Shown: piece after piece, positions 1-63,384 of the stretch
Numbering within the stretch: position 1 is the first letter of the stretch
How the letters are laid out: every line of letters begins with the position of its first letter
Assembly: GCA_036505875.1 (NCBI GenBank)
Contig: DASXSR010000288.1
Coordinates: 1-63,384, forward strand
Source: Blastocatellia bacterium
Lineage (GTDB): Bacteria; Acidobacteriota; Blastocatellia; UBA7656
Length of the DNA: 63,384 nucleotides
Direction of reading: 5' to 3'
Made by a program: the position numbers and the translations under genes
The notes under the pieces: model-generated
Databases searched by the model: none
What the model was told of the DNA's origin: nothing
What the model saw: the letters and a program-made list of their open reading frames with translations, nothing else

Positions 1-329
1 TCGACTGCGAGAGTGCCGATCACAACTCGCGAAACACCAAGCTCGATCACTGCTTTGACATCTTCGATGCTTCGAAGACCGCCGCCGAACTGCACTGGAA
101 CACCGATCGTCTGAATGATTCTGGTGAGAGCCTGTCGATTGCGTGAGTTGGGGTCCGAAAACGCGCCATCGAGATCAACTACGTGAAGCATCTGCGCTCC
201 CGCTTGTTCAAACCTCTTTGCAACGGCAACCGGTTCGCTGTCGTAGATGGTCGCTGCGTCCTTGCGCCCTTGCGTAAGCCGAACGCATTGGCCGTTGCGG
301 AGATCGATTGCGGGGATGATCAACATCAT
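1..329 (-). CDS. hisA: HisA (ProFAR isomerase). The N-terminal part is present; the C-terminus lies beyond the window edge.
   Basis: Reverse-strand translation from the ATG at 329 reads [30 protein letters not shown]..., a canonical HisA N-terminus. Its start makes an ATGA overlap with the hisIE stop (326-328). It is absent from the ORF track because it runs off the window. Confidence 0.85.
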
Positions 330-967
330 TCGCCGCCTCGTTCGGATCTGCGAACCGTCAACTCGTCGCGTACTTCCTCCAGCGTCACTCCGCGTTCAAC
401 CAGAACAACGATCAGATGATAGAGAAGATCAGAAGTTTCCTTAACCAGCGCGCTCCGGTCCTCGTTCTTTGCGGCGATGATCGTCTCGCTCGACTCCTCA
501 CCGAGTTTCTTGAGAATCTTGTCCAGCCCCTGATCAAACAAATAAGTTGTGTAAGAACCTGCGGGTCTCTGCTGCTTTCGCGATTCGACGATGGCATACA
601 AGCTATCGAGCACCTCACCAAGGTTGGAGTCCGGAAGGGAATTCTCTTCAATCTCACGATCAAAGCATGAGGTCTTGCCGGTGTGACAAGCCGGACCTTC
701 AGGCTCAACCGTCAACAGAATAGTGTCGCTATCGCAGTCCAGACGCGCTTCAATCACCCGCTGCGTGTTCCCTGATGTCTCGCCCTTGTGCCACAAGCTC
801 GAACGAGATCGAGACCAGAACCAGGTTTCTTGTGTCTCAAGCGTTCGGCGCAGGCTCTCGGCATTCATGTAAGCGACCATCAGCACCTGCCGCGTCCGAG
901 CGTCCTGCACAATTGCCGGAACAAGTCCGCGCTCGTCGAATTTCACGTCTTCAACTTTGATATTCAT
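326..967 (-). CDS. hisI: Bifunctional phosphoribosyl-AMP cyclohydrolase / phosphoribosyl-ATP pyrophosphatase (HisIE)
   Basis: 213-aa ORF. The HisI region reads LVPAIVQD...[23 protein letters not shown]...GPACHTG. The C-terminal HisE-like helical part reads [17 protein letters not shown]. It lies within the his operon. Confidence 0.92.
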
Positions 968-1731
968 CTCACAACGACCCCACGCCCTCGCAGATAGTCC
1001 TTCACCTCGGTGATCTTGTATTCCCCGTAATGAAACAACGACGCCGCCAGCACCGCGCTTGCTCCGCCTTCGGTCAGCGCTTCGTAGAAGTGTTCTAGCT
1101 TTCCGGCGCCGCCCGACGCGATGACAGGTATGCGCACCGCCGAGCTGATAGCGCGCGTAAGCTCCAGATCGTATCCGTCTCGCGTGCCGTCGCGGTCCAT
1201 GCTGGTCAACAGGATCTCGCCCGCGCCAAGCCGTTCAGCCTCGCTCGCCCACTCGACCGCATCAAGCCTGGTGTTCCGACGCCCTCCGTGTGTGAAGACT
1301 TCCCAGCCCTTGCTGGCGCGAGCCGGTTCTCTTCGGCGGGCGTCGATCGCCAATACAATACACTGACTCCCAAATGTTTCCGCGCCTTTGCTAATCAATA
1401 CCGGTCGGTTTACTGCGGCTGTGTTCACGGAGACTTTGTCAGCGCCCGCTCGCAAGACCGCGCGAATGTCTTCGATCGAGCCGAGGCCGCCGCCGACCGT
1501 TAAGGGTATGAAGACCTCATCGGCTACGCGGCGCACGAGATCGATAATGATCGCGCGGTTGTCGGATGACGCGGTGATGTCGAGGAACGTCAACTCATCC
1601 GCACCTTCCGCGTCGTAAGCGCGCGCTTGCTCGACCGGATCGCCCGCATCGCTGAGCGAGACGAAGCGGACTCCCTTGACAACCCGACCGCGGTCGATGT
1701 CCAAACATGGAATGATTCGTTTGGCTAACAT
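964..1731 (-). CDS. hisF: Imidazole glycerol phosphate synthase, cyclase subunit HisF
   Basis: 255-aa ORF starting [18 protein letters not shown], with later [13 protein letters not shown] and [17 protein letters not shown]. It overlaps hisIE by 4 nt. Confidence 0.95.
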
Positions 1732-1766
1732 GAAAAATACATTGCGCCACGAAGGCTCGAAGACGC

Positions 1767-2414
1767 CTAAGTGCCTTTATGCAGCTTCGTGTCTTGGTGA
1801 CTTTGTGGCGGAAACTCGGCGAAATTGCTAAGAAGCGTTAGCCCTGCCGCCTGGCTCTTCTCGGGATGAAACTGCACCCCGCAGATGTTCTCGTGCGCGA
1901 CCACTGAGACGTAATCTTTGCCGTAACCGGTCTCGCCGATCACATCTTCGGCCTCCGCGGCTTCGCAATAATAAGAATGAACGAAGTAGAAGAACGCGCG
2001 GTCCTCGATTCCACTCAGAAGCGGATGCGGCGATCTCACATGCACCTGATTCCAGCCGACTTGCGGCACGAGCAGATCATCATCGAACCTGCGAACTCTT
2101 CCACGCAGTAGTCCTAAGCCCTTGCTCGGGCCAAACTCATCGGATGACTCGAAAAGCATTTGCATTCCCACGCAGATTCCGAGGATCGGCGTGCCCTCTT
2201 CTGCTCGCTCGAGCACAAGCCGGTCGAAGCCGCGCGAAGAGAGGGCTTCCATGCAAGCTCGAAACGCGCCGACTCCCGGCAAGACCAACCGCTCGGCTTC
2301 GCGCAAGATTCGCTCGTCGGAGCTGATCGACGCGTTGTGCCCAGTGGCGAGGAATGCCTTCTCAACCGAGCGCAGGTTGCCAACTCCATAATCGATGATT
2401 GCGATGCGTGGCAT
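1767..2414 (-). CDS. hisH: Imidazole glycerol phosphate synthase, glutamine amidotransferase subunit HisH
   Basis: 215-aa ORF with [28 protein letters not shown] and FHPEKS, the class I GATase triad context. Confidence 0.93.
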
Positions 2415-2417
2415 TTC

Positions 2418-3023
2418 TTACAGCTCTCCCTTTGTGCTCAGCACTCCCTGGATCCTCGGGTCGCGTTCGACAGCGTGCCGCATCGCGCGAGCCGTCGCTT
2501 TGAAGGTTGACTCGAGGATGTGATGAGTGTTCCGTCCGCGGATTAGATCGATGTGGAGATTGCAGCGCAGGCTTGTCGCAAACGAACGCCAGAAGTGCTC
2601 GGCCATCTCGACCGAAAAGTTTCCGATCTTCTGCCGTTTGGTCCTCACCTGGTACGCCAGGTAGAAGCGCCCGGACAAATCGACCGCGGCTCCGCACAGC
2701 GCCTCATCCATCGGAATGATCGCCGAGCCGTAGCGATTGACGCCGGACTTGTCTCCCAGGGCTTCCGAGAAAGCCTGGCCGAGACATATCGCTATGTCTT
2801 CGACCGAGTGATGATCGTCCACGTCCAGATCGCCGCGACATTTCAATTCGAGATCGAACAGACCGTGCTTCGCGAACAACTCGAGCATGTGATTGAGAAA
2901 CGGCATGCCGGTTTCGACCAGCGCGGCGCCCGTTCCATCGAGGCGTAGCGAAACGGTGACGTCGGTCTCTTTTGTCTTTCGTCGGCATTCCGCCGATCGT
3001 GTCCGTTTTGTTTTCATAACCAT
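2418..3023 (-). CDS. hisB: Imidazoleglycerol-phosphate dehydratase HisB (monofunctional)
   Basis: 201-aa ORF with RKTKETDV.V.L.LDG, DDHH.VED and HHI.ES.FKA motifs. There is no N-terminal phosphatase domain. Confidence 0.93.
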   Translation of the reverse strand: MVMKTKRTRSAECRRKTKETDVTVSLRLDGTGAALVETGMPFLNHMLELFAKHGLFDLELKCRGDLDVDDHHSVEDIAICLGQAFSEALGDKSGVNRYGSAIIPMDEALCGAAVDLSGRFYLAYQVRTKRQKIGNFSVEMAEHFWRSFATSLRCNLHIDLIRGRNTHHILESTFKATARAMRHAVERDPRIQGVLSTKGEL

Positions 3024-4120
3024 TTCACTTCTACGGAGTGACTCGCAGAACCCTCAAAGATTTCTCGCAGCTCCCAGACCAACAGCTCATTCTCCTCGGG
3101 TGTCCCCACGCCGACGCGAAAGTAGTCCTCAAGCATCGGGTAGCCGCTCACATCGCGAATCAGAATATCTCGTTTTAGAAGCTCATCGAAAACGAGTCTC
3201 GGCTTGATCGAAGACCGCACCAGGATGAAGTTTGCCCGCGTCGGCACCGGGGCGAGGCCGGGAATTGTGCGCAGCTGAGAATAAAGCCGATCGCGTTGGC
3301 CATTTATCCGCTCGACCAGCGGCTCAAGCTTTGAGCCATACATTTCCAGCGCCACCTCAGCCGCGGTCTGCGAGAAACGATTCAGGTTGTAAGGCAACAA
3401 CGCTTTCGAGATCTCTTGCGCCAGCGCCGGCGACGTTAAGAGATATCCCACGCGCAACGCGGCCATCGCCATTGCCTTTGAAAACGTACGCAGCACCACT
3501 AGATTCTGATGATGCTTCAGGAGCGTGACCGCGGTTTCGCCCGCGAACTCGTGATAAGCTTCATCCACGACAACCAGACCATCCGACACCCCAAGAATCG
3601 ATGCCAGGTCGCGCTCGTCCATCGCGCAGCCGGTCGGATTGTTGGGTGAACAGATGATGGTCACATCCGGCCTGAGCGATTGGATCGCATCCGTCAGCGC
3701 TCTCACGTCGTAGTTCAATTCTGCGGTCAGAGGCACGCTGATCACTTCACCGCCAAGCACGGTTGCAACCTGTCGATACAGAGTGAAAGTCGGCTCGCTT
3801 ATCAAAACGCGCTTTCCTTCCGTCACGATAACCATCAGCACTGCTTGAATCAGTTCGTTGGACCCGTTCCCGACGAGAATTCCGTCCGAAGGCCAGCCGC
3901 TGAACTCACTCAGCCGTTCGATCAGACTCGCAGGCACGAATTCCGGATAACGTGACCATTCGCGCTCTTCAATGCGTCTGAGTGTCTCCGCCTTGATTTC
4001 GGCGGGAATGTCCCACGGGTTCTCGTTCTGGTTGAGCTTGACGCGGGCGGGCTCGAAGCGCAGCGAGTAGGCTCGCAGTTTGCGCACCTGAGATTTTATG
4101 TTGTCCAGCGCATCCCGCAT
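3014..4120 (-). CDS. hisC: Histidinol-phosphate aminotransferase HisC
   Basis: 368-aa ORF with LNQNENP, SPNNPTG and TFSKA (PLP lysine context). It lies within the his operon. Confidence 0.92.
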   Translation of the reverse strand: MRDALDNIKSQVRKLRAYSLRFEPARVKLNQNENPWDIPAEIKAETLRRIEEREWSRYPEFVPASLIERLSEFSGWPSDGILVGNGSNELIQAVLMVIVTEGKRVLISEPTFTLYRQVATVLGGEVISVPLTAELNYDVRALTDAIQSLRPDVTIICSPNNPTGCAMDERDLASILGVSDGLVVVDEAYHEFAGETAVTLLKHHQNLVVLRTFSKAMAMAALRVGYLLTSPALAQEISKALLPYNLNRFSQTAAEVALEMYGSKLEPLVERINGQRDRLYSQLRTIPGLAPVPTRANFILVRSSIKPRLVFDELLKRDILIRDVSGYPMLEDYFRVGVGTPEENELLVWELREIFEGSASHSVEVKWL

Positions 4121-4122
4121 TA

Positions 4123-5421
4123 TCAGTCCTCCTCCAGCCGAATCAGAGCCGAGTGCGCGTGCGCGTCCAAACCTTCGGCGTTTGCCAATGCCGCGATCAA
4201 CGGGGCCGTTCGATCAAGCTCGGCAGCCGTGAACTTCAAGATGCTCGTCCGCTTCAGAAAATCATTCACGCTCAGCGCCGATGAGAATCGCGCGGCGCCT
4301 GCGGTTGGCAAGACGTGATTTGGTCCGGCCAGGTAATCGCCGGCTGCAACCGGAGTGTGTGAACCAAAGAAGATCGCGCCTGCGTTGTAGATTCGCGAGG
4401 CGACCGCCTCTTCGTCGCGCGCGATTATCTCCAGATGCTCAGGGGCAAGGTCGCTCGCCAGTGCGCACGCCTCTTCCATTTGATCAACGACGATGATCGC
4501 TCCGTAGTTTTCAAGCGATGTGGTGAAAACATCGCTGCGTTGCAGCTTGCGAGCCTGCTTCGCAACCTCGACGGCGACTTCACGAGCAAGCGTTTCACTA
4601 GTAGTAATCAAAATTGCCGAAGCGTCGTCGCCGTGCTCAGCTTGTGCAAGCAGATCACTAGCTACAAATGACGCGCGAGCGTTGTCGTCCGCGACGACAA
4701 CGACTTCGCTGGGCCCGGCGATCGAATCAATGCCCACCACGCCAAATACCAGCTTCTTTGCCGCCGCAACGTAGCGGTTTCCTGGTCCAGTGATCTTATC
4801 TACGCGAGGAACAGTCTCCGTGCCGAACGCTAACGCGGCGATTGCTTGCGCCCCGCCAATGGCGTAGGCCTCAGTGACGCCGAGTTCGACAACGGCCGCT
4901 GCCACCGCTGGACTCTCTTGAAGCGTCTGCGGAGGGGTAGCTATCACAATGCGGTCGACGCCCGCGACTTGTGCAGGCACGACGTTCATCACAACCGACG
5001 ACGGATAGCTCGCGAGCCCCCCAGGCACATACAACCCCGCCCGTTGGACGGGCGTCAGTCGCTGGCCCAACCGCACGCCGCTTTCGGTTTCGACTTCCCA
5101 CGAATCCTGACGCTCTGATTCGTGAAAAGCCCGCACCCTGCGAATTGCCTCGCGCAGGGCCTCCAGCACCTGGCCATCGACTCGCGCTGCCGAACGTTGC
5201 AATGTCTCCTCGCTCACGCGAAGCTCAGCGGCGCTCATTACACAACCGTCAAACCGCGCGCTGTATTCGATGAGCGCGGCGTCACCCCGGTCTCGCACGT
5301 CCTGGATGATTGAGCCGACCCGGTTCATGAGATCAGCATCCAGCGCAACGCTTCGTTCGCGGATGCGCGCCAGCTTTGCACCCAGTCGCTCGGTTTCTCG
5401 GCTGTGAATGATCTCAATCAT
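4123..5421 (-). CDS. hisD: Histidinol dehydrogenase HisD
   Basis: 432-aa ORF with YVPGG.A.YPSSV.M, GPGN.YV..AK and AQAEHD-like AQAEHGDD motifs. Confidence 0.94.
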   Translation of the reverse strand: MIEIIHSRETERLGAKLARIRERSVALDADLMNRVGSIIQDVRDRGDAALIEYSARFDGCVMSAAELRVSEETLQRSAARVDGQVLEALREAIRRVRAFHESERQDSWEVETESGVRLGQRLTPVQRAGLYVPGGLASYPSSVVMNVVPAQVAGVDRIVIATPPQTLQESPAVAAAVVELGVTEAYAIGGAQAIAALAFGTETVPRVDKITGPGNRYVAAAKKLVFGVVGIDSIAGPSEVVVVADDNARASFVASDLLAQAEHGDDASAILITTSETLAREVAVEVAKQARKLQRSDVFTTSLENYGAIIVVDQMEEACALASDLAPEHLEIIARDEEAVASRIYNAGAIFFGSHTPVAAGDYLAGPNHVLPTAGAARFSSALSVNDFLKRTSILKFTAAELDRTAPLIAALANAEGLDAHAHSALIRLEED

Positions 5422-5440
5422 ATGACTTTTCTTTCAGCGG

Positions 5441-5533
5441 AGTTTCGTAGTACCGCATTTATGCGGAAGTTTGTTGGCGTAATATTCTCGTCTCAACCCT
5501 ACGAACTTCCGCATAAATGCGGTACTACGAACC
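5441..5533. repeat. Long inverted repeat with a nested palindrome, lying between hisG and hisD
   Basis: Arms TTCGTAGTACCGCATTTATGCGGAAGTT (5443-5470) and AACTTCCGCATAAATGCGGTACTACGAA (about 5503-5530) are perfectly complementary over 28 bp, separated by a ~30-nt loop. Each arm carries its own palindrome, CCGCAT-TT-ATGCGG. The right arm overlaps the hisG stop codon. Confidence 0.9.
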
Positions 5534-6145
5534 TTTCAGAGAATTGATCAGCTCGCCGATAGCAGCCGCCTTCAGTTGGTAGCTTGCGCGGTTGACGATC
5601 AGACGCGCGGTTGATTCGGTGATAACTTCGAGCATCGCGAGTCCATTCTCACTGAGGGTCCTGCCGGTTTCCACCAGGTCAACGATGCAGTCGGCGAGTC
5701 CCAGAAGCGGCGCAAGCTCGACTGATCCGGACAGCTCGATCAGCTCGACCGGGATACCGCGAGCGCCAAAATGCTCGGCGGCGATTCGCGGATACTTTGT
5801 AGCTACCCTAACCACGCCCAGCCCATCCAGTGAGATGCCCGCCCGCGCGGCTACCGCGACGCGACAGCGGCCTATCTCGAGGGCGAGCGGCTGCAATACG
5901 TCGGCCTCGCTTTCGAGCAGCACGTCACGGCCTACTATTCCGCAATCTGCAATCCCATGCTCTACATACACCGGCACGTCCGACGGTTTAACGGGGATGA
6001 ACCGGCAACAGCCCGCCTCGTCTTCGAGAATCAGACGCCGCGACGAGAGCGCATCGCTCGACACTCGAAGCCCTGCGTGGGCAAGCAGCTCGAACGCTTC
6101 AGCCTGCAATCTTCCCTTAGCGATTGCGATCGTGAGGTCTGTCAA
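5525..6145 (-). CDS. hisG: ATP phosphoribosyltransferase, short form HisG. A TTG start at 6145 is preferred; the ORF is open up to 6238.
   Basis: The ORF contains LTIAIAKGRL, IPVKPSDVPVYVE.G.AD.GIVG.D and VATKYP. GAGGAG lies about 8 nt upstream of the TTG at 6145. The short length and the adjacent hisZ fit the HisG(S)/HisZ system. Confidence 0.85.
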   Translation of the reverse strand: MTDLTIAIAKGRLQAEAFELLAHAGLRVSSDALSSRRLILEDEAGCCRFIPVKPSDVPVYVEHGIADCGIVGRDVLLESEADVLQPLALEIGRCRVAVAARAGISLDGLGVVRVATKYPRIAAEHFGARGIPVELIELSGSVELAPLLGLADCIVDLVETGRTLSENGLAMLEVITESTARLIVNRASYQLKAAAIGELINSLKGS

Positions 6146-6228
6146 CTTTTCATCTCCTCGTCCGGATTGGCCGCCCCTGTCAGCATTGGAACTCGCTCCA
6201 TAATTGAACGGCGGGCACAGGGGCCGCC

Positions 6229-7344
6229 CTACAGGCACACTCGAATCCGCGCATCCTCAGCGCGGCGATTCATTGCCTCTTGAAAGAGCAGCGCAGGGTC
6301 GTCGTTCGAGAGTCGGGACGCTTCCCGTTGCGGCGCGCGAGTCGAGCCTAGGTCTCGTTTGCGCGCCACCAGCAAATCCGCCAGCGCTTCAAGATCAAGT
6401 ACAAAGCCTATCGCCGGCTCAGCCTTGCCGAACTTTGCAGTCAGGGCATCATACCGACCGCCGCTGCCGATCCTCGCGCCGGCCCCGGCAACATAGACTT
6501 TGAAAGTCAGACCGGTGTAATAGTCGAGCCTGGAAACGTCTCCAAGATCGATCTCAAAATGATCGGCGAGACCAAGCGACTCTATAACGCGCCACAAGCT
6601 TTCAAGATGATCCAAACCGTTGACCGAGCGCGGATTTGTAATAACTCTACGAGCTTTGTCCAGCGTGTCGCGTTTTCCGGCGAGTTGCGTCAACCGCACG
6701 AAGGCGCGGCGGTCACCGGCGGAAGCGTGAGGAGTCAGAAAGCGTTCGAGTTCCACGGCGTCGCGAGCATCGATCAGCTGCCGCATTTCATCTCGAGCTG
6801 ACGCATCGAGTGCGAGATTCGCCGCAACGCCGTTAAAGATCTCGACGTCGTTGAGCGTGATCACAAAGTCTTGGCCGAGACCCAGACGATCGAGGATCTC
6901 CGAAGCAATTACCAATAACTCGACGTCTGCCGCGAGCGAGTTTGCGCCGGTAAGCTCGCAGCCGATCTGTGTCAACTCTCTACGCCATTCCGCGCGCGTT
7001 CGCGGCTGTTGGCGGAACACCGACGCAGCGTAGCATAGACGCAAGGGCCTTTCGCTGGACGCAAACAGCGTTGCCGCCGCGCGCGCCACTGCCGAGGTGA
7101 CGTCGGGCCTCAAAGCCAGGAGCCGCCCGTCTGTGTCGGTGAACCTGAACGCGTGATGAGATTCCGAGTGGCCCATCGCTCGATCAAACAACGAATAGTA
7201 GTCCACTGTCGGCGTCGCGATCTCTTCGTAGGACCAGCCGTCAAGCACCGACATCGCGGTGTCTTCGATGCTGCGTCTCAGCCGTGCTTCGCGCCCGAAG
7301 TAATAACGAAGGCCGCCGGGAATTTGAGAGAGTGCCTCGGACAT
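6229..7344 (-). CDS. hisZ: ATP phosphoribosyltransferase regulatory subunit HisZ (HisRS paralogue). The ATG at 7344 is preferred; an alternative TTG lies at 7362.
   Basis: The ORF shows class II aaRS-like motifs (P.G.RYYF, LR.D.T..VAR, FR.E.PQ-like, GGRYD.L) but has no anticodon-binding domain. It is the first gene of the his operon. Confidence 0.85.
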   Translation of the reverse strand: MSEALSQIPGGLRYYFGREARLRRSIEDTAMSVLDGWSYEEIATPTVDYYSLFDRAMGHSESHHAFRFTDTDGRLLALRPDVTSAVARAAATLFASSERPLRLCYAASVFRQQPRTRAEWRRELTQIGCELTGANSLAADVELLVIASEILDRLGLGQDFVITLNDVEIFNGVAANLALDASARDEMRQLIDARDAVELERFLTPHASAGDRRAFVRLTQLAGKRDTLDKARRVITNPRSVNGLDHLESLWRVIESLGLADHFEIDLGDVSRLDYYTGLTFKVYVAGAGARIGSGGRYDALTAKFGKAEPAIGFVLDLEALADLLVARKRDLGSTRAPQREASRLSNDDPALLFQEAMNRRAEDARIRVCL

Positions 7345-7360
7345 AAAACTCCGATCTGTC

Positions 7361-7404
7361 AAAACGAAAACCCGCTGTCTGCGTTCGCGCTGGACAGCGG
7401 GTTT
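7361..7404 (-). terminator. Intrinsic terminator (attenuator) between the His leader ORF and hisZ
   Basis: The minus-strand RNA reads AAACCCGCUGUC-(13-nt loop)-GACAGCGGGUUU followed by UCGUUUUG. The 12-bp stem uses 7393-7404 and 7368-7379. It ends about 16 nt before the hisZ ATG. Confidence 0.75.
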
Positions 7405-7428
7405 CTGGTTTCCAGTTGTGACTTTGCT

Positions 7429-7530
7429 TTACTCTTCGCGCATGCGCATCACAACCGCCAACACGCTGTCAGGATGCCAATGGTGATTGGCATGATGGTG
7501 ATGGGTATGATGGCTCTTGTTCATTGTCAT
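7429..7530 (-). CDS. His-rich leader peptide (33 aa) of the his operon
   Basis: The minus-strand ORF reads ATG ACA ATG AAC AAG AGC CAT CAT ACC CAT CAC CAT CAT GCC AAT CAC CAT TGG CAT ... TAA, which translates to MTMNKSHHTHHHHANHHWHPDSVLAVVMRMREE. Nine of 13 consecutive codons are His. It sits immediately upstream of the terminator and hisZ and is too short for the ORF track. Confidence 0.7.
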   Translation of the reverse strand: MTMNKSHHTHHHHANHHWHPDSVLAVVMRMREE

Positions 7531-7614
7531 TCTTAATCGAAAAGAATTTTTACCTGACCGGCTGTGCTGCTGTCAACTGATTGCTGCCTTTTCGCATTGG
7601 TTACGTCAAACGCG

Positions 7615-8280
7615 TCAACCAGCGAATATCTGAGCGGGAGTGATTGTCAGGAACTCGAGCCGGGGAGCGGGCAGCTTGCGACGTCCTTTGTACTGCGCTC
7701 GGCGAGTGTATTTCCCATCCTCCGGCGCAGTGTGTACCCAGACGCTTTGGTCACGCCGGTCTACCACCCAGTAAGCGGGGATCTCCAGAGTAGCATAAAT
7801 GTCGGGCTTGTCGATCAAATCGCGATCAATCGCGCTGCGGCTGGAGACCGAGAGCACTTCGACCACCAGCAACGCCGGCGGACGGCGATTGGTCCTCTTG
7901 TAGTCACGGTAACAGACCGAGGCATCGGGGCAAACGTGGTCGGGACCCTCGACTCCGGCTTCAACCCACATTATTTTGAGTTCTTTTGGCACGGCGTACC
8001 ACGCATTGGAACCCACAACGCGACAACCGAGTTTCTCAATCTCGCTCACCTGCTTCGCTAGCAGATGCTCGATATTTATTGTTTGCTCGATATGAACATC
8101 ATCAGGTGGCGGGCTCATAATGATCTCTCCATTGATTAGCTCCAACTGATCATCTGGGAATAGATTCACCATTTCCTCAAACTCTTCAAGCGTGAAGCGG
8201 CGAACCAGTGGCCCGGCAAACAGATCCCTCTCGCGTGATGTTTCTTTCGGCCGAGCAGCCTCTTTCGGCAGTGCTGCCAT
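7615..8280 (-). CDS. Uma2-family (DUF820) putative restriction-like endonuclease
   Basis: 221-aa ORF. Residues ELINGEIIMSPPP, CPDASVC, LVVEVLS.S and the Y.. .IPAYWVVD pattern are typical of the Uma2 family. Confidence 0.7.
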   Translation of the reverse strand: MAALPKEAARPKETSRERDLFAGPLVRRFTLEEFEEMVNLFPDDQLELINGEIIMSPPPDDVHIEQTINIEHLLAKQVSEIEKLGCRVVGSNAWYAVPKELKIMWVEAGVEGPDHVCPDASVCYRDYKRTNRRPPALLVVEVLSVSSRSAIDRDLIDKPDIYATLEIPAYWVVDRRDQSVWVHTAPEDGKYTRRAQYKGRRKLPAPRLEFLTITPAQIFAG

Positions 8281-8386
8281 AAGTCACCTCCGTCGGACGA
8301 ATTATACGCCTTCCCGCTTTGGCAGGGTAAACTTCCCCCGGGCCGATTACTGGTCGGGGATGCGCAGGTCGCGGTTCAATCCCAAC

Positions 8387-9355
8387 TCACGAGCGCCGCG
8401 ATGGACCGCCAACTGACGTTTCGTAGATGACACGCGAAATGTCAGCAATCAACTTATGCGCTCGTTTCTCGTCTTCAATCCCGCGAGTCAGAATAACAAG
8501 CACGTAAGGTTTCCGGCCTTTCAAGTAAACAATCGCCGCGTCGTGATTGATCCTGGTGATCGACCCTGTCTTGTGTGATACCCGCGCGTCTTTCGGCAAA
8601 CCCGCGGGGATCCCTTCGTTGAATTTTTGATCGAGCATGATTTTGATCATCTCATCGGACGCCTTGGCCGAGACCGCGCGTCGCTCCGCTATTAGTTGCA
8701 TTATGATCATCAGGTCCCGCGCAGTAGTCGTGTTGTTCAAGCCTTTCTGGAAAGCCTTTCCGTCTTCAACGCCACGCAGCACGTGCATGTTGTCTGCCCC
8801 TATCGTGCGCATCAGCTCCATCACGCGTTCAGGCGTAACTCGCTCCATCAACAAGTTTGTCGCCAGATTGCTGCTGACGGTTATCATCAGCCGAACCAGC
8901 TCGCGAATTGTCTGGGGCTGCCCGATCCGTTTGTAGAGGGACTGCTCGGAATCGCTTTCGCCAGAAAGGGAATAATGACTACCGTCGGCGAGGCTCGCGA
9001 AATCGTTCTTGATCGGGATGCGTTGATCGAATTTGAGCTTGCGCGCCGCAGCCTGACGATAGACTTCCATCATCACAGGCACTTTCATAGTACTTGCCGC
9101 GTGAAAGCTGACGTCGGGATTGATCAATAATTCGCGACCGGTATCGAGGTCGTGATAAGCGACGGCGACCGTTTCGGCGCCGCTCGACCGGATTAGCTCA
9201 TCGATTAGCTTTTCTAGATCGGGGGACGCGCAAACAGCGACTGAACACGAGCCTTGACAAGAGAAGCTCAACGTCAGGATTCCAAGGACGAGAAGCCGAA
9301 TCGGGGGAAGAAGCCTCCTGCGTAAAGATTGCCGGAGCGCGTAGTGCGTTCGCAT
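8387..9355 (-). CDS. Secreted class A beta-lactamase-like serine hydrolase
   Basis: 322-aa ORF with an N-terminal signal/TM segment, an S-x-x-K motif (ASTMKV), SSN (SxN) and HKTGS (KTG). Confidence 0.75.
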   Translation of the reverse strand: MRTHYALRQSLRRRLLPPIRLLVLGILTLSFSCQGSCSVAVCASPDLEKLIDELIRSSGAETVAVAYHDLDTGRELLINPDVSFHAASTMKVPVMMEVYRQAAARKLKFDQRIPIKNDFASLADGSHYSLSGESDSEQSLYKRIGQPQTIRELVRLMITVSSNLATNLLMERVTPERVMELMRTIGADNMHVLRGVEDGKAFQKGLNNTTTARDLMIIMQLIAERRAVSAKASDEMIKIMLDQKFNEGIPAGLPKDARVSHKTGSITRINHDAAIVYLKGRKPYVLVILTRGIEDEKRAHKLIADISRVIYETSVGGPSRRS

Positions 9356-9397
9356 CTGTGAGGAGTTTTAGCACCGCGCGTCAAAGTCGTCAATTGA

Positions 9398-9502
9398 GCG
9401 TGATTCGTGAAGCGTGACCCGAGATTCGTGATTGAGCACGTAGTAACGAATTCATTCGTTCTGTCGACAACAAACGAATGAATTCGTTACTACGTGCTCA
9501 AT
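9398..9502. repeat. Heptamer tract fused to a nested-palindrome inverted repeat
   Basis: Positions 9398-9436 have 7-nt periodicity: CGTGATT CGTGAAG CGTGACC CGAGATT CGTGATT. After that, ATTGAGCACGTAGTAACGAATTCATTCGTT (9431-9460) is perfectly complementary over 30 bp to 9473-9502. The inner palindrome is ACGAAT-TC-ATTCGT and the loop is cTGTCGACAaca. Confidence 0.9.
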
Positions 9503-9516
9503 CGTCCGCAACATTC

Positions 9517-10260
9517 TTACGGGTGACGCAAACTGAGGCTGCCTGACACCGTCGACATCTTCAGGTGTCGCGAGCCCTCGCCCAGCTTGCCTCGCGCCGA
9601 AGTATGAATGCCGTGTCGGTCCTTCTGAACCTCGACCGGGAAGTCAGTGTTTATCGAGCCGCTGAGGCTGGAAATGTCAACCTCGGCGTCGAGAGTGGCT
9701 GGCGCCGTCACGCTCACGTCGCCGCTCACGCTTGAGAACTTCATGTCGTCGGAGCCTTCCAGCCGGGCGATCTCGACCTTCACGCCGCCGCTCACGGATG
9801 AGGCGCTTACTGAGCCGGATACTTCCTTGATATGAACGTCGCCGCTCACGGACGAGGCGCGCAAACGTCCCAAAACTCCGGTCACCTGGACCTCGCCGCT
9901 CACCGAGCTGATGCGATCGTAGTCGTAGTTCACCGAACGTGGCGCTTGCACTTCGAAACGAACGCTCGCGTCGCAGTTGCAATTCTTGGGATAGCGCACT
10001 CCTACGTCGACATTGGCGGGGCCGCTGCGATCTTCGATCTCGATCACTTCCTGGTCGCGACCGCTCTTGGTGGCCTTGACGATGATCGCATCACCGTCGT
10101 AGCCGGTGACAATCACGTCACCCGAGATGTTGCTGATTCGCACTTGGCCTCCTGTGCCGATGCGGTAACTCTTCTGAAAATCCTGCGCCGCGGCGGTTGC
10201 GGCGAGAGCGAATCCGAACAGCGCCGTGGCGACAACAATTCGAGGCAGACTTGCTTTCAT
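9517..10260 (-). CDS. DUF4097-family beta-strand repeat protein (putative adhesin), secreted
   Basis: 247-aa ORF with a signal peptide and repeated (V/I)SGDV.V / SVSG.V motifs. Confidence 0.7.
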   Translation of the reverse strand: MKASLPRIVVATALFGFALAATAAAQDFQKSYRIGTGGQVRISNISGDVIVTGYDGDAIIVKATKSGRDQEVIEIEDRSGPANVDVGVRYPKNCNCDASVRFEVQAPRSVNYDYDRISSVSGEVQVTGVLGRLRASSVSGDVHIKEVSGSVSASSVSGGVKVEIARLEGSDDMKFSSVSGDVSVTAPATLDAEVDISSLSGSINTDFPVEVQKDRHGIHTSARGKLGEGSRHLKMSTVSGSLSLRHP

Positions 10261-10365
10261 TTGGCGGCACTCCTTTTTAAGTTTTCAAAGCCTGGTACGC
10301 TCGTGAGTGACAAAGCGGCTGGAAAGGTTTCAACACTTGGATTCAGAACCTCTCACGCGACGGTG

Positions 10366-10394
10366 TTGACTCACGACGTGTCGAATTACAGAAT
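10366..10394 (+). promoter_or_regulatory. Candidate sigma-70 promoter for the PDO-like gene
   Basis: TTGACT (10366-10371), a 17-nt spacer, then CAGAAT (10389-10394). GGAGGA at 10403-10408 precedes the ATG at 10420. This is pattern match only. Confidence 0.3.
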
Positions 10395-10419
10395 AATAGA
10401 ACGGAGGAGTGAGAGACCG

Positions 10420-11115
10420 ATGGGACTAATATCAGAAAACGACCAGGAAACAATCCGAAAACTCTTTGACGAAAACCTCGCAGGCGATGTCGATATCGTC
10501 ATGTTCACCGAGCGCCAGTCGCCCATCATCATTCCAGGGAAGCAGCCTTGCGAGTTGTGCGATCAAACGCAAGAATTGCTCGAAGAAGTTGCGTCGCTGT
10601 CTGACAAGCTGAAGCTGACCGTGCACGAAATCTCGAAGGCAAAGGAAGAGGCCTTCGCGCTGGGGATCAATCGCGTGCCGGCCTTCGTGTGCACCGGAGC
10701 GGCGCGCGGTCGAGTGCGTTTCTTCGGAATCCCATCAGGCTATGAGTTCTCTGCCATGCTCGCCGATCTTGTCGATGTGTCGAAAGGGACGACTGAACTT
10801 TCAGACGAGACGCGCGAATATCTCGGCACGCTGACCGAGGATGTGAACATCAAGGTCTTCACGACACCCACCTGACCGTATTGTCCATCAGCGGCCAGGT
10901 TGGCCCATCAGATGGCAGTCGAGAGCGAGCACGTAACGGCGGATGTTATCGAGGCCCAGGAATTCCCCGATCTCGCGCGACGATACGGCGTGCGCGGCGT
11001 GCCCAAGATAATCATCAACGAGACTACGGAGTTTGTGGGTGCGCTGCCCGAATCACAATATCTCGCGCAGCTTCGCGCCGCGGTCGAGAGTAACGGAGGA
11101 ACTGGCGTACAGTAG
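10420..11115 (+). CDS. Protein disulfide oxidoreductase / glutaredoxin-like two-domain protein (PDO, GlrX_arch-like) with an in-frame TGA at 10873-10875, read here as selenocysteine (U-P-Y-C)
   Basis: The track ORFs ending at 10875 and starting at 10900 are in the same frame. The joined product (231 codons) has an N-terminal unit with a CELC motif. Its C-terminal unit reads ...NIKVFTTPT-[TGA]-PYCPSAARLAHQMAVESEHVTADVIEAQEFPDLARRYGVRGVPKIIIN. This fits the pattern of the CPYC Trx-fold unit of PDO-type proteins, as recalled, with TGA exactly at the first Cys. A good SD precedes the ATG at 10420. Confidence 0.6.
10880..10919 (+). promoter_or_regulatory. Candidate bacterial SECIS hairpin
   Basis: The hairpin starts 5 nt after the TGA. 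Lower stem: 10880-10883 pairs with 10916-10919. Middle stem: CCAUC (10885-10889) pairs with GAUGG (10911-10915). An internal loop follows, then the upper stem GGCC(A) pairs with (U)GGCC. The apical loop A-GGU-U places GGU about 25 nt after the U of UGA. Confidence 0.45.
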
Positions 11116-11116
11116 C

Positions 11117-11671
11117 TTATTTCCAACTCACTCGATAGCGGCAGAATTCGCCGCCTTTGGCCCGGCACGTTTCTTCTACAATCTCGACGTCCGTTGCGCC
11201 GCACATCCCAAGAGCCCGCTTATACCAGCCGATGACCGTCAGGCAATCGGTAGCAGAGTAAGTCTCTGCCTCGTATGTAGTCATCACGCCTGAAGTTGGG
11301 CCGGTAGGTTTGTAATCGCGCCAACCCTTGTCGTAATACACGTGATATATCAACGGCGCGCGCAACATGAAGCCCTGTGGATTGCCGGGATCAAGATAAA
11401 ACTTCTGCACGCCGCTCAGGTTTTGCTCGGCCGAGGCAGCGCCCATTTCTTCAAACAATCGCGGATCGCCCTTGCCGATCACCCGAGCGATAGCTTCGTC
11501 CAGTCGCTGGCCGGTTTCAAAATGATACCAACCGGCGCTGTTGATCGGGTTGCGCAGAATAGCCTGGTCCGACGCGGAGAGATCTGACAGCACTTGTTCT
11601 ACCGCCTCGGTTCCAAAGCGCTCCTTTATGAACTCAAGCCGAGACTGCAAAATACCGCCTTTGATTTCCAT
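11117..11671 (-). CDS. DUF2378/V4R-like (heme-NO-binding-like) small-ligand-binding family protein. The ATG at 11671 is preferred; the ORF is open to 11713.
   Basis: The product begins MEIKGGILQSRLEFIKERFG and has WYHFE in the middle. It ends ...CRAKGGEFCRYRVSWK, which resembles the C..G...C.F...W signature of V4R/DUF2378 proteins. Confidence 0.5.
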   Translation of the reverse strand: MEIKGGILQSRLEFIKERFGTEAVEQVLSDLSASDQAILRNPINSAGWYHFETGQRLDEAIARVIGKGDPRLFEEMGAASAEQNLSGVQKFYLDPGNPQGFMLRAPLIYHVYYDKGWRDYKPTGPTSGVMTTYEAETYSATDCLTVIGWYKRALGMCGATDVEIVEETCRAKGGEFCRYRVSWK

Positions 11672-11800
11672 CTGATGAGCCTGTGTTTTTGTTGGGACTG
11701 GTCCTGCGGGCATTCGAATACTACAAGATGGACTCGCCGCACGTCCAGGACAGTGAAAGGGATTATTTGAGAGAGTCGCTACTTTCAGTCGCGCTTCGTC

Positions 11801-12691
11801 TTACAGTTCTTGCGCGAATCTTCCGGAACGAAGGTCCGAAAGTGTTTGCTCGATTTCCTCTCTGGTATTCATCACGAAAGGACCGTATCGCGCGATCGGT
11901 TCCTTCAGCGGCTTGCCGGAGACCATCAGAAATCGGACTGGACTTTCACCGGTGAACACCTTCACAAAATCGCCGTCGCCGAACACGACGAGCCTCGTGT
12001 GAGAGGTCGTCTCGTCTCTATCAAACCAGGCTTCGCCTTCGAAGACGTAAGCGAACGCCGTGTGACCACGACTGATCGGATGCGTGAAGGAAGATCCCGC
12101 AGGAATGGAGACGTCGAGATAAGTCGGATCCGCGGCGATCTCGCTAACCGGTCCTTTGACGCCGACGACTTCTCCGGTAATGACGCGAACGCGCGCGCCA
12201 CCGTCGATGTCGATTTCGGGAATCGCGCTCGATCTGATGTCTTGGTATCGCGGCTTGGTCATCTTGAGCTTTGCCGGGAGGTTGACCCAAAGCTGAAATC
12301 CGTCGATTCCTTCAGGAGTCACGCGCGGCATCTCTTCGTGCATGATTCCGCCGCCCGCAGTCATCCATTGAACGTCCCCCGGTCCGATACTCCCGGAGTT
12401 GCCCAGGCTATCGCGATGATCGACGAAACCTCGCAACACGTAGGTGACGGTTTCGATGCCTCGATGAGGGTGTCTCGGAAAACCCGCTTCGTAATCCTCA
12501 CGCTTGCTGTCCTTGAAATGATCGAGCAACAGAAATGGATCGAGATAATCGAGCGTCCCAGTGCCGATGCTTCGCTTGAGCTTGACCCCCGCGCCTTCGA
12601 CGACCGGTTGCGGCTCGATGATCTTCTCGACTTTTCTTTGAACTGAATTCACGGGTCTCTCCTCATTTGCGCCGCTATGATTAGCACCCAC
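11801..12691 (-). CDS. Pirin-family protein (bicupin)
   Basis: 296-aa ORF with F..HPHRGIETVTYVL.G...H.DS.GN and G.VQWMTAG.GI.H.E motifs. Confidence 0.9.
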   Translation of the reverse strand: MGANHSGANEERPVNSVQRKVEKIIEPQPVVEGAGVKLKRSIGTGTLDYLDPFLLLDHFKDSKREDYEAGFPRHPHRGIETVTYVLRGFVDHRDSLGNSGSIGPGDVQWMTAGGGIMHEEMPRVTPEGIDGFQLWVNLPAKLKMTKPRYQDIRSSAIPEIDIDGGARVRVITGEVVGVKGPVSEIAADPTYLDVSIPAGSSFTHPISRGHTAFAYVFEGEAWFDRDETTSHTRLVVFGDGDFVKVFTGESPVRFLMVSGKPLKEPIARYGPFVMNTREEIEQTLSDLRSGRFAQEL

Positions 12692-12739
12692 GGTTTATTA
12701 AGAATAGCGCATTTGCGCCGATCGCGGAATCGGGACGGA

Positions 12740-13198
12740 CTACAAGCCTTCAAACTCGCTGACGCGTTTGCGGAGGAGATCAGGCACAGGTGTTGACTTT
12801 AAAGTCTTCGGGTCAACGCATACATAGAGCGAAGTCGCCGAACCGATTAGCCGGTCCTCGTTTTGAGGGTAGATCTCGAACTCGAATGTGAGGCTTGTGT
12901 TTCCCAGTCTGGACACGCGGGTGTGAACTTCAAGAATCTCATCGAACTTGGCCGGCGATTTGAAGTCCATCGTCGTTCTCGCCAGCACCGTGTCGACCCC
13001 CAGCGCCAGCAGATCGCTCCACGTTAAGCCAACGGTGCGGAAGTACTCAGTCCACGCCACGTCGTAGTAGGTAAGGTAGTTTCCGTTAAAGACGATGCCT
13101 TGCAGGTCCGTGTCGGCGAAACGGACTCGAATGTCGTGATGGAAGTGAAAATTCGATTTCACGCGCCGTATGATGTCAGAAAGCTTTTTGGTTATCAA
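12740..13198 (-). CDS. Acyl-CoA thioesterase, 4HBT/YbgC family (hotdog fold)
   Basis: 152-aa ORF containing VRFADTDLQGIVFNGNYLTYYDVAWTEYF, the typical N-terminal catalytic Asp context. Confidence 0.85.
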   Translation of the reverse strand: MITKKLSDIIRRVKSNFHFHHDIRVRFADTDLQGIVFNGNYLTYYDVAWTEYFRTVGLTWSDLLALGVDTVLARTTMDFKSPAKFDEILEVHTRVSRLGNTSLTFEFEIYPQNEDRLIGSATSLYVCVDPKTLKSTPVPDLLRKRVSEFEGL

Positions 13199-13364
13199 CG
13201 CCGGTTCAGGACGGTAGCCGTGAGTTGGGCACTTCGGACTCCAGCGGGGAAGCGCTCGCAGTACCCAAACTGGACGCTGGATAAGCTATTGAGCCCGTCG
13301 CGAGCTAGTAGTAATATACTGTTGTGAGTTCCGAGCGCCTACCTTAATCAGCAGTTTTCACGTT

Positions 13365-14135
13365 ATGACGGACCTCTACGGGATTCTCGGACTGACGCCG
13401 CGCGCAACGGCCGGTGAAATTAAGTCGGCCTACCGCCGGCTCGCGCGCAAATACCATCCTGACGTTTCAGCTTCTCCCGACGCCAGCGCCCGGTTCGTTC
13501 AAATCAATCGCGCTTACCAGATTCTGAGCGACACGCGGCGGCGGGCAGCGTACGACAGCGGTCAATACAATGACTCGAAGCGGACTTTCTACGCTTCGCG
13601 TCAAGCTGAAGTGGTCGCGATGCAGCGCCACTTCGATCGCATAGTCGACGAGTGGATGGCTCGCGACCGGCAGGAGGCGGCTGCGCGAGCGCATGCTGTC
13701 CTGATCGTCGTGCCGCTATTTCTCTCGGCGTTTTATGTGATGGTATCCCAGCCTACAATCATCGAGGAGTCGCGGCTGATTGGCCGAATCGCGATCCTCG
13801 CTCTGGCGCTTTACGGATTGATCTACCTGGTGAAGAACCTCACCATCGTGTTTTCACGTTACACTTATCACGTCCCTGGCCATCTGACCTCGGTGTTTCG
13901 AGAACAGCAAGTGCCGATTGATAAATCGATCAGCCGAAGAGCAGGCCTGATCTTCCTGATTTGCGGCTATCTGGTCTCGATCGGCTTGGGCTACGTCGTT
14001 AGCAAGTTTGTGCCGGGACGTTATAGCGCGGCGCTGAGCTTCAGCACGCTCCTGGGCGCGCTCGTGTACCCACCAATTGCCGTTCTGATCATAGGAGGCA
14101 TACGCCGAGTCGCCGGCATTATTGATCGCTTGTAA
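13365..14135 (+). CDS. J-domain membrane protein
   Basis: N-terminal DLYGILGL....A...IK.AYR.LA.KYHPD (HPD motif). It is followed by several hydrophobic helices. Confidence 0.8.
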   Translation: MTDLYGILGLTPRATAGEIKSAYRRLARKYHPDVSASPDASARFVQINRAYQILSDTRRRAAYDSGQYNDSKRTFYASRQAEVVAMQRHFDRIVDEWMARDRQEAAARAHAVLIVVPLFLSAFYVMVSQPTIIEESRLIGRIAILALALYGLIYLVKNLTIVFSRYTYHVPGHLTSVFREQQVPIDKSISRRAGLIFLICGYLVSIGLGYVVSKFVPGRYSAALSFSTLLGALVYPPIAVLIIGGIRRVAGIIDRL

Positions 14136-14142
14136 GAGGACA

Positions 14143-14661
14143 ATGCGGTACGTTGAATTGCCAATTGGAGATCGCGCGCCTGAGGTGTTCAACGTCGTGG
14201 TGGAAATACCAAAGGGCAGCGTCAACAAGTACGAGTACGACGCCAAGCTAAACGTTTTCCGGCTGGACCGAACTCTGTATTCGCCGATTCATTATCCAGG
14301 CGACTATGGGTTCGTCCCTTCGACCGTTGCGCGCGATGGCGATCCGCTGGACGCGCTGGTGCTGGTCGAGAGCGCGTCATTTTCGGGCTGCGTCATCGAG
14401 GCGCGAGCTCTGGGTTTGCTTGCGATGGTCGATCAGGGCGTTGAAGACCTGAAACTGCTTTGTGTGCCAACCGAGGATCCGCGGCAGGAGACTGTTCAGA
14501 ATTTCAGCGACATCGAGCCTCACCGACTCCGTGAAATAGAATACTTCTTTGGGATCTACAAAGAACTGGAGGGAAAGGAGACGGAAACTCGTGGCTGGCG
14601 CAGCGCCGAAGAAGCAAGAAAAGCGATCGAGCTGGCGAGCGCGCAATTCAAGAAGAAATGA
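14143..14661 (+). CDS. ppa: Inorganic pyrophosphatase (family I). The start at 14143 is preferred.
   Basis: The product has VVVEIPKGS.NKYEYD, Y.P..YGF.P.T...DGDPLD.LV and DEG..D.K-like motifs. Confidence 0.92.
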   Translation: MRYVELPIGDRAPEVFNVVVEIPKGSVNKYEYDAKLNVFRLDRTLYSPIHYPGDYGFVPSTVARDGDPLDALVLVESASFSGCVIEARALGLLAMVDQGVEDLKLLCVPTEDPRQETVQNFSDIEPHRLREIEYFFGIYKELEGKETETRGWRSAEEARKAIELASAQFKKK

Positions 14662-14719
14662 TTCGTGATTCGTGATTCGTTATTCGTTCACAAATCACGT
14701 ATCACGTATCACGAATCAC
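14661..14719. repeat. Heptamer-built hairpin (CGTGATT type) between the convergent ppa and DUF4388-J-TPR genes
   Basis: GTGATTCGTGAT (14665-14676) is perfectly complementary to ATCACGAATCAC (14708-14719). The inner part continues with 7-nt periodicity (TTCGTTA TTCGT / ACGTATC ACGTATC) and has periodic mismatches. Confidence 0.85.
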
Positions 14720-14722
14720 TTC

Positions 14723-16357
14723 TCACTTCTTAAAAATCTTTTTCGCGATCGAGCCGACGTCGGATTTCCAAATGCTGGCTTGAGCGAGATCGGTTTTGAG
14801 GCCGCCGCCGTTGGTTTCTCGCCGCGCCACGCGGTTGTCGGGATCGAGTTGAAGCGCCTCGTGAAAATAATGCTCAGCCCTCTTGAGCAATCCAGCTTGC
14901 TTGTATAACAGCCCAAGCTTAGCTCGAATCTGCGCGTTGTAAGGCTCGAGCTCGGCCGCCTTTGACAAGTGCCCCTCTGCTTCACGGCGAGTGCGAGGGT
15001 TTCGGATCAGGGCTATGCCCAGATGAAAGTGATAGGCCGCGCGCGTTGAATCCAACTTGATCGCTTCTCGAAGCAGGTGAACTGCTGCGTGATATTCCTT
15101 TCTCTCAAATCGCGCGCGCCCTTGATTGTAGTAAAGCTCGGCCATCTGCGCGGGCGGGAGATGAGGCTCAGTCTTGCGCGCGAGAGGGATTGCTTCGACT
15201 GCCGGCGCTGCAGCGGCGGCCGTCGTCGCCTCGACGACTTCTCCTTGTGTTTCTGCGTTGAGGTCGCCGCTCGGCATTCGCAGATCATCATATGACTTGG
15301 ACTCGCTCCCCGACCCGGTCGGCACTCTCGATTGATCCTTTGCTCTAATTTTTTCGTCGTACGCCGCGCGTGCCGCAGGGTGGTTTAGAGTGTCGTATGC
15401 CTGAGTCATCAACGCAAACAGCGCCTCAAGCATGTTACGCAAATCACCCACGTCACGACGGCCGTATCGGTCCGGATGATATTTCTTGGCGAGATGATAG
15501 TAGGCTGCCTTTACCTCTGCCATTGTGGACTGACGCGTCACTTCCAACACGTCGTAATAATCGCCAGTCGTGCTGAAATGCAGCTTGCGAGCAACGTCCT
15601 CGCGCAAGTGCTCTAACGACTCTTCATCCTGGCCGTCAGCTTCATCGTGCAGGTCTCCGTTGCGACCGGCGAGCTTCAGGAACCCGGCAGCGATCAACGC
15701 GCAAACCGCGCGATGCGCGTCGGCTTCTCCAAGCCCGCTCAACGGTCCCACCTCGCTGACCGGGGTGGGCGATTCGATCCGCGACAAGATATAGCTCTCT
15801 GTTGGAATCAGCTTGCCCGAGTCGGCGCCGAGACCGTTGGTCGTCGCTCGAATCACAACTCCGTCGCGGGGCGCAAGCGCTTCAGCCGCCCGCTCGACCT
15901 CCGCCGCACGACGCGCTCCTTCCAATAGCACCTCGGCCGCGGTCATCTTCAGCATCACATCGTGAGCAGTTCGGATCCGCGGGTCAAACGCGTAATCGCC
16001 CTCAGTCCATTCGAACAGTGACAGTATAATGCCCATCGCCTGAGAGCGAACCAACTCCTGCATCTGCTCGTCTTCCAGGAGACCCATCTCGACCAGCACA
16101 GGGCCGAGCCGGTTGGTCTTCCCCCCGCGCTGCTTGGCCTGCTCGATCACCTCGAAAGAGAGCAGTCCTTCCTTTACGAGTTTGTGATCGAGCTGCTCGG
16201 TTGTAATGTTGCTGATTGCGAAGGTAGGCGCGCCGTCCTCGAAGAAAATCGCCTTGATTACTTTGCCGCGCGACAACCGCAGCAGGCCGCTTGAGTTCTG
16301 TTGAGCTAACTCTCGAATGAGATTCGGGAGAAGTTTTTCGCCGAGCTGTCCCTGCAC
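14723..16357 (-). CDS. DUF4388 (PATAN-like) + J-domain + TPR protein
   Basis: The N-terminus reads L.NLIRELAQQNSSGLLRL..G...KAIFFEDG, which is DUF4388-like. The central region DYYDVLEV......EVKAAYY.LAKKYHPDR is a J domain. The C-terminus has TPR-like helices (YYNQGRA...Y..A...L.EA..LD). Confidence 0.75.
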   Translation of the reverse strand: MQGQLGEKLLPNLIRELAQQNSSGLLRLSRGKVIKAIFFEDGAPTFAISNITTEQLDHKLVKEGLLSFEVIEQAKQRGGKTNRLGPVLVEMGLLEDEQMQELVRSQAMGIILSLFEWTEGDYAFDPRIRTAHDVMLKMTAAEVLLEGARRAAEVERAAEALAPRDGVVIRATTNGLGADSGKLIPTESYILSRIESPTPVSEVGPLSGLGEADAHRAVCALIAAGFLKLAGRNGDLHDEADGQDEESLEHLREDVARKLHFSTTGDYYDVLEVTRQSTMAEVKAAYYHLAKKYHPDRYGRRDVGDLRNMLEALFALMTQAYDTLNHPAARAAYDEKIRAKDQSRVPTGSGSESKSYDDLRMPSGDLNAETQGEVVEATTAAAAAPAVEAIPLARKTEPHLPPAQMAELYYNQGRARFERKEYHAAVHLLREAIKLDSTRAAYHFHLGIALIRNPRTRREAEGHLSKAAELEPYNAQIRAKLGLLYKQAGLLKRAEHYFHEALQLDPDNRVARRETNGGGLKTDLAQASIWKSDVGSIAKKIFKK

Positions 16358-16541
16358 TGGAGCTTCCTGTGAGGCAGTGGGCTACTGGAGGGGTAGCCAC
16401 GGTACATAGGGCTTCGGGGGCCGTACAGCGATATTCTAGATTGAAAGCAGGCCGGGTTCAATAGTCTTGCAATGACGTTGACGGTCCAGTCTCTTGACGC
16501 TCAACGTGGGCGTTTGCTCTAATCGAAACGGATACAAGCCG

Positions 16542-17759
16542 ATGGATAAAGGTGAGTTGATTTACGATTGGAACCGAGTCGATGCCGCAGAAATTCCGAT
16601 TCGACCACTGGAACTGGACGACGAGACGCTGCGCGACGGGCTGCAGTCCCCGTCGGTAATCGATCCCCCAATAAACAAGAAAATCGAGATTCTTCATCTG
16701 ATGGACTCACTGGGCATTGACAGCGCCGACATAGGTTTGCCGGGCGCCGGGCCGCGGGCCGTGGCCGATGTCACCCGCCTCGCAAAAGAGATCGCGGATT
16801 GTAAGCTCGACATCCAGCCGAATTGCGCCGCGCGAACTGTAAGAGCTGACATACAACCGGTGATCGATATTTCCGAAAAGGTGGGAATGCCTATCGAAGT
16901 CGGGACGTTCATCGGTTCGAGTCCAATCCGCCAATACGCCGAAGACTGGTCGCTGGAGATGATGCTCACGGCAACTGAAGACGCGGTGAAGTTCGCAGTG
17001 TCGCATGGCCTGCCCGTTATGTATGTGACCGAAGACACGACGCGCGCCAGGCCTGAAACTATACGCGCGCTTTACCAAGCTGCCATCGAAGCGGGCGCCA
17101 AACGGATTTGCGTTTGCGACACCGTGGGCCACGCCACGCCTGACGGAGTGCGAACGCTGATCTGCTTCATCAAATCTGTGGTCGCAGAGATGGGTCTGAC
17201 CGATGAAATCAAGATCGACTGGCACGGTCATCAGGACCGAGGGCTCGGCGTGATCAACTCGATTGCGGCCTACGAAGCGGGAGCTGACCGGCTGCACGGC
17301 ACCGGCCTCGGGATCGGCGAGCGCGTCGGCAACACTCCGATGGACCAGCTGTTGGTGAATCTTCAGCTCATGGGCTACGCCGAGCGCGATCTTTCAAATC
17401 TAACCCGCTATTGCGAGACTGTGAGCGAGGCTACCGGCGTGCCGATACCTGTTTCGTATCCCGGCGTTGGCCGCGACGCTTTTCGAACCGCGACCGGAGT
17501 TCACGCGGCGGCGGTGATCAAGGCCTTCCGCAAGTCCGACGATTGGCTCGCGGACGCGGTCTATTCCGGCGTGCCGGCCAAGATGCTGGGCCGCGAGCAA
17601 GTGATCGAGATCGGACCAATGAGCGGAAAATCAAACGTCATCTTTTGGCTCGAGCGCCGCGGCATCGAGCCCGAAGCCGAGCGTGTCGAGCGAATATTCA
17701 GCCGAGCCAAGCAGAGCGAGCAAGTGCTTACCGACGAAGAACTTATGAGATTGGTTTAG
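16542..17759 (+). CDS. HMGL-like (DRE-TIM) enzyme, 2-isopropylmalate/homocitrate synthase family, without a LeuA regulatory domain
   Basis: The product contains LDDETLRDGLQSP, then C.R.., then D.VGHATP and HGHQDRGLG..N..AA..AGA. The start at 16542 (MDKGEL) is preferred over 16494. Confidence 0.7.
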   Translation: MDKGELIYDWNRVDAAEIPIRPLELDDETLRDGLQSPSVIDPPINKKIEILHLMDSLGIDSADIGLPGAGPRAVADVTRLAKEIADCKLDIQPNCAARTVRADIQPVIDISEKVGMPIEVGTFIGSSPIRQYAEDWSLEMMLTATEDAVKFAVSHGLPVMYVTEDTTRARPETIRALYQAAIEAGAKRICVCDTVGHATPDGVRTLICFIKSVVAEMGLTDEIKIDWHGHQDRGLGVINSIAAYEAGADRLHGTGLGIGERVGNTPMDQLLVNLQLMGYAERDLSNLTRYCETVSEATGVPIPVSYPGVGRDAFRTATGVHAAAVIKAFRKSDDWLADAVYSGVPAKMLGREQVIEIGPMSGKSNVIFWLERRGIEPEAERVERIFSRAKQSEQVLTDEELMRLV

Positions 17760-17775
17760 CCGCCACCCATACGGA

Positions 17776-19005
17776 ATGCAAAACTACGCGCCCCGCAAAG
17801 ATGAACGTCTTTCGATCTCAAGCCTGCTCGGTTCTCCTCTGATTCAGCGTGCATTCGAATTCATAAATGATGCGCGCCAGGAACTTGACGAGGAGCTTGT
17901 CCGCATTTGCGAAACGCCTGCTCCTCCCTTTAAGGAACGGGCACGGGCGCGGCTTGTCGCGAGACGGTTTCAACAGATCGGCCTTGGCCGCGTGCGATCG
18001 GACGAAGAAGGAAATGTGATCGCCGAGCGTCCGGGCATTTCCTCGAAGCCGCGAATAGTTGTCTCCGCCCATCTCGATACGGTCTTCCCCGAAGGAACCG
18101 ACGTGAGCGTCAGGCGCGAAGGACTGCGGTTCTACGCGCCGGGGATCAGCGACAACGCCTGCGGGATTGTGAGCCTCATCACGCTGGCGCTTGCGCTCGA
18201 CGCGGGCGATATCTCGACGGAGGGAACTGTTTATTTCGTCGCTACGGTTGGCGAAGAAGGCGGGGGAAATCTTCGCGGCGTGCGACATCTGTTCACGCGA
18301 GGCGACCTCAAATCCGGGGTTGACGTGTTTATTTCACTGGACGGGCCAGGGCTCGAACGCATAACTCATAAGGCGCTCGGGTCACGTCGTTACCAGGTGA
18401 CGGTGAGAGGCCCGGGAGGCCACTCCTGGGGTGATTTCGGAATAGTGAACCCTGTGCACGCTCTCGGGCGGGCAATCTCGCGCTTCGCGTCGTATCCCGC
18501 GCCGCTTGCGCCGCGCACTTCTTACAACGTGGGGATAATCGAAGGGGGCAGTTCGGTCAACGCGATTCCCGAACGCGCGTCCATGGTCGTGGATGTGCGT
18601 TCCATCTCAAGCGTCGAGATCGATAAGCTCGAAGCTTACCTCAGGCGCGTAGTTGAAATCGCCGTTCGCGAAGAGAACTCCCAGCGCGCGATGAGCGGAA
18701 CCACTCTCACATTCGACCTCGAGCAGGTAGGGGACCGGCCATCGGGCGAGACTCCTGTCGATTCGACCATCGTGAGAGCTGCAATCGAAAGCTCGCGAGT
18801 GCTGGGCGTCGAGCCGCGGCTAGATTGCTCTTCAACAGACTCGAACATTCCCATTTCGCTCGGCGTTCCGGCGGTAACGTTAGGAGTGGGGGGCGTGTCG
18901 GGCAACTGCCATAGCCTGGCGGAATGGTACGAGCCGGTGGGCCGCGAACTCGGATTGAAGAGGCTGCTGTTGCTGACGCTCGCGTTGGCCAGGCTTGCTA
19001 ATTGA
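17776..19005 (+). CDS. M20-family metallopeptidase (peptidase T / ArgE-DapE-like)
   Basis: 409-aa ORF with SAHLDTVFP, PGISDNACG and TVGEEGGGNLRG metal-ligand contexts. Confidence 0.8.
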   Translation: MQNYAPRKDERLSISSLLGSPLIQRAFEFINDARQELDEELVRICETPAPPFKERARARLVARRFQQIGLGRVRSDEEGNVIAERPGISSKPRIVVSAHLDTVFPEGTDVSVRREGLRFYAPGISDNACGIVSLITLALALDAGDISTEGTVYFVATVGEEGGGNLRGVRHLFTRGDLKSGVDVFISLDGPGLERITHKALGSRRYQVTVRGPGGHSWGDFGIVNPVHALGRAISRFASYPAPLAPRTSYNVGIIEGGSSVNAIPERASMVVDVRSISSVEIDKLEAYLRRVVEIAVREENSQRAMSGTTLTFDLEQVGDRPSGETPVDSTIVRAAIESSRVLGVEPRLDCSSTDSNIPISLGVPAVTLGVGGVSGNCHSLAEWYEPVGRELGLKRLLLLTLALARLAN

Positions 19006-19015
19006 AGTCACGAAT

Positions 19016-21214
19016 CTATGCCTTCGCGACGCGGCGGGCCAGGTTTGCCACCGCCGACGCGAGCGTGGCAGGTTCGATTGGCTTGGCGAGGTGACGCTCG
19101 AATCCCGCTTCGAGTACTCGCCTTCGGTCCTCGGTCGTAGCATATGCAGTGAGCGCGATGGCGGGGATCTTACCTCCGTGCTGCGGCGCCAATGCTCGGA
19201 CTCGTCTGATTAAGTCAAATCCATCCTCGATGGGCATGCCGATGTCGCTCACCAGCACATCGGGCATTGAGCCATTAATCGGGCCGGCGAGCGCCGCCAG
19301 CGCTTCTGACACCGAGGCTGCCGCGACAACCGATGCGCCACGCTGCTCGAGCATCGCGACAAGCAGCTCCCGGGCGTCGCTTTCGTCGTCGACGATCATG
19401 ACTCTCAACCCGGCGAGCTGTTTCGAATCATCCTTCAGGCGCTCGGGCACGCGGAGCGCCTTTAATGAACCGGTCGACACGGCAACGAGCGGAAATGACA
19501 CGGTGAAAGTAGCGCCCTTTCCGCGTCCCGCGCTTTCCGCTCGCACCTCGCCTCCGTGCATCTCGACAAGATGCCGCACGATCGCGAGTCCAAGGCCAAG
19601 CCCGCCGTGCATTCGAGCAAAGGTGCTGTCCGCTTGCCTGAAGCGGTCGAAGACGTAAGGCAAGAACTCCTCGGCGATGCCTTCACCGTTATCAGTCACC
19701 ATTATGCTGGCGGTTGATGGGTCCCTCTCGAGACTTACGGCGACCTCGCCCCCCGTGGGGGTAAACTTAATCGCATTAGAAAGCAGGTTCCAAGCCACTT
19801 GCTGCAAGCGATTTGGATCGCCGGACACGCGCGCCGAGCGATCGACTGATACGCGCAGCCTGATGTTCTTTGCATCGGCAGCGGGGCGTATCGCATCCAG
19901 AGCGGCTTCGATCACCGGCGCAAGCTCGATTGGTCTCGCCTCGAGCCTGAGCTTCCCCGATATTATTCGCGACACGTCCAACAGATCCTCGATGATCTGA
20001 GCCAGCGATTTCGTATTCCGTTCAATCGTATCCAGAGCCCGCGCGGAGCTTTGACTGTCCAGAGTATTTGTGCGCATCAGCTGGGCCCAGCCGAGTATCG
20101 AGTTCAAGGGTGTGCGCAATTCGTGCGAGACTGTGGCTAAGAACTCATCTTTGAGACGGTTGGCTGCCTCAGCTTCAGCCCGCGCCTGTTTCTCCCTGAG
20201 CAGCAAATCAGAACTGAGCCTGTGCGCTTGTTCAGCTTCGAGTCGGGCAGCTTTCTCGCTGAGCAGCAGCTTCTCCTTCTCCTCCTGGGCTTGCTTTCGC
20301 TCGGTCACTTCTACAAGCAAGTCGGAAGCGTGACGCCGCGCGTCGGCGTACAACCTTGCGTTCTCGTAAGCGGCCGCCAGTTGCCCGGTCAAAGTCATCG
20401 CCAGACGTTCGTCCGCTTCACTGAACTCGCCGCCCTCGAGCTTGTCGATAAGACACAACCAGCCGGCTGTCCTTTCCGGCAAAGCAATCGGAGCAGCGAG
20501 AGCCGATCTCCCGTCAACCGCTTCAGCAGCCGAAATACGAATCGGCTGATCTTCCGAGCGAGTAGCATCAAAGATTGGTTCGTAGCTCCCGCGGAACTTC
20601 CTGCCAGACGCAGCCTCGAGGCCGTCGATTCGTACGCGTGTGCTTCGAGCACCGAGAATGTCGCAGGCCGAGTCACAGAAGAGCTTCAGAAGAGCTTGCG
20701 GGTCGCGCTCAGCGGTCATCCGCTGTCCAAGCTCGACCAGCTTGCCCAGTCGCTGGAAATTTGCGTTCTCCAACGCAATGTTCTTTTCGTGCAGCAGCGC
20801 CGCCTGCTGTTTCACCTGCTCCGTCTTCTTGAAAAGCTCGACGAACACCGCCACCTTCGATTTCAAGGCGTCCGGGTCGAAAGGCTTGACTATGTAGTCG
20901 ACGGCCCCGAGCGAATAACCTCTCCAAAGGTCTTGTTTGTCGGCGCTGTCATATGCGGTCAGAAAAATAATAGGCACATCGCGAGTTTTCTTTCGCCCGC
21001 GAATCAACTCGGCCGTCTCGAGCCCGCTAATGCCCGGCATTCGGACGTCTAGCAGAACGACGGCCACGTCGTTGTGCAACAAGTAAAGCAAAGCCTCTTC
21101 GCCGGACGCAGCTCGAACCAGGTTGCGATCTTCGCCCTTAAGAATGGTCTCCAAGGCGAGCAGATTGCCCTTGTTGTCGTCGACCAGCAGAATATTTACA
21201 TTCGTACAATCCAT
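19016..21214 (-). CDS. Hybrid sensor histidine kinase: REC-GAF-coiled coil-HisKA-HATPase-REC
   Basis: The N-terminal REC reads ILLVDD...LDV.MP..SG and the H-box reads [16 protein letters not shown] boxes (LLSNAIKFT, DNGEGI, GGLGLGLAIV) and a C-terminal REC (VMIVDDE...SDIGMP) follow. The ATG at 21214 lies 5 nt after the cheR stop; an alternative TTG lies at 21226. Confidence 0.9.
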   Translation of the reverse strand: MDCTNVNILLVDDNKGNLLALETILKGEDRNLVRAASGEEALLYLLHNDVAVVLLDVRMPGISGLETAELIRGRKKTRDVPIIFLTAYDSADKQDLWRGYSLGAVDYIVKPFDPDALKSKVAVFVELFKKTEQVKQQAALLHEKNIALENANFQRLGKLVELGQRMTAERDPQALLKLFCDSACDILGARSTRVRIDGLEAASGRKFRGSYEPIFDATRSEDQPIRISAAEAVDGRSALAAPIALPERTAGWLCLIDKLEGGEFSEADERLAMTLTGQLAAAYENARLYADARRHASDLLVEVTERKQAQEEKEKLLLSEKAARLEAEQAHRLSSDLLLREKQARAEAEAANRLKDEFLATVSHELRTPLNSILGWAQLMRTNTLDSQSSARALDTIERNTKSLAQIIEDLLDVSRIISGKLRLEARPIELAPVIEAALDAIRPAADAKNIRLRVSVDRSARVSGDPNRLQQVAWNLLSNAIKFTPTGGEVAVSLERDPSTASIMVTDNGEGIAEEFLPYVFDRFRQADSTFARMHGGLGLGLAIVRHLVEMHGGEVRAESAGRGKGATFTVSFPLVAVSTGSLKALRVPERLKDDSKQLAGLRVMIVDDESDARELLVAMLEQRGASVVAAASVSEALAALAGPINGSMPDVLVSDIGMPIEDGFDLIRRVRALAPQHGGKIPAIALTAYATTEDRRRVLEAGFERHLAKPIEPATLASAVANLARRVAKA

Positions 21215-21219
21215 AACAT

Positions 21220-22083
21220 TTACCAATTTGATGCGGCCGCGCCTGGCATTCCTCGCTTTTGATAAAGACAGCTTTCCGTGTCAAGCGGGGCATAGCAATC
21301 TTCATGCGGCATCGACTCGATTGATTCAGCGGGACCCAGCGCGAGCACCCCAAAGCGGCTGAGGCTTTCGTAAATCAGTTTGTCGACCCGCTCCTTCAGT
21401 CTCTGATTGAAACTGCCGAGAATGCCTCGGCAAACGACAACTTGAAACTCGTTGAACGAGCCGTCAGTCGCAAGATTGTGTTCGGAAAAGACGATGTTCT
21501 TCTTGAGCGCCGGATCGATCAGCGCGCGTTTGCCTTTCTTACTGAAGTACTGCGATAACGACCACTTTCCGCCCGAGCTCCGGTAATTAGCGGCACACTT
21601 ATCGGGAAGCGAGAGCGAAAAGCTTCCGACACGCGCCTGACCTATCGCGCGGGTGCTCATATCAGTGGCGTAGATGCGTGACCGCTCATACAGGCCCTCT
21701 TCCTTGAGCAGAATCGCCATCGAGTAAACGTCCTCACCCGTCGAGCAGCCTGCGTGCCAGATGCGGACGAAAGGATAAGTCCTCAACTGCGGAACGACCT
21801 TCGTTCTGAAGGTATTGTAAAACGCGGGATCCGAGAACATCGAAAGATCGCGCAGAGAGAAGGCGCCCAGCAACCGCTCCAACAAAGCAGGCTCGCGAAG
21901 CACCTTCTCTTGAAAACGCGATATGGTCGGGATACGGCCCGCCAGCATGCGCTCGCGGATTCGGAGTCTCACCGCCCCGCGATCGTAATCCCGGAGATCG
22001 TAGCCGTAATAACGAAATACGGCTTCGAGCAACAAGTCGATTTCCAGTTCTTCCAGATTGTCGTTCGTCACGTTGTCACTCAT
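21220..22083 (-). CDS. cheR: CheR-type protein-glutamate O-methyltransferase
   Basis: The product has an N-terminal helical CheR domain ([20 protein letters not shown]), an SAM-binding motif ([18 protein letters not shown]) and IYATD. The start at 22083 (MSDNV) makes an ATGA overlap with the upstream kinase stop. Confidence 0.85.
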
Positions 22084-25000
22084 GCCCGCGCTGCTTTGCT
22101 GCCGTAGAGCCAGACCCGCAACATCGACAGCAGTTGGTCGATGTCCAGCGGTTTGGAAATGTAATCTGACGCTCCCGCCTCGATGCACTTGTCGCGGTCC
22201 GCTTTCATCGCCTTGGCCGTCAATGCGATGATCGGCAGCTCGGCGAGGCTCTCTATCTTGCGGATCGCCTGCATTGTCTCGTAGCCGTCCAACTCCGGCA
22301 TCATGATGTCCATCAACACTACGTCGATGCCTGGAATTTGCTGCAACAACTTTATGCCTTCGCGCCCGTCCTCCGCATAGAAGACTTCCATCTGATAGCT
22401 TTCCAGGGTGCTGGACAGCGCGAATATGTTGCGGACGTCGTCGTCCACAATCAGAACTTTCTTGCCCGCAAGCACCGGGTCTTGCCGCATCACCTCTTGA
22501 ATCATCCGGCGTTTGGGTTCCGGCATGTTGGCTTCCACGCGATGCAGGAAGAGTGCTGTTTCAGCAAGCAGTCTCTCGGGCGAATTGACCTCCTTTACCA
22601 CTATCGCGTCGGCGACTTGCCTCAACTGGCTCTCTTCCTTTTCGGTGAGGTCCTTGCCGGTGTACACGATTATTGGAAGGTCGTTTTGACCAAGCTCCCT
22701 CTGAATCTTATCGATCAATTCGAAGCCGCTGATGTCAGGCAATCTTAGATCCAGAACCATGCAATCGAATTGCTGGGCCTTGAGCGCTTCGAGTGCCTCG
22801 GACGCCGTAGCAACGCCGACCGTATCAACGTCTCCGCCGCCGATCAGCTCGATGATGCTCATCCGTTGGGCGTCATCGTCCTCCACAACAAGCAGCCGCT
22901 TCACGTCTCGCTGTGAAAACGCGGCGATCTGATCGAACGCTTCTGCGAGTTGCTCCCGAGAGACCGGCTTTTGCAAGTGCATAAACGCGCCGAACGCGCG
23001 AGGATGACGCGCCTGCTCGTACGCGGTAATCACGTGCACCGGAATGTGGCTCGTTTGCGGATCGTGCTTTAAACGATCGAGCACAGTCCAGCCCTCCTGA
23101 TCCGGCAGTTTGATATCCAGCGTTATCGCATCGGGCTTGTACTTGCGCGCGAGCGTCAACGCGACATCACCGCGCGCCGCAACCAGCCCTTTGAAACCCT
23201 TCTCGTGCGCGAGATCGAGGAGGATCTGCGCGAACAAGGCATCATCTTCTACGATCAGCACGATTCGCTCTCCGGGCGCGATGTTAGCGCGATCGTCGGC
23301 GATCTCTATTACTTCGCTGTATTCGGCAACCGGAAACGGACTGACGCTCGGAGCATTCCGCGCAAGTACAGCGGCAAGGCCATAGCTCGCTTGCGATGAG
23401 ACCCGCCCCGAGGTCTTGTGGGCGCGCGGCAAATAGAGGGTGAACGTGCTGCCTTCTCCGGCCGCGCTGGCGACTCGGATCTCGCCTCCGAGCAGTCGCG
23501 CAATTTCACGGCTGATCGACAGTCCCAGCCCTGTGCCGCCGTACTTGCGACTGGTCGTGCCATCGGCCTGCTGGAACGGTTCGAAGATTATCTGCTGCTT
23601 GTCTGCCGGAATCCCGATCCCGGTATCCGTCACCGAGAAGGCCACAACCAGGTCTGCCAGGTTGAGACTGTCCATTGCGAAGTGGCCGCGTTTTTCGACC
23701 GTCTTTATTTGAAGCGAGACTCGCCCGCGGTCGGTGAACTTGAAGGCGTTTGACAGCAGATTTTTGAGGACCTGTTGCAACCGCTTCTGGTCCGTCGAGA
23801 GCGTTGCAGGCATGTTGGGCTCCATTTCAATTGCGAAGTCCAATCCCTTGTCCTGCGCAATCTGATGGAAGCTGCGATTCATCTGTTCCATTACATCGAT
23901 GAATGGAACATCGGCAGTTTCGATCGCCAACATCCCCGACTCGATCTTCGACAGATCCAGAATGTCGTTGATCAGTGAAAGCAGATCGTTGCCCGAAGAG
24001 TGAATCGTCTCAGCGAACTGGACCTGTTTCGGCGTTAGCGTAGACTCCGTGTTCTCCGCGAGCTGACGTGACAGGATCAACATGCTGTTGAGCGGAGTCC
24101 TCAACTCGTGAGACATGTTGGCGAGGAATTCAGACTTGTATTTCGAAGTGAGCGCGAGCTGTTCGGCTTTTTCTTCCATCGCCCAGCGCGCCTCCTCGAC
24201 CTCGCGGTTCTTGGCTTCGACTTCCGACTTTTGCTGAGCGAGAAGCGTTGCTTTCTCCTTCAGCTCTTCGTTTGTGTTTTGCAGCTCTTCCTGTTGGCTG
24301 CGCAGTCGCTCCTCCGACTCGCGGAGGCTCAGGGCTTGCTGTTCGAGCCGCTCGTTGGTCTTCTTCAGCTCATCCTGTTGGCTCTGCAGTTCTGTGGCCA
24401 GCGACTGTGACTGGATCAACAGCCGCTCGGTTCGCGTGTTCGCCTCAATCGTGTTCAGCACGATTCCGATGCTTTCGGTCAGCGTATCCAGGAAGGTTAC
24501 GTGAACCTCACTGAAACGATTGAAGGAAGCGAGTTCGATGACCGCCTTTACTTCCTCCTCGAACAACACCGGCAAGACGATGATGTTGAGCGGCGGGGCC
24601 TCGCCCAACCCCGAGCTGACAAAGATGTAATCGTTGGGGACGTTGGTCAGCATTATGCGCTTCTTCTCCAACACGCACTGTCCGACGATCCCCTCTCCGG
24701 TCCTAAACTCGTTCGAGAGGTTCTTGCGATTCGAGTAAGCATAACCGCCGAGCAGCCTCATCAGCGTTTGCCCTTCCGCCTCGGGCTGGTTTACATAGAA
24801 CACGCCTTGTTGCGCATCGACCAGGGGCGCCAGTTCCGAAAGGATCATGTTGGCGACCGTTGTCATGTCGCGCTGGCCTTGAAGCATTCCTGTGAACCGC
24901 GCGAGGTTGGTCTTGAGCCAATCTTGCTCGGTGTTCTTCTGGGTGGTGTCTTTGAGGTTGCGGATCATCTCGTTGATGTTGTCTTTGAGGGCCGCGACCT

Positions 25001-28000
25001 CGCCTTGCGCCTCGACTGCAATCGAGCGGGTGAGGTCCCCCTGCGTGACCGCCGTCGCGACCTCGGCGATGGCTCGCACCTGGTTTGTAAGGTTCGCTGC
25101 GAGCTGGTTCACGTTGTCGGTCAAGTCTCTCCAGGTGCCGTAAGCACCCGGCACGTTCGCTTGCCCGCCGAGCTTGCCTTCGACGCCGACCTCGCGCGCC
25201 ACGGTCGTCACCTGATCTGCGAAAGTCGCCAGGGTGTCGGTCATGGCGTTGATTGTGTTGGCCAACTCGGCGATCTCGCCTTTCGATTCGATGGTCAGCT
25301 TACGGTTCAATTCACCGTTTGCGACTGCCGTCACGACGCGGGCGATGCCGCGCACCTGGCCGGTTAAGTTGCCGGCCATGAAGTTGACGTTGTCGGTCAG
25401 GTCCTTCCAGGTGCCGGCGACGCCCTTCACGTCAGCCTGTCCGCCAAGCTTGCCTTCGGTTCCAACTTCGCGCGCCACGCGCGTCACTTCAGACGCAAAC
25501 GAGTTGAGCTGGTCGACCATAACGTTGATCGTGTTCTTCAGTTCGAGAATCTCTCCCTTAACGTCGACGGTTATCTTCTTCGACAGGTCGCCGTTGGCGA
25601 CGGCCGTGGTCACCTCGGCGATGTTACGAACCTGCGCGGTCAGGTTGCTGGCCATGAAATTCACGTTGTCGGTCAGGTCCTTCCACGTGCCGGCGACGCC
25701 GCGCACGTCGGCCTGTCCGCCGAGCTTGCCTTCGGTGCCGACCTCGCGCGCCACGCGAGTGACTTCCGACGCGAACGCGTTGAGCTGGTCGACCATGACG
25801 TTGATCACTTCTTTGATCTGAAGAATCTCGCCGCGCACGTCTACGGTAATCTTCTGCGTTAGGTCGCCGTTTGCAATGGCGGTTGCAACCTTAGACATAT
25901 CGCGAAGCTGAACAGTGAGGTTGCCGGCCATCAGATTCACGTTGTCAGTCAAGTCCTTCCATGTGCCGGCGACGCCCGCGACCTGCGCCTGCCCACCGAG
26001 TTTGCCTTCGGTTCCGACTTCGCGCGCCACACGAGTGACTTCGGAAGCGAACGCGTTAAGCTGGTCCACCATTCGGTTGATCGTGTTCTTCAACTCAAGA
26101 ATTTCGCCCTTAACATCGACGGTGATCTTCTTCGACAGATCGCCGTTGGCGACCGCCGTTGTGACCTCTGCGATGTTTCTCACCTGAGCGGTAAGGTTGC
26201 CGGCCATGAAGTTCACGCTGTCGGTCAGGTCCTTCCACGTGCCGGCGACTCCGGGCACTTGAGCTTGCCCGCCGAGCTTGCCTTCAGTTCCAACCTCGCG
26301 CGCCACGCGCGTCACTTCGGATGCAAACGAGTTGAGCTGATCGACCATTCGATTGATCGTGTTCTTTAGTTCTAGAATCTCACCCTTTACGTCGACTGTG
26401 ATTTTCTTCGAAAGGTCGCCGTTAGCCACAGCGGTTGTGACCTCGGCGATGTTGCGGACCTGTCCGGTTAAGTTGCCGGCCATCGAGTTGACGCTGTCGG
26501 TCAGGTCCTTCCAGGTTCCGCCCACACCGCGCACGTCGGCCTGGCCGCCAAGCTTGCCCTCAGTTCCGACCTCTCTCGCCACGCGTGTTACTTCGGAAGC
26601 GAACGAGTTGAGCTGATCAACCATTCGATTGATTGTGTTCTTGAGCTCAAGAATCTCGCCCTTAACGTCTACGGTTATTTTCTTCGACAGGTCGCCGTTG
26701 GCGACGGCCGTTGTCACTTCGGCGATGTTTCTCACTTGGCCTGTCAGGTTCCCGGCCATCGAGTTAACGTTATCGGTCAAGTCTTTCCACGTACCTGCGA
26801 CATCAGGCACGATAGCTTGACCGCCGAGCTTGCCTTCCGTTCCTACTTCCCTCGCAACGCGTGTTACTTCCGACGCGAACGCGTTAAGCTGGTCGACCAT
26901 GACGTTGATGGTGTTCTTCAATTCAAGAATCTCGCCTTTCACGTCGACGGTGATTTTCTTAGAAAGGTCGCCTTTGGCCACCGCGGTAGTCACATCAGCG
27001 ATGTTGCGCACTTGAGCGGTAAGGTTCCCGGCCATCGAGTTGACGCTGTCGGTCAGATCCTTCCACGTGCCACCCAACCCACGCACGTCGGCTTGGCCGC
27101 CGAGCTTCCCTTCGGTCCCGACCTCACGAGCGACGCGGGTGACCTCGGAAGCGAACGAGTTAAGCTGATCGACCATAACGTTGATCGTGTTCTTCAGCTC
27201 GAGGATTTCGCCTCTCACGTCAACGGTAATCTTCTTTGAAAGGTCGCCCTTTGCGACTGCGGTTGTCACCTCGGCGATGTTTCTCACCTGAGCCGTCAGG
27301 TTGCCGGCCATGAAGTTGACGTTGTCGGTCAGGTCTTTCCAAGTGCCGGCGACTCCGGGCACTTCCGCTTGCCCGCCGAGCTTGCCTTCGGTTCCGACTT
27401 CTCTCGCAACGCGCGTAACTTCCGACGCAAACGAGTTGAGCTGATCGACCATCCGGTTGATCGTGTTCTTCAGCTCAAGAATCTCGCCCTTCACGTCGAC
27501 CGTGATCTTCTTTGAGAGGTCGCCATTAGCCACGGCGGTCGTGACCTCGGCAATGTTTCTCACCTGCCCGGTCAAGTTTCCGGCCATCGAGTTAACGTTA
27601 TCGGTGAGATCTTTCCAGGTTCCTGCGACTCCACGAACTTGAGCCTGTCCGCCGAGCTTGCCTTCGGTACCGACTTCTCTGGCGACGCGCGTCACCTCCG
27701 AAGCGAATGAGTTGAGCTGGTCGACCATTCGATTGATCGTGTTCTTCAGCTCGAGGATTTCGCCCTTCACGTCGACCGTGATTTTCTTCGACAGGTCGCC
27801 GTTGGCCACGGCGGTCGTGACTTCGGCGATGTTCCTCACTTGCCCGGTGAGGTTGCCGGCCATCGAGTTCACGTTGTCAGTCAGGTCCTTCCACGTGCCG
27901 GCAACATCCGGCACAACGGCTTGGCCGCCGAGCTTGCCTTCAGTTCCCACTTCTCTTGCGACGCGAGTGACTTCGGAAGCGAACGCGTTGAGCTGGTCAA

Positions 28001-29039
28001 CCATCGTGTTGATTGTGTTCTTGAGCTCGAGGATTTCACCTCGCACGTCGACGGTGACCTTCTTCGACAGGTCGCCGCGGGCTACCGCGGTTGTCACTTC
28101 TGCGATGTTGCGCACTTGAGCAGTCAGGTTGCCGGCCATCGAGTTGACGCTGTCGGTCAGGTCCTTCCAACTGCCCGCGACGCCTTTCACTTTCGCCTCG
28201 CCGCCCAACTTGCCTTCGGTTCCAACTTCTCTAGCAACGCGCGTGACCTCCGAGGCGAACGACCCAAGCTGTCCGACCATAGCATTGACCAGCTTGACCG
28301 ATCGCAGGAAATCACCTCTCAGCGGTCTGCCGTCTACTTCCAACGCCATGGTCTGAGAGAGATCCCCGTTTGCAACCGCGCCAATCACGCGGGCCATCTC
28401 GGTCGTCGGTCGAACCATATCGTCAATGAGAGTGTTGACCGAGTCGATCAAGCTTCGCCACGAGCCGTCAGCCGAGGGCAGCATCGCCCGCTGAGCGATC
28501 TTGCCTTCTTTGCCGACCACTCGGCTCACGCGTTCGAGTTCTCTCGTCAGCCTGTCATTACGGCCGATCACTTCATTAAGAGTGTCGGCAATCTTGCCGG
28601 GAATACCGACCCAATCGTCAGGCAGGCGCACCGAGAAGTCCCCCTTCTTAAGGGCGACCACAGTCTTCAGCAATTCTCTGTCGTTAGGCGATTTGGTGAC
28701 CGCGCCGTCAGCCGCTTGTTTAGCTTTGGGCCTGGCCATGATATCGACGATAGAATTGATTGACTTGAATGATTTCGCCCAGGAACCCTTCGCGGCCGGC
28801 AGCTTCCCGTTTCTTGTGATCTTTTGATCCTTACTTGCGGCTTTGCTTACGCGGTCAAGCTCGCTCGCAAGCTTTGAGTTGAGAGTCGCTACATCATTAA
28901 AGGCTCTCGCGATCTCGCGCTCGACGCCGGTGGACTTCTCAGAAAGCCGCGCGGAGAAGTCGCCTTTCTTTAAAGCCGTCAGCGCCTGCAGCAATTGGCT
29001 GCTGTCTATAGTATTGGTGATCGCTTCCGGATTTGGCAT
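22080..29039 (-). CDS. Giant soluble poly-HAMP hybrid sensor kinase: N-terminal HAMP-like units, about 12 x 92-aa HAMP repeats, GAF, coiled coil, HisKA-HATPase and 3 x REC
   Basis: The ORF has no N-terminal TM segment. The repeated unit is [19 protein letters not shown]...[58 protein letters not shown]. An H-box ([14 protein letters not shown]), N/G boxes and three D-containing REC domains follow. The start at 29039 (MPNPE, preceded by AAGGGGG) is preferred over 29072. Confidence 0.9.
24950..28250. repeat. Tandem 276-bp (92-codon) coding repeat, about 12 copies, inside the poly-HAMP kinase gene
   Basis: I counted 92 aa from one EVTRVAREV to the next. The first unit starts at about aa 275 of the ORF (about nt 28250). 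The twelfth, most divergent unit ends near nt 24950. Confidence 0.85.
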
Positions 29040-29209
29040 TGAACCCCCTTTTGGTATCTCACGACACACCACACCTCTTCGGCTGGCGAATGAATCGCGG
29101 GCCGTCCAGTTCGATAAGGTCTATGCGAACGGTCTTTCGGTGGCAAGAGACGAAACTACCGCTTAAGTAAGGACTGGTAGAAATTTGCGACACCGCTAAG
29201 GGTATCGAG

Positions 29210-29253
29210 CCGCACTGGGGAGCGCCGAGTGGCGCTGTTGACTCGCGGTGCGG
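29210..29253 (-). terminator. Nested stem-loop downstream of recA (a possible terminator without a U-tract)
   Basis: The outer stem pairs CCGCAC with GTGCGG (29210-29215 / 29248-29253). The inner stem pairs AGCGCC with GGCGCT (29221-29226 / 29231-29236). No clear U-run follows on the minus strand. Confidence 0.3.
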
Positions 29254-29313
29254 TTCAAGCGTCCGCCAGCATAATAGTTAAGAGGCACAGCAGTTGTCAA
29301 CGGTTGTTTAATG

Positions 29314-30390
29314 TCATTCCTTCGGCGCGACCTTTCTTGATGACCCGCCGATTGCGCCGCCCGCGCCGGCTACTAACTCCTCAGGTTGGACGGTCGAAAG
29401 CCCGAGCGCCTTTCGTACTTCAGTTTCGACGCGGGTCGCCATCTCGCGGTCAGACTTGAGCGTGCCCTTGGCGTTCTCGCGCCCTTGACCGAGACGTTCG
29501 CCTTTGAAACTGAACCACGCGCCGCTCTTTTCAATGATTTTGTTCTCGACTGCGATATCCAACAAATCGCCCACTTGCGAAATGCCTTCGCCGTACATTA
29601 TGTCGAACTCGGCTTCTTTGAACGGCGGCGCGACCTTGTTCTTAACCACCTTGACTTTTGTGCGATTGCCGACTGTTGAATCGCCATCTTTGATCGAGCT
29701 GGTCCGGCGAATCTCGAGTCTGACCGACGAGTAGAACTTGAGCGCGCGGCCTCCCGTCGTGGTTTCGGGATTGCCGAACATCACTCCGATCTTTTCGCGA
29801 ATCTGGTTGATGAAGATCAAGCAAGTGTTTGATCGCGACACTACCGCGGTCAATTTTCTGAGCGCCTGAGACATCAGTCGTGCCTGGAGTCCCGGAAGAG
29901 AATCTCCCATCTCGCCCTCAAGCTCGGCTCTCGGCACCAGCGCCGCGACCGAATCGATCACCAAAACGTCTACGCCTCCCGAACGGACTAACGCTTCCGC
30001 GATTTCCAGCGCCTGTTCGCCTGAATCAGGCTGTGAAATGAACAGGTCATTCACGTTGACTCCCAGCTTTTCAGCATACTTCGCGTCCATCGCGTGCTCG
30101 GCGTCGATGTAGGCCGCCACGCCGCCCGCCTCCTGCGCCTGGGCGACGATGTGAAGCGCGAGTGTTGTTTTGCCGCCCGATTCAGGGCCGTAGATTTCAA
30201 CGATTCGTCCGCGAGGCACGCCTCCAATTCCGATTGCGGCGTCCAGGCTCAAACACGACGTGGAGATGGCGGGCACATCCACAACCTTGCGCTCGCCAAG
30301 CCGCATAATTGAGCCTTTGCCGAATTGCTTTTCTATGTTGGCAATTGCAATATCTATGGCGCGATTGCGCTCAGTTCTGTCGTCTGCCAT
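29314..30390 (-). CDS. recA: Recombinase RecA
   Basis: The product from the ATG at 30390 reads [32 protein letters not shown]. Later motifs include [16 protein letters not shown] (Walker A) and ...[31 protein letters not shown]. Confidence 0.97.
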
Positions 30391-30457
30391 TTCGTTGTTC
30401 CTTTCGTTTCGGATCTGGAGCGAAGAACGCCCACTATACCACAATAAGCAACAAACT

Positions 30458-30712
30458 TTACAAATCGTTTTTGCGTGTCTTGTTGTGATCTTCCGTTAGT
30501 TTCCGATAAAGCTCTTCGGGCCTGGTTGAGGCGGGCATGGTCTCGACAAGCATATAGTCTGGAATCTGAATGTAGATCGTGTCGCCAAGCGAGTTGCGGC
30601 GTGGAATTTCCCACACAATGCCGTTCCAGGTTGCCAGATCGAACGACTCCGGGTCGTCCGGCGCTCCGCGAATCCTGATCCATGCCTGATGCCCTTTTAG
30701 CGTCACGATCAA
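30458..30712 (-). CDS. Hypothetical small protein (84 aa)
   Basis: This ORF lies between the REC gene and recA on the same strand. I recognise no motif, and the codon usage is unremarkable. Confidence 0.4.
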
Positions 30713-30844
30713 ACCGCGCCCTTGCCCAGTAACTCACTCGCATCGATTTGTGAATGAGGCTGACGGAGCCAGTTACAAACTGCCACAGGTGCGCCAGGGT
30801 TTTCAAGAGCAGGGAATGTCCTGATCTTTTTGTTGGTGGTGTTT

Positions 30845-31228
30845 CTAATGTTCGTCCTGGTGGGATTCGATCAACAACTCTCGCACGTCTTCGGAGAGTT
30901 CATCGAACAATACGGGCTTGCTCACAGCCCGATTTGCTCCGGCTTTGATTGCCCTATCCATAAAGTCTCTTCCGAGCGCGCTCAGAATCAAAATTGGAAT
31001 ATGTTTCAGATCCGCATCCGCCTTCAGTTGCTTTGTCATTTTGAGTCCGTCCATTCCCGGCATGTTCAAGTCGGTTATTATCAGGTCCGGATGTTCGACA
31101 GAGGTCAGGTACAAGCCTTCCTGCCCGTTCGCCGCAACTATGACGGTATATCCCTCTCTGAGTAGGTGAAGATGAATCAGTTCGCGAGTATCAACCGTGT
31201 CTTCTACGACCAGGATCTTCTTTGGCAA
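30845..31228 (-). CDS. Single-domain response regulator (CheY-like REC)
   Basis: 127-aa ORF with KILVVEDT, D...DLNMPGMDG and the K context ILILSA...AIKAGA. Confidence 0.88.
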   Translation of the reverse strand: MPKKILVVEDTVDTRELIHLHLLREGYTVIVAANGQEGLYLTSVEHPDLIITDLNMPGMDGLKMTKQLKADADLKHIPILILSALGRDFMDRAIKAGANRAVSKPVLFDELSEDVRELLIESHQDEH

Positions 31229-31313
31229 GGCTCATTCTTCCATTCTTCCACATAAATTGTTGTACGCCGAACGGTGAGAGTTTGCAAGTTCCTGGCGAGC
31301 GACGGAGATTTCG

Positions 31314-32138
31314 TCAGATAACAGTCGTGACGATCTCTCTAATACTTCGCTGCAGCTCAAGGTCGTCGGTGATCGGGCTGCTTATGGCCACTTCGCAAGC
31401 CAGATGAGGATGAATGCCGCTGCTCACGAGCTGCGCAGCGTAGACCAGCAATCGGGTCGATACCCCCTCTTCCAGGCCGTGGCCTTTGAGGTTGCGAACC
31501 TTCTGGCCGATGAGCACAAGATCGCGCGCGGTTTGCTCGTCAACCTTTCCCTCGTGGATCAAGACTGCGGCTTCCAAATGCGCCGGAGGATACTCGAACT
31601 CGAGTCCGACAAATCGTTGGCGCGTGGACTGCTTCAAATCCTTGAGAACGCTCTGGTAACCTGGATTATACGAGACGACGAGCATAAACTCGTCGGGCGC
31701 TTGAAGAATCGTGCCGCGCTTTTCGACAGGCAAGATCCTGCGGTCGTCGGTCAGAGGATGAATCAGGACAATCGTGTCTTTGCGGGCCTCGACTACTTCG
31801 TCGAGGTAGCAGATCGCGCCGCTTTTGACGGCTGTTGTGAGGGGGCCGTCGTGCCAGACGGTCTCATCGCCTTCCAACAGAAAACGTCCGACAAGATCGG
31901 TCGCCGATAAGTCTTCGTGACAAGCGACGGTTATCAGAGGACGATTCAAACGCCACGCCATGTACTCGATGAAACGGGTCTTGCCGCAACCCGTCGGCCC
32001 TTTCAACATGACCGGCAGCTTCCCACGATGGGCCGCTTCAAACAGACCGACCTCTTCGCCCACCGGCAGATAAAATGGCTCTCGCACGATCGCGTGTTTC
32101 TCGATTGCTTGTTCGACTGTCGCCTGTTCTGCGGTCAT
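31314..32138 (-). CDS. CbbQ/NirQ/NorQ/GvpN-family (MoxR-like) AAA+ ATPase
   Basis: Walker A reads [12 protein letters not shown] and Walker B reads ICYLDEV. The remaining motifs are typical of CbbQ/NorQ ([19 protein letters not shown]). The start at 32138 (MTAEQ) is preferred, because the upstream extension to 32183 only translates the heptamer hairpin. Confidence 0.8.
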
Positions 32139-32143
32139 ATCAG

Positions 32144-32205
32144 TCGTGATTCGTGAAGCGTGATCCGTGATCTGCCGTTTCACGCATCACGGTTCACGCA
32201 TCACC
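32144..32205. repeat. Heptamer-built hairpin (CGTGATT type) in the divergent norQ-like/mnmA intergenic region
   Basis: The left arm GTGATTCGTGAAGCGTGATCCGTGA was compared with the reverse complement of the right arm, GTGATGCGTGAACCGTGATGCGTGA. They match in 6-bp blocks interrupted by a mismatch at every 7th position. The loop is about TCTGCCGTT. Confidence 0.85.
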
Positions 32206-32221
32206 CTTCCTTGTGTATAAT
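32193..32221 (+). promoter_or_regulatory. Candidate sigma-70 promoter of mnmA
   Basis: TTCACG (32193-32198), a 17-nt spacer, then a perfect TATAAT (32216-32221), about 65 nt upstream of the mnmA ATG. The -35 element lies inside the right arm of the heptamer hairpin. Confidence 0.4.
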
Positions 32222-32285
32222 TTCAGATTACTGAACGACCGGAAATCATAGCATCGCGCTGAGGCGCGGGCAAAGACGGCGAGCA

Positions 32286-33380
32286 ATGAATATAGCAGTA
32301 GCGATGAGCGGCGGTGTCGATAGCTCGGTCGCCGCCGCAATACTGAAGCGTCAGGGGCACGAGGTCGTCGGCTTCACGATGCAGTTGTGGAACCAGCGGC
32401 GAAGACTCGCGCCCAACGAAGAGCCGCAGCCCTCGCGCTGTTGCTCGCTGGACGACGTTTACGACGCGCGATGCGTGGCTGAGGATCTGGGCATTCCGTT
32501 CTATGTCCTTAACCTTGAAGACGAATTCGAGCGCGGCGTGGTCCGTCCTTTTGTTGAAGACTATCTCTCCGGCCGGACGCCGATTCCCTGTGTATCCTGC
32601 AACACCAAGCTGAAGTTCGCACGGCTGGTAAAAGTCGCGCGCGAGGTCGGCGCCGAGCGAGTCGCGACCGGGCATTACGCTCGGGTGGAATATGACGAAG
32701 AGACCCGTCGATTCAGGCTTAAGAAGGGTCGTGATCTCTCAAAAGATCAGTCGTACTTCTTGTTCGAGATGACGCAGAAACAGCTTGCGCGCGCGGAGTT
32801 TCCGCTGGGCGAGATGACCAAGAGCGAAGTACGTGACATCGCGCGAGAGCTTGGACTTGAAACCGCCGACAAGCCCGAGAGCCAGGAGATATGCTTCGTG
32901 CCCGACGGCGACTATGCTCGGTTTGTTGAGAATTACGGGCGGCACGAGATGGGCGACTTGAGAATCAGCGGCGGCGAGATCGCGACGGCGGACGGAAGGG
33001 TCATCGGCGAGCACGCGGGTTTGCATCGCTATACCATAGGTCAGCGCCGCGGCATCGGAGTGGCTGCCGGTGAGCCGCTGTACGTGCTGAAGATTGACGT
33101 GCCTCGCAACCAGCTGGTCGTCGGGAAGCGAAGCGAGTTGTATGGAAAATGTCTGACGGCGAGCGGCGTAAACTGGGTGGCGATCGATGATCCCGACGAG
33201 CCGGTGCGAGCGAACGTGCGAATACGCTATCGAGCGAACGAAGCACCGGCGACGATAGCTCCTATCGAAACCAATCGCGTCCGAGTCGAATTTGATGAGC
33301 CTCAGCCTGCGATCAGCCCGGGCCAGGCAGCGGTCTTCTATGACGGCGACGTGCTCGTAGGAGGGGGATGGATAGAGTGA
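32286..33380 (+). CDS. mnmA: tRNA-specific 2-thiouridylase MnmA
   Basis: The product begins [15 protein letters not shown] (PP-loop). It also has CCS..D, NPC..CN...KF and GHYAR motifs. Confidence 0.95.
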
Positions 33381-33397
33381 ATAGTAAAAGCATTGAT

Positions 33398-33482
<85 letters not shown>

Positions 33483-33995
33483 CATCCCTGCTCTTGGTTT
33501 TGGCTGTTTGCCTTTTTAGTTGCTGTGCCTCAAGCCGAGGAGGTGCGTTTCCGGCGGGCGCGGCATTCGGGTCTTGCCCGGTTTGCCATATGAGAGTCAA
33601 AGCGGCTGACGATTGGACGTCGGAAATCTACTATCGCGATGGGACAAAGCTGATGTTCGAGTCGCCGGCGGATATGATGGCGTTTTACACAGAACCGCGT
33701 CGCTATGACGTCGATGCGAGTCATAAGGATTTGAGCAGGGTTGAGAAGGTGACGGTGAAGGATTACCAATCCAGGCGAGTGATCGATGCCGGGGAGGCGA
33801 GCTTCGTCTATAACAGTAACGTCGACGGACCGATGGGGCCGGACTTCATTCCGTTCGGCAGCAGCGAAGCGGCGGAAGCCTTTCTTGCGGCGAACAGCGG
33901 AACGTTGACCTCATTCGGCGATGTAACCGGGGACATGGTTCGAGAGGTGCGAAAGTAAGGGGTAGTCGGAACGATACTTGAGGAACAAGGCTCCG

Positions 33996-36383
33996 ATGGC
34001 AAGAGAAAAAGTTCTTTTCAAAGTTGTCGCCACATTGTTTGCGGTGTTGCTCGCAACGTCCCTCGCGGTTGCCCAGGGGAGCGAGCGTGTAGTTAAGGCG
34101 AAGGGCTACGCATCAGTGGACGGCGTGCGCCCAGGCGATAAATTCAAAATAGCAGTCGCGCTTGAGATCGGGGAAGGCTACCACATCAACGCGCACCATC
34201 CCTCGCTCGACTTCCTGATCCCAACGTCGGTCAAGTTTGAATCGGCGCCGGGAATCAACATCGCCGAGGAAAAATACCCCGCGCCGAAACACCGTCGGTT
34301 CGAGTTCGCCCCCGACACCGAACTCGCAGTCAACGAAGGAACTTTGCTGATAACCGCCGACGCTGAGGCAGACAAGACGCTGAAGCCAGGAACAGCAACC
34401 ATTCGCGCGTTCGTGACCGTACAGGCGTGCAATGATTCCCAGTGCCTCGAGCCAACTGATTTGCCTGTCGAGATACCGATCAAGCTCGTGACGGCGAAGC
34501 AGGGAGTTAAGCCGGCGAATGCTGAGTTGTTCGCACAATCAGCGGCGACGCCAACTGAAACTGACCCGACCGCTGTTCAAGTATCCAGCGCGCTTTTGCA
34601 GTATCGAGGAAGTTCACCATCGCCTAATAAGATCGCCGAATTGATTTCCACACAGGGCCTTGCGCTCACCCTTTTGTTTGTCTTTTTGTCGGGTCTATTG
34701 CTCAACACGACGCCGTGCGTGTATCCCATCATTCCGATCACGATCGGCTTCTTCGTCAATCAGAGCGCGTCGCAACAAGGCAAGCCAAGCCTCAGCCGCA
34801 CGTTTTCAATGTCGTCGATGTATGTGTTGGGCATGGCAATAACTTACTCGATGCTGGGCGTGATAGCGGCGAAGTCGGGGAGCTTGTTCGGCGCCGCGTT
34901 GCAGAACCCGTTCGTGCTGGTCGGGATTGCAGCGCTGATGCTCGCGTTGGCGCTGTCGATGTTTGGCGTTTACGAGTTCAAATTGCCCGACGCGTTGAAT
35001 CGGTTCGCCACAAGCAGTACTCAATCGACGGGCGGGATTGTCGGGTCGCTCGTCATGGGGCTTACGATGGGCATCGTCGCCGCGCCGTGCATTGGGCCGT
35101 TTGTTCTTGCTTTGCTGGTGTTTGTTGGCGAGAAAGGCGACGCGGTTTACGGCTTCTTCATGTTCTTCGTGCTGGCGCTTGGGCTGGGGCTCCCTTATCT
35201 GGTTTTGGGAACGTTTTCGGGTGCGATCAAATCGCTTCCGCGATCCGGGTTGTGGATGGTCACGGTGCGTAAACTGTTCGGGTTGGTGCTGATCGGCATG
35301 GCGCTGTATTTCCTGATGCCGCTGATGGGAAGGTACGCAACCTACGTGTTCGTCACGTTCTTCGCTTTGTCGGCGCTGTACCTGATCTTGTGGGAATCAG
35401 GAAGGGCCAAGCCAAAACAGTTCGCGTGGGTGCTCCGCGCGGTCGGGGTCGGCGCCGCTGTTGTTGCGGTGATGATGTCGATGCCGAAGAAGATCGAAAC
35501 TCAAATCCCCTGGCAACCGTACGGCGAGCAAGCCTTAGTCGAAGCCAAGCAGCAAGGCAAAGGCGTCATCATCGATACTTTCGCTGACTGGTGTATCCCG
35601 TGCAAGGAGCTCGACAACTTGACTTTCACGGACGCGCCGGTGAAAAAGGAAGCCGAGAGATTCATCACGCTCAAACTCAATCTGACGAGCAACGACCCCA
35701 ACTCGGAGGCTGGCCGTGCGAGACAACGATTTGCGATACGCGGTGTGCCGACAGTGCTGTTCCTCGACGCCACCGGCCGCGAGCTTTCGGACTTGCGGCT
35801 AGAAGGATTCGAGAAGCCTTCTGCGTTTCTCGATAGAATGAAGCGAGTCGAGACTCCGGCAGCCGCCGGCGCGATGCTGGCGAAGAACATCCCCGCCGGC
35901 AAGTCACCGATTGCAGACGCGACTGCGGGCGGAAGTACCGCAAGCGTCAGCGAGCGCGAGGGGTCAGAACCGGCGCCGGCAGTCAGCTTGAGCCTGCTGA
36001 GCGGCGGAGCACTCAAGCTCGAATCGCTTCGAGGCAGAGTTGTGTTGATAGACTTCTGGGCGACGTGGTGTTTGCCGTGCATCTCCGAGATTCCGATGTT
36101 CAACCAGTTGAAGAAGGACTACCAGGCACGTGGGCTTGAAGTGATGGCGATTTCGCTTGACGAAGAAGGCGCAGCTAAGGTGAAGCCGTTCTTGAAAGCG
36201 TACCCGATGGACTACACTCAAGTCATTGGGGATCAGAGCACTGCGGCCTCATTCAAGGTCTCCGACTCATCGCTGCCGGTAACCCTCCTGATCGATAAGC
36301 AGGGTCGAATCCGTTTTCGGCATGTCGGCATCACGACGAAAGAAGCGCTCGATACGCAGGTAAGTCAGTTATTCAACGAGTGA
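33996..36383 (+). CDS. dsbD: DsbD-family thiol:disulfide interchange protein with two C-terminal thioredoxin-fold domains
   Basis: The product has a signal peptide and a DsbD-alpha-like domain (VQACNDSQCLEP). The CcdA-type membrane core carries TPCVYP and APCIGP. A Trx domain (WCIPCK) and an additional TlpA/ResA-like domain (FWATWCLPC) follow. Confidence 0.85.
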   Translation: MAREKVLFKVVATLFAVLLATSLAVAQGSERVVKAKGYASVDGVRPGDKFKIAVALEIGEGYHINAHHPSLDFLIPTSVKFESAPGINIAEEKYPAPKHRRFEFAPDTELAVNEGTLLITADAEADKTLKPGTATIRAFVTVQACNDSQCLEPTDLPVEIPIKLVTAKQGVKPANAELFAQSAATPTETDPTAVQVSSALLQYRGSSPSPNKIAELISTQGLALTLLFVFLSGLLLNTTPCVYPIIPITIGFFVNQSASQQGKPSLSRTFSMSSMYVLGMAITYSMLGVIAAKSGSLFGAALQNPFVLVGIAALMLALALSMFGVYEFKLPDALNRFATSSTQSTGGIVGSLVMGLTMGIVAAPCIGPFVLALLVFVGEKGDAVYGFFMFFVLALGLGLPYLVLGTFSGAIKSLPRSGLWMVTVRKLFGLVLIGMALYFLMPLMGRYATYVFVTFFALSALYLILWESGRAKPKQFAWVLRAVGVGAAVVAVMMSMPKKIETQIPWQPYGEQALVEAKQQGKGVIIDTFADWCIPCKELDNLTFTDAPVKKEAERFITLKLNLTSNDPNSEAGRARQRFAIRGVPTVLFLDATGRELSDLRLEGFEKPSAFLDRMKRVETPAAAGAMLAKNIPAGKSPIADATAGGSTASVSEREGSEPAPAVSLSLLSGGALKLESLRGRVVLIDFWATWCLPCISEIPMFNQLKKDYQARGLEVMAISLDEEGAAKVKPFLKAYPMDYTQVIGDQSTAASFKVSDSSLPVTLLIDKQGRIRFRHVGITTKEALDTQVSQLFNE

Positions 36384-36489
36384 CAGTGGCTGGTCAGTGA
36401 GAAAAGGCTTCTGGCGTGTCGGCTTTGGTCCCAAGCAAGGTTGCCAGAGAATGTATTCTGAGTAGATAGATTCTTGAGGAGGCGACGGA

Positions 36490-36903
36490 GTGAAAGCCGT
36501 GATGGATACGAACGTCCTGATTGCGGCTCTCCGTTCCAGACAGGGCGCTTCTTTTGAGATTCTCCGCCGTTTGCGCTTCGGCGAATGGACGGCTGTGTTG
36601 AGCAACCACCTGCTGTACGAATACGAAGAGATCGTGAAGCGGCAAGCGCCAGAGCTTAGGCTGACCTTCGATGATGTGGATCAACTGCTGAACGCTATTT
36701 GTGCTCGTGGGGAAGAGTGCCTCTTGTCACATGGCTGGCAACCGATTCTAAGCGATCCCGACGATGAGCCACTCGTCCAACTTGCAATCGAATCCGATGC
36801 GCTTCGAATCGTCAGCCATAATGTGCGTCACCTGCGGCCTGCGGTGCGGTTGGGAGTTGAACTCTTGCGTCCTCGCGAGTTTCTTGACAAACTGAGATTA
36901 TGA
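36490..36903 (+). CDS. PIN-domain toxin (PIN_3/TIGR00305-like)
   Basis: GTG start preceded by GAGGAGG. The N-terminus reads AVMDTNVLIAAL. Acidic residues lie further along (DPDDEPL..LA). Confidence 0.75.
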   Translation: MKAVMDTNVLIAALRSRQGASFEILRRLRFGEWTAVLSNHLLYEYEEIVKRQAPELRLTFDDVDQLLNAICARGEECLLSHGWQPILSDPDDEPLVQLAIESDALRIVSHNVRHLRPAVRLGVELLRPREFLDKLRL

Positions 36904-37136
36904 AAACGTTACAAGCGCAGGTGCCCGACATCTTGGTCGAGGAAGTTAAGGAGCTGGCTGCAAAGCAAAACGCCAGCATCGACCAAATCGTGTCTCTTGC
37001 GTTGGCCGCCCAGGTTTCTGCTTGGCGCACGCGGGAGAGCATCGCCTCTCGCGCCAACCGTGTAGACTGGCAAAGGGTAGACCAAATTCTCGCCCGCGTA
37101 CCGGACGCACCCCCGCAGCCAGGTGATGAACTCTGA
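36900..37136 (+). CDS. Ribbon-helix-helix-type antitoxin (Arc/CopG/HicB-C-like)
   Basis: 78-aa ORF with an ATGA overlap with the PIN gene. The N-terminus MKTLQAQVPDILVEEVKELAAKQNASIDQIVSLAL has a beta-strand/helix/helix RHH pattern. Confidence 0.6.
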   Translation: MKTLQAQVPDILVEEVKELAAKQNASIDQIVSLALAAQVSAWRTRESIASRANRVDWQRVDQILARVPDAPPQPGDEL

Positions 37137-37185
37137 GCATTCCGTCATGGGCTTCGAGATGGAGATTACGATAGTTAGTTGATGA

Positions 37186-37428
37186 CTGCGTGATGCGAGC
37201 CGCTCAGAAAGTGGCGGAAGGAAGTACGGCGCCGTGGGAGCAGATGAAAAAGAATTGGAGCGTTTAACACTCGCGCATTCACCGCACTTTCAAGCACTGT
37301 TGGAGAAGTCTCGGCGAACTATCAGGCAAGGCAAAGGGCTGTCGCACGAAGAGTTTTGGAAAACTGTTTCCGCGCGCCGCCCCAAACGCAGTAGCTTGAG
37401 TCGAGAGAAGTGTAATGCCTATAAGTAA
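37186..37428 (+). pseudogene. Possible remnant of an antitoxin-like gene (C-terminal tail only)
   Basis: The open frame has no credible start. Its DEKELERLTLAHSPHFQALLEKSRRTIRQGKGLSHEEFWK resembles C-terminal extensions seen on some Phd/YefM-type antitoxins. No N-terminal domain is present. Confidence 0.25.
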
Positions 37429-37468
37429 TCTCAACGATAAACTCGGGGAACACCTCATAGCCGATTTT

Positions 37469-38449
37469 TCATGTCTTCGGAGCCCAGTAGCCCTTGCGAG
37501 TTCGAATTGTCAATTCTTGCCGAGATGTTCCAACAGCGAGCTTTCGCCAGCGGCCGTCGCGTTTCTGATTGGTTGAATAATAAGTCAGCGTGTATTGATT
37601 CCTCAGTTCATCAACAATGCCGGTGAACGCTTCTTCGAGCTTGTCGCCCTGAGGTGAATGAACATATCGCCCGCCGGTCTGAGATGCGAATTGTTGCATC
37701 TCACCCTCCCCGCGTCTCAACTCCAACGCTTCGCTGCCGCTTCCCATCCGCGCGGTGTCGTCGATCAGGTCGATTGAGTAGATCGTGATCCCGTCAGCAA
37801 GGGCCTTCTTCATCACTGAACCGAAAGATGCTTTCGAGCTGGTAGTGTCACAGCCATCCGAGATCAACACGATCGCCTTGCGTTTCTCGGCGCGTTTCTC
37901 CAGCGCGATTATTGCTTCGTCCGCGCAGTCGTAGAGTCGAGTCGTATCTTCCGCCTTGGCGTCCCAAACGTATTCGGAGATGTCGTGTAGGTCTGAAAAA
38001 TCCTGAAAGAGTTTTATCTTGTTGTTGAATCCGTAAACTGCGACCTGATCGTTGTCTCGAATGTGATCGACGAAGGAAGCAGCTGCAGCTCGCACCAGGC
38101 TGAATTTGTACTGCATGCTGCCGCTCATATCGATCAGGATCGCGGCGGCGAAGGGGTCTTCTTCGGTTATTAAAGAGTTGATCCGCTGCGCAGCGCCATC
38201 CTCAAGAACCAGGAAGTCTTTGGGGCTCAATCCATGCAAGTACTGGCCTTTTGCATCGGTGACCACGAGATTGACGACCACCAAATCAGAGTGCAGCTTC
38301 AGTGAATCGTCTTCCTCGCGCTGCGGTTGTTGAGTGGCTTTCGGTTTCTTGTCCTGACGAGCGTCCGCGACGGGCGCAATCAAACTAAGCATGAGTCCGA
38401 CCGCAAGCCAGCCGATCGTCAATTTGCTCCTTGAATTGGTCCTCGACAT
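37469..38449 (-). CDS. Secreted VWA-domain protein, acidobacterial VWFA-related family (TIGR03436-like), paralogue 1
   Basis: Signal peptide. The N-terminal module reads L.SDLVVVNLVVTDAKGQY...L...DF.VLEDG..Q.I. A VWA MIDAS context (IDMSGSM) follows. The C-terminal signature reads ELRNQYTLTYYS.N...DG.WRKL.V......L.IRTRKGYWA. Confidence 0.8.
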   Translation of the reverse strand: MSRTNSRSKLTIGWLAVGLMLSLIAPVADARQDKKPKATQQPQREEDDSLKLHSDLVVVNLVVTDAKGQYLHGLSPKDFLVLEDGAAQRINSLITEEDPFAAAILIDMSGSMQYKFSLVRAAAASFVDHIRDNDQVAVYGFNNKIKLFQDFSDLHDISEYVWDAKAEDTTRLYDCADEAIIALEKRAEKRKAIVLISDGCDTTSSKASFGSVMKKALADGITIYSIDLIDDTARMGSGSEALELRRGEGEMQQFASQTGGRYVHSPQGDKLEEAFTGIVDELRNQYTLTYYSTNQKRDGRWRKLAVGTSRQELTIRTRKGYWAPKT

Positions 38450-38997
38450 TAGTCCACTTTCGGGGCGTGTCGTATGTAGCGGGAAAGGTGAATCACCTGG
38501 TTAGAGTTTGCGATCACGGTCGCGGAAACCACGAAGCGGGTCTCGGCCTTCATGTCCTTCTTTATCGTTTCGGCGGCCGCGTTGAGCTTGTTGATCGCCT
38601 CGCTCGTCTGCATATGATCGGCGGCGGATTTGTCGTCGACCTCCTCGCCTCCGGCGCTGTTCAATACGTGCTTGGCAAGTTTCTCAATCGTGCCCAGCCT
38701 TTTCATGTCGTCCGCCGAGAGCTGCTTGTGTTCGGCGTACCCTTTCGCGATCTCGCCGCAGAGGTCGCTCATCTTCTCGACGTCTTCGAGCAATTTCTTG
38801 TGATCGCTCTCGGCGCGCGCGATTGCCATCTTGACCCGCATTTCTTCGGGAAGACTCACTTCCTGGTCATGATCGCGAGGACGGACCTCCCCAGTTTTCG
38901 GATCCGGCAGCCTGTCGGCAGGTCGCGGCGTTTGCGCAAGCACGCTCATCGCTGAAAGAAAGATGAAGCTTGCGATCGGCAACAGGGTCCTGAGCAT
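38449..38997 (-). CDS. Secreted alpha-helical hypothetical protein (182 aa)
   Basis: Signal peptide MLRTLLPIASFIFLSAMSVLAQ. Its stop overlaps the start of the downstream VWA gene. I recognise no motif. Confidence 0.55.
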   Translation of the reverse strand: MLRTLLPIASFIFLSAMSVLAQTPRPADRLPDPKTGEVRPRDHDQEVSLPEEMRVKMAIARAESDHKKLLEDVEKMSDLCGEIAKGYAEHKQLSADDMKRLGTIEKLAKHVLNSAGGEEVDDKSAADHMQTSEAINKLNAAAETIKKDMKAETRFVVSATVIANSNQVIHLSRYIRHAPKVD

Positions 38998-39127
38998 GAA
39001 CTCCCTCCCGGTCCTGCGTTGAACTCAGTTATTACTCTTTTAGCACAACAGAAATGACAACTCAATCTCGCTGGATTTCTTTTTCTTTAGGCTGCAATAA
39101 TTCTACAAGGACGCGTTCAGCAATCAG

Positions 39128-40351
39128 ATGCGCTCGACGTCAATGATGAAACACCAGGGAATGTTTGGGGAGCGTCGCTGGATCATGGCGGCGCCCCTTC
39201 TCTTATGTTTTGTCAACGTCATCGTCACAACCGCCGCTGGGCTTTCGCCGCAAGACAAACAGAAGCGCAGCGACGACGATTCGGTTCGGCTGAACGCCAC
39301 ACTTGTGCAGGTTCCTGCTGTAGTCACCGATCGCGCAGGCAAGTTCGTAACCGACCTCTCAAAGGACGACTTCACGATTTCCGAGGACGGTAAGCGGCAG
39401 GACATTTCGCTTTTTGCAGCCGTCAAGCAACCCTTCAGCGCGGTATTGCTCATCGACACCTCGAACAGCACAGAGGATCGGCTCAAGGCGATCCAGACTG
39501 CGGCGGTCGAGTTCACCGGTCAGCTCAGACCTGGCGATCGGATCATGGTTGTCTCCTTCGACAACGAGGTTCGAGAACTCACCGGGTTCAGCGAGGACCG
39601 CGCGGAAGTCGAGCGTGCTATAAAAGGAACCGAATCCGGGTTCGGGAAGCTGCTCTACGAAGGCGTGACTCGCGCGCTCGATCAACTCAAAGACGTCGAA
39701 GGGCGCCGCGCGGTGGTTCTGTTCAGCGATGGCGTTGATATGCGCAGCATCGAAGCCACTGCCGAAAGCGCTACTCGAATGGCCGAAGAGATCGGCGCTG
39801 TGATCTACGTCGTAAGATTCGACACGCGCTGGTGGATCGAAGCAGAGGCGCGACGTCAGGAGATCGAGCATCCCAAGCGCAAGACACCATTCGAGGTTGA
39901 TGGACGAATCCCGCTCCCGCCGGATTTTGGCGGGCCTGATCCCACTCCGACCGGCATTCCAAAGCCTAACGCGCCTCGAATCGAGATTGGCGAGCGGCCT
40001 CGGCCCCCTGTAGTTTACGATCCCGACGGAACTAACACGCGAACGCAAAGAATGCCGAATGACCAACCTGGCGATGAGATAACAACTACGCTGACCAAGC
40101 TCTATGGAGAGGCAGATTTATTCCTGAAAGAGATAACCTTGCGCACCGGCGGCCGAGTCTACGCGGCGGACAACTTCGGCGATATGCGGTCGGCCTTCAA
40201 GGCGATCGCCGAGGAACTGCGGAATCAATACCTGATCGGGTACTACTCGAGCGCCAGTCGGAGCGACGCCAAGTATCATAAGATCAAATTGGAGTCGTCC
40301 CGCAAGGACGCCCGCGTCCGCTCGAGACCCGGCTATAGAGCGCCGGGCTAA
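39128..40351 (+). CDS. Secreted VWA-domain protein, acidobacterial VWFA-related family, paralogue 2
   Basis: The N-terminal module VRLNATLVQVPAVVTDRAGKFVTDLSKDDFTISEDGKRQDISLF matches paralogues 1 and 3. IDTSNST follows. The C-terminus reads ELRNQYLIGYYS......KYHKIKLE......RVRSRPGYRAP. The start codon is uncertain among several Met codons. Confidence 0.8.
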   Translation: MRSTSMMKHQGMFGERRWIMAAPLLLCFVNVIVTTAAGLSPQDKQKRSDDDSVRLNATLVQVPAVVTDRAGKFVTDLSKDDFTISEDGKRQDISLFAAVKQPFSAVLLIDTSNSTEDRLKAIQTAAVEFTGQLRPGDRIMVVSFDNEVRELTGFSEDRAEVERAIKGTESGFGKLLYEGVTRALDQLKDVEGRRAVVLFSDGVDMRSIEATAESATRMAEEIGAVIYVVRFDTRWWIEAEARRQEIEHPKRKTPFEVDGRIPLPPDFGGPDPTPTGIPKPNAPRIEIGERPRPPVVYDPDGTNTRTQRMPNDQPGDEITTTLTKLYGEADLFLKEITLRTGGRVYAADNFGDMRSAFKAIAEELRNQYLIGYYSSASRSDAKYHKIKLESSRKDARVRSRPGYRAPG

Positions 40352-40553
40352 ACGCCTCGTTGACCCGATTCCTACCGTAATCAAACGACCGGCATACTAA
40401 TTGGTGTATGTCGCACCGATCCCCTAACTCGTTTTGCCACCCGTTATCCATTGCTTTGAACAAATTGCGATACCACATATGATTGGCCGCTTCGGGCACG
40501 ACGATTGCCCCCGGAAGTCGCGAGTTCGAGAGGTCTTTTGAAAGGAACCGCTT

Positions 40554-42560
40554 ATGAACCGCAATCTCCCCATTCTCGTCATGCTCTTGCTGCTGCTGGT
40601 TTTCGGGTACGGCGTAGCATCCGCCCAAACAATTGATCCAATGGCCGACGAGGCGTCCGACACGGATGATGCAGCTCCGGTTCAGCGGGTCGCGCGGCTG
40701 AGCTTTATCGAAGGCGACGTTTCTTTCCTTCGCGCGGGCGTGACCGAGTGGGCCCCCGCAGTCGAGAACTTGCCGCTCCTCGCAGGTGATCAGATTTACA
40801 CAGAGCGCGGCGCGCGGGCTGAGATTCAACTCGGTCGCGGCGAGTTTATCAGGATCTCAGAAAATACCGAGCTGACGATCTCTGAGCTTGCGGCTGACGC
40901 TGCGCAATTTGAAATCACCGAAGGCACAGCCATCATTCGCCTCGAGCGCCTCTCGTCAGCCTTCGGTCGATTCGAGGTGGACACGCCAAACTCTGCGATT
41001 GTGCTCCGGCAGGATGGGGTGTATCGGATCGACGTCCGCGGAGAAAGAGATTCGGAGTTGATCGTTCGGCGCGGTCAAGCCGACGTCTCAACCGACGAAG
41101 GAAGCTTCCGAGTGCGAGAGGGCAATAGACTGTTTGTGGACACTTCAGTTGGAGGAAGGCTCGAACTCGCAGCCGACACGACGCGAGATGACTGGGACAG
41201 ATGGAGTTACGATCGCGACTCGACGATCGATCGGGTAAGCGCGAGCGCCGCCCCTGACTATGTCGTAAACTACGAGACAACCTACAACGACTTCTACGGC
41301 GCAAGCGATCTTTCAAGCTATGGCACGTGGACCAGTTATCCTTCTTACGGTCAATGCTGGGTACCGCGGGTTGCCGCTGATTGGGCGCCGTATCGATCGG
41401 GTCAGTGGCTTTGGATACCTTCCGCCGGTTGGACCTGGCTTGCAAGCGAGCGCTGGGGATGGGCGCCTTACCACTATGGTCGATGGGCGTTGTTGCCGGG
41501 ACTCGGATGGGCATGGGTGCCCGGCTTCGGTTCAAGTTACGGCGGATATGGTTACAGAGATTACCATTGGAGGCCTGGGCTGGTTTCCTTCTTCAACGGC
41601 TCGACATCGCGCGGTAGCTATGTTGGTTGGTATCCGCTTGCGCCGGGCGAGCGTTGGCACAGATTTGATCGTTGGCGATCTCCTGGGTATGGGTGGCGGG
41701 ACGGCAGATTGGCTATAACGCCATACCGCCACGGAATGACGATCCTGCCGTATGAGGGTTTTATTAGAAGAGATCGCGCGCTTAAGCCGAGCGCTCCCAG
41801 TCGCGACCTGGCGGACTCGATAATCAAGGGTGGGCGACATGGCTTGCCCGACATCAGACCGACTCCTGTTGCCTCCGCACCGGAGCTTGCCGACGGCGAC
41901 CGCAGAAAGTTCCGTCGCATCGCGACGCCTCCCGCGGACGTTGATCGACGAGGTGTCGTTACGCGTAATCCAAATGCCGATTCGGGGTCGCTGCTTGGCG
42001 GTCATCGCGAGCGCCGAGCGATCTCGGATAACCGAGCCCCAGCTTTTGAAGGAAACGACCAGGCGGGTCAAGAGCGACAAAGAGAAAAAGCACAACGCCG
42101 GGAACAACAGAGACAGGAGCGTCAGCAGCAACAACAGCAAGGCGGGTCCGATTCCGGCGGTGAACGTCACTCACAAAAAATTCGAGTGCCGCTACAGAGC
42201 TCATCGGAAGGTCTCAACGTTGACGGCGGCGGACGCGATCGCAAACGAAACCGCGATGAGGATCGCTCAACAGAAAACGACGCGGCTCGACAGCGCTATC
42301 GAGCAGAAGAGCGCGCAATACCGCGTGATACCGGCGCTTCGACTTCCAGCGGCCAGCAGAACGACCAGGCGCGTCAAGATCGGCACCAGGAAAAACAGGA
42401 ACGCCGCGAGCAACAGCGGCAAGAGCGGCGCCAGGAACAGCAACGGCAACAGCAGCAACAGCCTGAGCATCATCAGGAACGTCAGCAGCAGGCACAACAG
42501 CCTGAGCATCATCACCATCAGGAACAGCAGCAGCAGGAACAACGCAAGAAGAACAATTGA
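40554..42560 (+). CDS. Secreted FecR-domain protein with a W/G/Y-rich domain and a long Q/R/E/H low-complexity tail
   Basis: Signal peptide, then a FecR-like segment (VARLSFIEGDVSF.....W.PA..N.PL..GD.IYT....AEIQL). A Trp-rich block follows (WVPRVAADWAPYRSGQWLWIPSAGWTWLASERWGWAPYHYGRWA). The C-terminal ~190 aa are dominated by Q, R, E and H. Confidence 0.7.
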   Translation: MNRNLPILVMLLLLLVFGYGVASAQTIDPMADEASDTDDAAPVQRVARLSFIEGDVSFLRAGVTEWAPAVENLPLLAGDQIYTERGARAEIQLGRGEFIRISENTELTISELAADAAQFEITEGTAIIRLERLSSAFGRFEVDTPNSAIVLRQDGVYRIDVRGERDSELIVRRGQADVSTDEGSFRVREGNRLFVDTSVGGRLELAADTTRDDWDRWSYDRDSTIDRVSASAAPDYVVNYETTYNDFYGASDLSSYGTWTSYPSYGQCWVPRVAADWAPYRSGQWLWIPSAGWTWLASERWGWAPYHYGRWALLPGLGWAWVPGFGSSYGGYGYRDYHWRPGLVSFFNGSTSRGSYVGWYPLAPGERWHRFDRWRSPGYGWRDGRLAITPYRHGMTILPYEGFIRRDRALKPSAPSRDLADSIIKGGRHGLPDIRPTPVASAPELADGDRRKFRRIATPPADVDRRGVVTRNPNADSGSLLGGHRERRAISDNRAPAFEGNDQAGQERQREKAQRREQQRQERQQQQQQGGSDSGGERHSQKIRVPLQSSSEGLNVDGGGRDRKRNRDEDRSTENDAARQRYRAEERAIPRDTGASTSSGQQNDQARQDRHQEKQERREQQRQERRQEQQRQQQQQPEHHQERQQQAQQPEHHHHQEQQQQEQRKKNN

Positions 42561-42619
42561 TTCGTGGTTCGTGATGCGTGATTCGTGACCGGAAAACCCT
42601 TTCACGCATCACGCATCAC
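42559..42619. repeat. Heptamer-built hairpin (CGTGATT type) downstream of the FecR-domain gene
   Basis: The left arm is GATTCGTGGTTCGTGATGCGTGATTCGTGA, the loop is about CCGGAAAACCCTT and the right arm is TCACGCATCACGCATCAC. The arms are complementary with one mismatch over about 18 bp. Confidence 0.85.
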
Positions 42620-42767
42620 TCTCGGTGGCGCGGACTGGGCGGACGAAAAAAGCGAAACTCAGTATTAGGACACCCCATCTGCTTCATCCTCCTTCGCTCC
42701 TTCCTCCGCCTGGTCGGCGCCACCGCAGACTCTGCACCCGGCGTCGACCGCTCACTCGTTATTTCAC

Positions 42768-43889
42768 ATGACTGCCTTCAAGGAGCCGCCTATGAACCCT
42801 CACCGAATAGTCGTACACTTGATCGCCATCGTCACGACCCTGGCTGCATTGCTCACAGTTTCCGCGCAATCGCCAAACAGCTCTCGCCCGCGCGGCAAGA
42901 ACGACAGCACTCAAAGCTTCGAGCAGAAGCCTCAAGCCCCGCAGTCATTTCCGGACCGTCCTGTTCAAGATGGCAACGGCGACGATATCAAACTCAACGT
43001 CGACCTGGTAGTGCTGGACGCGCTGGTTATCCAGCAAAAAAACGGGCGCGTGGTCGGGAATCTGAAAAAGGAAGATTTCGCGCTCTCGGAAGATGGAGCG
43101 AGACAGCAAATAACCCACTTCAGTCAGGACACGCTGCCGCTGTCCGTAGTCCTGCTGGTTGACAGAGGAGGATGTCTCGATCCGTTCAGCGAAAAGGTGC
43201 GACACGCGACTGTTGAAGCGCTTTCGAGGCTTAGACCTCAGGATGAAGTGGCCCTGATGTCTTTCGCCAATACCACAGAATTAATTGTAGGCTTCGGGAG
43301 CGGCAAGGACAGAATCCTCGCGGGTTTAAACCGGCTGCCTCCTCACGATGAAGATGCCGACCACTGTTTCAATCGCGCGTTTTACGAGGCGGCGCAGTAC
43401 ATGAGCAGGGCAGGGAATCCGGATGGTCGTCGCGTGATCATTATGATTACCGGCATAACGACTTATTTCGACTGTGCGGGACCATCGCCTGAAGAGTCGC
43501 GCATGGCGGTGCTCGAATCAGGAAGCGTGGTTTGTGGGATCATACCCAAGACTGCAGGTCAGCGGATCGAGAACGGAATCATGATCGCGGCAGCCGGCGT
43601 GGGCGGCTTGTTCAAAGCGAAGAGCTCCAACTTGAAGCAGCTCGCGGACGAAACAGGGGGCGAGGTGCTCAGCGACAAGCCTGAGAATCTGGATCATACG
43701 TTCAACGACTTGATCGACCATCTTCGAACGCGCTACACACTTGGGTTTGTGTCAACCAACAGAAAGCGTGACGGGAGCTTCCGCAAGCTTAAGCTCGAGC
43801 TTGCGCCGGGCGTTCAGCGCGGCGACGAAAGATTGGTGGTTAAAACGAAGCGCGGCTACGTCGCAGCGAAAGATTCAGGTCGGAAGTAA
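42768..43889 (+). CDS. Secreted VWA-domain protein, acidobacterial VWFA-related family, paralogue 3
   Basis: The N-terminal module IKLNVDLVVLDALVIQQKNGRVVGNLKKEDFALSEDGARQQITHF and the C-terminus LRTRYTLGFVSTNRKRDGSFRKLKLEL....VVKTKRGYVA match the other two paralogues. Confidence 0.8.
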   Translation: MTAFKEPPMNPHRIVVHLIAIVTTLAALLTVSAQSPNSSRPRGKNDSTQSFEQKPQAPQSFPDRPVQDGNGDDIKLNVDLVVLDALVIQQKNGRVVGNLKKEDFALSEDGARQQITHFSQDTLPLSVVLLVDRGGCLDPFSEKVRHATVEALSRLRPQDEVALMSFANTTELIVGFGSGKDRILAGLNRLPPHDEDADHCFNRAFYEAAQYMSRAGNPDGRRVIIMITGITTYFDCAGPSPEESRMAVLESGSVVCGIIPKTAGQRIENGIMIAAAGVGGLFKAKSSNLKQLADETGGEVLSDKPENLDHTFNDLIDHLRTRYTLGFVSTNRKRDGSFRKLKLELAPGVQRGDERLVVKTKRGYVAAKDSGRK

Positions 43890-43899
43890 GAGTTGCTTT

Positions 43900-44295
43900 C
43901 TAGAATTCGACAAACTCTTCGGGGTAATTCGACAGGTCGAGTTTTTCTTGGTCAGGTATCGGCCTGATACCCCATTGTTGCATTGCCAGCGCTCCAAACA
44001 AGATTTCGATCTGAGTTCCATTTTCGTCCTTGCCGATTTCATCCACGACGAGAGCATAGGTGGAAATCGCATGACCCTCAATATCCGCGTGAAGAACTGT
44101 TTCGAGATCAGTCTCCTTCACTTCGCCGCCAAGCGCGGTGCGAAAGGTCCGGGGTGTTGGTGTGGTTTGTAAGTACTGCGCGACTGATAGCGTCACGTAG
44201 GTGTTAGGAGCTCCTGCGTCGAACAGGGTCCAAAATTTCTGACCATCAACCGAGATCATCTGTCGGATTCTTCCCATGCAAGAAAATCTAGACAT
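43900..44295 (-). CDS. Retropepsin-like (clan AA) aspartic protease-fold protein
   Basis: 131-aa ORF with LFDAGAPNTYV at the position of the DTG/DSG active-site loop, and ILG-like ILFGALAMQ near the C-terminus. The local GC is lower than in the flanks, by eye. Confidence 0.5.
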   Translation of the reverse strand: MSRFSCMGRIRQMISVDGQKFWTLFDAGAPNTYVTLSVAQYLQTTPTPRTFRTALGGEVKETDLETVLHADIEGHAISTYALVVDEIGKDENGTQIEILFGALAMQQWGIRPIPDQEKLDLSNYPEEFVEF

Positions 44296-44341
44296 CTTGT
44301 GCGACGCCGGTCAAGCAAGGTATCGCCCAACGGAACTCACT

Positions 44342-45040
44342 TCATTCGGGTTCTTCGGTTGTTTCTTGTGACCAACTCGCTTTGGTGACTCCTGGATTGC
44401 CCACCAGTTTCTGCGCCAGCGCGTTCATTTCACTGGCTCGAAGCTCTGACAACCCGAAAGAGGCTTCCAGAGCCGATTCCGAGCCGTCAGCCCGTGATTC
44501 GCAGTAATTGATTACCGAAACGCCGCTGCGCCCCGCGAACTCCGACCACGCGGCACGAACTGCGTCGGCCGAATCTGGATGGAAGCTTATGCGCAGATGA
44601 TAAGTGACAAGCGGGCTGATCAGGCCCGAGCGTTTGTTGATCGCAGACGACAACGGCCGCAATGCGACCTGAATGATCACGATGGTGACCAGCAACGCGG
44701 GCGCAAGCTGATAATAACCCGCTCCAATGGCCAGCCCCATGCTTCCCGCCGCCCACAGAGTCGCCGCCGTGTTGATTCCTTGAACGCTTCCGCCTCGGCG
44801 CATGATTACGCCCGCGCCAATGAAGCCAATGCCGGTAACAACGCCGGCCGCCACCGCCGCAGGATTGTTGGTCGGTCCGAAGCCACGCAAGGAGATTAGC
44901 GCGAAAGCAGTGGAGCCTACCGAGACAAGGGTGTTCGTTTTTATGCCGGCGTTCTTGTGGTGCCACTGACGTTCTATCCCAACGATCAACCCGAACACCA
45001 GCGACATTGCGAGCCGGCCGATTATTTCCAGTTCGGTCAT
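44342..45040 (-). CDS. MgtC/SapB-family membrane protein
   Basis: 232-aa ORF with the N-terminal membrane domain GLIVGIERQ...KNAGI.T..LV..GS and a C-terminal ACT-like soluble domain. Confidence 0.85.
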   Translation of the reverse strand: MTELEIIGRLAMSLVFGLIVGIERQWHHKNAGIKTNTLVSVGSTAFALISLRGFGPTNNPAAVAAGVVTGIGFIGAGVIMRRGGSVQGINTAATLWAAGSMGLAIGAGYYQLAPALLVTIVIIQVALRPLSSAINKRSGLISPLVTYHLRISFHPDSADAVRAAWSEFAGRSGVSVINYCESRADGSESALEASFGLSELRASEMNALAQKLVGNPGVTKASWSQETTEEPE

Positions 45041-45170
45041 AGACTTCTTAAGCTGTAACTAGTTTCACGGGGCTTGCCAGATTCTAGCACAAACGGTGGC
45101 GGGCGAGTGTATGGTCCCTCATAAGGCCGTGACTAGCCCGGCCCGACACAGAGGCGGCGTTGGTGACCTC

Positions 45171-46256
45171 CTAATTGTTCCCGCCGTTGCGAGACTCCTC
45201 GGGAATGACGCTGAGTTTCACTCTCTGCGTACCTCTTATAACCTCGAGGGACGAATTGTACCCGATGCGCTCCTCTGTCAGGAGCTTATGAAGATCATCT
45301 ATGCTTTTTGTAGGCTGCTCATCAAAGCCAATGATGATGTCTCCTTCGCGAACTCCGCCTCTCCGTGCCGGACTATTCTCTTCGAATGACACAACGAGAA
45401 TTCCACTCTCAAACGGCAGATCGTAGTAGCGCACGATGCGACGGGGAAGTGGAACGTTTTGTCCTGCGAGCCCGATGTAGCTGCGACTGACTTTGCCGTC
45501 GCGAATCAAACGGCTGGCAACAAACTTTGCGGTATCGATCGAAGTAGCAAAACAGATTCCCTGCGCCGGCAGAATCATCGCCGTGTTAACGCCGATCACT
45601 TCCCCTCGAGAGTTGACCAGCGGGCCGCCGGAATTGCCGGGATTGAGTGCGGCATCGGTTTGGATCACGGCGTCCATCAATCGGCCCGATTGGGATCGCA
45701 GCGAGCGCCCCAGCGCACTTACGACGCCGGCTGTGACGCTGTATTGAAAGCCGTAAGGGTTGCCGATCGCCAACACCAATTGGCCCACGCGAATCTGTTG
45801 AGCGTCACCGAGATGAGCCGGGACCAGATTGGGCGCGTTGATTCTAATCACCGCGAGATCGGTTTCCGGATCGTCTCCAATCAAATCCGCCTGGTACTTA
45901 TGCCCATCCAGAACGGTTACCTCAATTCGCTTGGCGCTGTGAACGACGTGACTGTTCGTCAGAATGAAACCATCGGGAGTGAAGATGAAACCCGAGCCGG
46001 TGCCGCGCACTTCGCGCGGGAGAGTGGCAGGATCTCTTCTCCTGCTCCTGAAAGCATGCTCGACTTCGATGTAAACAACCGACGGGCTGACTCGTTCCGC
46101 CGCTGCAATAACCGCGCGCGAGTACGCGTCGAGAAGTTCTTCGTCCTGTTGTGAACTCGCCGAACGATCTTTACTGGTTAACGCATTCTCAGATTCCGAT
46201 CGGTCGTCTCTCAGTAGTTCAAGTTCTTGAAGCAAGTCGTACCTCCATTCATTCAA
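45171..46256 (-). CDS. HtrA/DegP-family trypsin-like serine protease with a PDZ domain
   Basis: The catalytic contexts are TNSHVV, DLAVI and GNSGGPL. The C-terminal PDZ region reads GD.I..FDEQP..SIDDL. Confidence 0.88.
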   Translation of the reverse strand: MNEWRYDLLQELELLRDDRSESENALTSKDRSASSQQDEELLDAYSRAVIAAAERVSPSVVYIEVEHAFRSRRRDPATLPREVRGTGSGFIFTPDGFILTNSHVVHSAKRIEVTVLDGHKYQADLIGDDPETDLAVIRINAPNLVPAHLGDAQQIRVGQLVLAIGNPYGFQYSVTAGVVSALGRSLRSQSGRLMDAVIQTDAALNPGNSGGPLVNSRGEVIGVNTAMILPAQGICFATSIDTAKFVASRLIRDGKVSRSYIGLAGQNVPLPRRIVRYYDLPFESGILVVSFEENSPARRGGVREGDIIIGFDEQPTKSIDDLHKLLTEERIGYNSSLEVIRGTQRVKLSVIPEESRNGGNN

Positions 46257-46737
46257 GTACTAACACAGGCCTGTCTTTGGCGGCTTTACGGAAAGACGGC
46301 AATCGCGCAAGCGCGAAGCGTCCGGGACCGGCGAGGGCGATCATCAAAAGATTTGCAATCGCCAACAGGTGATATTCGAAACCTTCTCCCGCCTGATTGC
46401 CCGCCCAATTCATGAAGAAACCGACCTTGGCGTGAACCGTTGCGATCGCGCCAAGCATGATTAAGATGATCGATGCGGCAGAAAAGCGGGACAAGAAACC
46501 AACGACGAGTCCCAGGCCGCCAAAGAACTCACCGATGCTCACCAGGTAACCCAACGGGCCCATCACCTTGACGATTGACGTCAGCCCAGACCCCCCGAAA
46601 GCTCCAAAGAGCTTTTGCGCGCCATGGGCCATAAACACCACGCCAACGATGAGACGCGCAATCAACAACGCCCAATCGACGGCCAACCGATCTCGCACTT
46701 TAGTCTCTTCTGCCATTTCCCTCTCCTTCGCCAACAT
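46249..46737 (-). CDS. DoxX-family membrane protein
   Basis: 162-aa ORF with four hydrophobic helices and ..RL.VG..F..HG.QKLFG.FGG.G. An alternative start lies at 46716. Confidence 0.8.
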   Translation of the reverse strand: MLAKEREMAEETKVRDRLAVDWALLIARLIVGVVFMAHGAQKLFGAFGGSGLTSIVKVMGPLGYLVSIGEFFGGLGLVVGFLSRFSAASIILIMLGAIATVHAKVGFFMNWAGNQAGEGFEYHLLAIANLLMIALAGPGRFALARLPSFRKAAKDRPVLVLE

Positions 46738-46829
46738 TGCATAGCCAACCTACTTTTGGTAAGCTTCGCTTGATGATAAAGCGAACGGCTACAATAGTCA
46801 AGTAAGCAACGAAAGGTAAGTACCCAGGA

Positions 46830-47219
46830 ATGGCGGCGCTAAAAAGGACTATAAAAGTAAACAGGAAGCGTCCAGCCTCCAAATTCTCTCGACGCGCCGA
46901 TGAAGCTGAGTCTAAGGTCTGTGCGCGCTTTCACCACGCCGTCGAATTAATTGGGCGAAGGTGGACCGGCGCGATCATCAGCGTGATGATGAGGGGGCCA
47001 ACGGGATTCAACGAGATGTTGACCGCCGTACCCGGTCTTTCCGACCGGCTGCTCACCGAGCGATTACGCGAACTCGAGTCGGAGGGGCTCGTCCGCCGCA
47101 CGGTCCTGCCGGGTCCGCCCGTTCGCGTGAGTTACCAACTCACTGAAGCCGGAAAAGGCTTAAAGCCGGTGATCGACTGTCTCGGCCGCTGGGCCGATCA
47201 ATGGGTAAAGGCCAACTAG
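46830..47219 (+). CDS. HxlR-family winged-helix transcriptional regulator
   Basis: The product has C....A.ELIG.RW...I....GP..F.E....PG.S...L..RL.ELE..GLV.R. It is divergent from the DoxX gene, a common pairing. Confidence 0.85.
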   Translation: MAALKRTIKVNRKRPASKFSRRADEAESKVCARFHHAVELIGRRWTGAIISVMMRGPTGFNEMLTAVPGLSDRLLTERLRELESEGLVRRTVLPGPPVRVSYQLTEAGKGLKPVIDCLGRWADQWVKAN

Positions 47220-47325
47220 CAAGACCGCTGAAGAGGTACTGTTGCAAATTCCTCGGGCGGACTCGCGCCCCACTGACGACGAGCGGGGGCGTGAGGAAAC
47301 AAGGCGCGCCAGCCAGTTAGGCGCG

Positions 47326-47772
47326 CTAATCTGGAATCTCGGCCTCGACAAGTTTCGCTAAAAGAATGAGCGATTCCTGCCAACCGAGGTAGCACGCCTC
47401 GGCTGGAATTGCAGATGGCACGCCTTCTTGCACCACGGTAACTTCAGTCCCGGGAAACACTTCTTTTAAGGACACCGTCGTCTGCATTTCTCCGGGCAAG
47501 TTCGGGTCGTCGAATACGTCTGTGTGACGAATACGTTCGTGCGGAACGAGTTCAAGATATTTTCCGCCAAACGAGTGGCTGTGGCCCGTAGTGAAATTTG
47601 TGAACGACATCTTGTAGGTGCCGCCGACTTTGGCATCTAGCTGATGAACTCTACCGGTGAATCCGTTCGGTGGAAGCCATTTGACCATTGCATCGGGATC
47701 GAGGAATGCCCGATAGACTCTTTCAGGCGTTGCGCGCAGCACGCGATGGAGCCGGATTGTATTTGTGGACAC
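47326..47772 (-). CDS. SRPBCC-superfamily protein (AHSA1/START-like)
   Basis: 148-aa ORF with R.L.A.PERVYRAFLDPDAM.KWL.P and GG.Y.M.F motifs. Confidence 0.8.
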   Translation of the reverse strand: MSTNTIRLHRVLRATPERVYRAFLDPDAMVKWLPPNGFTGRVHQLDAKVGGTYKMSFTNFTTGHSHSFGGKYLELVPHERIRHTDVFDDPNLPGEMQTTVSLKEVFPGTEVTVVQEGVPSAIPAEACYLGWQESLILLAKLVEAEIPD

Positions 47773-47919
47773 GATCAGTTTCTCCTTTCAATGAATTGTG
47801 TTGCTGACCGCCGCAGCGGGCGCATGAGCGCGCGGGAATCCATGAGGAATTCGAGCGCGACCACCGCTGGATGCCCTTGTTACGCGGCACTGTGGGTTTA
47901 TCCTTAGATCAAGAGCTGT

Positions 47920-48411
47920 TCACATTTCCCTCTCATAGACTCGTTTTTCACCGGTCTGGCAATCAATTTCTTCTAACTCGGTTGCCTCGCAAGTGTGAAA
48001 TGAGACAACTACCATATTCTCCTTTTCTGGAAAGAATTCATGAGGAACGCCTTCACTTATTACGAGCCATTTGTCTGCTAGTGAACCGTTCGATGATCCA
48101 AACGGGACGATTCTTTTATGCTCCCCTGCTACTTTCGACATCCCCTGTCCTTTGATCGTAATCATATGCTGGATACTATTAGGATGATAATGGCAACCAG
48201 ATGGGACATCCTTCTTTAAAACGAAAATCCAACTTGACCGGATATCTTCAGGCAGTTCACGCCCATGGGAACTTAGGTCTATTACAGACCAGACGAAAGC
48301 TTCTTGCGAATGACTGATCTCTTGACTCAAATGCTCAATTGTGTCCAAGAAAGACTTTCGATTGACGAGAAATTCAACAGCGGCATTTAATTTTTCGAGA
48401 TCGACATTCAT
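47920..48411 (-). CDS. Hypothetical cupin-like protein
   Basis: 163-aa ORF in a lower-GC stretch. GCHYHPNSIQHM...G and ...VPHEF resemble cupin metal-site motifs. Confidence 0.45.
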   Translation of the reverse strand: MNVDLEKLNAAVEFLVNRKSFLDTIEHLSQEISHSQEAFVWSVIDLSSHGRELPEDIRSSWIFVLKKDVPSGCHYHPNSIQHMITIKGQGMSKVAGEHKRIVPFGSSNGSLADKWLVISEGVPHEFFPEKENMVVVSFHTCEATELEEIDCQTGEKRVYEREM

Positions 48412-48708
48412 TTTGATGATTCCTTCGAGAAGCTATTTTACCTTGACCGGGCTGCGCCGTCACAAGCCGCCTAACAGGGAGGATTGCATACTTGACAAGC
48501 AAGTCAGTTATCTAAAGGAGTGGATCGGTTGTAGAAACTGTCGGATAGATAGAAAATCTGATGGTCGATGTCGATCTGGAAGATTTCATCCGTCGTAAGA
48601 TTGAAAGCGGACGTTGGTATCGCGAGCGGTAGCGAGCGTGCAGCACGGCTGAATTCGCAATATCGCTCGCGGGACCCAACCCAATACAACTCAGAAGAGG
48701 AGAAAGAA

Positions 48709-49074
48709 ATGAAATACTTGTTGCTGATTTATGATGCAGAACAGAGTTGGAACTCGCTTAGCGAGTCAGAACGGCAGCAAATCTACGGCGAATATCGACA
48801 GTTGAGAGAGCAGCTTCAGTCCAAAGGACAATTCCTCGGCGGCTCTCAGTTGCAGCCTGTTACGACTGCCACCAGCATCCGTGTTCGCGACGGCAAGGCG
48901 CTCGTGACTGACGGGCCGTTTGCAGAAACTCACGAGCAGCTCGGCGGATATTTCCTGATTGAGGCCAAGGATCTCGATGAGGCCAACGGCATCGCCGCAA
49001 GGATTCCTTCAGCGCGAATGGGCACCGTAGAGGTCCGACCGCTCGTCGAGAGGCCGGCGGAGGCGACGGCTTGA
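48709..49074 (+). CDS. YciI-family (DGPF/COG3795-like) protein
   Basis: The product begins MKYLLLIY. Later regions read L.P...A..VR...G...VTDGPFAE.KE.LGGYF.IEA.DLDEA..IA..P. The SD GAGGAG lies upstream of the ATG at 48709. Confidence 0.85.
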   Translation: MKYLLLIYDAEQSWNSLSESERQQIYGEYRQLREQLQSKGQFLGGSQLQPVTTATSIRVRDGKALVTDGPFAETHEQLGGYFLIEAKDLDEANGIAARIPSARMGTVEVRPLVERPAEATA

Positions 49075-49242
49075 TGCTGTGAGTTCAAACTTTGGTTTGC
49101 TGCTCGACGTCGGCAAGCTGAACCTTCGACTCCAGACACGTTCAGAGTTCATTCTTTTGATTGCCGCTGGATGTCGGCAAGCTGAAGCTTGAACTCTGAA
49201 CACCAAATTGCGCAGCCCGCCAGAATGTGCGACGCTCGCCGT

Positions 49243-50490
49243 ATGCCGCGAGCGAGCGACACACTCGAGCAAGTCTTCCGCGAAGAGTACGGTCGAATCA
49301 TTGCAACATTGATCCGCATCTCAGGATCGTTCGATCTCGCCGAAGAAGCTTTGCAGGAGGCCTTTACTTCCGCAGTCGCAAATTGGGAGCGAAACGGCCC
49401 GCCCGGAAATTCAGGCGCATGGTTGACAACAGTAGCCCATCGGAAGCTGCTTGACGCCGTGCGTCGCGAGAAAACAAAAACAGATAAGCAACCGGAACTC
49501 GAATATGAAGTGGAGCGATTGCAGCCTTATGACGAGTCAGCGTTGCTCGATGAGACGGTGGAATATCCGGATGACCGGTTGCGCTTGATCTTCACCTGCT
49601 GTCATCCGGCGCTCAGTCGCGAGGCGCAGGTCGCCCTAACGCTGCGGACGCTGGGCGGACTCACTACGGCTGAGATTGCTCGTGCTTTCTTGTTGCCCGA
49701 ACCGACTCTGGCCCAACGATTGGTGCGGGCGAAAAACAAAATTCGGCTCGCGCGCATTCCTTATGAAGTTCCATCGCTCGAATTGCTTGGAGAGCGTCTG
49801 GTCGCGGTTCAAGCAGTCATCTATCTGATCTTCAATGAAGGCTATGCCGCGACCGCCGGTGATAGCCTTGTCAGAAAAGATCTTTGCGCGGAAGCGATTC
49901 GTTTGGGACGTGTGCTTCGCCAACTGTTGCCCGACGAACCTGAGAACTCTGGTCTGCTGGCGTTGATGCTATTGCAGGACTCGCGCCGAGAGGGTCGCAT
50001 CAACGCGCAGGGCGAGCTGGTGACTTTGGAAGAGCAAGATCGCTCGATTTGGGATGGGAAGGAAATCGAGGAGGGCTTGCGACTGGTCGAGACAGCTCTT
50101 TCGCAGGGTCGCGTCGGCAACTATCAACTCCAAGCTGCCACCGCAGCGGTACACGCTGAAGCGAAGACGGCTGACGAAACCGATTGGCCGCAAATCGTTG
50201 CGCTCTATAGAGAGCTGATGCGAATAAATTCATCGCCGGTGGTTGCACTGAATCATGCGGCGGCAGTCGCGATGAGCGAGGGGTTGGAAGAGGGCTTGGC
50301 TTTAATCGAAGAAGTCGGCGCGGCTGGAAAACTGGGAAACTATTACTTGTATCACGCCGCCCGAGGGGATGTGTTGCGAAGGCTCAACCGCCCAACAGAA
50401 GCAGCGGCGGCCTACACGCGCGCGCTTTCGCTCACAGGCAACAATGTGGAGCAGCAATACATACGCAGGCGACTTAATGAAGTGACCTGA
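49243..50490 (+). CDS. ECF-type sigma-70 family factor with a long C-terminal TPR-like extension (COG4941 type)
   Basis: Region 2 reads VFREEYGRIIATLIR..G.FDLAEEALQEAF..A...W. Region 4 reads LTLRTLGGLTTAEIARAFL..E.TLAQRLVRAK.KI. The ~230-aa C-terminal extension and the partnership with YciI are typical. The start at 49243 is preferred. Confidence 0.8.
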   Translation: MPRASDTLEQVFREEYGRIIATLIRISGSFDLAEEALQEAFTSAVANWERNGPPGNSGAWLTTVAHRKLLDAVRREKTKTDKQPELEYEVERLQPYDESALLDETVEYPDDRLRLIFTCCHPALSREAQVALTLRTLGGLTTAEIARAFLLPEPTLAQRLVRAKNKIRLARIPYEVPSLELLGERLVAVQAVIYLIFNEGYAATAGDSLVRKDLCAEAIRLGRVLRQLLPDEPENSGLLALMLLQDSRREGRINAQGELVTLEEQDRSIWDGKEIEEGLRLVETALSQGRVGNYQLQAATAAVHAEAKTADETDWPQIVALYRELMRINSSPVVALNHAAAVAMSEGLEEGLALIEEVGAAGKLGNYYLYHAARGDVLRRLNRPTEAAAAYTRALSLTGNNVEQQYIRRRLNEVT

Positions 50491-50627
50491 TGAATGCGCG
50501 ACGTTCAAGACTGCGGCTGCATACCCTGAAAATATCGGCACCCACAGAAAAACCGCGATGCTCGGAAGACTTAACTTTGGTAGAGTGAGAGTTGGGCTTT
50601 TGTGATTCTTTGTGTTAGGAGGTCATC

Positions 50628-51137
50628 TTGAAAACAACCGAATTGTTCCTGGCTCAACTTGAAGCTGAAGCCGACCGCACCCGCCGCGCGCTCGAGCGTG
50701 TGCCGGAAGGACGAGATGATTGGCAGCCGCACGAGAAATCGATGCCGCTTGGCCGCCTGGCCATGCTCATCGCCAGGATGCCGTCATGGTTGTCGCTGAT
50801 TGTTAATCGTGACGAGTTGGATATTAACCCGCCTGAGGGGTCGAATGTGGACCAACGTCCACTCCAAACCGCGGCCGAACTAGTTGAGGCGTTTGACGAG
50901 AGCGTCACGGAAGCGCGCAAAGCGCTCGAAAGTACCAACGAGGAGCATCTTCAGAAACCGTGGAAGCTGCTCGTGTCGGGCCGCGTTGTCAGTGAGGAGC
51001 GGCGCGACAACGTGCTGCGCGATACGTTCATGCACCTGTCACATCATCGAGGACAACTGACGGTTTACTTGCGGTTGAATGAGGTGCCGGTCCCGGCGAT
51101 TTATGGTCCATCCGCTGACGACGCGAGGTTTGATTAG
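50628..51137 (+). CDS. DinB-family protein
   Basis: TTG start preceded by AGGAGG. The product has a four-helix DinB-like pattern, with H......HL.HHRGQL near the C-terminus. Confidence 0.75.
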   Translation: MKTTELFLAQLEAEADRTRRALERVPEGRDDWQPHEKSMPLGRLAMLIARMPSWLSLIVNRDELDINPPEGSNVDQRPLQTAAELVEAFDESVTEARKALESTNEEHLQKPWKLLVSGRVVSEERRDNVLRDTFMHLSHHRGQLTVYLRLNEVPVPAIYGPSADDARFD

Positions 51138-51162
51138 CGCCGTCAAGGCAGTGACTCGGAGA

Positions 51163-51195
51163 CCGCCCGGACTTTATTAACCGCGATCCGGGCGG
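51163..51195. terminator. Stem-loop between the convergent DinB and TonB-receptor genes
   Basis: CCGCCCGGA (51163-51171) pairs with TCCGGGCGG (51187-51195) around a 15-nt AT-rich loop. There is no long U-tract on either strand. Confidence 0.4.
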
Positions 51196-51212
51196 CCTCA
51201 CGTCGGTTTGAC

Positions 51213-54200
51213 TCAGAAGTTAATTCGAACCGCAAATTGAATCTGCCGGCTTGTGCCCAGCCCGACTGTCCTTCCCACGGTCGAGTTCAACACTCCGAAG
51301 TTGCCGGCGGCCGCGCGTGTGAACGGCTGGCCGGGCTGTATTTGATTTGTCCCGGTGCCGAGCGCGTTCGGAAGCGTCGCCGGAGGATTTGCGAAGTTCG
51401 TGTGATTGAAAATGTTGAAGAACTCCGCTTTGAACTCGACGTTAGACGATTCGGTCATTGTGAAGCGTTTGTTCATCACGAAATCTGCCTGCCAGAAGTT
51501 CGGGCCGTGAAGCGAATTGCGCACGAGGTTGCCGAACGTTCCCGGCGCCGGAATTGCGAACGCCGCGGGGTTGAGGAACTGGCGATCGCTCCCAAGGAAA
51601 GGATTGACGCCGGGAATCAAATCCGGCCGCCGGACGTTGCGCGATGAGCCGCCGCCCGGCGTGTTGATGACGAATGTGCATCCGGTCCCGCCGACGATGC
51701 CAGACGAAGTAACGCACACCGTATCAGGTCGAGTCACCCGAACATCAATCGGCAATCCGCTTCGGGCGTTGACGATCGTGCCAACCTCCCAGCCGCCGAG
51801 GATCGCGTTGCCAAATCCGCTCAGGTTGCTCATGTACAAGCGACCTTTTCCGATCGGCAGCGCATAAATCGCGCTCACGTTGAACGAGTGCCGCACGTCG
51901 AAGTTGTTGTAGCCTCTGTCATAATCGAAGCTGGTAGCGCGGCCGCCCGAAGGCGCCTCACTCGGGCGACGAGCAGCATTGCCGGCGGTGAGTGCATCGT
52001 TCGAGCCGCTAGTCGTGCCGTAGCTCTTCGAGAATGTGTATTGCGAATTCAGGGTCAAGCCGGAGCTGAACCGACGGGCGAGCTGCAGCTGCAAGGCGTT
52101 GTAGCTGTCCTCGCCTCCGCTGGTCTTGAAGTCTACCTCGGCGAACGGCCGGAGTATCGTGCTCCCTTGCACGATGTCGAACTCGCGAGTAACGGTTCCC
52201 GTTGGGCTGACGCTTACGATTTGATTGGCGACGCTGCGCAGGAACAGGTTGCGCCCCTGACTTCCCACGTAGCCCGCCGTGAACACCATCTTGTAGAACA
52301 GCTCCTGCTGGACGGAGAACCCGTACTGATAGATTCGCTCCGGGATTTGATAAAGCGGTGAGTAAGCGCGAGGCTGGTACGAACGATTCAGCGGATTGTT
52401 GATGAAGTTCGCACGCAGCGCTGAAACATCCACCGGAAAGGCGCCGCCGTTTTGCGTGATGCGAATCACGTCGCTTTCGATCGGTTGAATCTGGTCTTCC
52501 GTCTGACCAGGGCCGTAATAGATGCCGAACCCGCCGCGCAGCAGCGTGCGCCCGCCTCCGAAAAAGCCGGAACCGGAGTAATTGGGTGACCACGTCACTG
52601 CGATTCGCGGCCCGAAGTTTGTCTTGCTTGACCTGAAAGCGCTGTTCCTGGGATCGCGCAACTGTCCATTGGTGATGTCGAAGAGCACCTGAGCGTCGTG
52701 CGCTTCTCGTAATGGGCTGTAGTACTCGTAACGCAGTCCGTAGCTCAGCGTGAGATTCGGCCTGACCTTCCACTCATCCTGAGCGAAGCCGATGTAGTAC
52801 TCCTGCTTGGCTTGTCGCGTCCCAAAAACTCCGGTGAACGGGCTTGGGTCGCTTAGGTCCCCGGCGAACTGCACTGATTGCAGGGTGTTCGCAAGAAAGT
52901 TGTTGAGGTTGGAGTAGGTGTAAGTCGTTCCGCCGAGCCGGTCGGTGTAGAGGCGAATAAAGCGAATCTCACCGCCGAATTTCATTGCGTGAGCGCCCCT
53001 TATCCAGCTCAGGTTGTCGATGGCCGAAAGCGAGTAAGGCGTGTAAGGCGCGCCGCGGCCGTTGGTCGCGCTGTTGGCGCGCACCAGTCCCCCGGGCACC
53101 GCAATGCCTGACGTGTTGCCCTGTCCCTGAATGCCGGTGTTTGCGACGCTGCCGGAGATGTTCAGCGTGATGCGCGAAAGGTCTATGCCGTTGACAATGG
53201 GGGCTAAGCCGTTGACGCGCGTGAGGGCTTCGTTGAATCCGAATTTTGCTTCGTTGATTACTGTTGATGTCAGGAGTGATTGAAGACCAAGCACACCATT
53301 CTGCGGCCACGCGATGATTTGCACCTGTCGCCCGGTCACGCCTTCGGGCGCGAGGTTCTCGCCCTGGTCGCGGTAGTAGCGCGCATAAAGCGAGTGCTTG
53401 GGCGTCATCTTGTAATCGAAGCGTATGCCGCCGGAGTTTTCGTCGACGCGACTTATCGAGTTCAACTGGATGATGTCGAAGTCGGGGTTTGTCGAAGCGC
53501 CGGCCAGCGTGACCGCACCGGGACCTCGGAACGCGTCGATCAAAGGCCTGACAGCCGGTACGGCTCGAGCAGCTGCCACCGCGCTCGGGACTGCTTCGAT
53601 GAAGTTGATACCTGAACGCAAACGGTAGCCTTCATAACTCGCAAAGAAGAAGAATTTGTTCTTGATGATCGGTCCGCCAAGACTTGCCCCGAACTGGTTG
53701 AGGCGCAGCGGAGAGACATTCTTCAGGTCGAAGAAGTTGCGCGCGTCGAGAGCATCGTTGCGGAGGTACTCGAACAGCGATCCGTGGAAATGGTTACCGC
53801 CCGACTTGCCAATGACGCTCACCTGTCCACCTGTGCCAGTGCCCAGCTCAGCCGGGTAGTTGTTCGAGTCGACTCGAAACTCCTGAACGTTTTCGAGGCT
53901 TGTCTGCAAACGGAAGGGCGAAGCCAATTCGCCGTTGAGGTTTCCGGGTGCGGCATCGATGATCGCCGAGGCCTCGACCCCATCGTAACGAAACGCATTC
54001 TGTTCGTTCGAGCGTCCGCTGAAGCGTATGTCCTGAAAAGTTCCCGTCGAGGTGTTGACCGATCCCGGCGCTTGCAGCGACAACTGCGAGAGCGAGCGGC
54101 CGTTGAGCGGCAGATCCTGAAGCTCGCGCTGGTTGACGTTGGCGCCGAGCCTTGCGGAGCTTGCGTCGATCGCCGCGTCTTCGCTGCCAGCGACGGATAT

Positions 54201-54599
54201 GCTTTCCGATGTTCCAGCGGGTTTAAGCTCGATGTCGAGCGTCAGCTCCTGACCGACAGACACTTGGACATTGATATATTGCGCCGTTGCGAATCCGGCC
54301 GCCTTGGCGCCGACGGTGTAGAACGCCGGCTTGAGCGCCGTTACGAGGTACTGCCCCTGGTCGGTCGTGTTGATGTTGCGCGCTTCGCTGGTGCGCTCGT
54401 TTATTACCGTAACGGTTGCACCTGGCACGACAGCTTTACTCTGATCGCGCACGGTGCCGATGATTCGACCTTGATCGGTCTGAGCGCACACCGGAGCTTG
54501 TAAGAAAAGTTGAGCGACGAGGGCGAGCATTATCGTCGCGTGGAGTGAGCGGAATCGGTGGGTAGTTCTTGGGTTCATCAATCTATGCCTCCTGCTCAT
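51213..54599 (-). CDS. TonB-dependent outer-membrane receptor with an N-terminal carboxypeptidase-regulatory-like domain
   Basis: The 1128-aa product has a signal peptide, then G.I.GTV.D.S.AV.PGATVTV.N. A plug region follows (L.. PG. ... R..G). The C-terminus is beta-barrel-like and ends ...RQIQFAVRINF, with a terminal aromatic residue. Confidence 0.85.
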   Translation of the reverse strand: MSRRHRLMNPRTTHRFRSLHATIMLALVAQLFLQAPVCAQTDQGRIIGTVRDQSKAVVPGATVTVINERTSEARNINTTDQGQYLVTALKPAFYTVGAKAAGFATAQYINVQVSVGQELTLDIELKPAGTSESISVAGSEDAAIDASSARLGANVNQRELQDLPLNGRSLSQLSLQAPGSVNTSTGTFQDIRFSGRSNEQNAFRYDGVEASAIIDAAPGNLNGELASPFRLQTSLENVQEFRVDSNNYPAELGTGTGGQVSVIGKSGGNHFHGSLFEYLRNDALDARNFFDLKNVSPLRLNQFGASLGGPIIKNKFFFFASYEGYRLRSGINFIEAVPSAVAAARAVPAVRPLIDAFRGPGAVTLAGASTNPDFDIIQLNSISRVDENSGGIRFDYKMTPKHSLYARYYRDQGENLAPEGVTGRQVQIIAWPQNGVLGLQSLLTSTVINEAKFGFNEALTRVNGLAPIVNGIDLSRITLNISGSVANTGIQGQGNTSGIAVPGGLVRANSATNGRGAPYTPYSLSAIDNLSWIRGAHAMKFGGEIRFIRLYTDRLGGTTYTYSNLNNFLANTLQSVQFAGDLSDPSPFTGVFGTRQAKQEYYIGFAQDEWKVRPNLTLSYGLRYEYYSPLREAHDAQVLFDITNGQLRDPRNSAFRSSKTNFGPRIAVTWSPNYSGSGFFGGGRTLLRGGFGIYYGPGQTEDQIQPIESDVIRITQNGGAFPVDVSALRANFINNPLNRSYQPRAYSPLYQIPERIYQYGFSVQQELFYKMVFTAGYVGSQGRNLFLRSVANQIVSVSPTGTVTREFDIVQGSTILRPFAEVDFKTSGGEDSYNALQLQLARRFSSGLTLNSQYTFSKSYGTTSGSNDALTAGNAARRPSEAPSGGRATSFDYDRGYNNFDVRHSFNVSAIYALPIGKGRLYMSNLSGFGNAILGGWEVGTIVNARSGLPIDVRVTRPDTVCVTSSGIVGGTGCTFVINTPGGGSSRNVRRPDLIPGVNPFLGSDRQFLNPAAFAIPAPGTFGNLVRNSLHGPNFWQADFVMNKRFTMTESSNVEFKAEFFNIFNHTNFANPPATLPNALGTGTNQIQPGQPFTRAAAGNFGVLNSTVGRTVGLGTSRQIQFAVRINF

Positions 54600-54765
54600 T
54601 ATTGGTTGCTGCTAAATCGGTTAGTCGACACGAGTCGCGAAATCGACGCGACTCAGGTTGAGAGTTTGAAGCGAAACGCGGGGATTCTGTGCGTCATTCG
54701 AAGTTCGGAGTCTAGCACGGCTGGGTTACTCATTTGTGAAAGCGAAATTAAATCGGTGTAAAAAA

Positions 54766-55167
54766 TTAGAGGGACGCTCGAGTGGCCTCTCGAGGAAGGG
54801 TCCAAAGGTGACTGAGATCTACATGGACTTTGCCGTCAATAAGGATTAAACGTTCAACCAACGAGTCAACCTCCGAAGGGGAAATCAAAGTTATGCGGAT
54901 CTCCGGGTGATGGCGACGCAGAAGAAGGACGCATCGATTCTTTTCCGCAAACCGGGATTCAGGCGACGCAAGCTCGACGTACTGGCCGTATTCCGGCAGG
55001 TAAAAATCGGGCGTCAAAGAGTCAACAAAATTACCATCGTCGTCCCACTCGATCGCAAAAGTTCGCGGTTTGTAATGCCACGCGATTTGATATGAGTCCA
55101 GGGTACCCGCGAAGTCGGCTTGAGTTGAATTAGCGAACTCGTGCTCCTGTGCGCATGAAGTGTTCAT
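54766..55167 (-). CDS. Hypothetical protein (133 aa)
   Basis: Orphan ORF in a lower-GC intergenic island. PDFYLP....YVEL is weakly reminiscent of a degenerate PD-(D/E)xK nuclease core, but the Lys is absent. Confidence 0.35.
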   Translation of the reverse strand: MNTSCAQEHEFANSTQADFAGTLDSYQIAWHYKPRTFAIEWDDDGNFVDSLTPDFYLPEYGQYVELASPESRFAEKNRCVLLLRRHHPEIRITLISPSEVDSLVERLILIDGKVHVDLSHLWTLPREATRASL

Positions 55168-55330
55168 TCACGCCTCCTTCGTCCTGCCCGCGCAGCGGCC
55201 CATTAGGTTCGGCTCCGCTGCTCACAAAGGGCGCATATTGAAAATAACAGTAGGGCGTTAGGACCGTGTTACTCGATTCTTAAATCTGTGGGAATTTTGA
55301 GGAGGTGCCGCGCCGAAGACCGAATTGCGA

Positions 55331-56743
55331 CTAGCGCTGGCCTACGGATTCCGCAACTTGTGCCGAGGCCGGGATGGTGAAGGTGAACCGCGAGCCGCGG
55401 CCAAGATCGCTAGTGACCGAAACCTGACCGCCATGGGCGCGCACCAGGTGCTTCACGATAGCTAGCCCAAGGCCCGTACCTTCGGTCTTGCTCGAGCGAG
55501 ATTTGTCGCCACGGTACAGACGCTCGAACACACGCGGCAGGTCGGACGCCGCGATCCCAATGCCCGTGTCTGCGACGCTGATCACGACATCGCCACCTTC
55601 GGTTTCGGCCGTAAGGTTGATTAAGCCACCGGGCCGGTTGAACTTCATCGCATTGTCGATCAAGTTGTAAAGAATCTGTTCGAGCCTCATGCGATCTGCC
55701 AACACGAACAAGCCGTCTGAGATTGATGTGGTGAAGGATATATTCGAATCCGTTTTGCGTGATTCAAGTGTTGCGATGACCTCGGCGACAAGTCGATCAA
55801 GCCTTACCGGCTCGAGGCTGAGCTTGACCTGTCCTGATTCAATGGCCGACAAATCTGAAATATCCGAGATCAAGTCGTTCATGCGCTCGGCGTGTTTGTG
55901 GAGCGCTTTGAGAAACCTGTTCCTGTCCTTCGTGTCGTTGATCGCGCCGGCAAGCAAAGTTTCTGAACACGCCAGCATCGCGGTCAATGGAGTTCGTAGC
56001 TCGTGCGAAAGATTCGCGAAGAACTCTCGCCGCACGCGTTCTAGTTTTTCCAATTGAGTGATATCGAAGAACACTCCCACTGCGAGATCGCTGCCCAAAG
56101 GCGCAACACTCAACTGAAAGCTGCGGCGCTCGCGCTCGGCGATCTCCACGCGCAATTCAAACCGCGCCCTCTCTTCAAGTGCCTGTTTGAACGCGCTGTT
56201 AATCGCGGGGTCGCGAGTTGCGTCGGTCAAGCGATAGCTGTGCGCCGGTTCAACATCGCTAGATTCTGCGCTCAGGAACTCTCCTCGCGACAGCGCTGTC
56301 TCCGATTTGCGCGCACCAGGCGTCCCGGCATCGGCGGCGGGCAAATTGAACACTCGCGCAGCGGCTTCGTTGTAGAGCGCGATGCGCATATGAGAATCTA
56401 CGATGATCACGGCCTCGCGCATCGTCGCCAGCACGCCGGCCAACAACCGGTTCGTTTCTTCAGTGATCGCTGTCTGGCGCTGTATCTCAACGAGAGCCTG
56501 ACTGTAGCGGCCGAGTGCATAGCGCGAAACAAAAAACGTCATCACGGCGACTACGATCACAGTAATGACGTGCGAGTTGATGATAGAGATGTGTGGGAAT
56601 AGAACCGTCTTGACGATCTCGTAGGCCACGAAGATCAACAGCGCTGACAGGGTCGCCAGCCAGACTCTTCGCTCAAGTGCTTTCATAACCAATAGTCCGC
56701 AGTCCTTGGTCCGTAGTTTGGGGCTACGGGCCAAGAGCCACAA
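55331..56743 (-). CDS. phoR: Phosphate-regulon-type sensor histidine kinase (PhoR-like): TM, PAS, HisKA, HATPase
   Basis: The H-box reads [14 protein letters not shown]. The N/G boxes read [15 protein letters not shown] and [11 protein letters not shown]. It lies adjacent to phoB/phoU/pst. An alternative start at 56686 (MKALERR) would avoid the overlap with phoB. Confidence 0.8.
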
Positions 56744-57434
56744 GTCGATATCCTATCCCAGTCACCGTTTCTATCGTGGAGGCGTCGCCCAGCTTTTGCC
56801 GGAGCCGCCGAATATGCACGTCGAGCGTGCGCGAATCTCCGTAGTAGGTGGCGCCCCAAACTCTGTCCAGCAGCACCTCGCGCGTCAAAACTCTTCCCTG
56901 GTTGCGCGCGAGCTCGGACAGCAATGCAAACTCCTTTCGCGTCATTTTAACCTTCCGTCCCTGATAGCTGACTGTAAAAGTCGAGGGTTCGATCCTCAAC
57001 ACTCCATCGTCAAAGACCGGAGCTTCAACTTCTGAGCCCTCCGAGCGACGCAGCGCGGCATTGATTCGCGCCACAAGCTCGCGCATCCCGAAAGGCTTCG
57101 TTACATAATCGTCGGCGCCCATGTTCAAGCCCAATACCTTGTCTGTTTCATCGGCGCGAGCGGTCAGCATCAGGATTGGCACACGCGCGGTCGTCGCCTC
57201 GGCGCGCAACCGACGGCACAACTCGAACCCGCTCATGTAGGGTAGATTCAGATCGAGCAGGATCAAATTTGGCGGACGTTCGAGGATAAGATTGAGCGCG
57301 TCTTCGCCCGTGGCGGCGGTGCGTACGCGAAAGCCCTCACGCTCCAGGTTGTAGCGTATCGAGTCCGCAATGTCTTCGTCATCTTCAACGATGATGATGC
57401 TGCGGACGCGCGTCCCATTAACTCCCGTTGTCAT
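56724..57434 (-). CDS. phoB: OmpR/PhoB-family response regulator
   Basis: The REC domain reads IIVEDDEDI...LDLNLP..SGF. The winged-helix output domain reads LT.KEF.LL..LA.N.GRV.TRE.LL..VWG....GD.RT.DVHI.RLR.KL. Confidence 0.85.
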
Positions 57435-57457
57435 AACTTATACCGCATCTATGCCAT

Positions 57458-59131
57458 TCAAAACGTGAACAACAATTGTTCCTGAAAACGATACTGGCGC
57501 GGCGTGAACGCGCCAAGGGGCACAAAGAAGTTGGGGAACTGACCGCTGTTGCGCAATTCGCGCTGAACGAAGAGCAGACTTTGAAGCGTTATGTTCTTTG
57601 CGAGGCCGAGCTCCCATCGAATGTAGTGCGTGCGAAGGTTGACTCCGGTCACCGTTCCGAGATCGTCGTCGGTAAGCTGTGAGATGAGCGAGTTCGCGCC
57701 CTTGATCGAAAACACGTACAAGAAAGACATGTCGCCAAACTTCGCGGGTTTCCCGACTTGTATCGACGCTAACATCGCGTCGCGCTCTTTCGCGCTTGTG
57801 CCGAAGTTGCGACCCACTTGCGCATTAAACGCGATCGGGTAAGCGTGCTCGCCTGCTTTGAATCCGACGTGATCAAGCCGATAAGTAAGGCGCGCGACGT
57901 GAAAGTTCTCTGCGGTGTAGATTGCGCCGCCGGGCGTAGTTGTTGCATTGCCTGTCCCCGTCATCGGGCCTGACAGAACAAGTCCCAGACCAGGCTGCAC
58001 AATAAGGACTACTCCGTTTGCGGTCGAGGCGAGCTGAATCTGGTTCGGTTCGCGGAACACTTGAATATCTCCACCCAGCTGGTGTGTCCAATCCTCGCCA
58101 GACTTGAGGGTCAGCATCAAGCCTTGATGAAACAGATTCGACGAACGGCCTATCTTTCCAATCTCATCGCCCGCAACCGCAAGCGGGCTGCCCGCTGTGA
58201 TGACTGCAACATTTGGATTGCTGAACCAATACTGACCGGCGCGCAATTCGATTTTCGAAGCACTCTTGTTGCCGAACGGCAGGATGAATTTCTCGTTAAA
58301 GCCGTTGAAACGCAAGTCATCATCGAACAAGAAGCGCGAGTTGTCGGCGAAGATCTCTTGAACGCGTCCGCCCTGAAGCACGACGTTCTTGTTGGGGTGG
58401 TAATCGATCCACGCTTCGTTTATGAAAAACGGATGATGCGCGACGGTCGAGGTGAATTCTTGATCCAGAGTGAGCGGATTGTTGATAGGACCCGTCGAGA
58501 GCTGGCCGTGAAAACTGATTGACTTATTGAGTTCAGAATCTAGATTGAGACGCAGGCGGTACCTCAACCGGACATTCTGCAGGTGCTGAAGGGGCGGATC
58601 AGGCGGCCTGGTAGCCTCTCGTAGAGTTCCGTCCAGACGAAGACGAAAATCGCCGCTGAGATGAATCGGCCCAAGCCTGGTGACGCGCTCCTCGACTTTC
58701 TTGACGCGCTCTTCGAGCGTCGGCGGCTGACTCTGCTGAACAAGCTCTGGCGCTGCGGTCGCCGTCTCCTTTGCAGGGGCGGCATCGGTCACAGCAGACA
58801 CGGACGCCGGTGAACCTGCGTTGAGCAGTAGTATCATCCGACGCTGTTCTTCAATTACCTTTTGCATCGCGTTGAGCTTGTCGTCCTGGCGCTGCAAGGC
58901 TTCCTCGAGCGCGCGAATCCGTTCAGCTTCAGTTGGTGTCGCGGAAGCCGGCTTTGACGGCGCGGTTGCCGGCTGATCGCTCGATCCTCCCGTGACGTTC
59001 ATCGGAGCTGCCACGCCTTTGGCAGTATCTTTGCCTGTTTGCGTTGCAGACGCCTTCGCGACGCCCGCAAAAAAGCCGAGGAATAACGCAAGGAAAAACC
59101 ACAGAGTTGTTGTGGCTGACTTATTGTGCAT
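57458..59131 (-). CDS. Outer-membrane porin-like beta-barrel with an N-terminal coiled coil (possible phosphate/anion porin)
   Basis: The product has a signal peptide and heptad-like segments (RIRALEEALQRQDDKLNAMQKVIEEQ; LEERVKKVEERVTRL). An alternating beta-strand pattern follows, ending ...QEQLLFTF. It is embedded in the Pho cluster. Confidence 0.6.
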   Translation of the reverse strand: MHNKSATTTLWFFLALFLGFFAGVAKASATQTGKDTAKGVAAPMNVTGGSSDQPATAPSKPASATPTEAERIRALEEALQRQDDKLNAMQKVIEEQRRMILLLNAGSPASVSAVTDAAPAKETATAAPELVQQSQPPTLEERVKKVEERVTRLGPIHLSGDFRLRLDGTLREATRPPDPPLQHLQNVRLRYRLRLNLDSELNKSISFHGQLSTGPINNPLTLDQEFTSTVAHHPFFINEAWIDYHPNKNVVLQGGRVQEIFADNSRFLFDDDLRFNGFNEKFILPFGNKSASKIELRAGQYWFSNPNVAVITAGSPLAVAGDEIGKIGRSSNLFHQGLMLTLKSGEDWTHQLGGDIQVFREPNQIQLASTANGVVLIVQPGLGLVLSGPMTGTGNATTTPGGAIYTAENFHVARLTYRLDHVGFKAGEHAYPIAFNAQVGRNFGTSAKERDAMLASIQVGKPAKFGDMSFLYVFSIKGANSLISQLTDDDLGTVTGVNLRTHYIRWELGLAKNITLQSLLFVQRELRNSGQFPNFFVPLGAFTPRQYRFQEQLLFTF

Positions 59132-59164
59132 TTTTTGCTCCTTGTGAGTGATGAGCTATTGCCG

Positions 59165-59824
59165 CTACCACACCGAGTGCTTGATGACCTGACCGCGCGA
59201 CATGTAAATGATCTGCTCGCAAATGTTGGTAACATAATCTGCAATGCGTTCGAGATGCTTGATTACAAAAAGCCACTGCGCACCGCGCCCGACCACTGAT
59301 GGATCACGCTCCATTGCCGAGATTATTTCCGAGTAGAACAGATCGTAGAGTGAATCGACCTCATCATCGCGCTCGATTGTGGCGCGTGCTTTGTCCGGGT
59401 CGCCCGAAGTGAAAGCATCGAGTCCGTCTATCAGCATTCCCTGGACGGCGTTGGACATCTTTGTAAGCTCCAATCCAACCTCAAACTGGGGCTCGTTGTT
59501 CAGCGCGAGCGCGTGCTTGGCTATGTTGACCGCGTGGTCTGCGATGCGCTCGACGATTGGAGCCGTGCGCGCCACGGAAACCACAAATCGCAGATCTGAC
59601 GCGGCCGGCTGTTTGAGCACCAGCACATCAACGCACATCTGATCCAGCTCTAGCTCCATGCGGTCGATGGCATCATCTTCGCGGATCACTCGGTCAGCCA
59701 GATTCGAGTCGCGTTCCTCCAAGGCGCGCATTGACAGCATTATGGCTTTCTCAGCCGCGCCGCCCATCACGAGCAGTTTGTCGCGCATCTGGTTCAGATT
59801 CTCTTCAATCAGTCGTTTGTGCAT
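59165..59824 (-). CDS. phoU: Phosphate signalling complex protein PhoU
   Basis: 219-aa ORF with the duplicated PhoU motifs E..ID and (ERI.DHA.NIA / LERIADY.TNI). Confidence 0.92.
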   Translation of the reverse strand: MHKRLIEENLNQMRDKLLVMGGAAEKAIMLSMRALEERDSNLADRVIREDDAIDRMELELDQMCVDVLVLKQPAASDLRFVVSVARTAPIVERIADHAVNIAKHALALNNEPQFEVGLELTKMSNAVQGMLIDGLDAFTSGDPDKARATIERDDEVDSLYDLFYSEIISAMERDPSVVGRGAQWLFVIKHLERIADYVTNICEQIIYMSRGQVIKHSVW

Positions 59825-59829
59825 GATTT

Positions 59830-59887
59830 GTCAGTAGTCAGTAGTCCGTAGTCCGTAGCTACTGACTACGGACTACGGACTACGGAC
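59830..59887. repeat. Heptamer-built near-palindrome (GTAGTCC type) between pstB and phoU
   Basis: GTCAGTA GTCAGTA GTCCGTA GTCCGTA G | C TACTGAC TACGGAC TACGGAC TACGGAC. The centre of symmetry lies at 59858/59859, there is no loop and about 3 positions mismatch. Confidence 0.9.
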
Positions 59888-59893
59888 AAGTGT

Positions 59894-60802
59894 TTATCCA
59901 AATCTTCCAGTCACGTAATCCTCGGTCATTTGCTGATCAGGTTTCGTGAACATCTTCTCCGTAGTGTTGAACTCGATCAGCTCCCCGAGCCAGAAAAACG
60001 CCGTGTAATCTGACACACGAGCTGCCTGTTGCATGTTGTGGGTCACGATTACCAGAGTGTACTTCTCTGTAAGGTCGGTGATCAGCTCTTCAATCTTCTG
60101 AGTCGCTATTGGATCAAGCGCCGAAGTTGGCTCGTCCATCAAGACGACTTCGGGCTCAACCGCGAGCGCTCGCGCGATGCAAACGCGTTGCTGCTGTCCG
60201 CCTGACAAGCCGAACGCCGACTCCTTCAAACGGTCCTTGACCTCGTCCCACAAAGCTGCCGCGCGCAGGCTCGCCTCGACTCGGTCGTGAAGCTCGCTGC
60301 GTGATCGAGTCATACCGTTGATCTTGAGTCCATAGGCGACGTTGTCGTATATGGAGCGCGGAAAGGGATTCGCCTTCTGGAAAACCATACCAACACGTCG
60401 GCGCAAAGAGACGATGTCGGTTCCCGGCGCGTATATGTTTTCTCCATCAAGCTCGACTCGGCCCACGACGCGAGTGCCCGGTATCACGTCGTTCATTCGG
60501 TTCAACGTACGAATCAGCGTCGATTTGCCGCAGCCCGATGGCCCGATCAAAGCGGTGATCTGCTTCGGAGGAATCGCAAGGGTAATGTTCTTCAGCGCGC
60601 GAGTCCGCCCGTAGTAAAAATCAAGCTCCTGGACGCTGATCTTGGGTACCAGCGCCTGCTCGGCGGGCTGCTGATTCGTCTCGGGTCGTTCGTTGATCAC
60701 GGTATTGTCCATAACGGGTGCGCGCGCAATAGCATTGGCGTTGATGCTTCCTTCAGTTCCGCCAACAGCGTTCTCAGAGATTCTCTCGCGCTCAGTTACC
60801 AT
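59894..60802 (-). CDS. pstB: Phosphate ABC transporter ATP-binding protein PstB
   Basis: Walker A reads GPSGCGKST, the signature reads LSGGQQQR and Walker B reads [11 protein letters not shown]. The product ends ...[10 protein letters not shown], typical of PstB. The ~50-aa N-terminal extension means a later start (about 60712) is possible. Confidence 0.93.
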
Positions 60803-60817
60803 TATTCTCTGCTAAAT

Positions 60818-61246
60818 TCACGCGGCGAGGAAATGACGAATGTTGCCGGCAATTTCTTCTCGCACGCGACGAAACGTGGCGAGCCGTTCGTTTTCTGGTC
60901 CGACCGCCTCCGCCGGGTCTTCAAAGCTCCAGTGAAGCTGCTTCGCGGCCCCCGGAAATACCGGACACGCCTCGCGAGCGCTGTCGCAAACGGTGATGAC
61001 ATAATCGAATGGTTGGCCGGCCATTTCTTCAACTGGCTTCGAGCGTTGCCCGCTGATGTCGATCGCTATTTCCGCCATCACTCGGACCGTCAGCGGATTG
61101 ACGCCGGTCGGATTCACGCCCGCGCTCTGGACATCAAACCGATCGCTGGCTATATCCCGGAGTAGCCCTTCAGCCATCTGGCTGCGGCACGAATTGCCTG
61201 TGCACAAGAACAGCACGCGCTCTTTGTTCGTTGCTTCAGTCGCCAT
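60818..61246 (-). CDS. arsC: Arsenate reductase, thioredoxin-coupled LMW-PTP type (ArsC)
   Basis: 142-aa ORF with the P-loop LCTGNSCRSQMAEG (CX5R). The second Cys pair, VCD....ACP, has the 7-residue spacing of the Bacillus/Staphylococcus ArsC type. Confidence 0.8.
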   Translation of the reverse strand: MATEATNKERVLFLCTGNSCRSQMAEGLLRDIASDRFDVQSAGVNPTGVNPLTVRVMAEIAIDISGQRSKPVEEMAGQPFDYVITVCDSAREACPVFPGAAKQLHWSFEDPAEAVGPENERLATFRRVREEIAGNIRHFLAA

Positions 61247-61257
61247 CTGCTAATCAG

Positions 61258-61503
61258 TCATGTGCGGGGCGCCGCACCGCTTCGGCCATGGTACAACAGT
61301 TTGCTGAGCAGCGTCACAGCGGTTGCCGCAATTGCAAGGTACAGGGTGATCTTATGCAAGCCTGTTATTATTAAAGCGCCGAGTGCCATAGCCGCCAGAG
61401 ACATCTGCAAATAGCCAAGGAGCAGCCGAAGCCAGCCCCACACAAATCTCTCGCGCCAATCCTGCCCCATAGACATTGATTCGATTTTCCGAGTCAGTTG
61501 CAC
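61258..61503 (-). CDS. Small hypothetical membrane protein (81 aa, two predicted TM helices)
   Basis: This ORF lies between pstA and arsC on the same strand. It has two hydrophobic stretches (WGWLRLLLGYLQMSLAAMALGALIITGL; ITLYLAIAATAVTLLSKLL). Confidence 0.5.
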   Translation of the reverse strand: MQLTRKIESMSMGQDWRERFVWGWLRLLLGYLQMSLAAMALGALIITGLHKITLYLAIAATAVTLLSKLLYHGRSGAAPRT

Positions 61504-61536
61504 TATTCGAACTTGCCCTCGTCCATAGATTCAATG

Positions 61537-62379
61537 TCAGACTTGGTGATGACGCTGCCTCGCAAGAAGTCTCACCGCAATATTGATCGTCAATATCATT
61601 CCGACCAGAACCAGCGTTGCTGCCCACGCCATCGCGTGCCACTGCTCGTAAGGAGAACCCGCGTAGTAATAGATCTGATACGTAAGGGAGGCAATCGGCT
61701 GGTTGATGTCCGTACTTATGTAGTTGTAGCTGAGCGCGGTGAACAACAGCGGCGCGGTCTCGCCTGCGATTCGCGCTATTGCAAGGATTGCGCCCGTTGC
61801 GACGCCGCCCGCTGCTGCCCGAAGGACAACTCCCAGGCTCATTCGCCAAACCGGAGCGCCAAGCGCCAGCGCCGCCTCGCGCATGCTGTGTGGCACCAGC
61901 CGTATCATTTCTTCAGTCGTGCGCGCGACTATCGGCATCATTATGATCGCAAGCGAAACTCCTCCAGCCAGCGCGGAGAAGTGACCCATTGGGCGAACCA
62001 TCATGCCCCAAACAAAAACTCCCACGACTATTGACGGAATCCCCGTCAGCGTATCGATCAGGAATCTCATCGCGGTGCCGAAACGATTAGACCCGAACTC
62101 GGCTAGATAAAGGCCTCCGAGTATTCCAACCGGCAGGCCAATCACCGAGGCGATCGCGATGAGAATCGTAGTGCCGATGATCGCGTTGGCGATCCCGCTG
62201 CCAAGTTCGCCGACCGGTTTCGGCTCGTTGATCAGAAAGCTCAGGTTGAGCTCGCGCACGCCAGTCATGGCGATATAGCCGAGGATAACGATGAGCGCAG
62301 CGATGGCCAGCAAAGCAAACAGTCCGGTCAATAAAGTCATTGCGCGACTCAATGCTTTTCGGCTTTGGATGCTAGACAT
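61537..62379 (-). CDS. pstA: Phosphate ABC transporter permease PstA
   Basis: 280-aa ORF with six TM segments. The EAA-loop context REAALALGA..W and ....GETAPLL are typical of PstA. It overlaps pstC by 8 nt. Confidence 0.9.
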   Translation of the reverse strand: MSSIQSRKALSRAMTLLTGLFALLAIAALIVILGYIAMTGVRELNLSFLINEPKPVGELGSGIANAIIGTTILIAIASVIGLPVGILGGLYLAEFGSNRFGTAMRFLIDTLTGIPSIVVGVFVWGMMVRPMGHFSALAGGVSLAIIMMPIVARTTEEMIRLVPHSMREAALALGAPVWRMSLGVVLRAAAGGVATGAILAIARIAGETAPLLFTALSYNYISTDINQPIASLTYQIYYYAGSPYEQWHAMAWAATLVLVGMILTINIAVRLLARQRHHQV

Positions 62380-63367
62380 GCACGACCTTTCCGTGTCCTC
62401 GCGTTACGCTCCAAACGAGCAGCCTCGCCAGCGCGTTGATCACGAATGTAATAACGAACAAAATCAACCCCAACTCGACGAGTGCGTGACGATATGTTTC
62501 GGTCGTCGCTTCGGTGAACTCGTTCGCTATCGCCGATGCGATGGTGAACGAGGGATCGAACAATGAGGCGGAAATCTGGGGGCGATTGCCTATCACCATT
62601 GTCACGGCCATCGTCTCTCCGACCGCGCGGCCCAGCCCAAGTATCACCGCGCCCGTTATGCCCGATCTGGCATTTTGAATCACGATGCGGGTCGCTTCCC
62701 ATTTCGTGGCGCCCAGCGCAAGCGCGGCTTCAGGTTGCGCGCGCGGAACAGCTCGCATAACGTCGGTCGTGACAGCGCTGACGATCGGCACGATCATTAT
62801 GGAAAGGATTATTCCGGCTGTCAGCAGGCCAAGTCCGCTCGGAGTGCCGCGAAACAACGGCAGGAAGCCCAGCGCGGATTGGAGGCGAGGGTAAACTGAA
62901 TCGCGGAGCAGGGGAGCGAGCACGAAGATTCCCCAGAGGCCATAGACCACTGACGGAATCGCGGCGAGCAATTGCACGAGGAACGAGACTGTGGTCGAAA
63001 GCGCTCGCGGCGCGTGCTCTACCAGAAATACGGCAATGCCAATGCTCACGGGGACTGCGATCAACAAACCTATTAAAGACGAAACGGTGGTGCCGTAGAT
63101 GAACGGCAGCGCCCCAAAGTCCTCGCGCACCGGGTCCCAAACTTCACGCCAGATGAAAACAAGGCCGAATTTCTTGAACGTCAGCGTTGAATTATTGGCC
63201 ATCTCGATGAGTATCAAGACGACCAATCCGGCGATTGCCAAAGCAAATACCAGCGTCGTCAGCTTGAAGAGCTGGTCTGCAAGCCGGCCTGAGTTGCGCA
63301 CTAATGCCACCAACGCGGCAAAAGGTGAGACGGCCGATTGAGTTGGAGGCTCGACATTTGCGCTCAA
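62372..63367 (-). CDS. pstC: Phosphate ABC transporter permease PstC
   Basis: 331-aa ORF with an EAA loop (EAALALGATKWE), GRA.GETMAVTMV.GN and multiple TM helices. Confidence 0.9.
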   Translation of the reverse strand: MSANVEPPTQSAVSPFAALVALVRNSGRLADQLFKLTTLVFALAIAGLVVLILIEMANNSTLTFKKFGLVFIWREVWDPVREDFGALPFIYGTTVSSLIGLLIAVPVSIGIAVFLVEHAPRALSTTVSFLVQLLAAIPSVVYGLWGIFVLAPLLRDSVYPRLQSALGFLPLFRGTPSGLGLLTAGIILSIMIVPIVSAVTTDVMRAVPRAQPEAALALGATKWEATRIVIQNARSGITGAVILGLGRAVGETMAVTMVIGNRPQISASLFDPSFTIASAIANEFTEATTETYRHALVELGLILFVITFVINALARLLVWSVTRGHGKVVHV

Positions 63368-63384
63368 GGTTCCTGCCCAATCCC

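Follow-up and report, generated by a model that had tools for sequence, protein, structure and literature searches.

The window, which is the whole 63,384-nucleotide stretch of Blastocatellia DNA analysed here, carries on its minus strand a complete his operon headed by hisZ and, directly upstream of it, a compact element composed of a predicted promoter, a short open reading frame (ORF) crowded with His codons, a series of RNA hairpins, and a predicted intrinsic terminator. The coordinates of these features are collected in Table 1. The gene upstream of the leader, on the same strand, encodes Uma2 (7615-8280). An earlier note, made from the letters of this DNA alone, had described an unannotated 33-codon, His-rich ORF on the minus strand with nine His among codons 7-19. 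Both the coordinates and the sequence of this ORF were confirmed, and every detail of that first observation is present in the sequence.

Table 1. Features of the his leader element and of the operon downstream of it
Feature	Position	Strand	Detail
Promoter -35 hexamer	7571..7576	-	TTGACA; conserved in 78-98% relatives
Promoter -10 hexamer	7547..7552	-	TAAAAA; family consensus TATAAA/G; spacer 18 nt
Leader ORF	7429..7530	-	33 codons + TAA (ATG at 7530, TAA 7431-7429); translation MTMNKSHHTHHHHANHHWHPDSVLAVVMRMREE
His-codon run ('region 1')	7474..7512	-	proposed sensing segment; codons 7-19, 9 His
Hairpin A	7474..7493	-	AUGCCAAU-CACC-AUUGGCAU; inside His run; -8.6 kcal/mol
S2, antiterminator 5' strand ('region 2' outer)	7460..7470	-	GACAGCG-U-GUU; pairs with 7393-7403, terminator 5' arm
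Hairpin B 5' arm, B5 ('region 2' inner)	7448..7457	-	CGGUUGUGAU
Hairpin B 3' arm, B3 ('region 3' inner)	7413..7422	-	GUCACAACUG; begins 6 nt past stop codon
Predicted intrinsic terminator	7361..7405	-	5' arm GAAACCCGCUGUC (7405-7393, 'region 3' outer); 3' arm GACAGCGGGUUUU (7379-7367, 'region 4'); then CGUUUUG
hisZ	6229..7352	-	GGAG ribosome-binding site 7352-7349, ATG at 7344; TIGR00443, 279 bits (cutoff 271.65)
hisG, hisD, hisC, hisB, hisH, hisF, hisIE	326..6238	-	rest of operon

The leader ORF is set apart from the rest of the window by its His codons, which occupy positions 7, 8, 10-13, 16, 17, and 19 of MTMNKSHHTHHHHANHHWHPDSVLAVVMRMREE. A search of all six reading frames of the 63-kb window for at least six His within 13 stop-free codons returned a single site, the leader ORF, with a maximum of nine. 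The corresponding maximum in 100 shuffles of the window was only four to six, so that the His density of the leader ORF lies far outside the shuffles and is no product of chance. The peptide itself matches no family in Pfam or NCBIfam at E-values up to 10. Gene callers passed over the ORF on four public contigs from relatives, and a collection of 15 billion proteins lacks seven of the eight leader peptides looked for; the eighth is present there without a name.

Relatives of the locus were gathered through HisZ. A protein search, in which the best 120 matches listed were all at least 64% identical, supplied four close relatives, and a scan in which each species was represented by one genome yielded 80 loci at 56-88% identity, all from Blastocatellia, Pyrinomonadaceae, or Acidobacteriota assemblies. 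A His-rich short ORF followed by a terminator stands upstream of hisZ in 68 of the 71 relatives with enough upstream DNA, or 69 of 72 with the window included; these relatives, every one from Blastocatellia or Pyrinomonadaceae, have HisZ identities of 56-98%. The 68 relatives share a common unit of promoter, His ORF, hairpin within the His run, antiterminator strand, helper hairpin with the stop codon in its loop, and terminator. The leader ORFs of this family hold between 5 and 11 His codons (median 8) ahead of the antiterminator strand, and a G+C-rich terminator hairpin with a U-tract is found at all 69 loci. The leader ORF is absent, despite sufficient upstream DNA, at L037, L058, and L072, the last of which keeps only a terminator-like hairpin. 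The earlier note had pointed to the regions upstream of orthologous hisZ genes as the place to look for such a leader, and there the His-codon run and the terminator are both conserved and covarying.

A covariance model built from 12 sequences, here called R1, which describes hairpin A, the antiterminator, and hairpin B, finds one match per locus, always immediately upstream of hisZ. Within the window it gives a single match (7361-7497, 114 bits), even with its filters off. Several relatives carry 110-520 nt of unrelated repeat DNA between the hairpin and hisZ, with the element intact, and the element accompanies hisZ regardless of its upstream neighbour. These data bear on the simplest alternative, in which an accidental His-rich ORF happens to lie beside the terminator of the upstream Uma2 gene. 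The presence of the Uma2 gene on the same strand is consistent with such an arrangement, but a conserved promoter separates that gene from the leader ORF, the unit stays beside hisZ irrespective of the upstream neighbour, and its His density is far outside that of shuffled sequence. The probability of a chance origin is negligible, and the conservation data already refute it.

The leader transcript is predicted to be driven by a sigma-70-type promoter at 7576-7547. All 69 loci have, upstream of the leader ORF, a -35 hexamer of TTGACA (66 loci) or TTGACT (3 loci) separated by 17 or 18 nt from TATAAN. Because the -10 hexamer of the window ends 16 nt ahead of the leader ATG, its transcript would begin with a 5' untranslated region (UTR) of about 9 nt. 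The window is one of 16 among the 69 loci in which 9-16 nt lie between the end of the -10 hexamer and the ATG and the predicted 5' UTR is about 2-9 nt. Motifs resembling a Shine-Dalgarno sequence precede the leader ATG at only 5 of the 69 loci, and none is present in the window. A scan of the window for consensus promoters and terminators missed both the real promoter and the real terminator, as a terminator loop of 13 nt and a -10 hexamer ending in A fall outside the rules of the scan; both were recovered by comparison between relatives.

The 221-nt leader folds more stably than its dinucleotide shuffles (z = -2.9) into three hairpins: A, B, and the terminator. Hairpin A forms within the His run and is the apex of a larger protector stem, a position that makes it a candidate pause hairpin. 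Hairpin B pairs CGGUUGUGAU with GUCACAACUG (-11.6 kcal/mol) and holds the stop codon of the leader ORF in its loop. The terminator claimed in the earlier note, a stem with a U-run between the leader ORF and hisZ, is indeed found, with 13 G+C-rich pairs closing a 13-nt loop and a stability of -20.9 kcal/mol; it starts 23-24 nt after the leader stop and, U-tract included, finishes 16 nt short of the hisZ ATG.

The heptamer GACAGCG (7470-7464) repeats the core of the terminator 3' arm letter for letter. The earlier note had proposed that it competes for the terminator 5' arm, and the folded minus-strand leader shows what such competition entails: the outer antiterminator helix has a stability of about -11 to -12 kcal/mol, and the antiterminator and terminator pairings are mutually exclusive. 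The two further stems noticed earlier also find their place, since the stem spanning the stop codon nests in the antiterminator and strong covariation marks the hairpin in the His run. Counting the terminator 5'-arm bases that pair upstream in single sequences revealed no excess over shuffled controls. This count is uninformative, as a G+C-rich arm finds partners in G-rich shuffles in 5-60% of trials, and it was set aside in favour of support from position, conservation, and covariation.

Pairs were counted in an alignment of 64 sequences that had been fitted by covariance model to the antiterminator structure and is therefore biased toward that structure. In this alignment the antiterminator-state structure is 84.7% paired, with double-sided changes at 22 of its 27 pairs. 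None of 500 shuffles reached the observed values, and sliding the antiterminator partners by 1-3 columns lowers pairing to 27-49%. The helix between S2 and the terminator arm, which is the competing helix of the earlier note, is 90.1% paired over the 64 sequences and has double changes at 7 of its 10 pairs, so that the proposed pairing is both conserved and accompanied by compensatory changes. The terminator helix is 94.2% paired. Covariation in hairpin A is strong, as exemplified by one pair that occurs as CG in 40 sequences, GC in 20, and UA in 2. RNAalifold, run on a first MAFFT alignment, recovered hairpin A and the terminator only; this shortfall stems from the misalignment of one clade by 3 nt in hairpin B and was mended by the covariance-model alignment.

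A signal that does not depend on alignment comes from one base pair common to the two competing structures. The strand after the His run, the terminator 5' arm, and the terminator 3' arm read GACAGCG/CGCUGUC/GACAGCG in the window and in its relatives at 98%, 88%, and 86%, and GGCAGCG/CGCUGCC/GGCRGCG, the ancestral form, in all other relatives, including the one at 78%. The substitution of G by A, C by U, and G by A leaves both antiterminator and terminator paired. In the lineage of the window, then, one pair that serves both antiterminator and terminator has been replaced in all three strands.

This pattern of change also indicates what has been conserved. The stretches ANHHWH and GSALAVV of the peptide appear conserved, and His-rich peptides bind Ni, Zn, or Co; both points are compatible with a functional small peptide, for instance a metal-binding one, encoded ahead of an ordinary terminator. 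These stretches, however, coincide with hairpin A and with S2 and B5, and they are conserved at third codon positions, which in S2 and B5 are invariant. Where hairpin A has changed, pairing and His codons are kept as amino acids vary (A/G, W/C/R/G), so that the hairpin covaries by altering the peptide. Five loci read S2 and B5, the downstream part of the ORF, in another frame that ends at the UGA inside GUUGUGA, and nonetheless keep the RNA. The 98% relative has lost two His codons, and its hairpin A is still paired through G-U pairs. The ORF is, moreover, always coupled to hisZ and matches no protein family. A functional peptide is thus highly improbable, and the comparisons argue that selection acts on the RNA and on the His codons rather than on the peptide. 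The element offers a clean example of dual coding: one sequence preserves His codons, RNA helices, and a reading frame at once, with the RNA prevailing over the peptide.

The positions of the RNA strands relative to the reading frame are conserved as well. At 46 of 63 loci, S2 starts 3 nt past the last His codon, and the median distance from the first His codon down to S2 is 48 nt. At 56 of 63 loci the stop codon falls in the loop of hairpin B. The commonest distance between the stop codon and B3 is 6 nt, which is within the footprint of a terminating ribosome. This geometry is central to weighing an attenuator that works without translation, in which a protein, a ligand, or tRNA-His, the last in the manner of a T-box, selects the structure and the His codons are secondary. 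Such an attenuator would fit the conservation and covariation of hairpin A, antiterminator, and terminator as structure alone, and also the 64 of 69 loci that lack a Shine-Dalgarno motif at the leader ORF. Yet 69 loci have kept an ORF that starts with ATG, contains 5-11 His codons, and ends at an in-frame stop within the loop of hairpin B, even as the remainder of the peptide varied, and a frame-dependent arrangement of S2 just past the last His codon and of the stop codon just ahead of B3 would be pointless without a ribosome. The element also has no specifier loop or T-box-like architecture and no T-box or other Rfam match, even at E-values up to 10. Translation-independent control is accordingly judged improbable.

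The consequences of this geometry were explored with a model of ribosome occupancy, in which 28 nt around the A-site are blocked and the nascent RNA is folded up to the terminator loop. For the window, the predicted probability of the antiterminator is 0.98 with the A-site at any codon up to 16; it falls to 0.79 at codon 17 and to 0 over codons 18-27, and is 0.19 once the stop codon is reached. For A-sites at codons 28-33 the model lets S2 pair around the ribosome, steric hindrance being ignored. Across the family, the model gives a median antiterminator probability of 0.002 for free RNA, values of about 0.9-1.0 in most loci for stalls at early His codons, and values below 0.5 in 51 of 63 loci for a ribosome at the stop codon. 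The modelling reproduces the classical logic, in which the antiterminator is favoured by a stall at an early His codon and the terminator by a ribosome that has reached the stop codon. Folded at equilibrium, the full-length leader prefers the terminator in every ribosome state (P about 0.9-0.96). Any choice between the two structures must thus be made kinetically, as it is in classical systems.

These results present a model in which the element very probably acts as a ribosome-mediated leader-peptide transcription attenuator that sets expression of the his operon by the supply of charged tRNA-His. The earlier note had read the locus as an attenuator of the hisL type, and this reading is supported by conservation, covariation, and the three-way compensation; the regulatory behaviour we infer from them comprises translation, stalling, kinetic competition, pausing at hairpin A, and a response to histidine. 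When histidine is scarce, a ribosome would stall at the early or middle His codons (7-17) and leave S2 and B5 (7470-7448) free to pair with B3 and the terminator 5' arm (7422-7393). This antiterminator would withhold the 5' arm from the terminator and allow RNA polymerase to read into hisZ-G-D-C-B-H-F-IE. When histidine is plentiful, the ribosome would pass S2 and B5 to reach the stop codon in the loop of hairpin B, where it would block the antiterminator. The 13-bp terminator would then form, and transcription would end at the U-tract, 16 nt before hisZ. A stall at codon 19, the last His codon, would hide S2 under the ribosome, so that read-through would depend solely on stalls earlier in the run.

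A different use of the same leader ORF would be to control hisZ by translation or by Rho-dependent polarity, with no part played by an intrinsic terminator. Intrinsic termination is uncharacterised in Acidobacteriota, and the full-length RNA favours the hairpin at equilibrium in all states, both of which would suit this explanation. Against it stand the conserved U-tract that follows the hairpin in 69 of 69 loci and the exclusion of the hisZ ribosome-binding site from the hairpin, 9 nt downstream of it. Direct occlusion of the hisZ start is ruled out by the 110-520 nt of repeat DNA that separates hairpin and hisZ in several relatives. Control by translation or polarity alone is therefore quite improbable, and transcription attenuation at the terminator remains the preferred reading.

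Within the attenuation mechanism, the window departs from its family in one respect. The early His codons (CAYCAC...) can pair with GUGAUG/GGUUGUG and with S2 to form the protector stem that bears hairpin A at its tip. In most relatives, this protector would favour termination when no ribosome is present; in the window it is weak. The family median of the protector duplex energy is -20.4 kcal/mol, compared with -14.6 kcal/mol in the window, where it is no better than that of shuffled sequence (z = -0.35). For the untranslated nascent RNA of the window, the antiterminator is predicted with P = 0.97. Protector energies and occupancy model together predict a classical 1:2 / 2:3 / 3:4 design for the family and a weak 1:2 pairing for the window. 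If the protector has decayed in the lineage of the window, an untranslated leader would default to read-through, and termination would need a ribosome that passes S2 and B5. It is conceivable, though doubtful, that this decay combines with translation of the leader ORF from a near-leaderless mRNA devoid of a Shine-Dalgarno motif to give 'translation-licensed termination' in place of classical super-attenuation.

Full-text searches of the literature for His leader attenuation in Acidobacteria found none, in agreement with the statement of the earlier note that it had not been described for this lineage. The comparisons among relatives point to a real, lineage-specific His leader-peptide attenuator of a well-known regulatory kind, one that would not surprise a specialist. 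Acidobacteriota are abundant in soil and difficult to culture, and how they regulate amino-acid synthesis is almost unstudied; for histidine synthesis in this phylum, the element is apparently the first cis-regulatory RNA with good support. As the mechanism needs a ribosome close behind RNA polymerase, conservation of the element is also an indirect sign that transcription and translation are coupled in Acidobacteriota. The R1 model and its alignment are usable for the annotation of metagenomes and for seeding an Rfam entry from the 69 Blastocatellia loci.

Among known systems, histidine T-box riboswitches of Firmicutes and Actinobacteria have the physiological input proposed for this element, the charging of tRNA-His, and likewise set a terminator against an antiterminator before his genes. 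They differ in having no ORF and in recognising the tRNA by direct binding, and no Rfam T-box match was found in the window or in three relatives. The E. coli trp leader has, like the element as predicted for most of the family, a four-segment design of protector, antiterminator, and terminator, and in both the stop codon sits where a ribosome ending translation would keep the antiterminator from forming. In both, too, the antiterminator is much the weaker structure (here about -12 kcal/mol, against -20.9 for the terminator), and the energies of the trp leader structures are similar to those found here. The two systems differ in the amino acid sensed, in the two-part antiterminator of the element, which joins an outer helix of S2 with the terminator 5' arm (T5) to a nested hairpin B, and in the weak protector of the window.

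The closest functional counterpart is hisL of the enterobacteria, whose architecture the earlier note had recognised in the window. There, too, a short ORF close to the promoter and full of His codons precedes a his biosynthetic operon, the His codons lie in the first strand of a pause-like stem, and alternative hairpins end in an intrinsic terminator. The predicted logic is the same: antitermination follows from a stalled ribosome, and termination from a leader translated to its end. Homology to hisL is, by contrast, undetectable. The Rfam His_leader family RF00514, which scores E. coli hisL at 131.6 bits as a control, has no match in the window at E-values up to 10 or in three relatives at E-values up to 1, and a reverse search of E. 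coli hisL with R1 gave no match. An Rfam scan of the region at E-values up to 10 returned two chance matches of snoRNA type only. With RF00514, the R1 reverse search, Pfam, and NCBIfam all negative, the element appears to work like hisL and yet to be no detectable member of that family.

The details of the two leaders diverge accordingly. The ORF has 33 codons here and 16 in hisL (annotated at 51 nt), and its His codons are interspersed, 9 of 13, whereas hisL has seven His codons in a row. The first gene of the operon is hisZ rather than hisG. Unlike hisL, the element contains an extra covarying hairpin inside the His run, and its ORF begins without a Shine-Dalgarno motif, about 9 nt from the predicted start of the transcript.

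His-rich leaders with a terminator and an antiterminator have been predicted upstream of hisZ-led his operons in Firmicutes, by comparative genomics only (PMC2965389; PMC9413887). They occur in the Bacillus cereus group, in Peptostreptococcaceae (including Clostridioides difficile), and in Erysipelotrichales, each of which its authors describe as having gained the leader independently (PMC2965389; PMC9413887). These leaders are reported to have 3-5 consecutive His codons (PMC9413887); compared by description only, they differ from the element in this and in belonging to another phylum. A list of His-tRNA-dependent leaders is confined to gamma-proteobacteria and Firmicutes (PMC4833913). The Blastocatellia element adds an apparently independent origin of His leader attenuation to those of the gamma-proteobacteria and the three Firmicutes groups.

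In locus L081, a 98% relative, His codons 13 and 19 of the window's leader are replaced (~1345-1400), CAU by CUU and CAU by CGG. Both replacements leave hairpin A, the covarying hairpin inside the His-codon run, paired through G-U pairs, indicating that RNA structure was retained at the expense of sensing codons. Across the 69 leader ORFs of the window and 68 relatives, 63% of His codons are CAU (353 CAU, 203 CAC), while the window's his genes use 61% CAC (27 CAC, 17 CAU). The CAU preference in the leaders may reflect either pairing constraints, as CAU can pair with AUG, or the use of a slower-decoded codon.

Locus L072 apparently represents a lineage in which the leader was lost. The region upstream of its hisZ holds no His-rich ORF; at 2375-2489 a terminator-like hairpin, CCCGCCGCCG...CGGCGGCGGG, with a U-rich tail, lies after the preceding gene and ~30 nt before hisZ. 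The leader covariance model, R1, matches this locus weakly (18.7 bits).

The genomic setting of the attenuator is summarized in the table. hisF is the operon's sole His_biosynth gene; hisA is therefore absent from the operon and must be located elsewhere. A stretch of 10 nt (6229-6238) is shared by hisZ and hisG. The two genes upstream of the his promoter also precede hisZ in L081-L083 (86-98% relatives).

Features of the window's his region and extra DNA between terminator and hisZ in relatives
Feature	Locus	Coordinates	Strand	Remarks
his operon	window	326-7344	-	hisZ-G-D-C-B-H-F-IE
hisF	window	964-1731	-	TIGR00735, 383 bits
Uma2-family putative endonuclease gene	window	7615-8280	-	directly upstream of his promoter
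class-A-type beta-lactamase family gene	window	8387-9355	-	beyond Uma2 gene
extra DNA	L014	2241-2500
extra DNA	L015	2368-2500
extra DNA	L019	2236-2500
extra DNA	L026	2284-2500
extra DNA	L030	1979-2500
extra DNA	L034	2266-2500

A long near-perfect hairpin in L041 (5571-5702) gives sub-threshold hits to several precursor models of plant and animal microRNAs; it is certainly a palindromic repeat rather than a microRNA. The record of L004 (CAZJQQ010000031.1) is titled 'uncultured Clostridia bacterium'. Both its HisZ (68% identity) and its leader are like those found throughout the Blastocatellia set, which makes mislabelling or contamination of the bin probable.

In one clade (the six loci with extra DNA in the table, and also L006 and L011), the terminator is separated from hisZ by an additional 110-520 nt, and the attenuator itself is undamaged. 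The clade's insertions hold palindromic repeats, such as TTTTCCATATGTCATTTGTCATTTCTCATTT with its inverse and GACAGGCATTCCTGCCTGTCC, resembling small mobile repeat elements.

Follow-up and report, generated by a model that had tools for sequence, protein, structure and literature searches.

A protein disulfide oxidoreductase gene with a probable in-frame selenocysteine codon in a Blastocatellia bacterium

The locus and its reading frame

The DNA analysed here, referred to as the window, is a stretch of 63,384 nucleotides (63 kb) from a Blastocatellia bacterium (contig DASXSR010000288.1, assembly GCA_036505875.1). The window has the appearance of ordinary chromosome, with a his operon, recA, mnmA and two-component systems. 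The reading frame opened by the ATG at 10420 passes an in-frame TGA and, when translated through it, continues to a TAG, giving 231 codons plus the stop (Table 1). The first-pass annotation had joined two open reading frames (ORFs) at this place, one ending at 10875 and one starting at 10900, and the translation bears this out: the TTG at 10900 shares the frame of the ATG, and the TGA lies between the two ORFs. The motifs described at that time are also present in the sequence, namely CELC in the N-terminal unit and PYCPSA directly after the TGA in the C-terminal unit, which reads VFTTPT-TGA-PYCPSAARLAHQMAVESE...GVPKIIIN. A weak sigma-70-like site is seen at 10366-10394, upstream of the gene. 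On the other side a convergent gene on the minus strand (11117-11713) ends two bases beyond the TAG.

Table 1. Features of the predicted selenoprotein gene, in window coordinates
Feature	Position	Strand	Basis
Shine-Dalgarno-like GGAGGAG, 10 nt 5' of the ATG	10403..10409	+	read from sequence
Complete CDS of the predicted Sec-containing protein disulfide oxidoreductase, 231 residues + TAG	10420..11115	+	translation, TIGR02187.2, PDB match, dN/dS
CxxC motif of the N-terminal unit, C44-E-L-C47	10549..10560	+	aligns with CQYC of Pyrococcus PDO; invariant in 56 homologues
UGA codon 152, predicted to be read as Sec, first residue of U-P-Y-C (10873-10884)	10873..10875	+	aligns with invariant Cys152; conserved TGA
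SECIS-type hairpin inside the ORF (predicted)	10880..10919	+	MFE fold, RNAalifold consensus, pairing, codon entropy
Lower stem of the hairpin	10880-10885/10914-10919	+	
Upper stem of the hairpin	10893-10897/10901-10905	+	
Apical loop GGU	10898-10900	+	
Codon for Pro195 of the G-V-P-K motif	11002..11004	+	G193, V194, P195, K196 invariant in 56 homologues
True stop TAG	11113..11115	+	sequence and translation

An identical 151-residue N-terminal product is encoded on seven independent metagenome contigs. In the four of these contigs that are shown, the neighbouring genes match those of the window as far as each contig extends, and gene callers report a 151-aa ORF followed by a short second ORF, which is 67 aa long in three of the four. 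Automated annotation does break the gene into fragments, as had been foreseen. Within the 63-kb window a scan for TGA-joined ORF pairs returned a sole other candidate free of overlapping genes (36909-37418, minus strand), which was dropped for its unconvincing coding character.

Protein family, fold and active sites

Searched with U replaced by C, the read-through product matches the NCBIfam model TIGR02187.2 (PDO_seleno_TRX) with 254.3 bits against a cutoff of 185, over profile positions 2-207 of 209. It also aligns at full length (residues 1-222) with the two-unit protein disulfide oxidoreductase (PDO) structures 1J08 and 1A8L (E 6e-46 and 1e-44), which agrees with the earlier proposal of a product with two thioredoxin folds. 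In this alignment CELC lies opposite CQYC, and the UGA lies opposite the first Cys of CPYC. Each unit has a CxxC-type redox motif, CELC at residues 44-47 and U-P-Y-C at 152-155, with Sec replacing the first Cys in the latter. Among 56 full-length homologues C44, C47, C152 and C155 are invariant together with the G-V-P-K motif. The homologues have Cys at the position of the TGA, as was supposed in the first-pass annotation, where the TGA was placed on the nucleophilic first Cys of CPYC. Pro195 we take to be at the cis-proline position of thioredoxin folds, its cis conformation presumably following from the fold.

The structure was approached through a Cys orthologue, P0001, which is 81% identical and serves as a stand-in for the window protein. 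Its AlphaFold model (pLDDT 92.8) superposes on 1A8L, 1J08 and 2AYT with TM scores of 0.86-0.90 and on the N-terminal domains of AhpF with scores of approximately 0.73-0.81. In the model, position 152 is found between the strand 142-148 and the helix 155-168, where thioredoxin folds usually have their nucleophilic residue. By family match and model, the predicted product is a cytoplasmic two-thioredoxin-fold protein disulfide oxidoreductase of the PDO/AhpF-N-terminal-domain type, for which enzymatic activity is predicted.

Conservation of the in-frame TGA

The split of the gene is mirrored in the protein databases. Among the best 120 protein clusters, 63 are only 149-151 aa long, with 76-93% identity and spanning the first 65% of the query; the same 120 also include Cys proteins of full length (215-260 residues, 49-81% identity). 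At the nucleotide level, homologous loci were collected in two scans. The first, with one genome per species, used peptide motifs from outside the stretch that directly follows the UGA, except for one at HQMAVESE. TGA was found at codon 152 in 24 of 27 readable loci, a Blastocatellia locus (L025) being left out of the 27 as too frameshifted to be read at this codon. The TGA loci belong to Blastocatellia, Marinacidobacterales and Chloroflexota, and the three remoter loci with TGC or TGT to Solibacteraceae, Anaerolineaceae and a haloarchaeon. In the second scan, based on the pattern T-P-x-TGA-P-[YHF]-C-P, 19 free bases and H-[QK]-[ML]-A, the hairpin region was unconstrained. It returned at least 119 further TGA loci; judged by their record titles, the matches listed include approximately 75 from Chloroflexota, 26 from Acidobacteriota and eight from Bacillota, and also a few from Gemmatimonadota, Ignavibacteria and Zixibacteria. 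Altogether, independent assemblies of several phyla contribute more than 140 loci with the same TGA. Codon 152 is TGC or TGT in L021, L026, L028, L031, L032, L034 and L035, and closer Cys orthologues (P0001 to P0006) are present as well.

Both sides of the TGA show the marks of a protein-coding sequence. For 20 Blastocatellia-type sequences dN/dS falls from 0.115 before the TGA to 0.075 after it (dS approximately 1.5), and over the 74 downstream codons the variable sites are distributed as 33/22/71 among the three codon positions, mostly at the third. The low dN/dS, a sign of strong purifying selection, together with the third-position variation indicates that the stretch past the TGA is translated in frame, and excludes a pseudogene or a sequencing error.

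The hairpin downstream of the UGA

The predicted hairpin begins 5 nt after the UGA, and its GGU loop lies 23-25 nt past the UGA, that is at nucleotides 26-28 counted from the U. It is the minimum-free-energy (MFE) fold of the stretch after the TGA, and the RNAalifold consensus of 25 Sec forms is the same hairpin. The imperfect, fdhF-like hairpin with its GGU loop reported in the first-pass annotation is upheld by these results, and TGA orthologues from the first scan share it. Taken alone, the folding energy of the window hairpin is unremarkable (z = -1.09; 27 of 200 shuffles fold as well or better). Its significance comes instead from the relatives, through covariation, suppressed synonymous variation and the contrast between Sec and Cys forms.

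In an alignment of the hairpin class to which the window belongs (n = 49), 95.4% of the cells are paired, compared with 12-54% in controls whose partner columns are displaced by one to three positions. At the base of the upper stem, pair 21-33 is GC in 37, AU in eight, GU in two and CG in one of these sequences, and the loop G at column 26 is invariant in all 49. A second hairpin class (n = 40) has 98.8% of its cells paired, with pair 17-30 being GC in 32, AU in six and CG in one. The choice of codons inside the hairpin is nearly frozen. Among 20 Blastocatellia sequences Ala is encoded by GCC in 20 of 20 cases and Arg by AGG in 17 of 17, and mean codon entropy drops from 1.46 bits at comparable codons outside the hairpin to 0.37 bits at codons +6 to +10 (p = 2e-4), this p-value, like those below, being inflated because the sequences are phylogenetically related. 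The second scan gave 115 unique Sec forms, which were compared with 116 unique TGY forms from metagenomes that have the same flanking pattern and served as a Cys control. Over bases 10-42 the MFE is -10.15 kcal/mol in the Sec forms and -7.09 kcal/mol in the Cys forms (p = 2.7e-15), and the z score against synonymous-codon resampling is -1.0 and 0.0, respectively (p = 2e-12), with the same inflation through relatedness.

When hairpin classes are defined by folding, the 115 unique Sec forms fall into at least four registers within one protein family (Table 2). The loops of the four main registers are all located at nucleotides 20-29 from the U of the UGA and all contain G; in the main classes a G occupies the first or the second loop position, 21-28 nt from this U. 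The bSECISearch model of Zhang and Gladyshev from 2005 is said to place the apical loop roughly 16-37 nt downstream of the UGA. Close Cys orthologues have a relic or decaying hairpin, which is kept in L031 and has its basal pair broken in L034 and L035; such relics fit a recent conversion of Sec to Cys. No Rfam match to the hairpin was found, either at the gathering threshold over the whole window or with E up to 10 over 10840-10960. Judged from the comparative data, the hairpin is a selected element of SECIS type, and binding of SelB to it is predicted.

Table 2. Main hairpin registers among the unique Sec forms
Register	n	Stem	Loop
i+j = 47	40	GCGAGC/GCUCGC	CGUGNU
i+j = 54 (class of the window)	31	GGCCA/UGGCC	GGU
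i+j = 46	16	CCGGGC/GCCUGG	mixed, e.g. CGUGC
i+j = 45	16	GAGGGC/GUCCUC, often extended	GGUC

Genetic code and selenocysteine machinery

TGA ends 28 of the 57 ORFs in the window and is its commonest ordinary stop, so UGA is not reassigned as such; this usage of stop codons rules out a genome-wide reassignment. None of selA, selB, selD and tRNA-Sec was found in the 63-kb window. ARAGORN detected no tRNA-Sec in the window or in approximately 57 fetched loci, surroundings of SelA included. A search with a degenerate form of the SelA active-site motif matched at least 120 genomes, and among the matches listed are approximately 15 Acidobacteriota and many Chloroflexota. Full-length SelA, with 40-44% identity to that of E. 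coli, is encoded in Chloracidobacterium and Pyrinomonadaceae MAGs, and in the Blastocatellia loci examined SelB does not adjoin it. Of the four components, SelA was located in relatives, and SelB, SelD and tRNA-Sec were not. In one Acidobacteriota MAG, assembly CAVONV01, SelA (L086) occurs together with the TGA gene (L234), and this is the only assembly with both among the matches listed; in its copy of the TGA gene the frame seems to shift twice, a frequent defect of long-read MAGs. The occurrence of SelA in relatives supports Sec decoding at the level of the lineage.

Selenocysteine and alternative readings of the UGA codon

It is very probable, on comparative grounds, that 10420-11115 is a single selenoprotein gene of the PDO type in which the UGA of codon 152 is decoded as Sec. 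This was also the central proposal of the first-pass annotation (one gene, Sec at the nucleophile of CPYC and a SECIS hairpin after it), and every comparative result that could be brought to bear on it agrees. During translation the hairpin would bring SelB, loaded with Sec-tRNA(Sec), to the ribosome, and Sec would be inserted in place of termination. The product would then have CELC in its N-terminal unit and a selenenylsulfide centre, U-P-Y-C, starting the first helix of its C-terminal unit, with Sec as the attacking nucleophile in thiol-disulfide exchange. By analogy to archaeal PDO and AhpF, electrons are probably shuttled from an enzyme of the thioredoxin-reductase type to peroxiredoxins or protein disulfides. 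No gene for AhpC, a reductase or another partner adjoins the PDO gene in the window or in the matching metagenome contigs.

Three other readings were weighed. One is that of two polypeptides, in which translation stops at the UGA after the 151-residue N-unit, and the C-unit is made from the TTG at 10900 or from the ATG of HQM at 10909, the result being a split protein free of selenium. The 151-aa and 67-aa ORFs called in several metagenome contigs and the 63 shortened clusters among the best 120 would be expected of such a protein, and the sel machinery of this genome was not seen within the 63-kb window. We nevertheless regard a split protein as very unlikely. In the 25 sequences of the first scan the codons from the UGA to the supposed start (P-Y/H-C-P-x-A-A-R-L-A-H-Q) keep their amino acids and vary synonymously, and there is no ribosome-binding site ahead of 10900 or 10909. 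Furthermore, a C-unit starting from Met164 would be without strand beta-1 and the entire CxxC centre, and the Cys homologues are single proteins of 225-231 residues.

Equally unlikely is a read-through of the UGA as a residue other than Sec (Cys, Trp or Gly) by a suppressor or near-cognate tRNA, the hairpin only slowing termination. The position of the hairpin and its G-containing apical loop are typical of SelB-dependent bacterial SECIS elements, and the UGA stands at a redox Cys, thus forming the classic Sec/Cys pair. SelA also occurs in these lineages, once in an assembly that carries the TGA gene; ORFs of the window end in TGA more often than in any other stop, and the literature already lists the family among the selenoproteins. 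These observations outweigh, in our opinion, the two points that speak for such a read-through, namely that tRNA-Sec was found neither in the window nor in the fetched loci and that unusual tRNAs with a UCA anticodon have been described in some bacteria.

Finally, a pseudogene, recent nonsense mutation or sequencing error at a TGC or TGT codon, for which one base change would suffice and which the close Cys orthologues (P0001, 81% identity) might suggest, is extremely improbable and already refuted by the comparative sequence data, that is by the recurrence of the TGA in independent assemblies of several phyla, the identical N-terminal product on seven metagenome contigs, the downstream dN/dS and the covariation in the hairpin.

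Implications for annotation and host range

With Sec decoding as the preferred reading, annotation should replace the two ORFs by a single CDS that has Sec at codon 152. Well over 100 species genomes, and dozens of protein clusters labelled as a 151-residue "thioredoxin family protein" or "AhpF" fragment, call for this correction too. The gene would imply that this acidobacterium uses selenium, and Blastocatellia and many Chloroflexota would join the hosts of the Sec-containing PDO family.

What is added here to that family is a member of the Blastocatellia type. The data also indicate that in Acidobacteriota and Chloroflexota the Sec form is very frequent and mostly annotated as fragments, and several hairpin registers are observed inside one family. 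The locus represents neither a new kind of selenoprotein nor a new recoding mechanism. A broader proposition can be put forward tentatively, as we consider its chance of holding in all its parts to be slightly below even. It states that few selenoproteins of Acidobacteriota and Chloroflexota from soil and sediment, aerobic Blastocatellia included, are as widespread as the Sec-containing PDO, that public annotation splits it almost everywhere, that its SECIS has taken on at least four registers in the course of evolution, and that recent Cys converts bear relic hairpins. If true, the family would offer a natural series for studying the co-evolution of SECIS and SelB and the interconversion of Sec and Cys.

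Comparison with known systems

To our knowledge, the Sec-containing PDO family is biochemically uncharacterised. The family itself is not new: in two reviews it is credited to Kryukov and Gladyshev (2004), it was reported in Carboxydothermus hydrogenoformans and Symbiobacterium thermophilum (Zhang et al., 2006), and a 2026 review adds Asgard archaea. In addition, the NCBIfam model matched by the window protein has "seleno" in its name. The first-pass annotation had expected a Sec-containing PDO to be unusual among selenoproteins. This is not sustained, as the family has been known since 2004, has a model of its own and has several reported hosts. The window protein shares with the known members the membership in TIGR02187, the U-x-x-C type of motif, Sec at the first redox Cys and the existence of Cys homologues; in the reference sequence ABB15282.1 Sec presumably sits in the same unit. 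The difference is in the hosts, which are Carboxydothermus, Symbiobacterium and Asgard archaea in the known cases and a Blastocatellia-like soil acidobacterium here. Bacillota MAGs in the present sample also carry TGA at codon 152.

The PDOs of Pyrococcus furiosus and P. horikoshii (1A8L, 1J08) and of Aquifex aeolicus (2AYT) resemble the window protein in length, in the two thioredoxin folds and in having one CxxC per unit, with CPYC corresponding to U-P-Y-C. They differ in having Cys and not Sec, in their hyperthermophilic hosts and in sequence (approximately 36% identity). For these enzymes the reductase partner and the substrates are known biochemically, whereas those of the window protein are predicted by analogy.

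The SECIS of E. coli fdhF is, like the window hairpin, an imperfect extended hairpin within the ORF, a few nucleotides past the UGA and with a small GGU loop. Its distance from the UGA is 3 nt, and its loop occupies nucleotides 22-25, compared with nucleotides 26-28 from the U in the window. The two elements have no sequence similarity, and that of the window has an upper stem of 5 bp and a loop of 3 nt.

The N-terminal domain of AhpF (1ZYN, 1HYU, 5H29) has the same double thioredoxin fold with a redox-active CxxC in the second unit. In AhpF, however, this domain is fused to a flavoprotein reductase and is without the CxxC of the first unit, while the window protein is a free-standing protein with both sites.

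Hairpin registers and Cys orthologues

Within this single orthologous family, at least four hairpin registers with unrelated stem sequences follow the UGA (L167-L285, loci carrying the in-frame TGA form), and some of the differences consist of paired synonymous third-position changes, for example CCG...CUC versus CCC...CUG. The closest Cys orthologue, L031 (81% identity; positions 1312-1380), has a TGC codon and an intact GGCC-AGGCU-GGCC hairpin. In two other Cys orthologues, L034 and L035, the basal hairpin pair is gone. Taken together, the three suggest successive recent changes from Sec to Cys, with SECIS relics in the course of decay.

Assemblies of the relatives

In two long-read MAGs of the MFD series the selenoprotein gene is frameshifted (L025:3001-3682 and L234:7167-7811); despite this, the protein sequence is still conserved across the frames, and the frameshifts are probably homopolymer errors and not signs of pseudogenes. 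One Anaerolineae MAG (assembly JBBQIE01) has the TGA-form copy on two contigs, L245 and L263. The two copies are identical across the 54 nt compared, hairpin included, and represent either a duplication or assembly/binning redundancy. By record title, five MAGs (L001, L007, L012, L179 and L180) belong to "uncultured Clostridia", "cyanobacterium" or "Puniceispirillum", but the gene they carry either shares 76-84% identity with the Blastocatellia form or is of the Acidobacteria/Chloroflexota type. The taxonomy given for these third-party assemblies seems untrustworthy.

Other genes of the window

Features of the window outside the selenoprotein gene
Feature	Position (nt)	Strand	Size (residues)	Remark
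his operon stretch	5525-7362	-
ORF beside selenoprotein gene	11117-11713	-	198	No Pfam match
Second hybrid kinase	19016-21226	-		Follows giant kinase and CheR
CheR methyltransferase	21220-22188	-		Beside giant kinase
Giant hybrid sensor kinase	22080-29072	-	2330
DsbD-type/Thioredoxin_7/AhpC-TSA fusion	33978-36383	+	801
PIN-domain (VapC-like) ORF	36490-36903	+

The ORF directly beside the selenoprotein gene is convergent with it, only 2 nt separating its end from the stop of the selenoprotein gene, and this ORF (called there at 184 aa) again adjoins the selenoprotein gene in the metagenome contigs L406 and L408. Another thiol-redox protein of the window joins a transmembrane electron-transfer domain of the DsbD type to Thioredoxin_7 and AhpC/TSA (redoxin) domains; its gene adjoins NosL and mnmA and contains no in-frame TGA. 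In the approximately 560 bp after the PIN-domain ORF no convincing gene was found; two minus-strand ORFs linked by a TGA (36909-37418) were rejected, as they did not look like coding sequence.

In the giant sensor kinase, a tandem array of about a dozen HAMP domains is combined with a GAF domain, HisKA/HATPase and three receiver domains. In the gene order, this kinase is followed by the CheR methyltransferase and the second hybrid kinase, which has two receiver domains. The his operon includes a short HisG and a HisRS-like gene (6229-7362), the latter probably hisZ, which is the gene set usually seen with ATP phosphoribosyltransferase of the short form.

Follow-up and report, generated by a model that had tools for sequence, protein, structure and literature searches.

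The spacer between two convergent genes at 14654-14723 of a 63,384-nt stretch of DNA from a Blastocatellia bacterium (hereafter, the window) is filled by a hairpin whose arms are tandem heptanucleotides. The question raised by this locus is whether it belongs to a family, how such hairpins are maintained, and whether they act in the DNA, in the RNA, or not at all. An earlier note on the window had listed five such loci (H1-H5) with three heptamer types, and did not recognise self-complementary heptamer arrays as a described class of element. Here, we show that the hairpins are STRR-type palindromes dispersed over intergenic regions and built from a 7-nt unit with about five conserved and two variable bases.

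Results

Heptamer-armed hairpins in the window

A detector for long hairpins (arms of at least 18 nt, at least 80% complementary, loop of at most 30 nt) found seven in the window, five of which have period-7 arms, whereas 15 sequences simulated from a first-order Markov model of the window contained, on average, 0.4 long hairpins and no periodic ones. Tandem Repeats Finder (TRF) placed period-7 arrays on both sides of the centre of each of the five loci, with 2.6-5.6 copies per arm, and an inverted-repeat search returned arms of 18-41 nt with a complementarity of 85-94%. The self-identity of the arms at a lag of 7 is 0.73-0.92, and the RNA folds of the elements have energies of -30 to -51 kcal/mol and z-scores of -4.9 to -8.5, which none of 200 shuffles equalled. 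These results indicate that all five loci are present and built as claimed, and that the frequency of the hairpins, a check set beforehand, is far above that in shuffles. The five hairpins and one lone array, which represent three unit families, all lie between ORFs, and none of the five has a U-tract, as previously stated. A search of Rfam 15 gave three chance-level matches only (miRNA or leader models; 30-31 bits versus gathering scores of 55-95).

For H1 (arms 14654-14684 and 14693-14723; (TGATTCG)4 / (NATCACG)4), the TRF arrays span 14659-14687 (TGATTCG, 4.1 copies) and 14688-14719 (TCACGAA, 4.6 copies). From the ORFs and Pfam, H1 is the whole spacer of a convergent PPase / DnaJ-TPR pair: the first TGA of its 5' arm is the PPase stop codon (14659-14661), and its other end touches the DnaJ-TPR stop codon (14723-14725, minus strand). 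Its RNA fold is -30.3 kcal/mol for the plus strand and -39.1 kcal/mol for the minus strand. GCGATCG motifs near H1 hinted at a cyanobacterial origin of the window, an idea that was dropped because its protein homologues belong to Blastocatellia.

For H2 (32146-32204; TRF arrays 32145-32172 and 32180-32204), the 5' arm consists of the units CGTGATT, CGTGAAG, CGTGATC and CGTGATC, and the 3' arm of TCACGCA, TCACGGT, TCACGCA and TCAC. These arms fold into 5.6.6.5-bp blocks with single mismatches between them, so that the 6-bp blocks and recurrent single mismatches described for several of the hairpins are exact for this hairpin and only partial for the others. H2 lies in the divergent norQ / mnmA region, 7 nt from the ATG (32138, minus strand) of a norQ/cbbQ-like gene and upstream of the extended -10 box of mnmA, TGTGTATAAT (32213-32222). 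The ORF 31314-32183 overruns this ATG into H2.

For H3 (33390-33483; TRF arrays 33391-33429 and 33450-33482), the 41-nt arms are (CATTTNN)5 / (NNAAATG)5 and the RNA fold is -50.6 kcal/mol. H3 starts 9 nt past the mnmA stop codon in the operon context mnmA>nosL, and the likely ATG of the nosL lipoprotein gene (33473) falls within its 3' arm. The ORFs 33368-33958 and 32739-33485 traverse H3 and, together with the ORF at H2, bear out the claim that the arrays generate spurious ORF extensions. The orientation of H3 is the rarer one among CATTTNN-family hairpins.

For H4 (42558-42619; TRF arrays 42558-42588 and 42602-42619), the array TGATTCG, TGGTTCG, TGATGCG, TGATTCG, TGA opens with the stop codon of a FecR/DUF6600 gene (42558-42560) in the operon context FecR-like>VWA, and the paired arms are 42571-42588 and 42602-42619. 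For H5 (59828-59889; TRF arrays 59830-59858 and 59859-59887), the two 31-nt arms, (CNGTAGT)4 / (ACTACNG)4, have no loop and fold at -39.8 kcal/mol. In the operon context pstB>phoU, only 3-4 nt separate H5 from the pstB stop codon (59894-59896, minus strand) on one side and from the phoU ATG (59822-59824, minus strand) on the other. The genomic contexts of the five hairpins agree with the kinds given in the earlier note.

In addition, an array (CGTGANN)5 at 9399-9433 on the plus strand has no inverted partner, and an unrelated perfect 31-nt palindrome (9430-9503) lies directly 3' of it; this array may belong to the family as a copy that has decayed or been interrupted. A REPIN-like element at 5441-5534, a GTAG motif followed by a palindrome, has no second copy in the window or in the other loci examined.

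Distribution and unit families

The comparison set comprised ~1.6 Mb of related and pattern-selected DNA, in which the loci L081-L200 were chosen by the pattern itself, and genes were called by a crude longest-ORF heuristic. Related genomes also contain the hairpins, often in the orthologous position, and the carriers include Chloroflexota, Acidobacteriota, Bacteroidota, Verrucomicrobiota, Gemmatimonadota and compact phage contigs, which often bear several each. The count of three heptamer types holds within the window; beyond it, there are dozens of unit families, mostly of period 7 and a few of period 8, 9 or 10. For the CGTGANN unit, the five core positions pair in 93-98% of cases and the two variable positions in 75% and 65% (104 hairpins), and the same five conserved and two variable positions recur across phyla, in over 100 hairpins. 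Contigs from soil metagenomes that differ widely in their flanks stack only on the repeat arm of H1, at depths of 152 and 74 versus ~5. These results indicate that the hairpins constitute a true family.

The idea that CGTGA is a uniquely conserved, factor-bound core across phyla was weakened by control cores: in viral contigs, the arbitrary cores CGAGT and TGCGA also matched true heptamer hairpins, belonging to other families, in 11 and 2 contigs versus 10 for CGTGA, which argues against any single sequence-specific factor. The likeness of CGTGAAA/TTTCACG to parS half-sites was taken as coincidence, because parS halves are reverse-ordered and abutting, an arrangement never seen here. CRP-like GTGA…TCAC sites, integron attC and CRISPR did not fit in architecture, as judged by inspection only. 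Searches of full-text literature yielded nothing relevant on these repeat strings or on heptanucleotide repeats in Acidobacteria.

Placement and polarity

In all the DNA examined, 12 of 183 periodic hairpins fall inside crude ORF calls. Co-directional gene pairs flank 122 of the 154 classifiable periodic hairpins (79%, versus a baseline of 67%), and convergent pairs flank 8% (baseline, 15%). The distance from the upstream stop codon to the hairpin has a median of 6 nt (IQR, -2.5 to +29.5), and in 30% the stop codon lies within the 5' arm. Counted from the hairpin's 3' end, the first in-frame start is reached after a median of 16 nt (mode, 10-19), and GGAG motifs are frequent directly past the stem. 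These results show that the element fills the dispensable part of the spacer, from the upstream stop codon, or a few nt past it, to just before the next ribosome-binding site. A neutral element that expands, and that selection cuts back at its two ends, would also be expected to fill the space between the stop codon and the Shine-Dalgarno sequence in this way.

The order of the two arms is fixed. CGTGANN-first hairpins outnumber reversed ones by 11:0 in loci not chosen by unit, by 104:0 in pattern-selected loci and by 10:0 when all viral contigs were scanned; for GTAGTNN, the ratio is 5:1. Stop triplets in all three frames are present in the 5' arm of 112 of 182 hairpins, and in the 3' arm of 6. 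Outside the CGTGA family, stop-bearing frames are more numerous in the 5' arm for 35 hairpins and in the 3' arm for 10 (p=2.5e-4). A forward stop is contained in 44 of the 76 unit families, where composition predicts 33.0 +/- 3.6 (p=5e-4), and reverse stops are depleted (13 versus 19.9 +/- 3.2). These results show that the G-rich, stop-bearing arm comes first, which by symmetry holds on both strands. The polarity could come from arrays born by duplicating 7 nt that include a stop codon. H3 is opposite in orientation and covers a start codon, so that a single rule misfits some members.

Co-evolution of the arms and turnover at orthologous sites

Variable positions are complementary between the arms in 350 of 532 cases, compared with 304 +/- 8 on permutation within hairpins and 167 +/- 11 across hairpins, showing that the two arms co-evolve. 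A contig ~94% identical to the window lacks 14 nt, that is, two units, around the H1 loop. Orthologous hairpins were found in the relatives' contigs for H2 (L001, L003-L005, L007, L010 and L014), H3 (L005, L012, L014 and L019) and, with other units, H5 (L201-L206).

For the pstB-phoU spacer, a long repeat-armed hairpin (-31 to -90 kcal/mol) is kept in every relative examined, at PhoU identities of 76-100%, while its units vary among GTAGTCC, CAGTGGT, GCAGTGG and GTTCAGA. For the norQ-mnmA and mnmA-nosL spacers, the hairpin site is likewise kept with unit turnover, including 10-mer and 8-mer arrays at the same sites. Thus, unit sequence, number and even period turn over at orthologous sites in the relatives and the hairpin stays. 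The hairpin can also decay: L008 retains one arm, and none is found after mnmA in L007, L015 and L017, indicating that it is not essential at a given site. The loops in L005 and L011 hold other, nested palindromes.

Transcribed strand

Pairing in the transcribed strand is no better than in its complement, and a sense-strand G·U signature is absent from the mismatches (71 would-be G·U versus 85 A·C; p=0.30). Logan contigs from soil libraries labelled RNA-Seq span several genes of the region at flat depth; these contigs are probably DNA and give no information on 3' ends.

Discussion

Relation to described elements

The designation as an undescribed class was not upheld. Hairpin-forming STRR arrays have been described as "not unusual in filamentous cyanobacteria", as in the hupS-hupL spacer and upstream of hoxW, with proposed roles in transcript stability, translational coupling or termination (PMC2670836), and inverted GGGAATC heptamer arrays are on record in Xanthomonas (PMC4692102). 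Heptamer-repeat hairpins are therefore a kind already noted in cyanobacteria, though barely studied, and the earlier comparison with STRR was relevant. Both have tandem 7-nt units, an intergenic and often intercistronic position, several unit families per genome, and inverted arrays that form a hairpin. The present elements differ in that the host is not cyanobacterial (its PhoU homologues at 76-100% identity are labelled Blastocatellia), in the additional occurrence of the class in Chloroflexota, Bacteroidota, Verrucomicrobiota, Gemmatimonadota and phages, and in that nearly all arrays (83-90%) are paired into hairpins. The unit GTCATTG of the related contig L011 is presumably a rotation of STRR2 (TTGGTCA), and we take CGTGANN, CATTTNN and GTAGTCN to be none of the named STRR1-3 units. 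For STRR, we found no report of fixed arm order, all-frame stop triplets or stop-codon anchoring.

REP, BIME and REPIN elements of Proteobacteria are likewise dispersed extragenic palindromes; they occupy operon spacers and sites behind stop codons, give rise to long hairpins in mRNA or single-stranded DNA, and nest; the long extragenic hairpin formed by two inverted heptamer arrays is REPIN-like in a loose sense. However, REPs have self-palindromic units of ~20-40 nt with a full-length consensus and are RAYT-linked, whereas the present elements have non-palindromic 7-nt units, a variable unit number at every site and no full-length consensus. The GGGAATC (Xanthomonas) and GGGGAYT (Nostoc) repeats, like those described here, include inverted pairs able to form stem-loops (PMC4692102), but most of them are direct arrays with a single arm, read as forming G-quadruplexes; nearly all of the present ones are inverted pairs, and they are not G4-prone. 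The TAACTGA repeats of Beggiatoaceae, some cyanobacteria and Bacteroidetes resemble the present elements in being heptamer spacer arrays near starts with a patchy cross-phylum spread, and in that only one of their two orientations puts stop codons into all frames, which restricts their placement; in contrast to the present elements, they have a single unit sequence in direct repeats with no predicted structure, and are inverted in 1 of 170 sets (PMC4679880).

Proposed maintenance and role

We tentatively favour, with a probability of about 0.45, the explanation that the elements are STRR-like heptamer palindromes, built through slippage and copying between the arms, and that they serve in the RNA as untranslated hairpins between cistrons. 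Units would be gained and lost by replication slippage, and template switching within the palindrome would copy one arm onto the other, so that the arms would stay complementary despite unit drift. Together, these two processes would keep the hairpin at orthologous sites while unit sequence, number and period change. In the mRNA, the element would probably form a stable intercistronic or 3' hairpin closed to ribosomes, which would be barred from the stem because the leading arm has stop triplets in all three frames. Ribosomes would be released at the hairpin foot, and the hairpin might then block 3'-to-5' exonucleases and set the relative expression of adjacent cistrons. REPs stabilise upstream mRNA (PMC3116915; PMC12306157), and a REP within 15 nt of a stop codon causes ribosome stalling and lower translation, according to Liang et al. 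(2015) as cited in PMC12306157. By analogy, a heptamer stem near the stop codon may reduce the output of the upstream gene; the hairpin may also insulate, or limit initiation at, the downstream gene.

A bolder version, which we consider improbable, regards the elements as functional, cross-phylum, "translation-proof" intercistronic insulators, in which the arm order is set by selection rather than mutation and the repeat build is an adaptation. The stop-bearing, G-rich arm would be transcribed first on either strand, so that no ribosome would enter the stem and no C-rich single strand would be exposed to Rho; the repeats would let the stem pair in many registers and rebuild itself by slippage. 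A stronger form adds a conserved trans-factor, predicted to read some of the families, for example CGTGAT(C/T); the control cores speak against it. The GUGAU(C) of this unit is presumably complementary to the AUCAC that directly precedes the anti-Shine-Dalgarno sequence of the 16S rRNA tail.

Alternative explanations

The main rival, which seems rather unlikely, is that the elements are neutral, self-propagating DNA palindromes with no function of their own. Slippage would amplify 7 nt that include a stop codon, at no cost to the protein, and a fold-back template switch would make the inverted copy; slippage and arm-to-arm correction would then maintain it, with selection only trimming at the stop codon or the next ribosome-binding site. 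The absent sense-strand G·U bias, the decay to one arm or disappearance in some relatives, the exact filling of the free part of the spacers, the stop codons that are part of the array in 30%, and the very many unrelated unit families, some of which are matched even by arbitrary control cores, are all consistent with this explanation. In addition, bacterial simple repeats over-represent heptamers, possibly owing to a slippage preference of the polymerase (Mrazek 2007, as cited in PMC4692102). Conversely, a small set of unit families turns up repeatedly, at many unlinked loci and in different phyla, which is not predicted by purely local birth, and the conserved and variable CGTGANN positions are identical throughout the hairpins from different phyla. 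The pstB-phoU hairpin is kept in every relative examined despite unit replacement, and periods of 7, 8 and 10 at the same site in sister lineages suggest recurrent gain at favoured sites. The presence of the hairpins, often several per contig, on compact phage contigs also argues against neutrality.

The two other rivals place the function in transcription or in the DNA itself. Canonical terminators are ruled out by the missing U-tract and the wrong gene context, in agreement with the earlier note: at least six T are present in the 10 nt past the stem on the sense strand in only 3 of 122 hairpins, and convergent pairs are not enriched. U-tract-less "I-shaped" hairpins have been proposed as terminators in high-GC bacteria, and long stems of this kind could serve as non-canonical, factor-independent terminators or attenuators. 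Very stable stems straight after stop codons, the location of H1 between convergent genes, and the termination suggested for one cyanobacterial STRR hairpin (PMC2670836) fit such a role. We nevertheless regard it as very improbable, since the 10 nt past the stem contain fewer T on the sense side than on the antisense side (means, 2.35 and 3.41), and the repeat stems of 18-44 bp lie mostly within co-directional pairs, some of which, such as pstB-phoU, are conserved operon junctions; H2 lies in a divergent promoter region, and the window has a separate canonical terminator with a U-tract (7361-7411). Equally hard to credit is a role at the DNA level, either as miniature mobile palindromes spread by an enzyme, as for REPINs and RAYT, or as arrays of sites for a DNA-binding or cruciform-recognising factor. 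The dispersed multi-copy families, the pile-up of differently flanked soil contigs on the H1 arm only, the nested palindromes in the L005 and L011 loops, which recall REPIN clusters, the strand symmetry of the mismatches, the phage contigs and the separate REPIN-like element in the window would fit. However, copies have a unit in common but no full-length consensus or defined ends, the unit number is different at every site, and the units, unlike REPs, are not themselves palindromic. Each of the dozens of families would require its own enzyme or binding protein, a 7-bp spacing places successive sites on different faces of B-DNA, and the excess of stop triplets over the compositional expectation points to translation rather than to DNA binding.

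Implications

Acidobacteriota, Chloroflexota and Bacteroidota, in which the hairpins are common, are the dominant phyla of soils and sludge and are known mostly from metagenomes. For annotation, the hairpins cause false ORF extensions and wrong start codons, as shown for norQ and nosL, and pile-ups of unrelated metagenome contigs. To our knowledge, their cyanobacterial relatives have been without an assigned function since 1990. The present results provide a testable rule for the intercistronic class: the stop-bearing arm comes first, the foot lies at the stop codon, and the element ends before the Shine-Dalgarno sequence. If the rule reflects function, the hairpins would be a general way of setting intra-operon expression ratios in little-studied phyla; if mutation alone lies behind it, they would provide a clear natural example of concerted evolution of a palindrome's two arms.

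Heptamer-armed hairpins in the window

The sequence at all five loci matches the earlier note, which described intergenic hairpins with arms of tandem heptamers; they lie at 14654-14723 (H1), 32146-32204 (H2), 33390-33483 (H3), 42558-42619 (H4) and 59828-59889 (H5). Tandem Repeats Finder placed a period-7 array on both sides of each hairpin centre, and an inverted-repeat search gave paired arms of 18-41 nt with 85-94% complementarity. A custom detector, set to accept ungapped arms no shorter than 18 nt with 80% complementarity or more and loops of up to 30 nt, found only seven long hairpins in the 63-kb window, five of which have arms with a lag-7 self-identity of 0.73-0.92. When the window was simulated 15 times with a first-order Markov model, long hairpins averaged 0.4 per simulation, and none had periodic arms. 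As RNA, the five hairpins have predicted folds of -30 to -51 kcal/mol (z -4.9 to -8.5), which no shuffle equalled. The arrangement of 6-bp blocks separated by single mismatches, also claimed in the note, is exact for 32146-32204, whose predicted fold consists of 5.6.6.5-bp blocks.

The two remaining long hairpins are of other kinds. The REPIN-like element at 5441-5534, located between the minus-strand ORFs 4123-5421 and 5525-6238, comprises two inverted copies of GTAGTA-CCGCATTTATGCGG (a GTAG motif plus a small palindrome) 20 nt apart, folds at -54 kcal/mol (z -9.4), and has no further copies in the window or in the relatives' and pattern-selected loci. The other, at 9430-9503, has two perfectly complementary 31-nt arms (GATTGAGCACGTAGTAACGAATTCATTCGTT) flanking a 12-nt loop; it abuts a sixth, one-armed CGTGANN array, (CGTGANN)5, at 9399-9433, and may be an insertion into a heptamer hairpin or a replacement of half of one. 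Separately, a 276-bp tandem repeat (25341-28262; 10.6 copies, 80% identity) inside the minus-strand ORF 22080-29072 (2330 aa) encodes a giant protein containing repeats of 92 residues.

The neighbouring genes were named by Pfam. H1 occupies the whole spacer of convergent inorganic pyrophosphatase and DUF4388-DnaJ-TPR genes, and the first TGA of its array is the pyrophosphatase stop codon. H2 lies 7 nt off the start codon (ATG) of an AAA gene of the CbbQ/NorQ type, upstream of the promoter-like TGTGTATAAT of mnmA, and H3 begins 9 nt past the mnmA stop and contains, in its 3' arm, the probable ATG of a NosL lipoprotein gene. H4 opens with the stop codon that ends a FecR/DUF6600 gene, and H5 lies in the pstB-phoU spacer, 3-4 nt from either gene. 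The spurious ORF extensions that the arrays were said to generate are seen in the ORF list of the window. The FecR/DUF6600 gene has, at its 3' end, overlapping CAG/CAA-rich repeats of 6, 9, 15 and 39 nt (42410-42543), which give its product a low-complexity tail rich in Q and H; the stop codon of this tail starts H4. A cyanobacterial host was rejected: PhoU homologues with 76-100% identity carry the label Blastocatellia bacterium, and the window is therefore of Acidobacteriota.

Replacement of the units at orthologous sites

A metagenome scan with MnmA yielded 80 loci from relatives, among which the gene order norQ/mnmA/nosL/dsbD is kept at 70% MnmA identity or more. Between norQ and mnmA, L001, L003-L005, L007, L010 and L014 have a CGTGANN/NNTCACG hairpin beside the norQ ATG, with a different number of units in each. 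At the equivalent position, L006 carries a period-10 (AACACAGATG) hairpin, and mainly one arm is left in L008; the hairpin is absent from the more distant relatives among the scan loci. On the 3' side of mnmA, the hairpins are built from CATTTNN in L005, L012, L014 and L019, from an 8-mer (GACGCGGC) in L003, L004 and L008, and from other units (GCAGAAG, GGGNAAA, CAGTAGG) in L016 and relatives at about 66% MnmA identity, and no hairpin follows mnmA in L007, L015 and L017. In a contig that shares about 94% identity with the window, H1 lacks 14 nt, or two units, around the loop.

The pstB-phoU spacer contained a long repeat-armed hairpin in every locus examined, including six loci found through PhoU homologues (L201-L206). 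These hairpins begin 3-6 nt past the TAA, end at, or immediately upstream of, a GGAG motif and the ATG, and have fold energies of -31 to -90 kcal/mol. Their units are GTAGTCC in the window, GTTCAGA in L201, L202 and L204, CAGTGGT in L203, GCAGTGG in L206, and mixed in L205. The GTTCAGA motif also occurs at 49066-49212 of the window, between ORFs 48568-49074 and 49189-50490, where two adjacent stem-loops (-56.5 kcal/mol, z -4.4) lie on a direct repeat of about 70 nt (…GTCGGCAAGCTGAA…GTTCAGAGTTCA…).

Other elements adjoin the norQ-mnmA hairpins. In L005 and L011, different, unrelated long palindromes are inserted in the CGTGANN loops, just upstream of locus position 10001; the palindrome of L011 (GGGGCGGCC…GGCCGCCCC type) is found again in L201, on the downstream side of phoU (4660-4863), and thus represents a separate family of GC-rich REP-like palindromes that nest into heptamer hairpins. 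A strongly conserved extended -10 box (TGTGTATAAT) is found in the 32213-32285 region of the window and at the same place in L001-L032. The conserved mnmA leader on its 3' side (GGAAATCATAGCATCGCG…GCGCGGGCAAAGA) is kept across relatives despite the complete turnover of the neighbouring hairpins; it has no Rfam match and folds no better than shuffles (z -1.4).

Spread across phyla and viruses

The pattern CGTGANNCGTGANNCGTGA, a gap of 3-33 and TCACGNNTCACG, scanned over one genome per species, matched at least 120 loci, against an estimated 0.03 or so chance matches. According to record titles among the matches listed, at least 74 loci belong to Chloroflexota, at least 17 to Bacteroidota including the Salinibacter group, at least 12 to Acidobacteriota, at least 6 to Proteobacteria in the wide sense, at least 3 to Verrucomicrobiota, at least 2 to Gemmatimonadota, at least 1 each to Planctomycetota, Nitrospirota, Calditrichota and Vulcanimicrobiota, and at least 2 are unclassified; the proportions mean little, because the counts cover only the matches listed and MAG labels can be wrong.

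In the 8-kb blocks of the scan loci, 226 long hairpins were detected, 138 with period 7, 12 with period 8, 4 with period 9 and 72 aperiodic; arms of period 4-6 were not found among them. Many of the hairpins fall in other unit families, including GAGATTG, AGTGAAC, CGGTAAT, GTAGTCN, CGTATTG, GGTAATTG and TGGCTAGA. Ten viral contigs matched the CGTGANN-first pattern and five the GTAGTNN-first pattern, and the two patterns chosen as controls, CGAGTNN-first (11 contigs, GGCGAGT family) and TGCGANN-first (2 contigs), also proved on inspection to match genuine heptamer hairpins. CGTGA is therefore one family among very many, and what defines the hairpin class is architecture rather than any single sequence.

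Two resemblances of individual units are probably coincidental, because many unrelated families exist. The CGTGAAA/TTTCACG units of the pattern-selected Chloroflexota loci (L081-L200) equal, in opposite order, the two halves of the conserved parS site (TGTTTCAC|GTGAAACA), and GTGATC, in the CGTGATC units at 32159-32172, is complementary to the GAUCAC that lies ahead of the anti-Shine-Dalgarno sequence in the 16S rRNA tail.

In soil-metagenome runs X1 and X2, the alignment of contigs from unrelated genomic places, with diverse flanks of their own, is confined to the repeat arm of H1 (14661-14757), where the depth is 152 and 74 versus about 5 on the flanks. These repeats are likely to cause breaks or false joins when metagenomes are assembled.

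Arm order, stop codons and position

The regularities below come from about 1.6 Mb of DNA; the pattern itself served to select L081-L200 and the viral loci. Across 104 CGTGANN hairpins, conservation is 93-99% and pairing 93-98% at the five core positions, and the two variable positions are paired in 75% and 65%. Complementarity at the variable positions holds in 350 of 532 cases, compared with 304 ± 8 after permutation within hairpins and 167 ± 11 across hairpins; the two arms co-evolve. Between 83 and 90% of CGTGANN arrays are paired rather than solitary.

The arm order is fixed: CGTGANN precedes NNTCACG in 11:0 cases at loci not selected by unit, 104:0 at selected loci and 10:0 in the viral scan, and GTAGTNN comes first in 5:1. 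In the AAATG/CATTT family, AAATGNN-first is commoner (4:0), so that H3 is in the rarer orientation. Stops in all three frames were present in the 5' arm of 112 of 182 periodic hairpins and in the 3' arm of 6, and in the non-CGTGA families the 5' arm had more stop-containing frames in 35 hairpins versus 10 for the 3' arm (p = 2.5e-4). When letters were shuffled within each unit, 33.0 ± 3.6 of the 76 distinct units were expected to contain a forward stop and 19.9 ± 3.2 a reverse-sense stop; the observed numbers were 44 (p = 5e-4) and 13. The 5' arm has more G than C in 52 units and the opposite in 13, an order that, we infer, could also keep C-rich single strands from being exposed to Rho.

By approximate gene calls from our own longest-ORF and GC3 heuristic, 79% of 154 classifiable periodic hairpins lie between co-directional, 13% between divergent and 8% between convergent genes, compared with 67%, 17% and 15% of all spacers. 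The hairpin starts a median of 6 nt after the upstream stop (IQR -2.5 to +29.5), which falls within the 5' arm in 30% of periodic hairpins. The median distance from the stem end to the first in-frame start is 16 nt, and the mode of 10-19 nt leaves just enough space for a Shine-Dalgarno sequence. The upstream stop codon sets one limit to the position of the elements, and the ribosome-binding site downstream sets the other.

Relation to known repeats

The elements are dispersed STRR-type heptamer palindromes with a fixed arm order. STRR heptamer arrays that fold into hairpins, with no function assigned, are known from filamentous cyanobacteria (PMC2670836), inverted GGGAATC arrays from Xanthomonas, and heptamer repeats are over-represented in bacteria generally (PMC4692102). 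The TAACTGA direct repeats (PMC4679880) share stops in one orientation and a patchy cross-phylum spread with the present hairpins, and REPINs (PMC3116915) share the dispersed-hairpin logic but have another unit structure and a full-length consensus. A full-text literature search gave no match to the present repeat strings and no mention of such repeats for Acidobacteria. STRR-type heptamer hairpins are thus already known, though poorly characterised; the apparently new features are the range of hosts, the almost obligate pairing of arrays into hairpins, a fixed order of the arms with stops in every frame, the stop-codon anchoring and the unit turnover at conserved sites.

Origin and proposed function

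The co-evolution of the arms, the 14-nt difference in H1 and the unit turnover at orthologous sites suggest that units may be gained and lost by slippage, and that arm-to-arm copying, through template switching within the quasi-palindrome, may hold complementarity while the unit drifts.

The main rival to a function is that the hairpins could be neutral, self-propagating palindromes, born by duplication of the 7 nt around a stop codon. Such an origin would explain the fixed arm order, the decay in some lineages, the filling of free space only, and the missing strand signature (among sense-strand mismatches, 71 would-be G·U versus 85 would-be A·C, p = 0.30), but it explains less well why the same families occur at unlinked loci and across phyla, why the 5+2 unit pattern is constant, and why arrays of different period repeatedly occupy the same sites. 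Non-canonical terminators are a weaker rival, and no U-tract was found in the 10 nt past the stem (2.35 T on the sense versus 3.41 T on the antisense strand); DNA-level or mobile elements, the remaining possibility, are likewise weaker.

We propose instead that the hairpins have a role at the level of mRNA, a reading supported by the excess of stop triplets beyond composition, by the exact placement relative to the stop codon and the next start, and by the fact that operon junctions, pstB-phoU among them, retain hairpins although the sequence has turned over completely. A mechanistic precedent is the REP located at most 15 nt from a stop codon, at which terminating ribosomes stall and translation is lowered (Liang et al., 2015, as cited in PMC12306157). 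The heptamer hairpin would form a stable intercistronic stem closed to ribosomes from either side, which may obstruct 3' exonucleases and may set the relative expression of adjacent cistrons.

Follow-up and report, generated by a model that had tools for sequence, protein, structure and literature searches.

A CheR-type methyltransferase gene between two hybrid kinases in a soil acidobacterium: a probable RsbK/RsbM-type cassette on a poly-HAMP kinase

An operon with a methyltransferase between two kinases

Analysis of a 63,384-nucleotide stretch of DNA (the window, which is contig C288) from a soil acidobacterium identified three minus-strand genes which, based on their open reading frames, translations and Pfam matches, encode in order a poly-HAMP hybrid histidine kinase (K1), a CheR-family protein and a second hybrid kinase (K2). 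We consider it probable, from homology and by analogy with Bacillus cereus, that this operon is an RsbK/RsbM-type methylatable hybrid-kinase cassette carried by a kinase of the AskA/AskB poly-HAMP type, and that CheR methylates the signalling helix (S-helix) of K1. The system is a variant of the known RsbK/RsbM cassette and not a new principle.

K1 (22080..29039, minus strand) is a predicted soluble hybrid histidine kinase whose ATG at 29039 is preceded by a GGGGG ribosome-binding site. It is followed by the gene of a predicted 287 residue protein-glutamate methyltransferase of the CheR family, RsbM type (21220..22083, minus strand; Pfam), and by that of K2, a REC-GAF-HisKA-HATPase-REC hybrid kinase (19016..21214, minus strand; Pfam). 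The ATG of CheR overlaps the K1 stop codon in an ATGA (22080-22083), and the ATG of K2 lies just past the CheR stop codon, after a 5-nt gap (21215-21219). An earlier note on this DNA had claimed this gene order, these two junctions and the absence of MCP, CheA, CheW and CheB from the window, and all of these read exactly so. A TTG at 21226 is an alternative start for K2 that would overlap the CheR stop codon. Overlaps or tight junctions of 0-50 nt were found in 8/8 close relatives.

The neighbors of the operon are recA and an M20 peptidase gene. A candidate sigma-70-type promoter of the operon (TTGACA/18 nt/TATTAT; 29271..29300, minus strand), assigned by consensus match alone at 11/12 positions, is located directly past the recA stop codon, approximately 230 nt ahead of the K1 start, and is the single promoter-like site in 18700-29500. 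No RsbY-type PP2C gene was found beside the operon, and no sigma-B partner-switching genes were found in it.

The poly-HAMP kinase K1

Pfam searches of K1 identified 12 HAMP and 13 HAMP_2 stretches, followed by GAF_2, HisKA, HATPase_c and three receiver (REC) domains. The poly-HAMP array (24918..29039; HAMP 4e-130, HAMP_2 5e-115) is composed of two to three divergent N-terminal units and then 12 units, whose 11 spacings are each exactly 92 residues. Downstream of the array, all on the minus strand, are the GAF domain (24456..24872; GAF_2 2.9e-17, residues 1401-1539 as numbered from a GTG at 29072), the HisKA (DHp, with H1655) and HATPase_c core (23421..24137; Pfam) and the three receiver domains (22119..23300; Response_reg, three stretches, 3.9e-63). 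Neither a transmembrane segment nor a CHASE3 domain was found in K1 in its translation or by Pfam. The K1 orthologue of a congener is 91% identical, with a dN/dS of 0.037.

The array matched the poly-HAMP kinase fragments PDB 9TRK and 9TRJ with an E value of 4.7e-94 and, as judged by this similarity, K1 is a member of the Myxococcus AskA/AskB-type poly-HAMP kinase family. This bacterial family is related to the fungal group III kinases, the targets of ambruticin and phenylpyrrole fungicides. The structures 9TRJ and 9TRK (AskA), which were solved in 2026, have alternating HAMP types (PMC13446029). As in AskA and AskB of M. xanthus, the 92-residue-unit array of K1 precedes a GAF domain, a DHp/CA core and three REC domains, and the unit sequences are nearly identical. 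AskB and AskC are adjacent kinases and the third receiver of AskA (Rec3) binds the AskC receiver (PMC7643160). K2 is the conserved partner of K1 and occupies the slot held by AskC; a second hybrid kinase is downstream in both systems, the likeness of K2 to AskC being one of position, and K1-K2 pairs exist even where there is no CheR. The published Ask work (PMC7643160) mentions no methyltransferase, whereas in the window CheR lies between the two kinases.

The CheR enzyme and the chemotaxis genes of the genome

The SAM domain of CheR scored 105 bits against a cut-off of 27 (Pfam PF01739). The N-terminal domain CheR_N (PF03705) scored 26.4 bits, also against a cut-off of 27; a PF03705 match is precomputed in most of its homologues, and the AF2 model of the window CheR has a helical N-domain. 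The closest homologues of the window CheR are 60-88% identical to it, and the best PDB match was B. subtilis CheR (5FTW, 2.7e-22). Structural ranks 1-10 for the AF2 model (pLDDT 85.5) were all CheR, with TM scores of 0.76/0.85 for 5FTW, and at the level of this model the CheR fold is confirmed.

The loop past the conserved YF has 7 residues in the window CheR and is longer in the Salmonella (10) and B. subtilis (8) enzymes, and a short beta-subdomain loop is typical of CheR enzymes of the pentapeptide-independent type. A terminal xWxxF tether was found on none of K1, K2 and the two MCPs of the genome. The earlier note had raised the questions of whether this CheR has the beta-subdomain and pentapeptide-binding features and whether MCPs elsewhere carry a matching CheR-tethering motif; the short loop speaks for their absence in the enzyme, and both MCPs lack a C-terminal pentapeptide. 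Based on these sequence features, the window CheR is outside the pentapeptide-dependent subclass.

The genome is 98.5% complete, and a profile search for che genes covered its contigs. MCPsignal matches were limited to contigs C251 and C199 and CheB matches to C251 and C132; CheW and CheA were identified on C251, with otherwise merely weak matches on C406. The C251 genes form a cluster, MCP-CheW-CheR-CheA-CheB-CheX. No displaced cassette CheB was found in the genome; its three CheB genes share 33-44% identity with cassette CheBs, and the receiver-less pair among them, on contig C132, is part of another (CheR-PAS) module.

Conservation of the cassette across phyla

CheR homologues collected from 80 genomes of more than 10 phyla fell into one clade apart from chemotaxis CheRs. 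The tree was contrasted with nine chemotaxis-type or CheR-PAS CheRs from the same genomes, and in it the 96 kinase-linked CheRs, including the window CheR, formed one clade (SH-aLRT 99). This clade takes in the cassette CheRs of Bacillaceae/Paenibacillaceae, families whose homologues of RsbK architecture were used as proxies for RsbM and RsbK of B. cereus, and leaves out the chemotaxis CheRs. A GAF-HK-REC kinase, in some cases with a HAMP array, adjoins CheR in 51 of the 58 related loci with enough flank, and a REC-first protein follows CheR, or CheR and CheB, in 47 of the 58 complete related loci. MCP, CheW and CheA were found in 0/80 of the related loci. The order K1-CheR-K2 recurs in dozens of genomes, and the arrangement is thus beyond chance. 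This neighborhood survey bore out the guess in the earlier note that similar neighborhoods may exist elsewhere, the cassette being present in more than 10 phyla. Together with the kinase-linked clade and the separate CheR of the C251 cluster, the lack of MCP, CheW and CheA from these loci also backs its idea of a methylation input to a phosphorelay: as the comparisons indicate, the window CheR very probably acts on a neighboring kinase and not on an MCP.

The members without a poly-HAMP array have the organization CHASE3/4HB-HAMP-GAF-HisKA-HATPase-REC, which is exactly the RsbK architecture, and in Paenibacillus a REC-SpoIIE (RsbY-like) gene adjoins the cassette. In a sample of 151 genomes of the phylum, K1 and CheR occurred together in nine of the 13 K1-positive genomes and were adjacent in seven of those nine. 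The receiver-less CheB of the cassette is absent from the genus of the window but present in sister lineages, and in related families CheR has been lost too. The CheR clade without CheB has a long stem of 0.9 substitutions per site, which could reflect an altered specificity.

The signalling helix as the candidate methylation region

The GAF and HisKA domains of K1 are linked by the S-helix, a heptad coiled coil of approximately 100 residues (24138..24440, minus strand) that is 32% Glu plus Gln and is the putative methyl-accepting region. Known CheR sites in chemoreceptors are Glu residues of EE/QE pairs. The K1 helix has three such candidate pairs (24264..24314, minus strand), E1587/E1588, E1595/E1596 and E1602/E1603, which, with residue numbers counted for these pairs and for H1655 from the GTG at 29072, are at -68/-67, -60/-59 and -53/-52 from the phospho-accepting His, H1655. 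An alignment of the linker showed the GAF-to-HisKA helix to be conserved across 63 cassette kinases of many phyla, with heptad-spaced EE/QE pairs retained from Firmicutes through Proteobacteria to Acidobacteriota and the -60/-59 pair in nearly all of the kinases. Four Bacillaceae/Paenibacillaceae homologues of RsbK architecture have EE at -67/-66 and -60/-59. The RsbK methylation sites are reportedly E439 and E446. Combined with H505 of RsbK (PMC4574943), the shared EE positions presumably map onto these two residues.

RsbM of B. cereus places methyl groups on the hybrid kinase RsbK, in the S-helix that joins its GAF and HK domains, as determined in vitro with 14C-SAM, and the methylation represses signalling (PMC4574943). 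The K1 S-helix is in the same position as this methylated helix. The strict MCP consensus, [EQ][EQ]xx[ASTG][ASTG], matched nothing relevant in K1 or K2; the small residues after the pair are missing, so the S-helix pairs would be a relaxed version of it. In addition, the EE motif is kept in three K1 orthologues lacking any CheR, which indicates that the motif is maintained not for methylation alone.

Alternative substrates and roles for CheR

The earlier note had suggested the conserved HAMP repeat as the target, such that CheR would methylate invariant Glu residues inside the 92-residue units and the array would act as a multi-site methylation register. Several Glu are invariant in every K1 unit, and poly-HAMP kinases co-occur with the kinase-linked CheR clade in Acidobacteriota, Gemmatimonadota, some Cyanobacteria and one myxobacterium. 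However, the array (residues 12-1381, approximately 1,370 residues) contains no adjacent E/Q pair, CheR is kept in the 32 of 51 related cassettes that have 0-1 HAMP, and the same Glu are no less invariant in the array of Myxococcus AskA (PDB 9TRK; PMC13446029) and in CheR-less K1 orthologues, so that the HAMP fold itself accounts for them. This makes a HAMP register very unlikely and, since the array lacks E/Q pairs whereas the GAF-to-HisKA helix has conserved heptad EE pairs, the helix is the likelier CheR target. Methylation of K2, or of both kinases, would suit the translational coupling of K2 directly behind CheR, the conservation of a REC-first partner downstream and a short EE-containing motif common to the K2 linkers of Acidobacteriota and Cyanobacteria. 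That lineage-restricted motif was, however, all that a search of the K2 linker for a conserved methylation-like motif returned; between phyla the linker shows little conservation, and EE pairs do not recur in it at heptad spacing. In some loci a REC-PAS-GGDEF-EAL protein stands in place of K2 or the slot is empty, and in B. cereus it is the RsbK-type kinase encoded upstream that is methylated (PMC4574943). We therefore consider K2 an unlikely substrate.

Also considered was that the window CheR is a surplus chemotaxis enzyme that methylates the two MCPs of the genome in trans, given that these MCPs carry canonical EE-x-x-S/A sites and that CheR enzymes can be promiscuous. Yet the C251 cluster has its own CheR (198 bits in Pfam versus 105 for the window CheR), to which the window CheR is approximately 26% identical and which belongs to a different clade; the location of the window-type gene between kinases is retained from phylum to phylum, in loci devoid of MCPs; and a CheR with a short loop of the pentapeptide-independent type is paired with MCPs that have no pentapeptide. 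This highly improbable role was rejected. It is, finally, quite unlikely that CheR is being lost in the wake of CheB, either decaying or persisting as a non-catalytic binding partner. The occurrence of K1-CheR-CheB-K2, K1-CheR-K2 and K1-K2 within one bacterial class, the long stem of the CheB-less clade and the faster evolution of CheR than of K1 (74% versus 91% identity between congeners) would all fit such a loss. Against it, the dN/dS of CheR (0.13) is equal to that of K2, and 17 sequences with identities as low as 54% retain its SAM-binding motif, acidic loop and catalytic CR motif without change. The CheR gene is also present in each of the eight CheB-less relatives, with no internal stops reported by tblastn, and the B. 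cereus cassette is functional without CheB (PMC4574943).

Comparison with known systems

The earlier note knew of no functional description of such a neighborhood, but two have been described, RsbM/RsbK (PMC4574943) and the Pseudomonas bmsA-cheR-cheB-kinase cluster (Lee 2016, as cited in PMC8175716). The B. cereus RsbK-RsbM(-RsbY) sigma-B module is also credited to Chen 2012, de Been 2010 and de Been 2011, as cited. In common with B. cereus, the window has a GAF/S-helix/HisKA/HATPase/REC kinase with a CheR-type gene downstream in its operon and no CheB, and, relative to the proteins of RsbK architecture, an EE-rich heptad helix equally far from the phospho-accepting His and a CheR of the same clade. 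The sensor of K1 is a soluble poly-HAMP array of 14-15 units, whereas that of RsbK is a transmembrane CHASE3 domain with one HAMP; K1 has three receivers and RsbK one, and the window adds the coupled second kinase K2. The window operon, known from sequence alone, also differs from the B. cereus module in having neither an RsbY-type PP2C nor sigma-B genes. The CHASE3 sensor and the RsbY/sigma-B output define the B. cereus sigma-B version and not the wider cassette.

The BmsA cluster shares with the window the order kinase, CheR, REC-HK, and its CheR and S-helix are homologous, but in Pseudomonas there is a CHASE3 membrane sensor on a GAF-containing hybrid kinase, a receiver-less CheB and then a single-domain REC, in contrast to the poly-HAMP array and the lack of CheB in the window. 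Compared to chemotaxis adaptation by MCP, CheR and CheB-REC, the enzyme family is the same and the chemistry is probably also the same, the formation of Glu methyl esters on coiled-coil EE pairs. The proposed substrate, however, is the linker of a histidine kinase and not an MCP, and the window lacks CheA/CheW, a pentapeptide tether and a CheB under phosphorylation control.

Proposed mechanism and significance

The following scheme is our inference as to which protein is methylated and where, whether the effect is positive or negative, and how phosphoryl groups pass between K1 and K2. K1 would sense a cytoplasmic cue via its HAMP array and/or GAF domain, and the signal would run along the signalling helix, a parallel coiled coil, to the DHp/CA core. 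CheR, translated together with K1, may use SAM to methyl-esterify exposed Glu of the heptad EE pairs, most likely near E1596 and E1603. This would neutralize charge and stiffen the S-helix coiled coil, biasing K1 toward a receiver-inhibited, low-output state as in B. cereus RsbK. K1 would then signal with K2, probably through receiver-receiver contacts or phosphotransfer as reported for AskA-AskC. Since the receiver-less CheB of the cassette has been lost in the genus, the methylation would either run essentially in one direction, as it does in B. cereus, or be removed by an esterase encoded elsewhere.

It is possible, and we advance it tentatively, that poly-HAMP kinases of the AskA/AskB family are regulated by methylation of S-helix Glu residues through a dedicated CheR, and that in this genus the mark is written but not enzymatically erased. 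To our knowledge, B. cereus provides the only experimental demonstration that a histidine kinase, and not a chemoreceptor, is covalently methylated, though the cassette is found in more than 10 phyla. If the proposal is correct, the two-component kinase pair would gain a chemotaxis-like memory, and the CheB-less genus would represent a naturally occurring middle stage of a stepwise loss, from CheR and CheB to CheR only to neither. The near-identical kinases with CheR and CheB, with CheR only and with no CheR in one class form a comparison set for the role of methylation.

Organization of the operon

Three long ORFs lie on the minus strand within 19016-29072 of the window. Translation and Pfam searches gave the first, K1 (22080-29039), 12 HAMP and 13 HAMP_2 stretches, GAF_2, HisKA and HATPase_c domains and three receivers. 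A CheR-family gene (21220-22083) follows, whose product has a SAM domain scoring 105 bits and a CheR_N domain that, at 26.4 bits, is marginally below the cut-off of 27. K2 (19016-21214), the last of the three, encodes REC, GAF, HisKA, HATPase_c and REC domains. The stop of K1 and the start of CheR share an ATGA (22080-22083), and 5 nt separate the CheR stop from the K2 ATG at 21214. The minus-strand order and both junctions, as described in the earlier note, were thus borne out in every detail by the ORFs, their translation, Pfam and reading of the sequence. For K1, the ATG at 29039 is the most likely start, judging from the GGGGG ribosome-binding site ahead of it (K1 residues below are numbered from a GTG at 29072). 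The sole promoter-like site matched in the region (TTGACA, 18 nt, TATTAT; 29300-29271) lies directly past recA, and since a convergent M20 peptidase gene lies downstream of K2, the unit is a three-gene operon. Near it, at 14723-16357 (minus strand), is a gene for a DUF4388 protein fused to DnaJ and TPR repeats.

As previously noted, MCP, CheA, CheW and CheB are absent from the window; in this 98.5%-complete genome they were found on other contigs, one of which (C251) carries a complete MCP-CheW-CheR-CheA-CheB-CheX cluster, with a second DUF4388-domain protein encoded directly downstream (L090:16895-18064). Contig C132 holds a second non-chemotaxis methylation module of co-oriented genes (L091:6542-12230), encoding a 342-aa receiver-less CheB, a 185-aa CheB, a CheR-PAS fusion (619 aa) and a PAS-HisKA-HATPase-REC kinase. 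A gene on the minus strand of contig C199 (L092:848-3922) encodes 1,024 aa; the N-terminal half of this protein holds an MCP signalling domain and the C-terminal half an SBP_bac_5 solute-binding domain, which is not the usual order in chemoreceptors.

Conservation of the arrangement and relation to RsbK/RsbM

This arrangement of genes is genuine, and it is conserved. Homologues of the window CheR number in the thousands, and the survey of CheR neighbourhoods across phyla suggested in the earlier note, a genome-collection scan annotated with domain queries from the window's own proteins and then tallied, yielded 80 loci. These span Acidobacteriota, Cyanobacteriota, Gemmatimonadota, Spirochaetota (Leptospira), Bacteroidota, Actinomycetota, Myxococcota, Chloroflexota, Calditrichota, Thermodesulfobacteriota, Bacillota (Paenibacillus, Bacillus and relatives, Clostridium) and Pseudomonadota (Pseudomonas, Polaromonas and others). 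In the 58 loci whose flanks were long enough, CheR was adjoined by a GAF-HK-REC hybrid kinase in 51 and by a receiver-less CheB of about 190-200 aa in 41, and a REC-first protein, usually REC-HK(-REC), followed in 47. The domain queries detected MCP, CheW or CheA in none of the 80 loci. At four Nostoc loci (L018, L021, L020, L023) the neighbours of a cassette-type CheR were unmatched by the HK, REC, GAF and CheB queries; here the same CheR clade may occur in another genomic setting. In a maximum-likelihood tree, all 96 kinase-linked CheRs formed one clade (SH-aLRT 99) that excluded nine CheRs of chemotaxis or CheR-PAS type from the same genomes.

The poly-HAMP array was present in only 19 of the 51 CheR-adjacent kinases. 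Pfam analysis of representatives lacking it showed CHASE3 or 4HB_MCP followed by HAMP, GAF, HisKA, HATPase and one to three REC domains, and placed a REC-SpoIIE phosphatase gene directly upstream of the Paenibacillus cassettes. An 884-aa Bacillus cassette protein matches the CHASE3/HAMP/GAF/HK/REC layout of RsbK exactly. RsbK of Bacillus cereus is a hybrid kinase with H505 as its phospho-His, and the signalling helix (S-helix) between its GAF and HK domains is where the CheR-like RsbM methylates it, as determined in vitro with 14C-SAM; methylation and the C-terminal receiver are both needed to keep RsbK silent, and the authors list 127 RsbK-like kinases from 10 phyla (PMC4574943). De Been and colleagues had pointed out that RsbK and CheR are associated in genomes (cited in PMC12848376), and in Pseudomonas the cassette is represented by the bmsA-cheR-cheB-hybrid kinase cluster (PMC8175716, citing Lee 2016). 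The earlier statement that no functional description existed is therefore wrong, as both systems had been described.

The SAM motif, acidic loop and active-site CR motif of CheR did not vary among 17 sequences with identities as low as 54%. When an AlphaFold2 model (pLDDT 85.5) was compared with the PDB, the top-ranking structures were all CheRs, led by B. subtilis CheR 5FTW (TM 0.76/0.85). Against a congener orthologue, dN/dS was 0.13 for CheR, the same for K2 and 0.037 for K1, indicating purifying selection on the CheR gene and far greater constraint on K1 than on either partner; the enzyme looks catalytically intact. The beta-subdomain loop past the conserved YF has 7 residues, compared with 10 in the Salmonella enzyme and 8 in that of B. 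subtilis, and is presumably of the pentapeptide-independent type. The xWxxF tether was absent from the C-terminal ends of K1, K2 and the genome's two MCPs. CheR almost certainly serves the two kinases.

The probable methylation target

The earlier note had proposed, speculatively, that CheR might methylate Glu residues of the K1 HAMP repeat. This idea fares badly. The array (residues 12-1381) contains no adjacent E/Q pair, though E or Q make up 135 of 1,369 residues, and the invariant Glu residues of the repeat are just as constant in the poly-HAMP fragments of Myxococcus AskA (PDB 9TRK and 9TRJ; E 4.7e-94), so HAMP structure accounts for their conservation.

By contrast, 11 of the 27 adjacent E/Q pairs of K1 fall within the 73 residues 1565-1637. 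The GAF-to-HisKA linkers of 63 cassette kinases aligned as a heptad coiled coil in which each heptad has a single Leu and short motifs recur, QQEEL and NEEL among them; its conservation extends across Firmicutes, Proteobacteria and Acidobacteriota. EE pairs of K1 at 1587/1588, 1595/1596 and 1602/1603 lie 68/67, 60/59 and 53/52 residues ahead of the phospho-accepting H1655, and four Bacillaceae/Paenibacillaceae proteins of RsbK architecture (L045, L057, L067, L076) have EE at -67/-66 and -60/-59. Chen and co-workers reportedly identified E439 and E446 as the methylated RsbK residues in 2012. If this is correct, these residues, which would lie at -66 and -59 from H505, coincide with the second Glu in each of these very pairs. 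The K2 linker contains no conserved heptad EE series. The likely target is the S-helix rather than the HAMP repeats. A caveat is that QQEEL and NEEL are kept in K1 proteins lacking a CheR partner: constraint on the S-helix sequence goes beyond methylation.

The kinase pair and the loss of CheB

K1 is, like AskA/AskB of Myxococcus xanthus, a kinase-type poly-HAMP protein, and the 9TRK/9TRJ kinase is AskA itself (PMC13446029). The 92-residue HAMP units (26583-28235, minus strand) are almost identical in sequence to the 9TRK/9TRJ units, an extreme cross-phylum conservation of a repeat. In M. xanthus, the hybrid kinase gene askC lies immediately downstream of askB, and the AskC receiver is bound by AskA Rec3 (PMC7643160). 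At five loci (L119-L123) in genomes of the window's class and family (G035, G031, G030, G017, G024), a K1 orthologue directly adjoins or overlaps a REC-first K2 without CheR or CheB. The kinase pair is therefore the core, to which the methylation enzymes are accessory. The S-helix is shorter in G017 and G024, with about 11 query residues unaligned and one block of heptads missing. Across 151 genomes of the phylum at least 90% complete, 13 had K1-type kinases, 11 cassette CheRs and nine both, the two genes being adjacent in seven of the nine.

In seven cassette-bearing relatives, six of the same genus and one of a sister genus, the order is K1, CheR, K2 without CheB in every case; CheB stands between CheR and K2 in a same-family genome (G015) and in Pyrinomonadaceae and Blastocatellia loci. 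In the tree, the CheRs of CheB-less cassettes group together; the stem of their clade is long (0.9 substitutions per site) and lies within the acidobacterial cassettes that contain CheB. No cassette-type CheB was found elsewhere in the genome, whose CheBs share 33-44% identity with those of cassettes; the latter share 43-60% with one another across phyla. The genus therefore operates the cassette with no dedicated esterase, as B. cereus does. In the CheB-less clade (window and G006), the coiled-coil linker of K2 carries an insertion of about 23 residues before HisKA (residues ~318-340 from a TTG at 21226) that is absent from CheB-containing acidobacterial K2 proteins.

The operon belongs to the RsbK/RsbM kind, which had been characterised before, with an AskA-type poly-HAMP kinase as its basis. 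What is specific to this locus is only the CheB-less state and the series of losses within one class.
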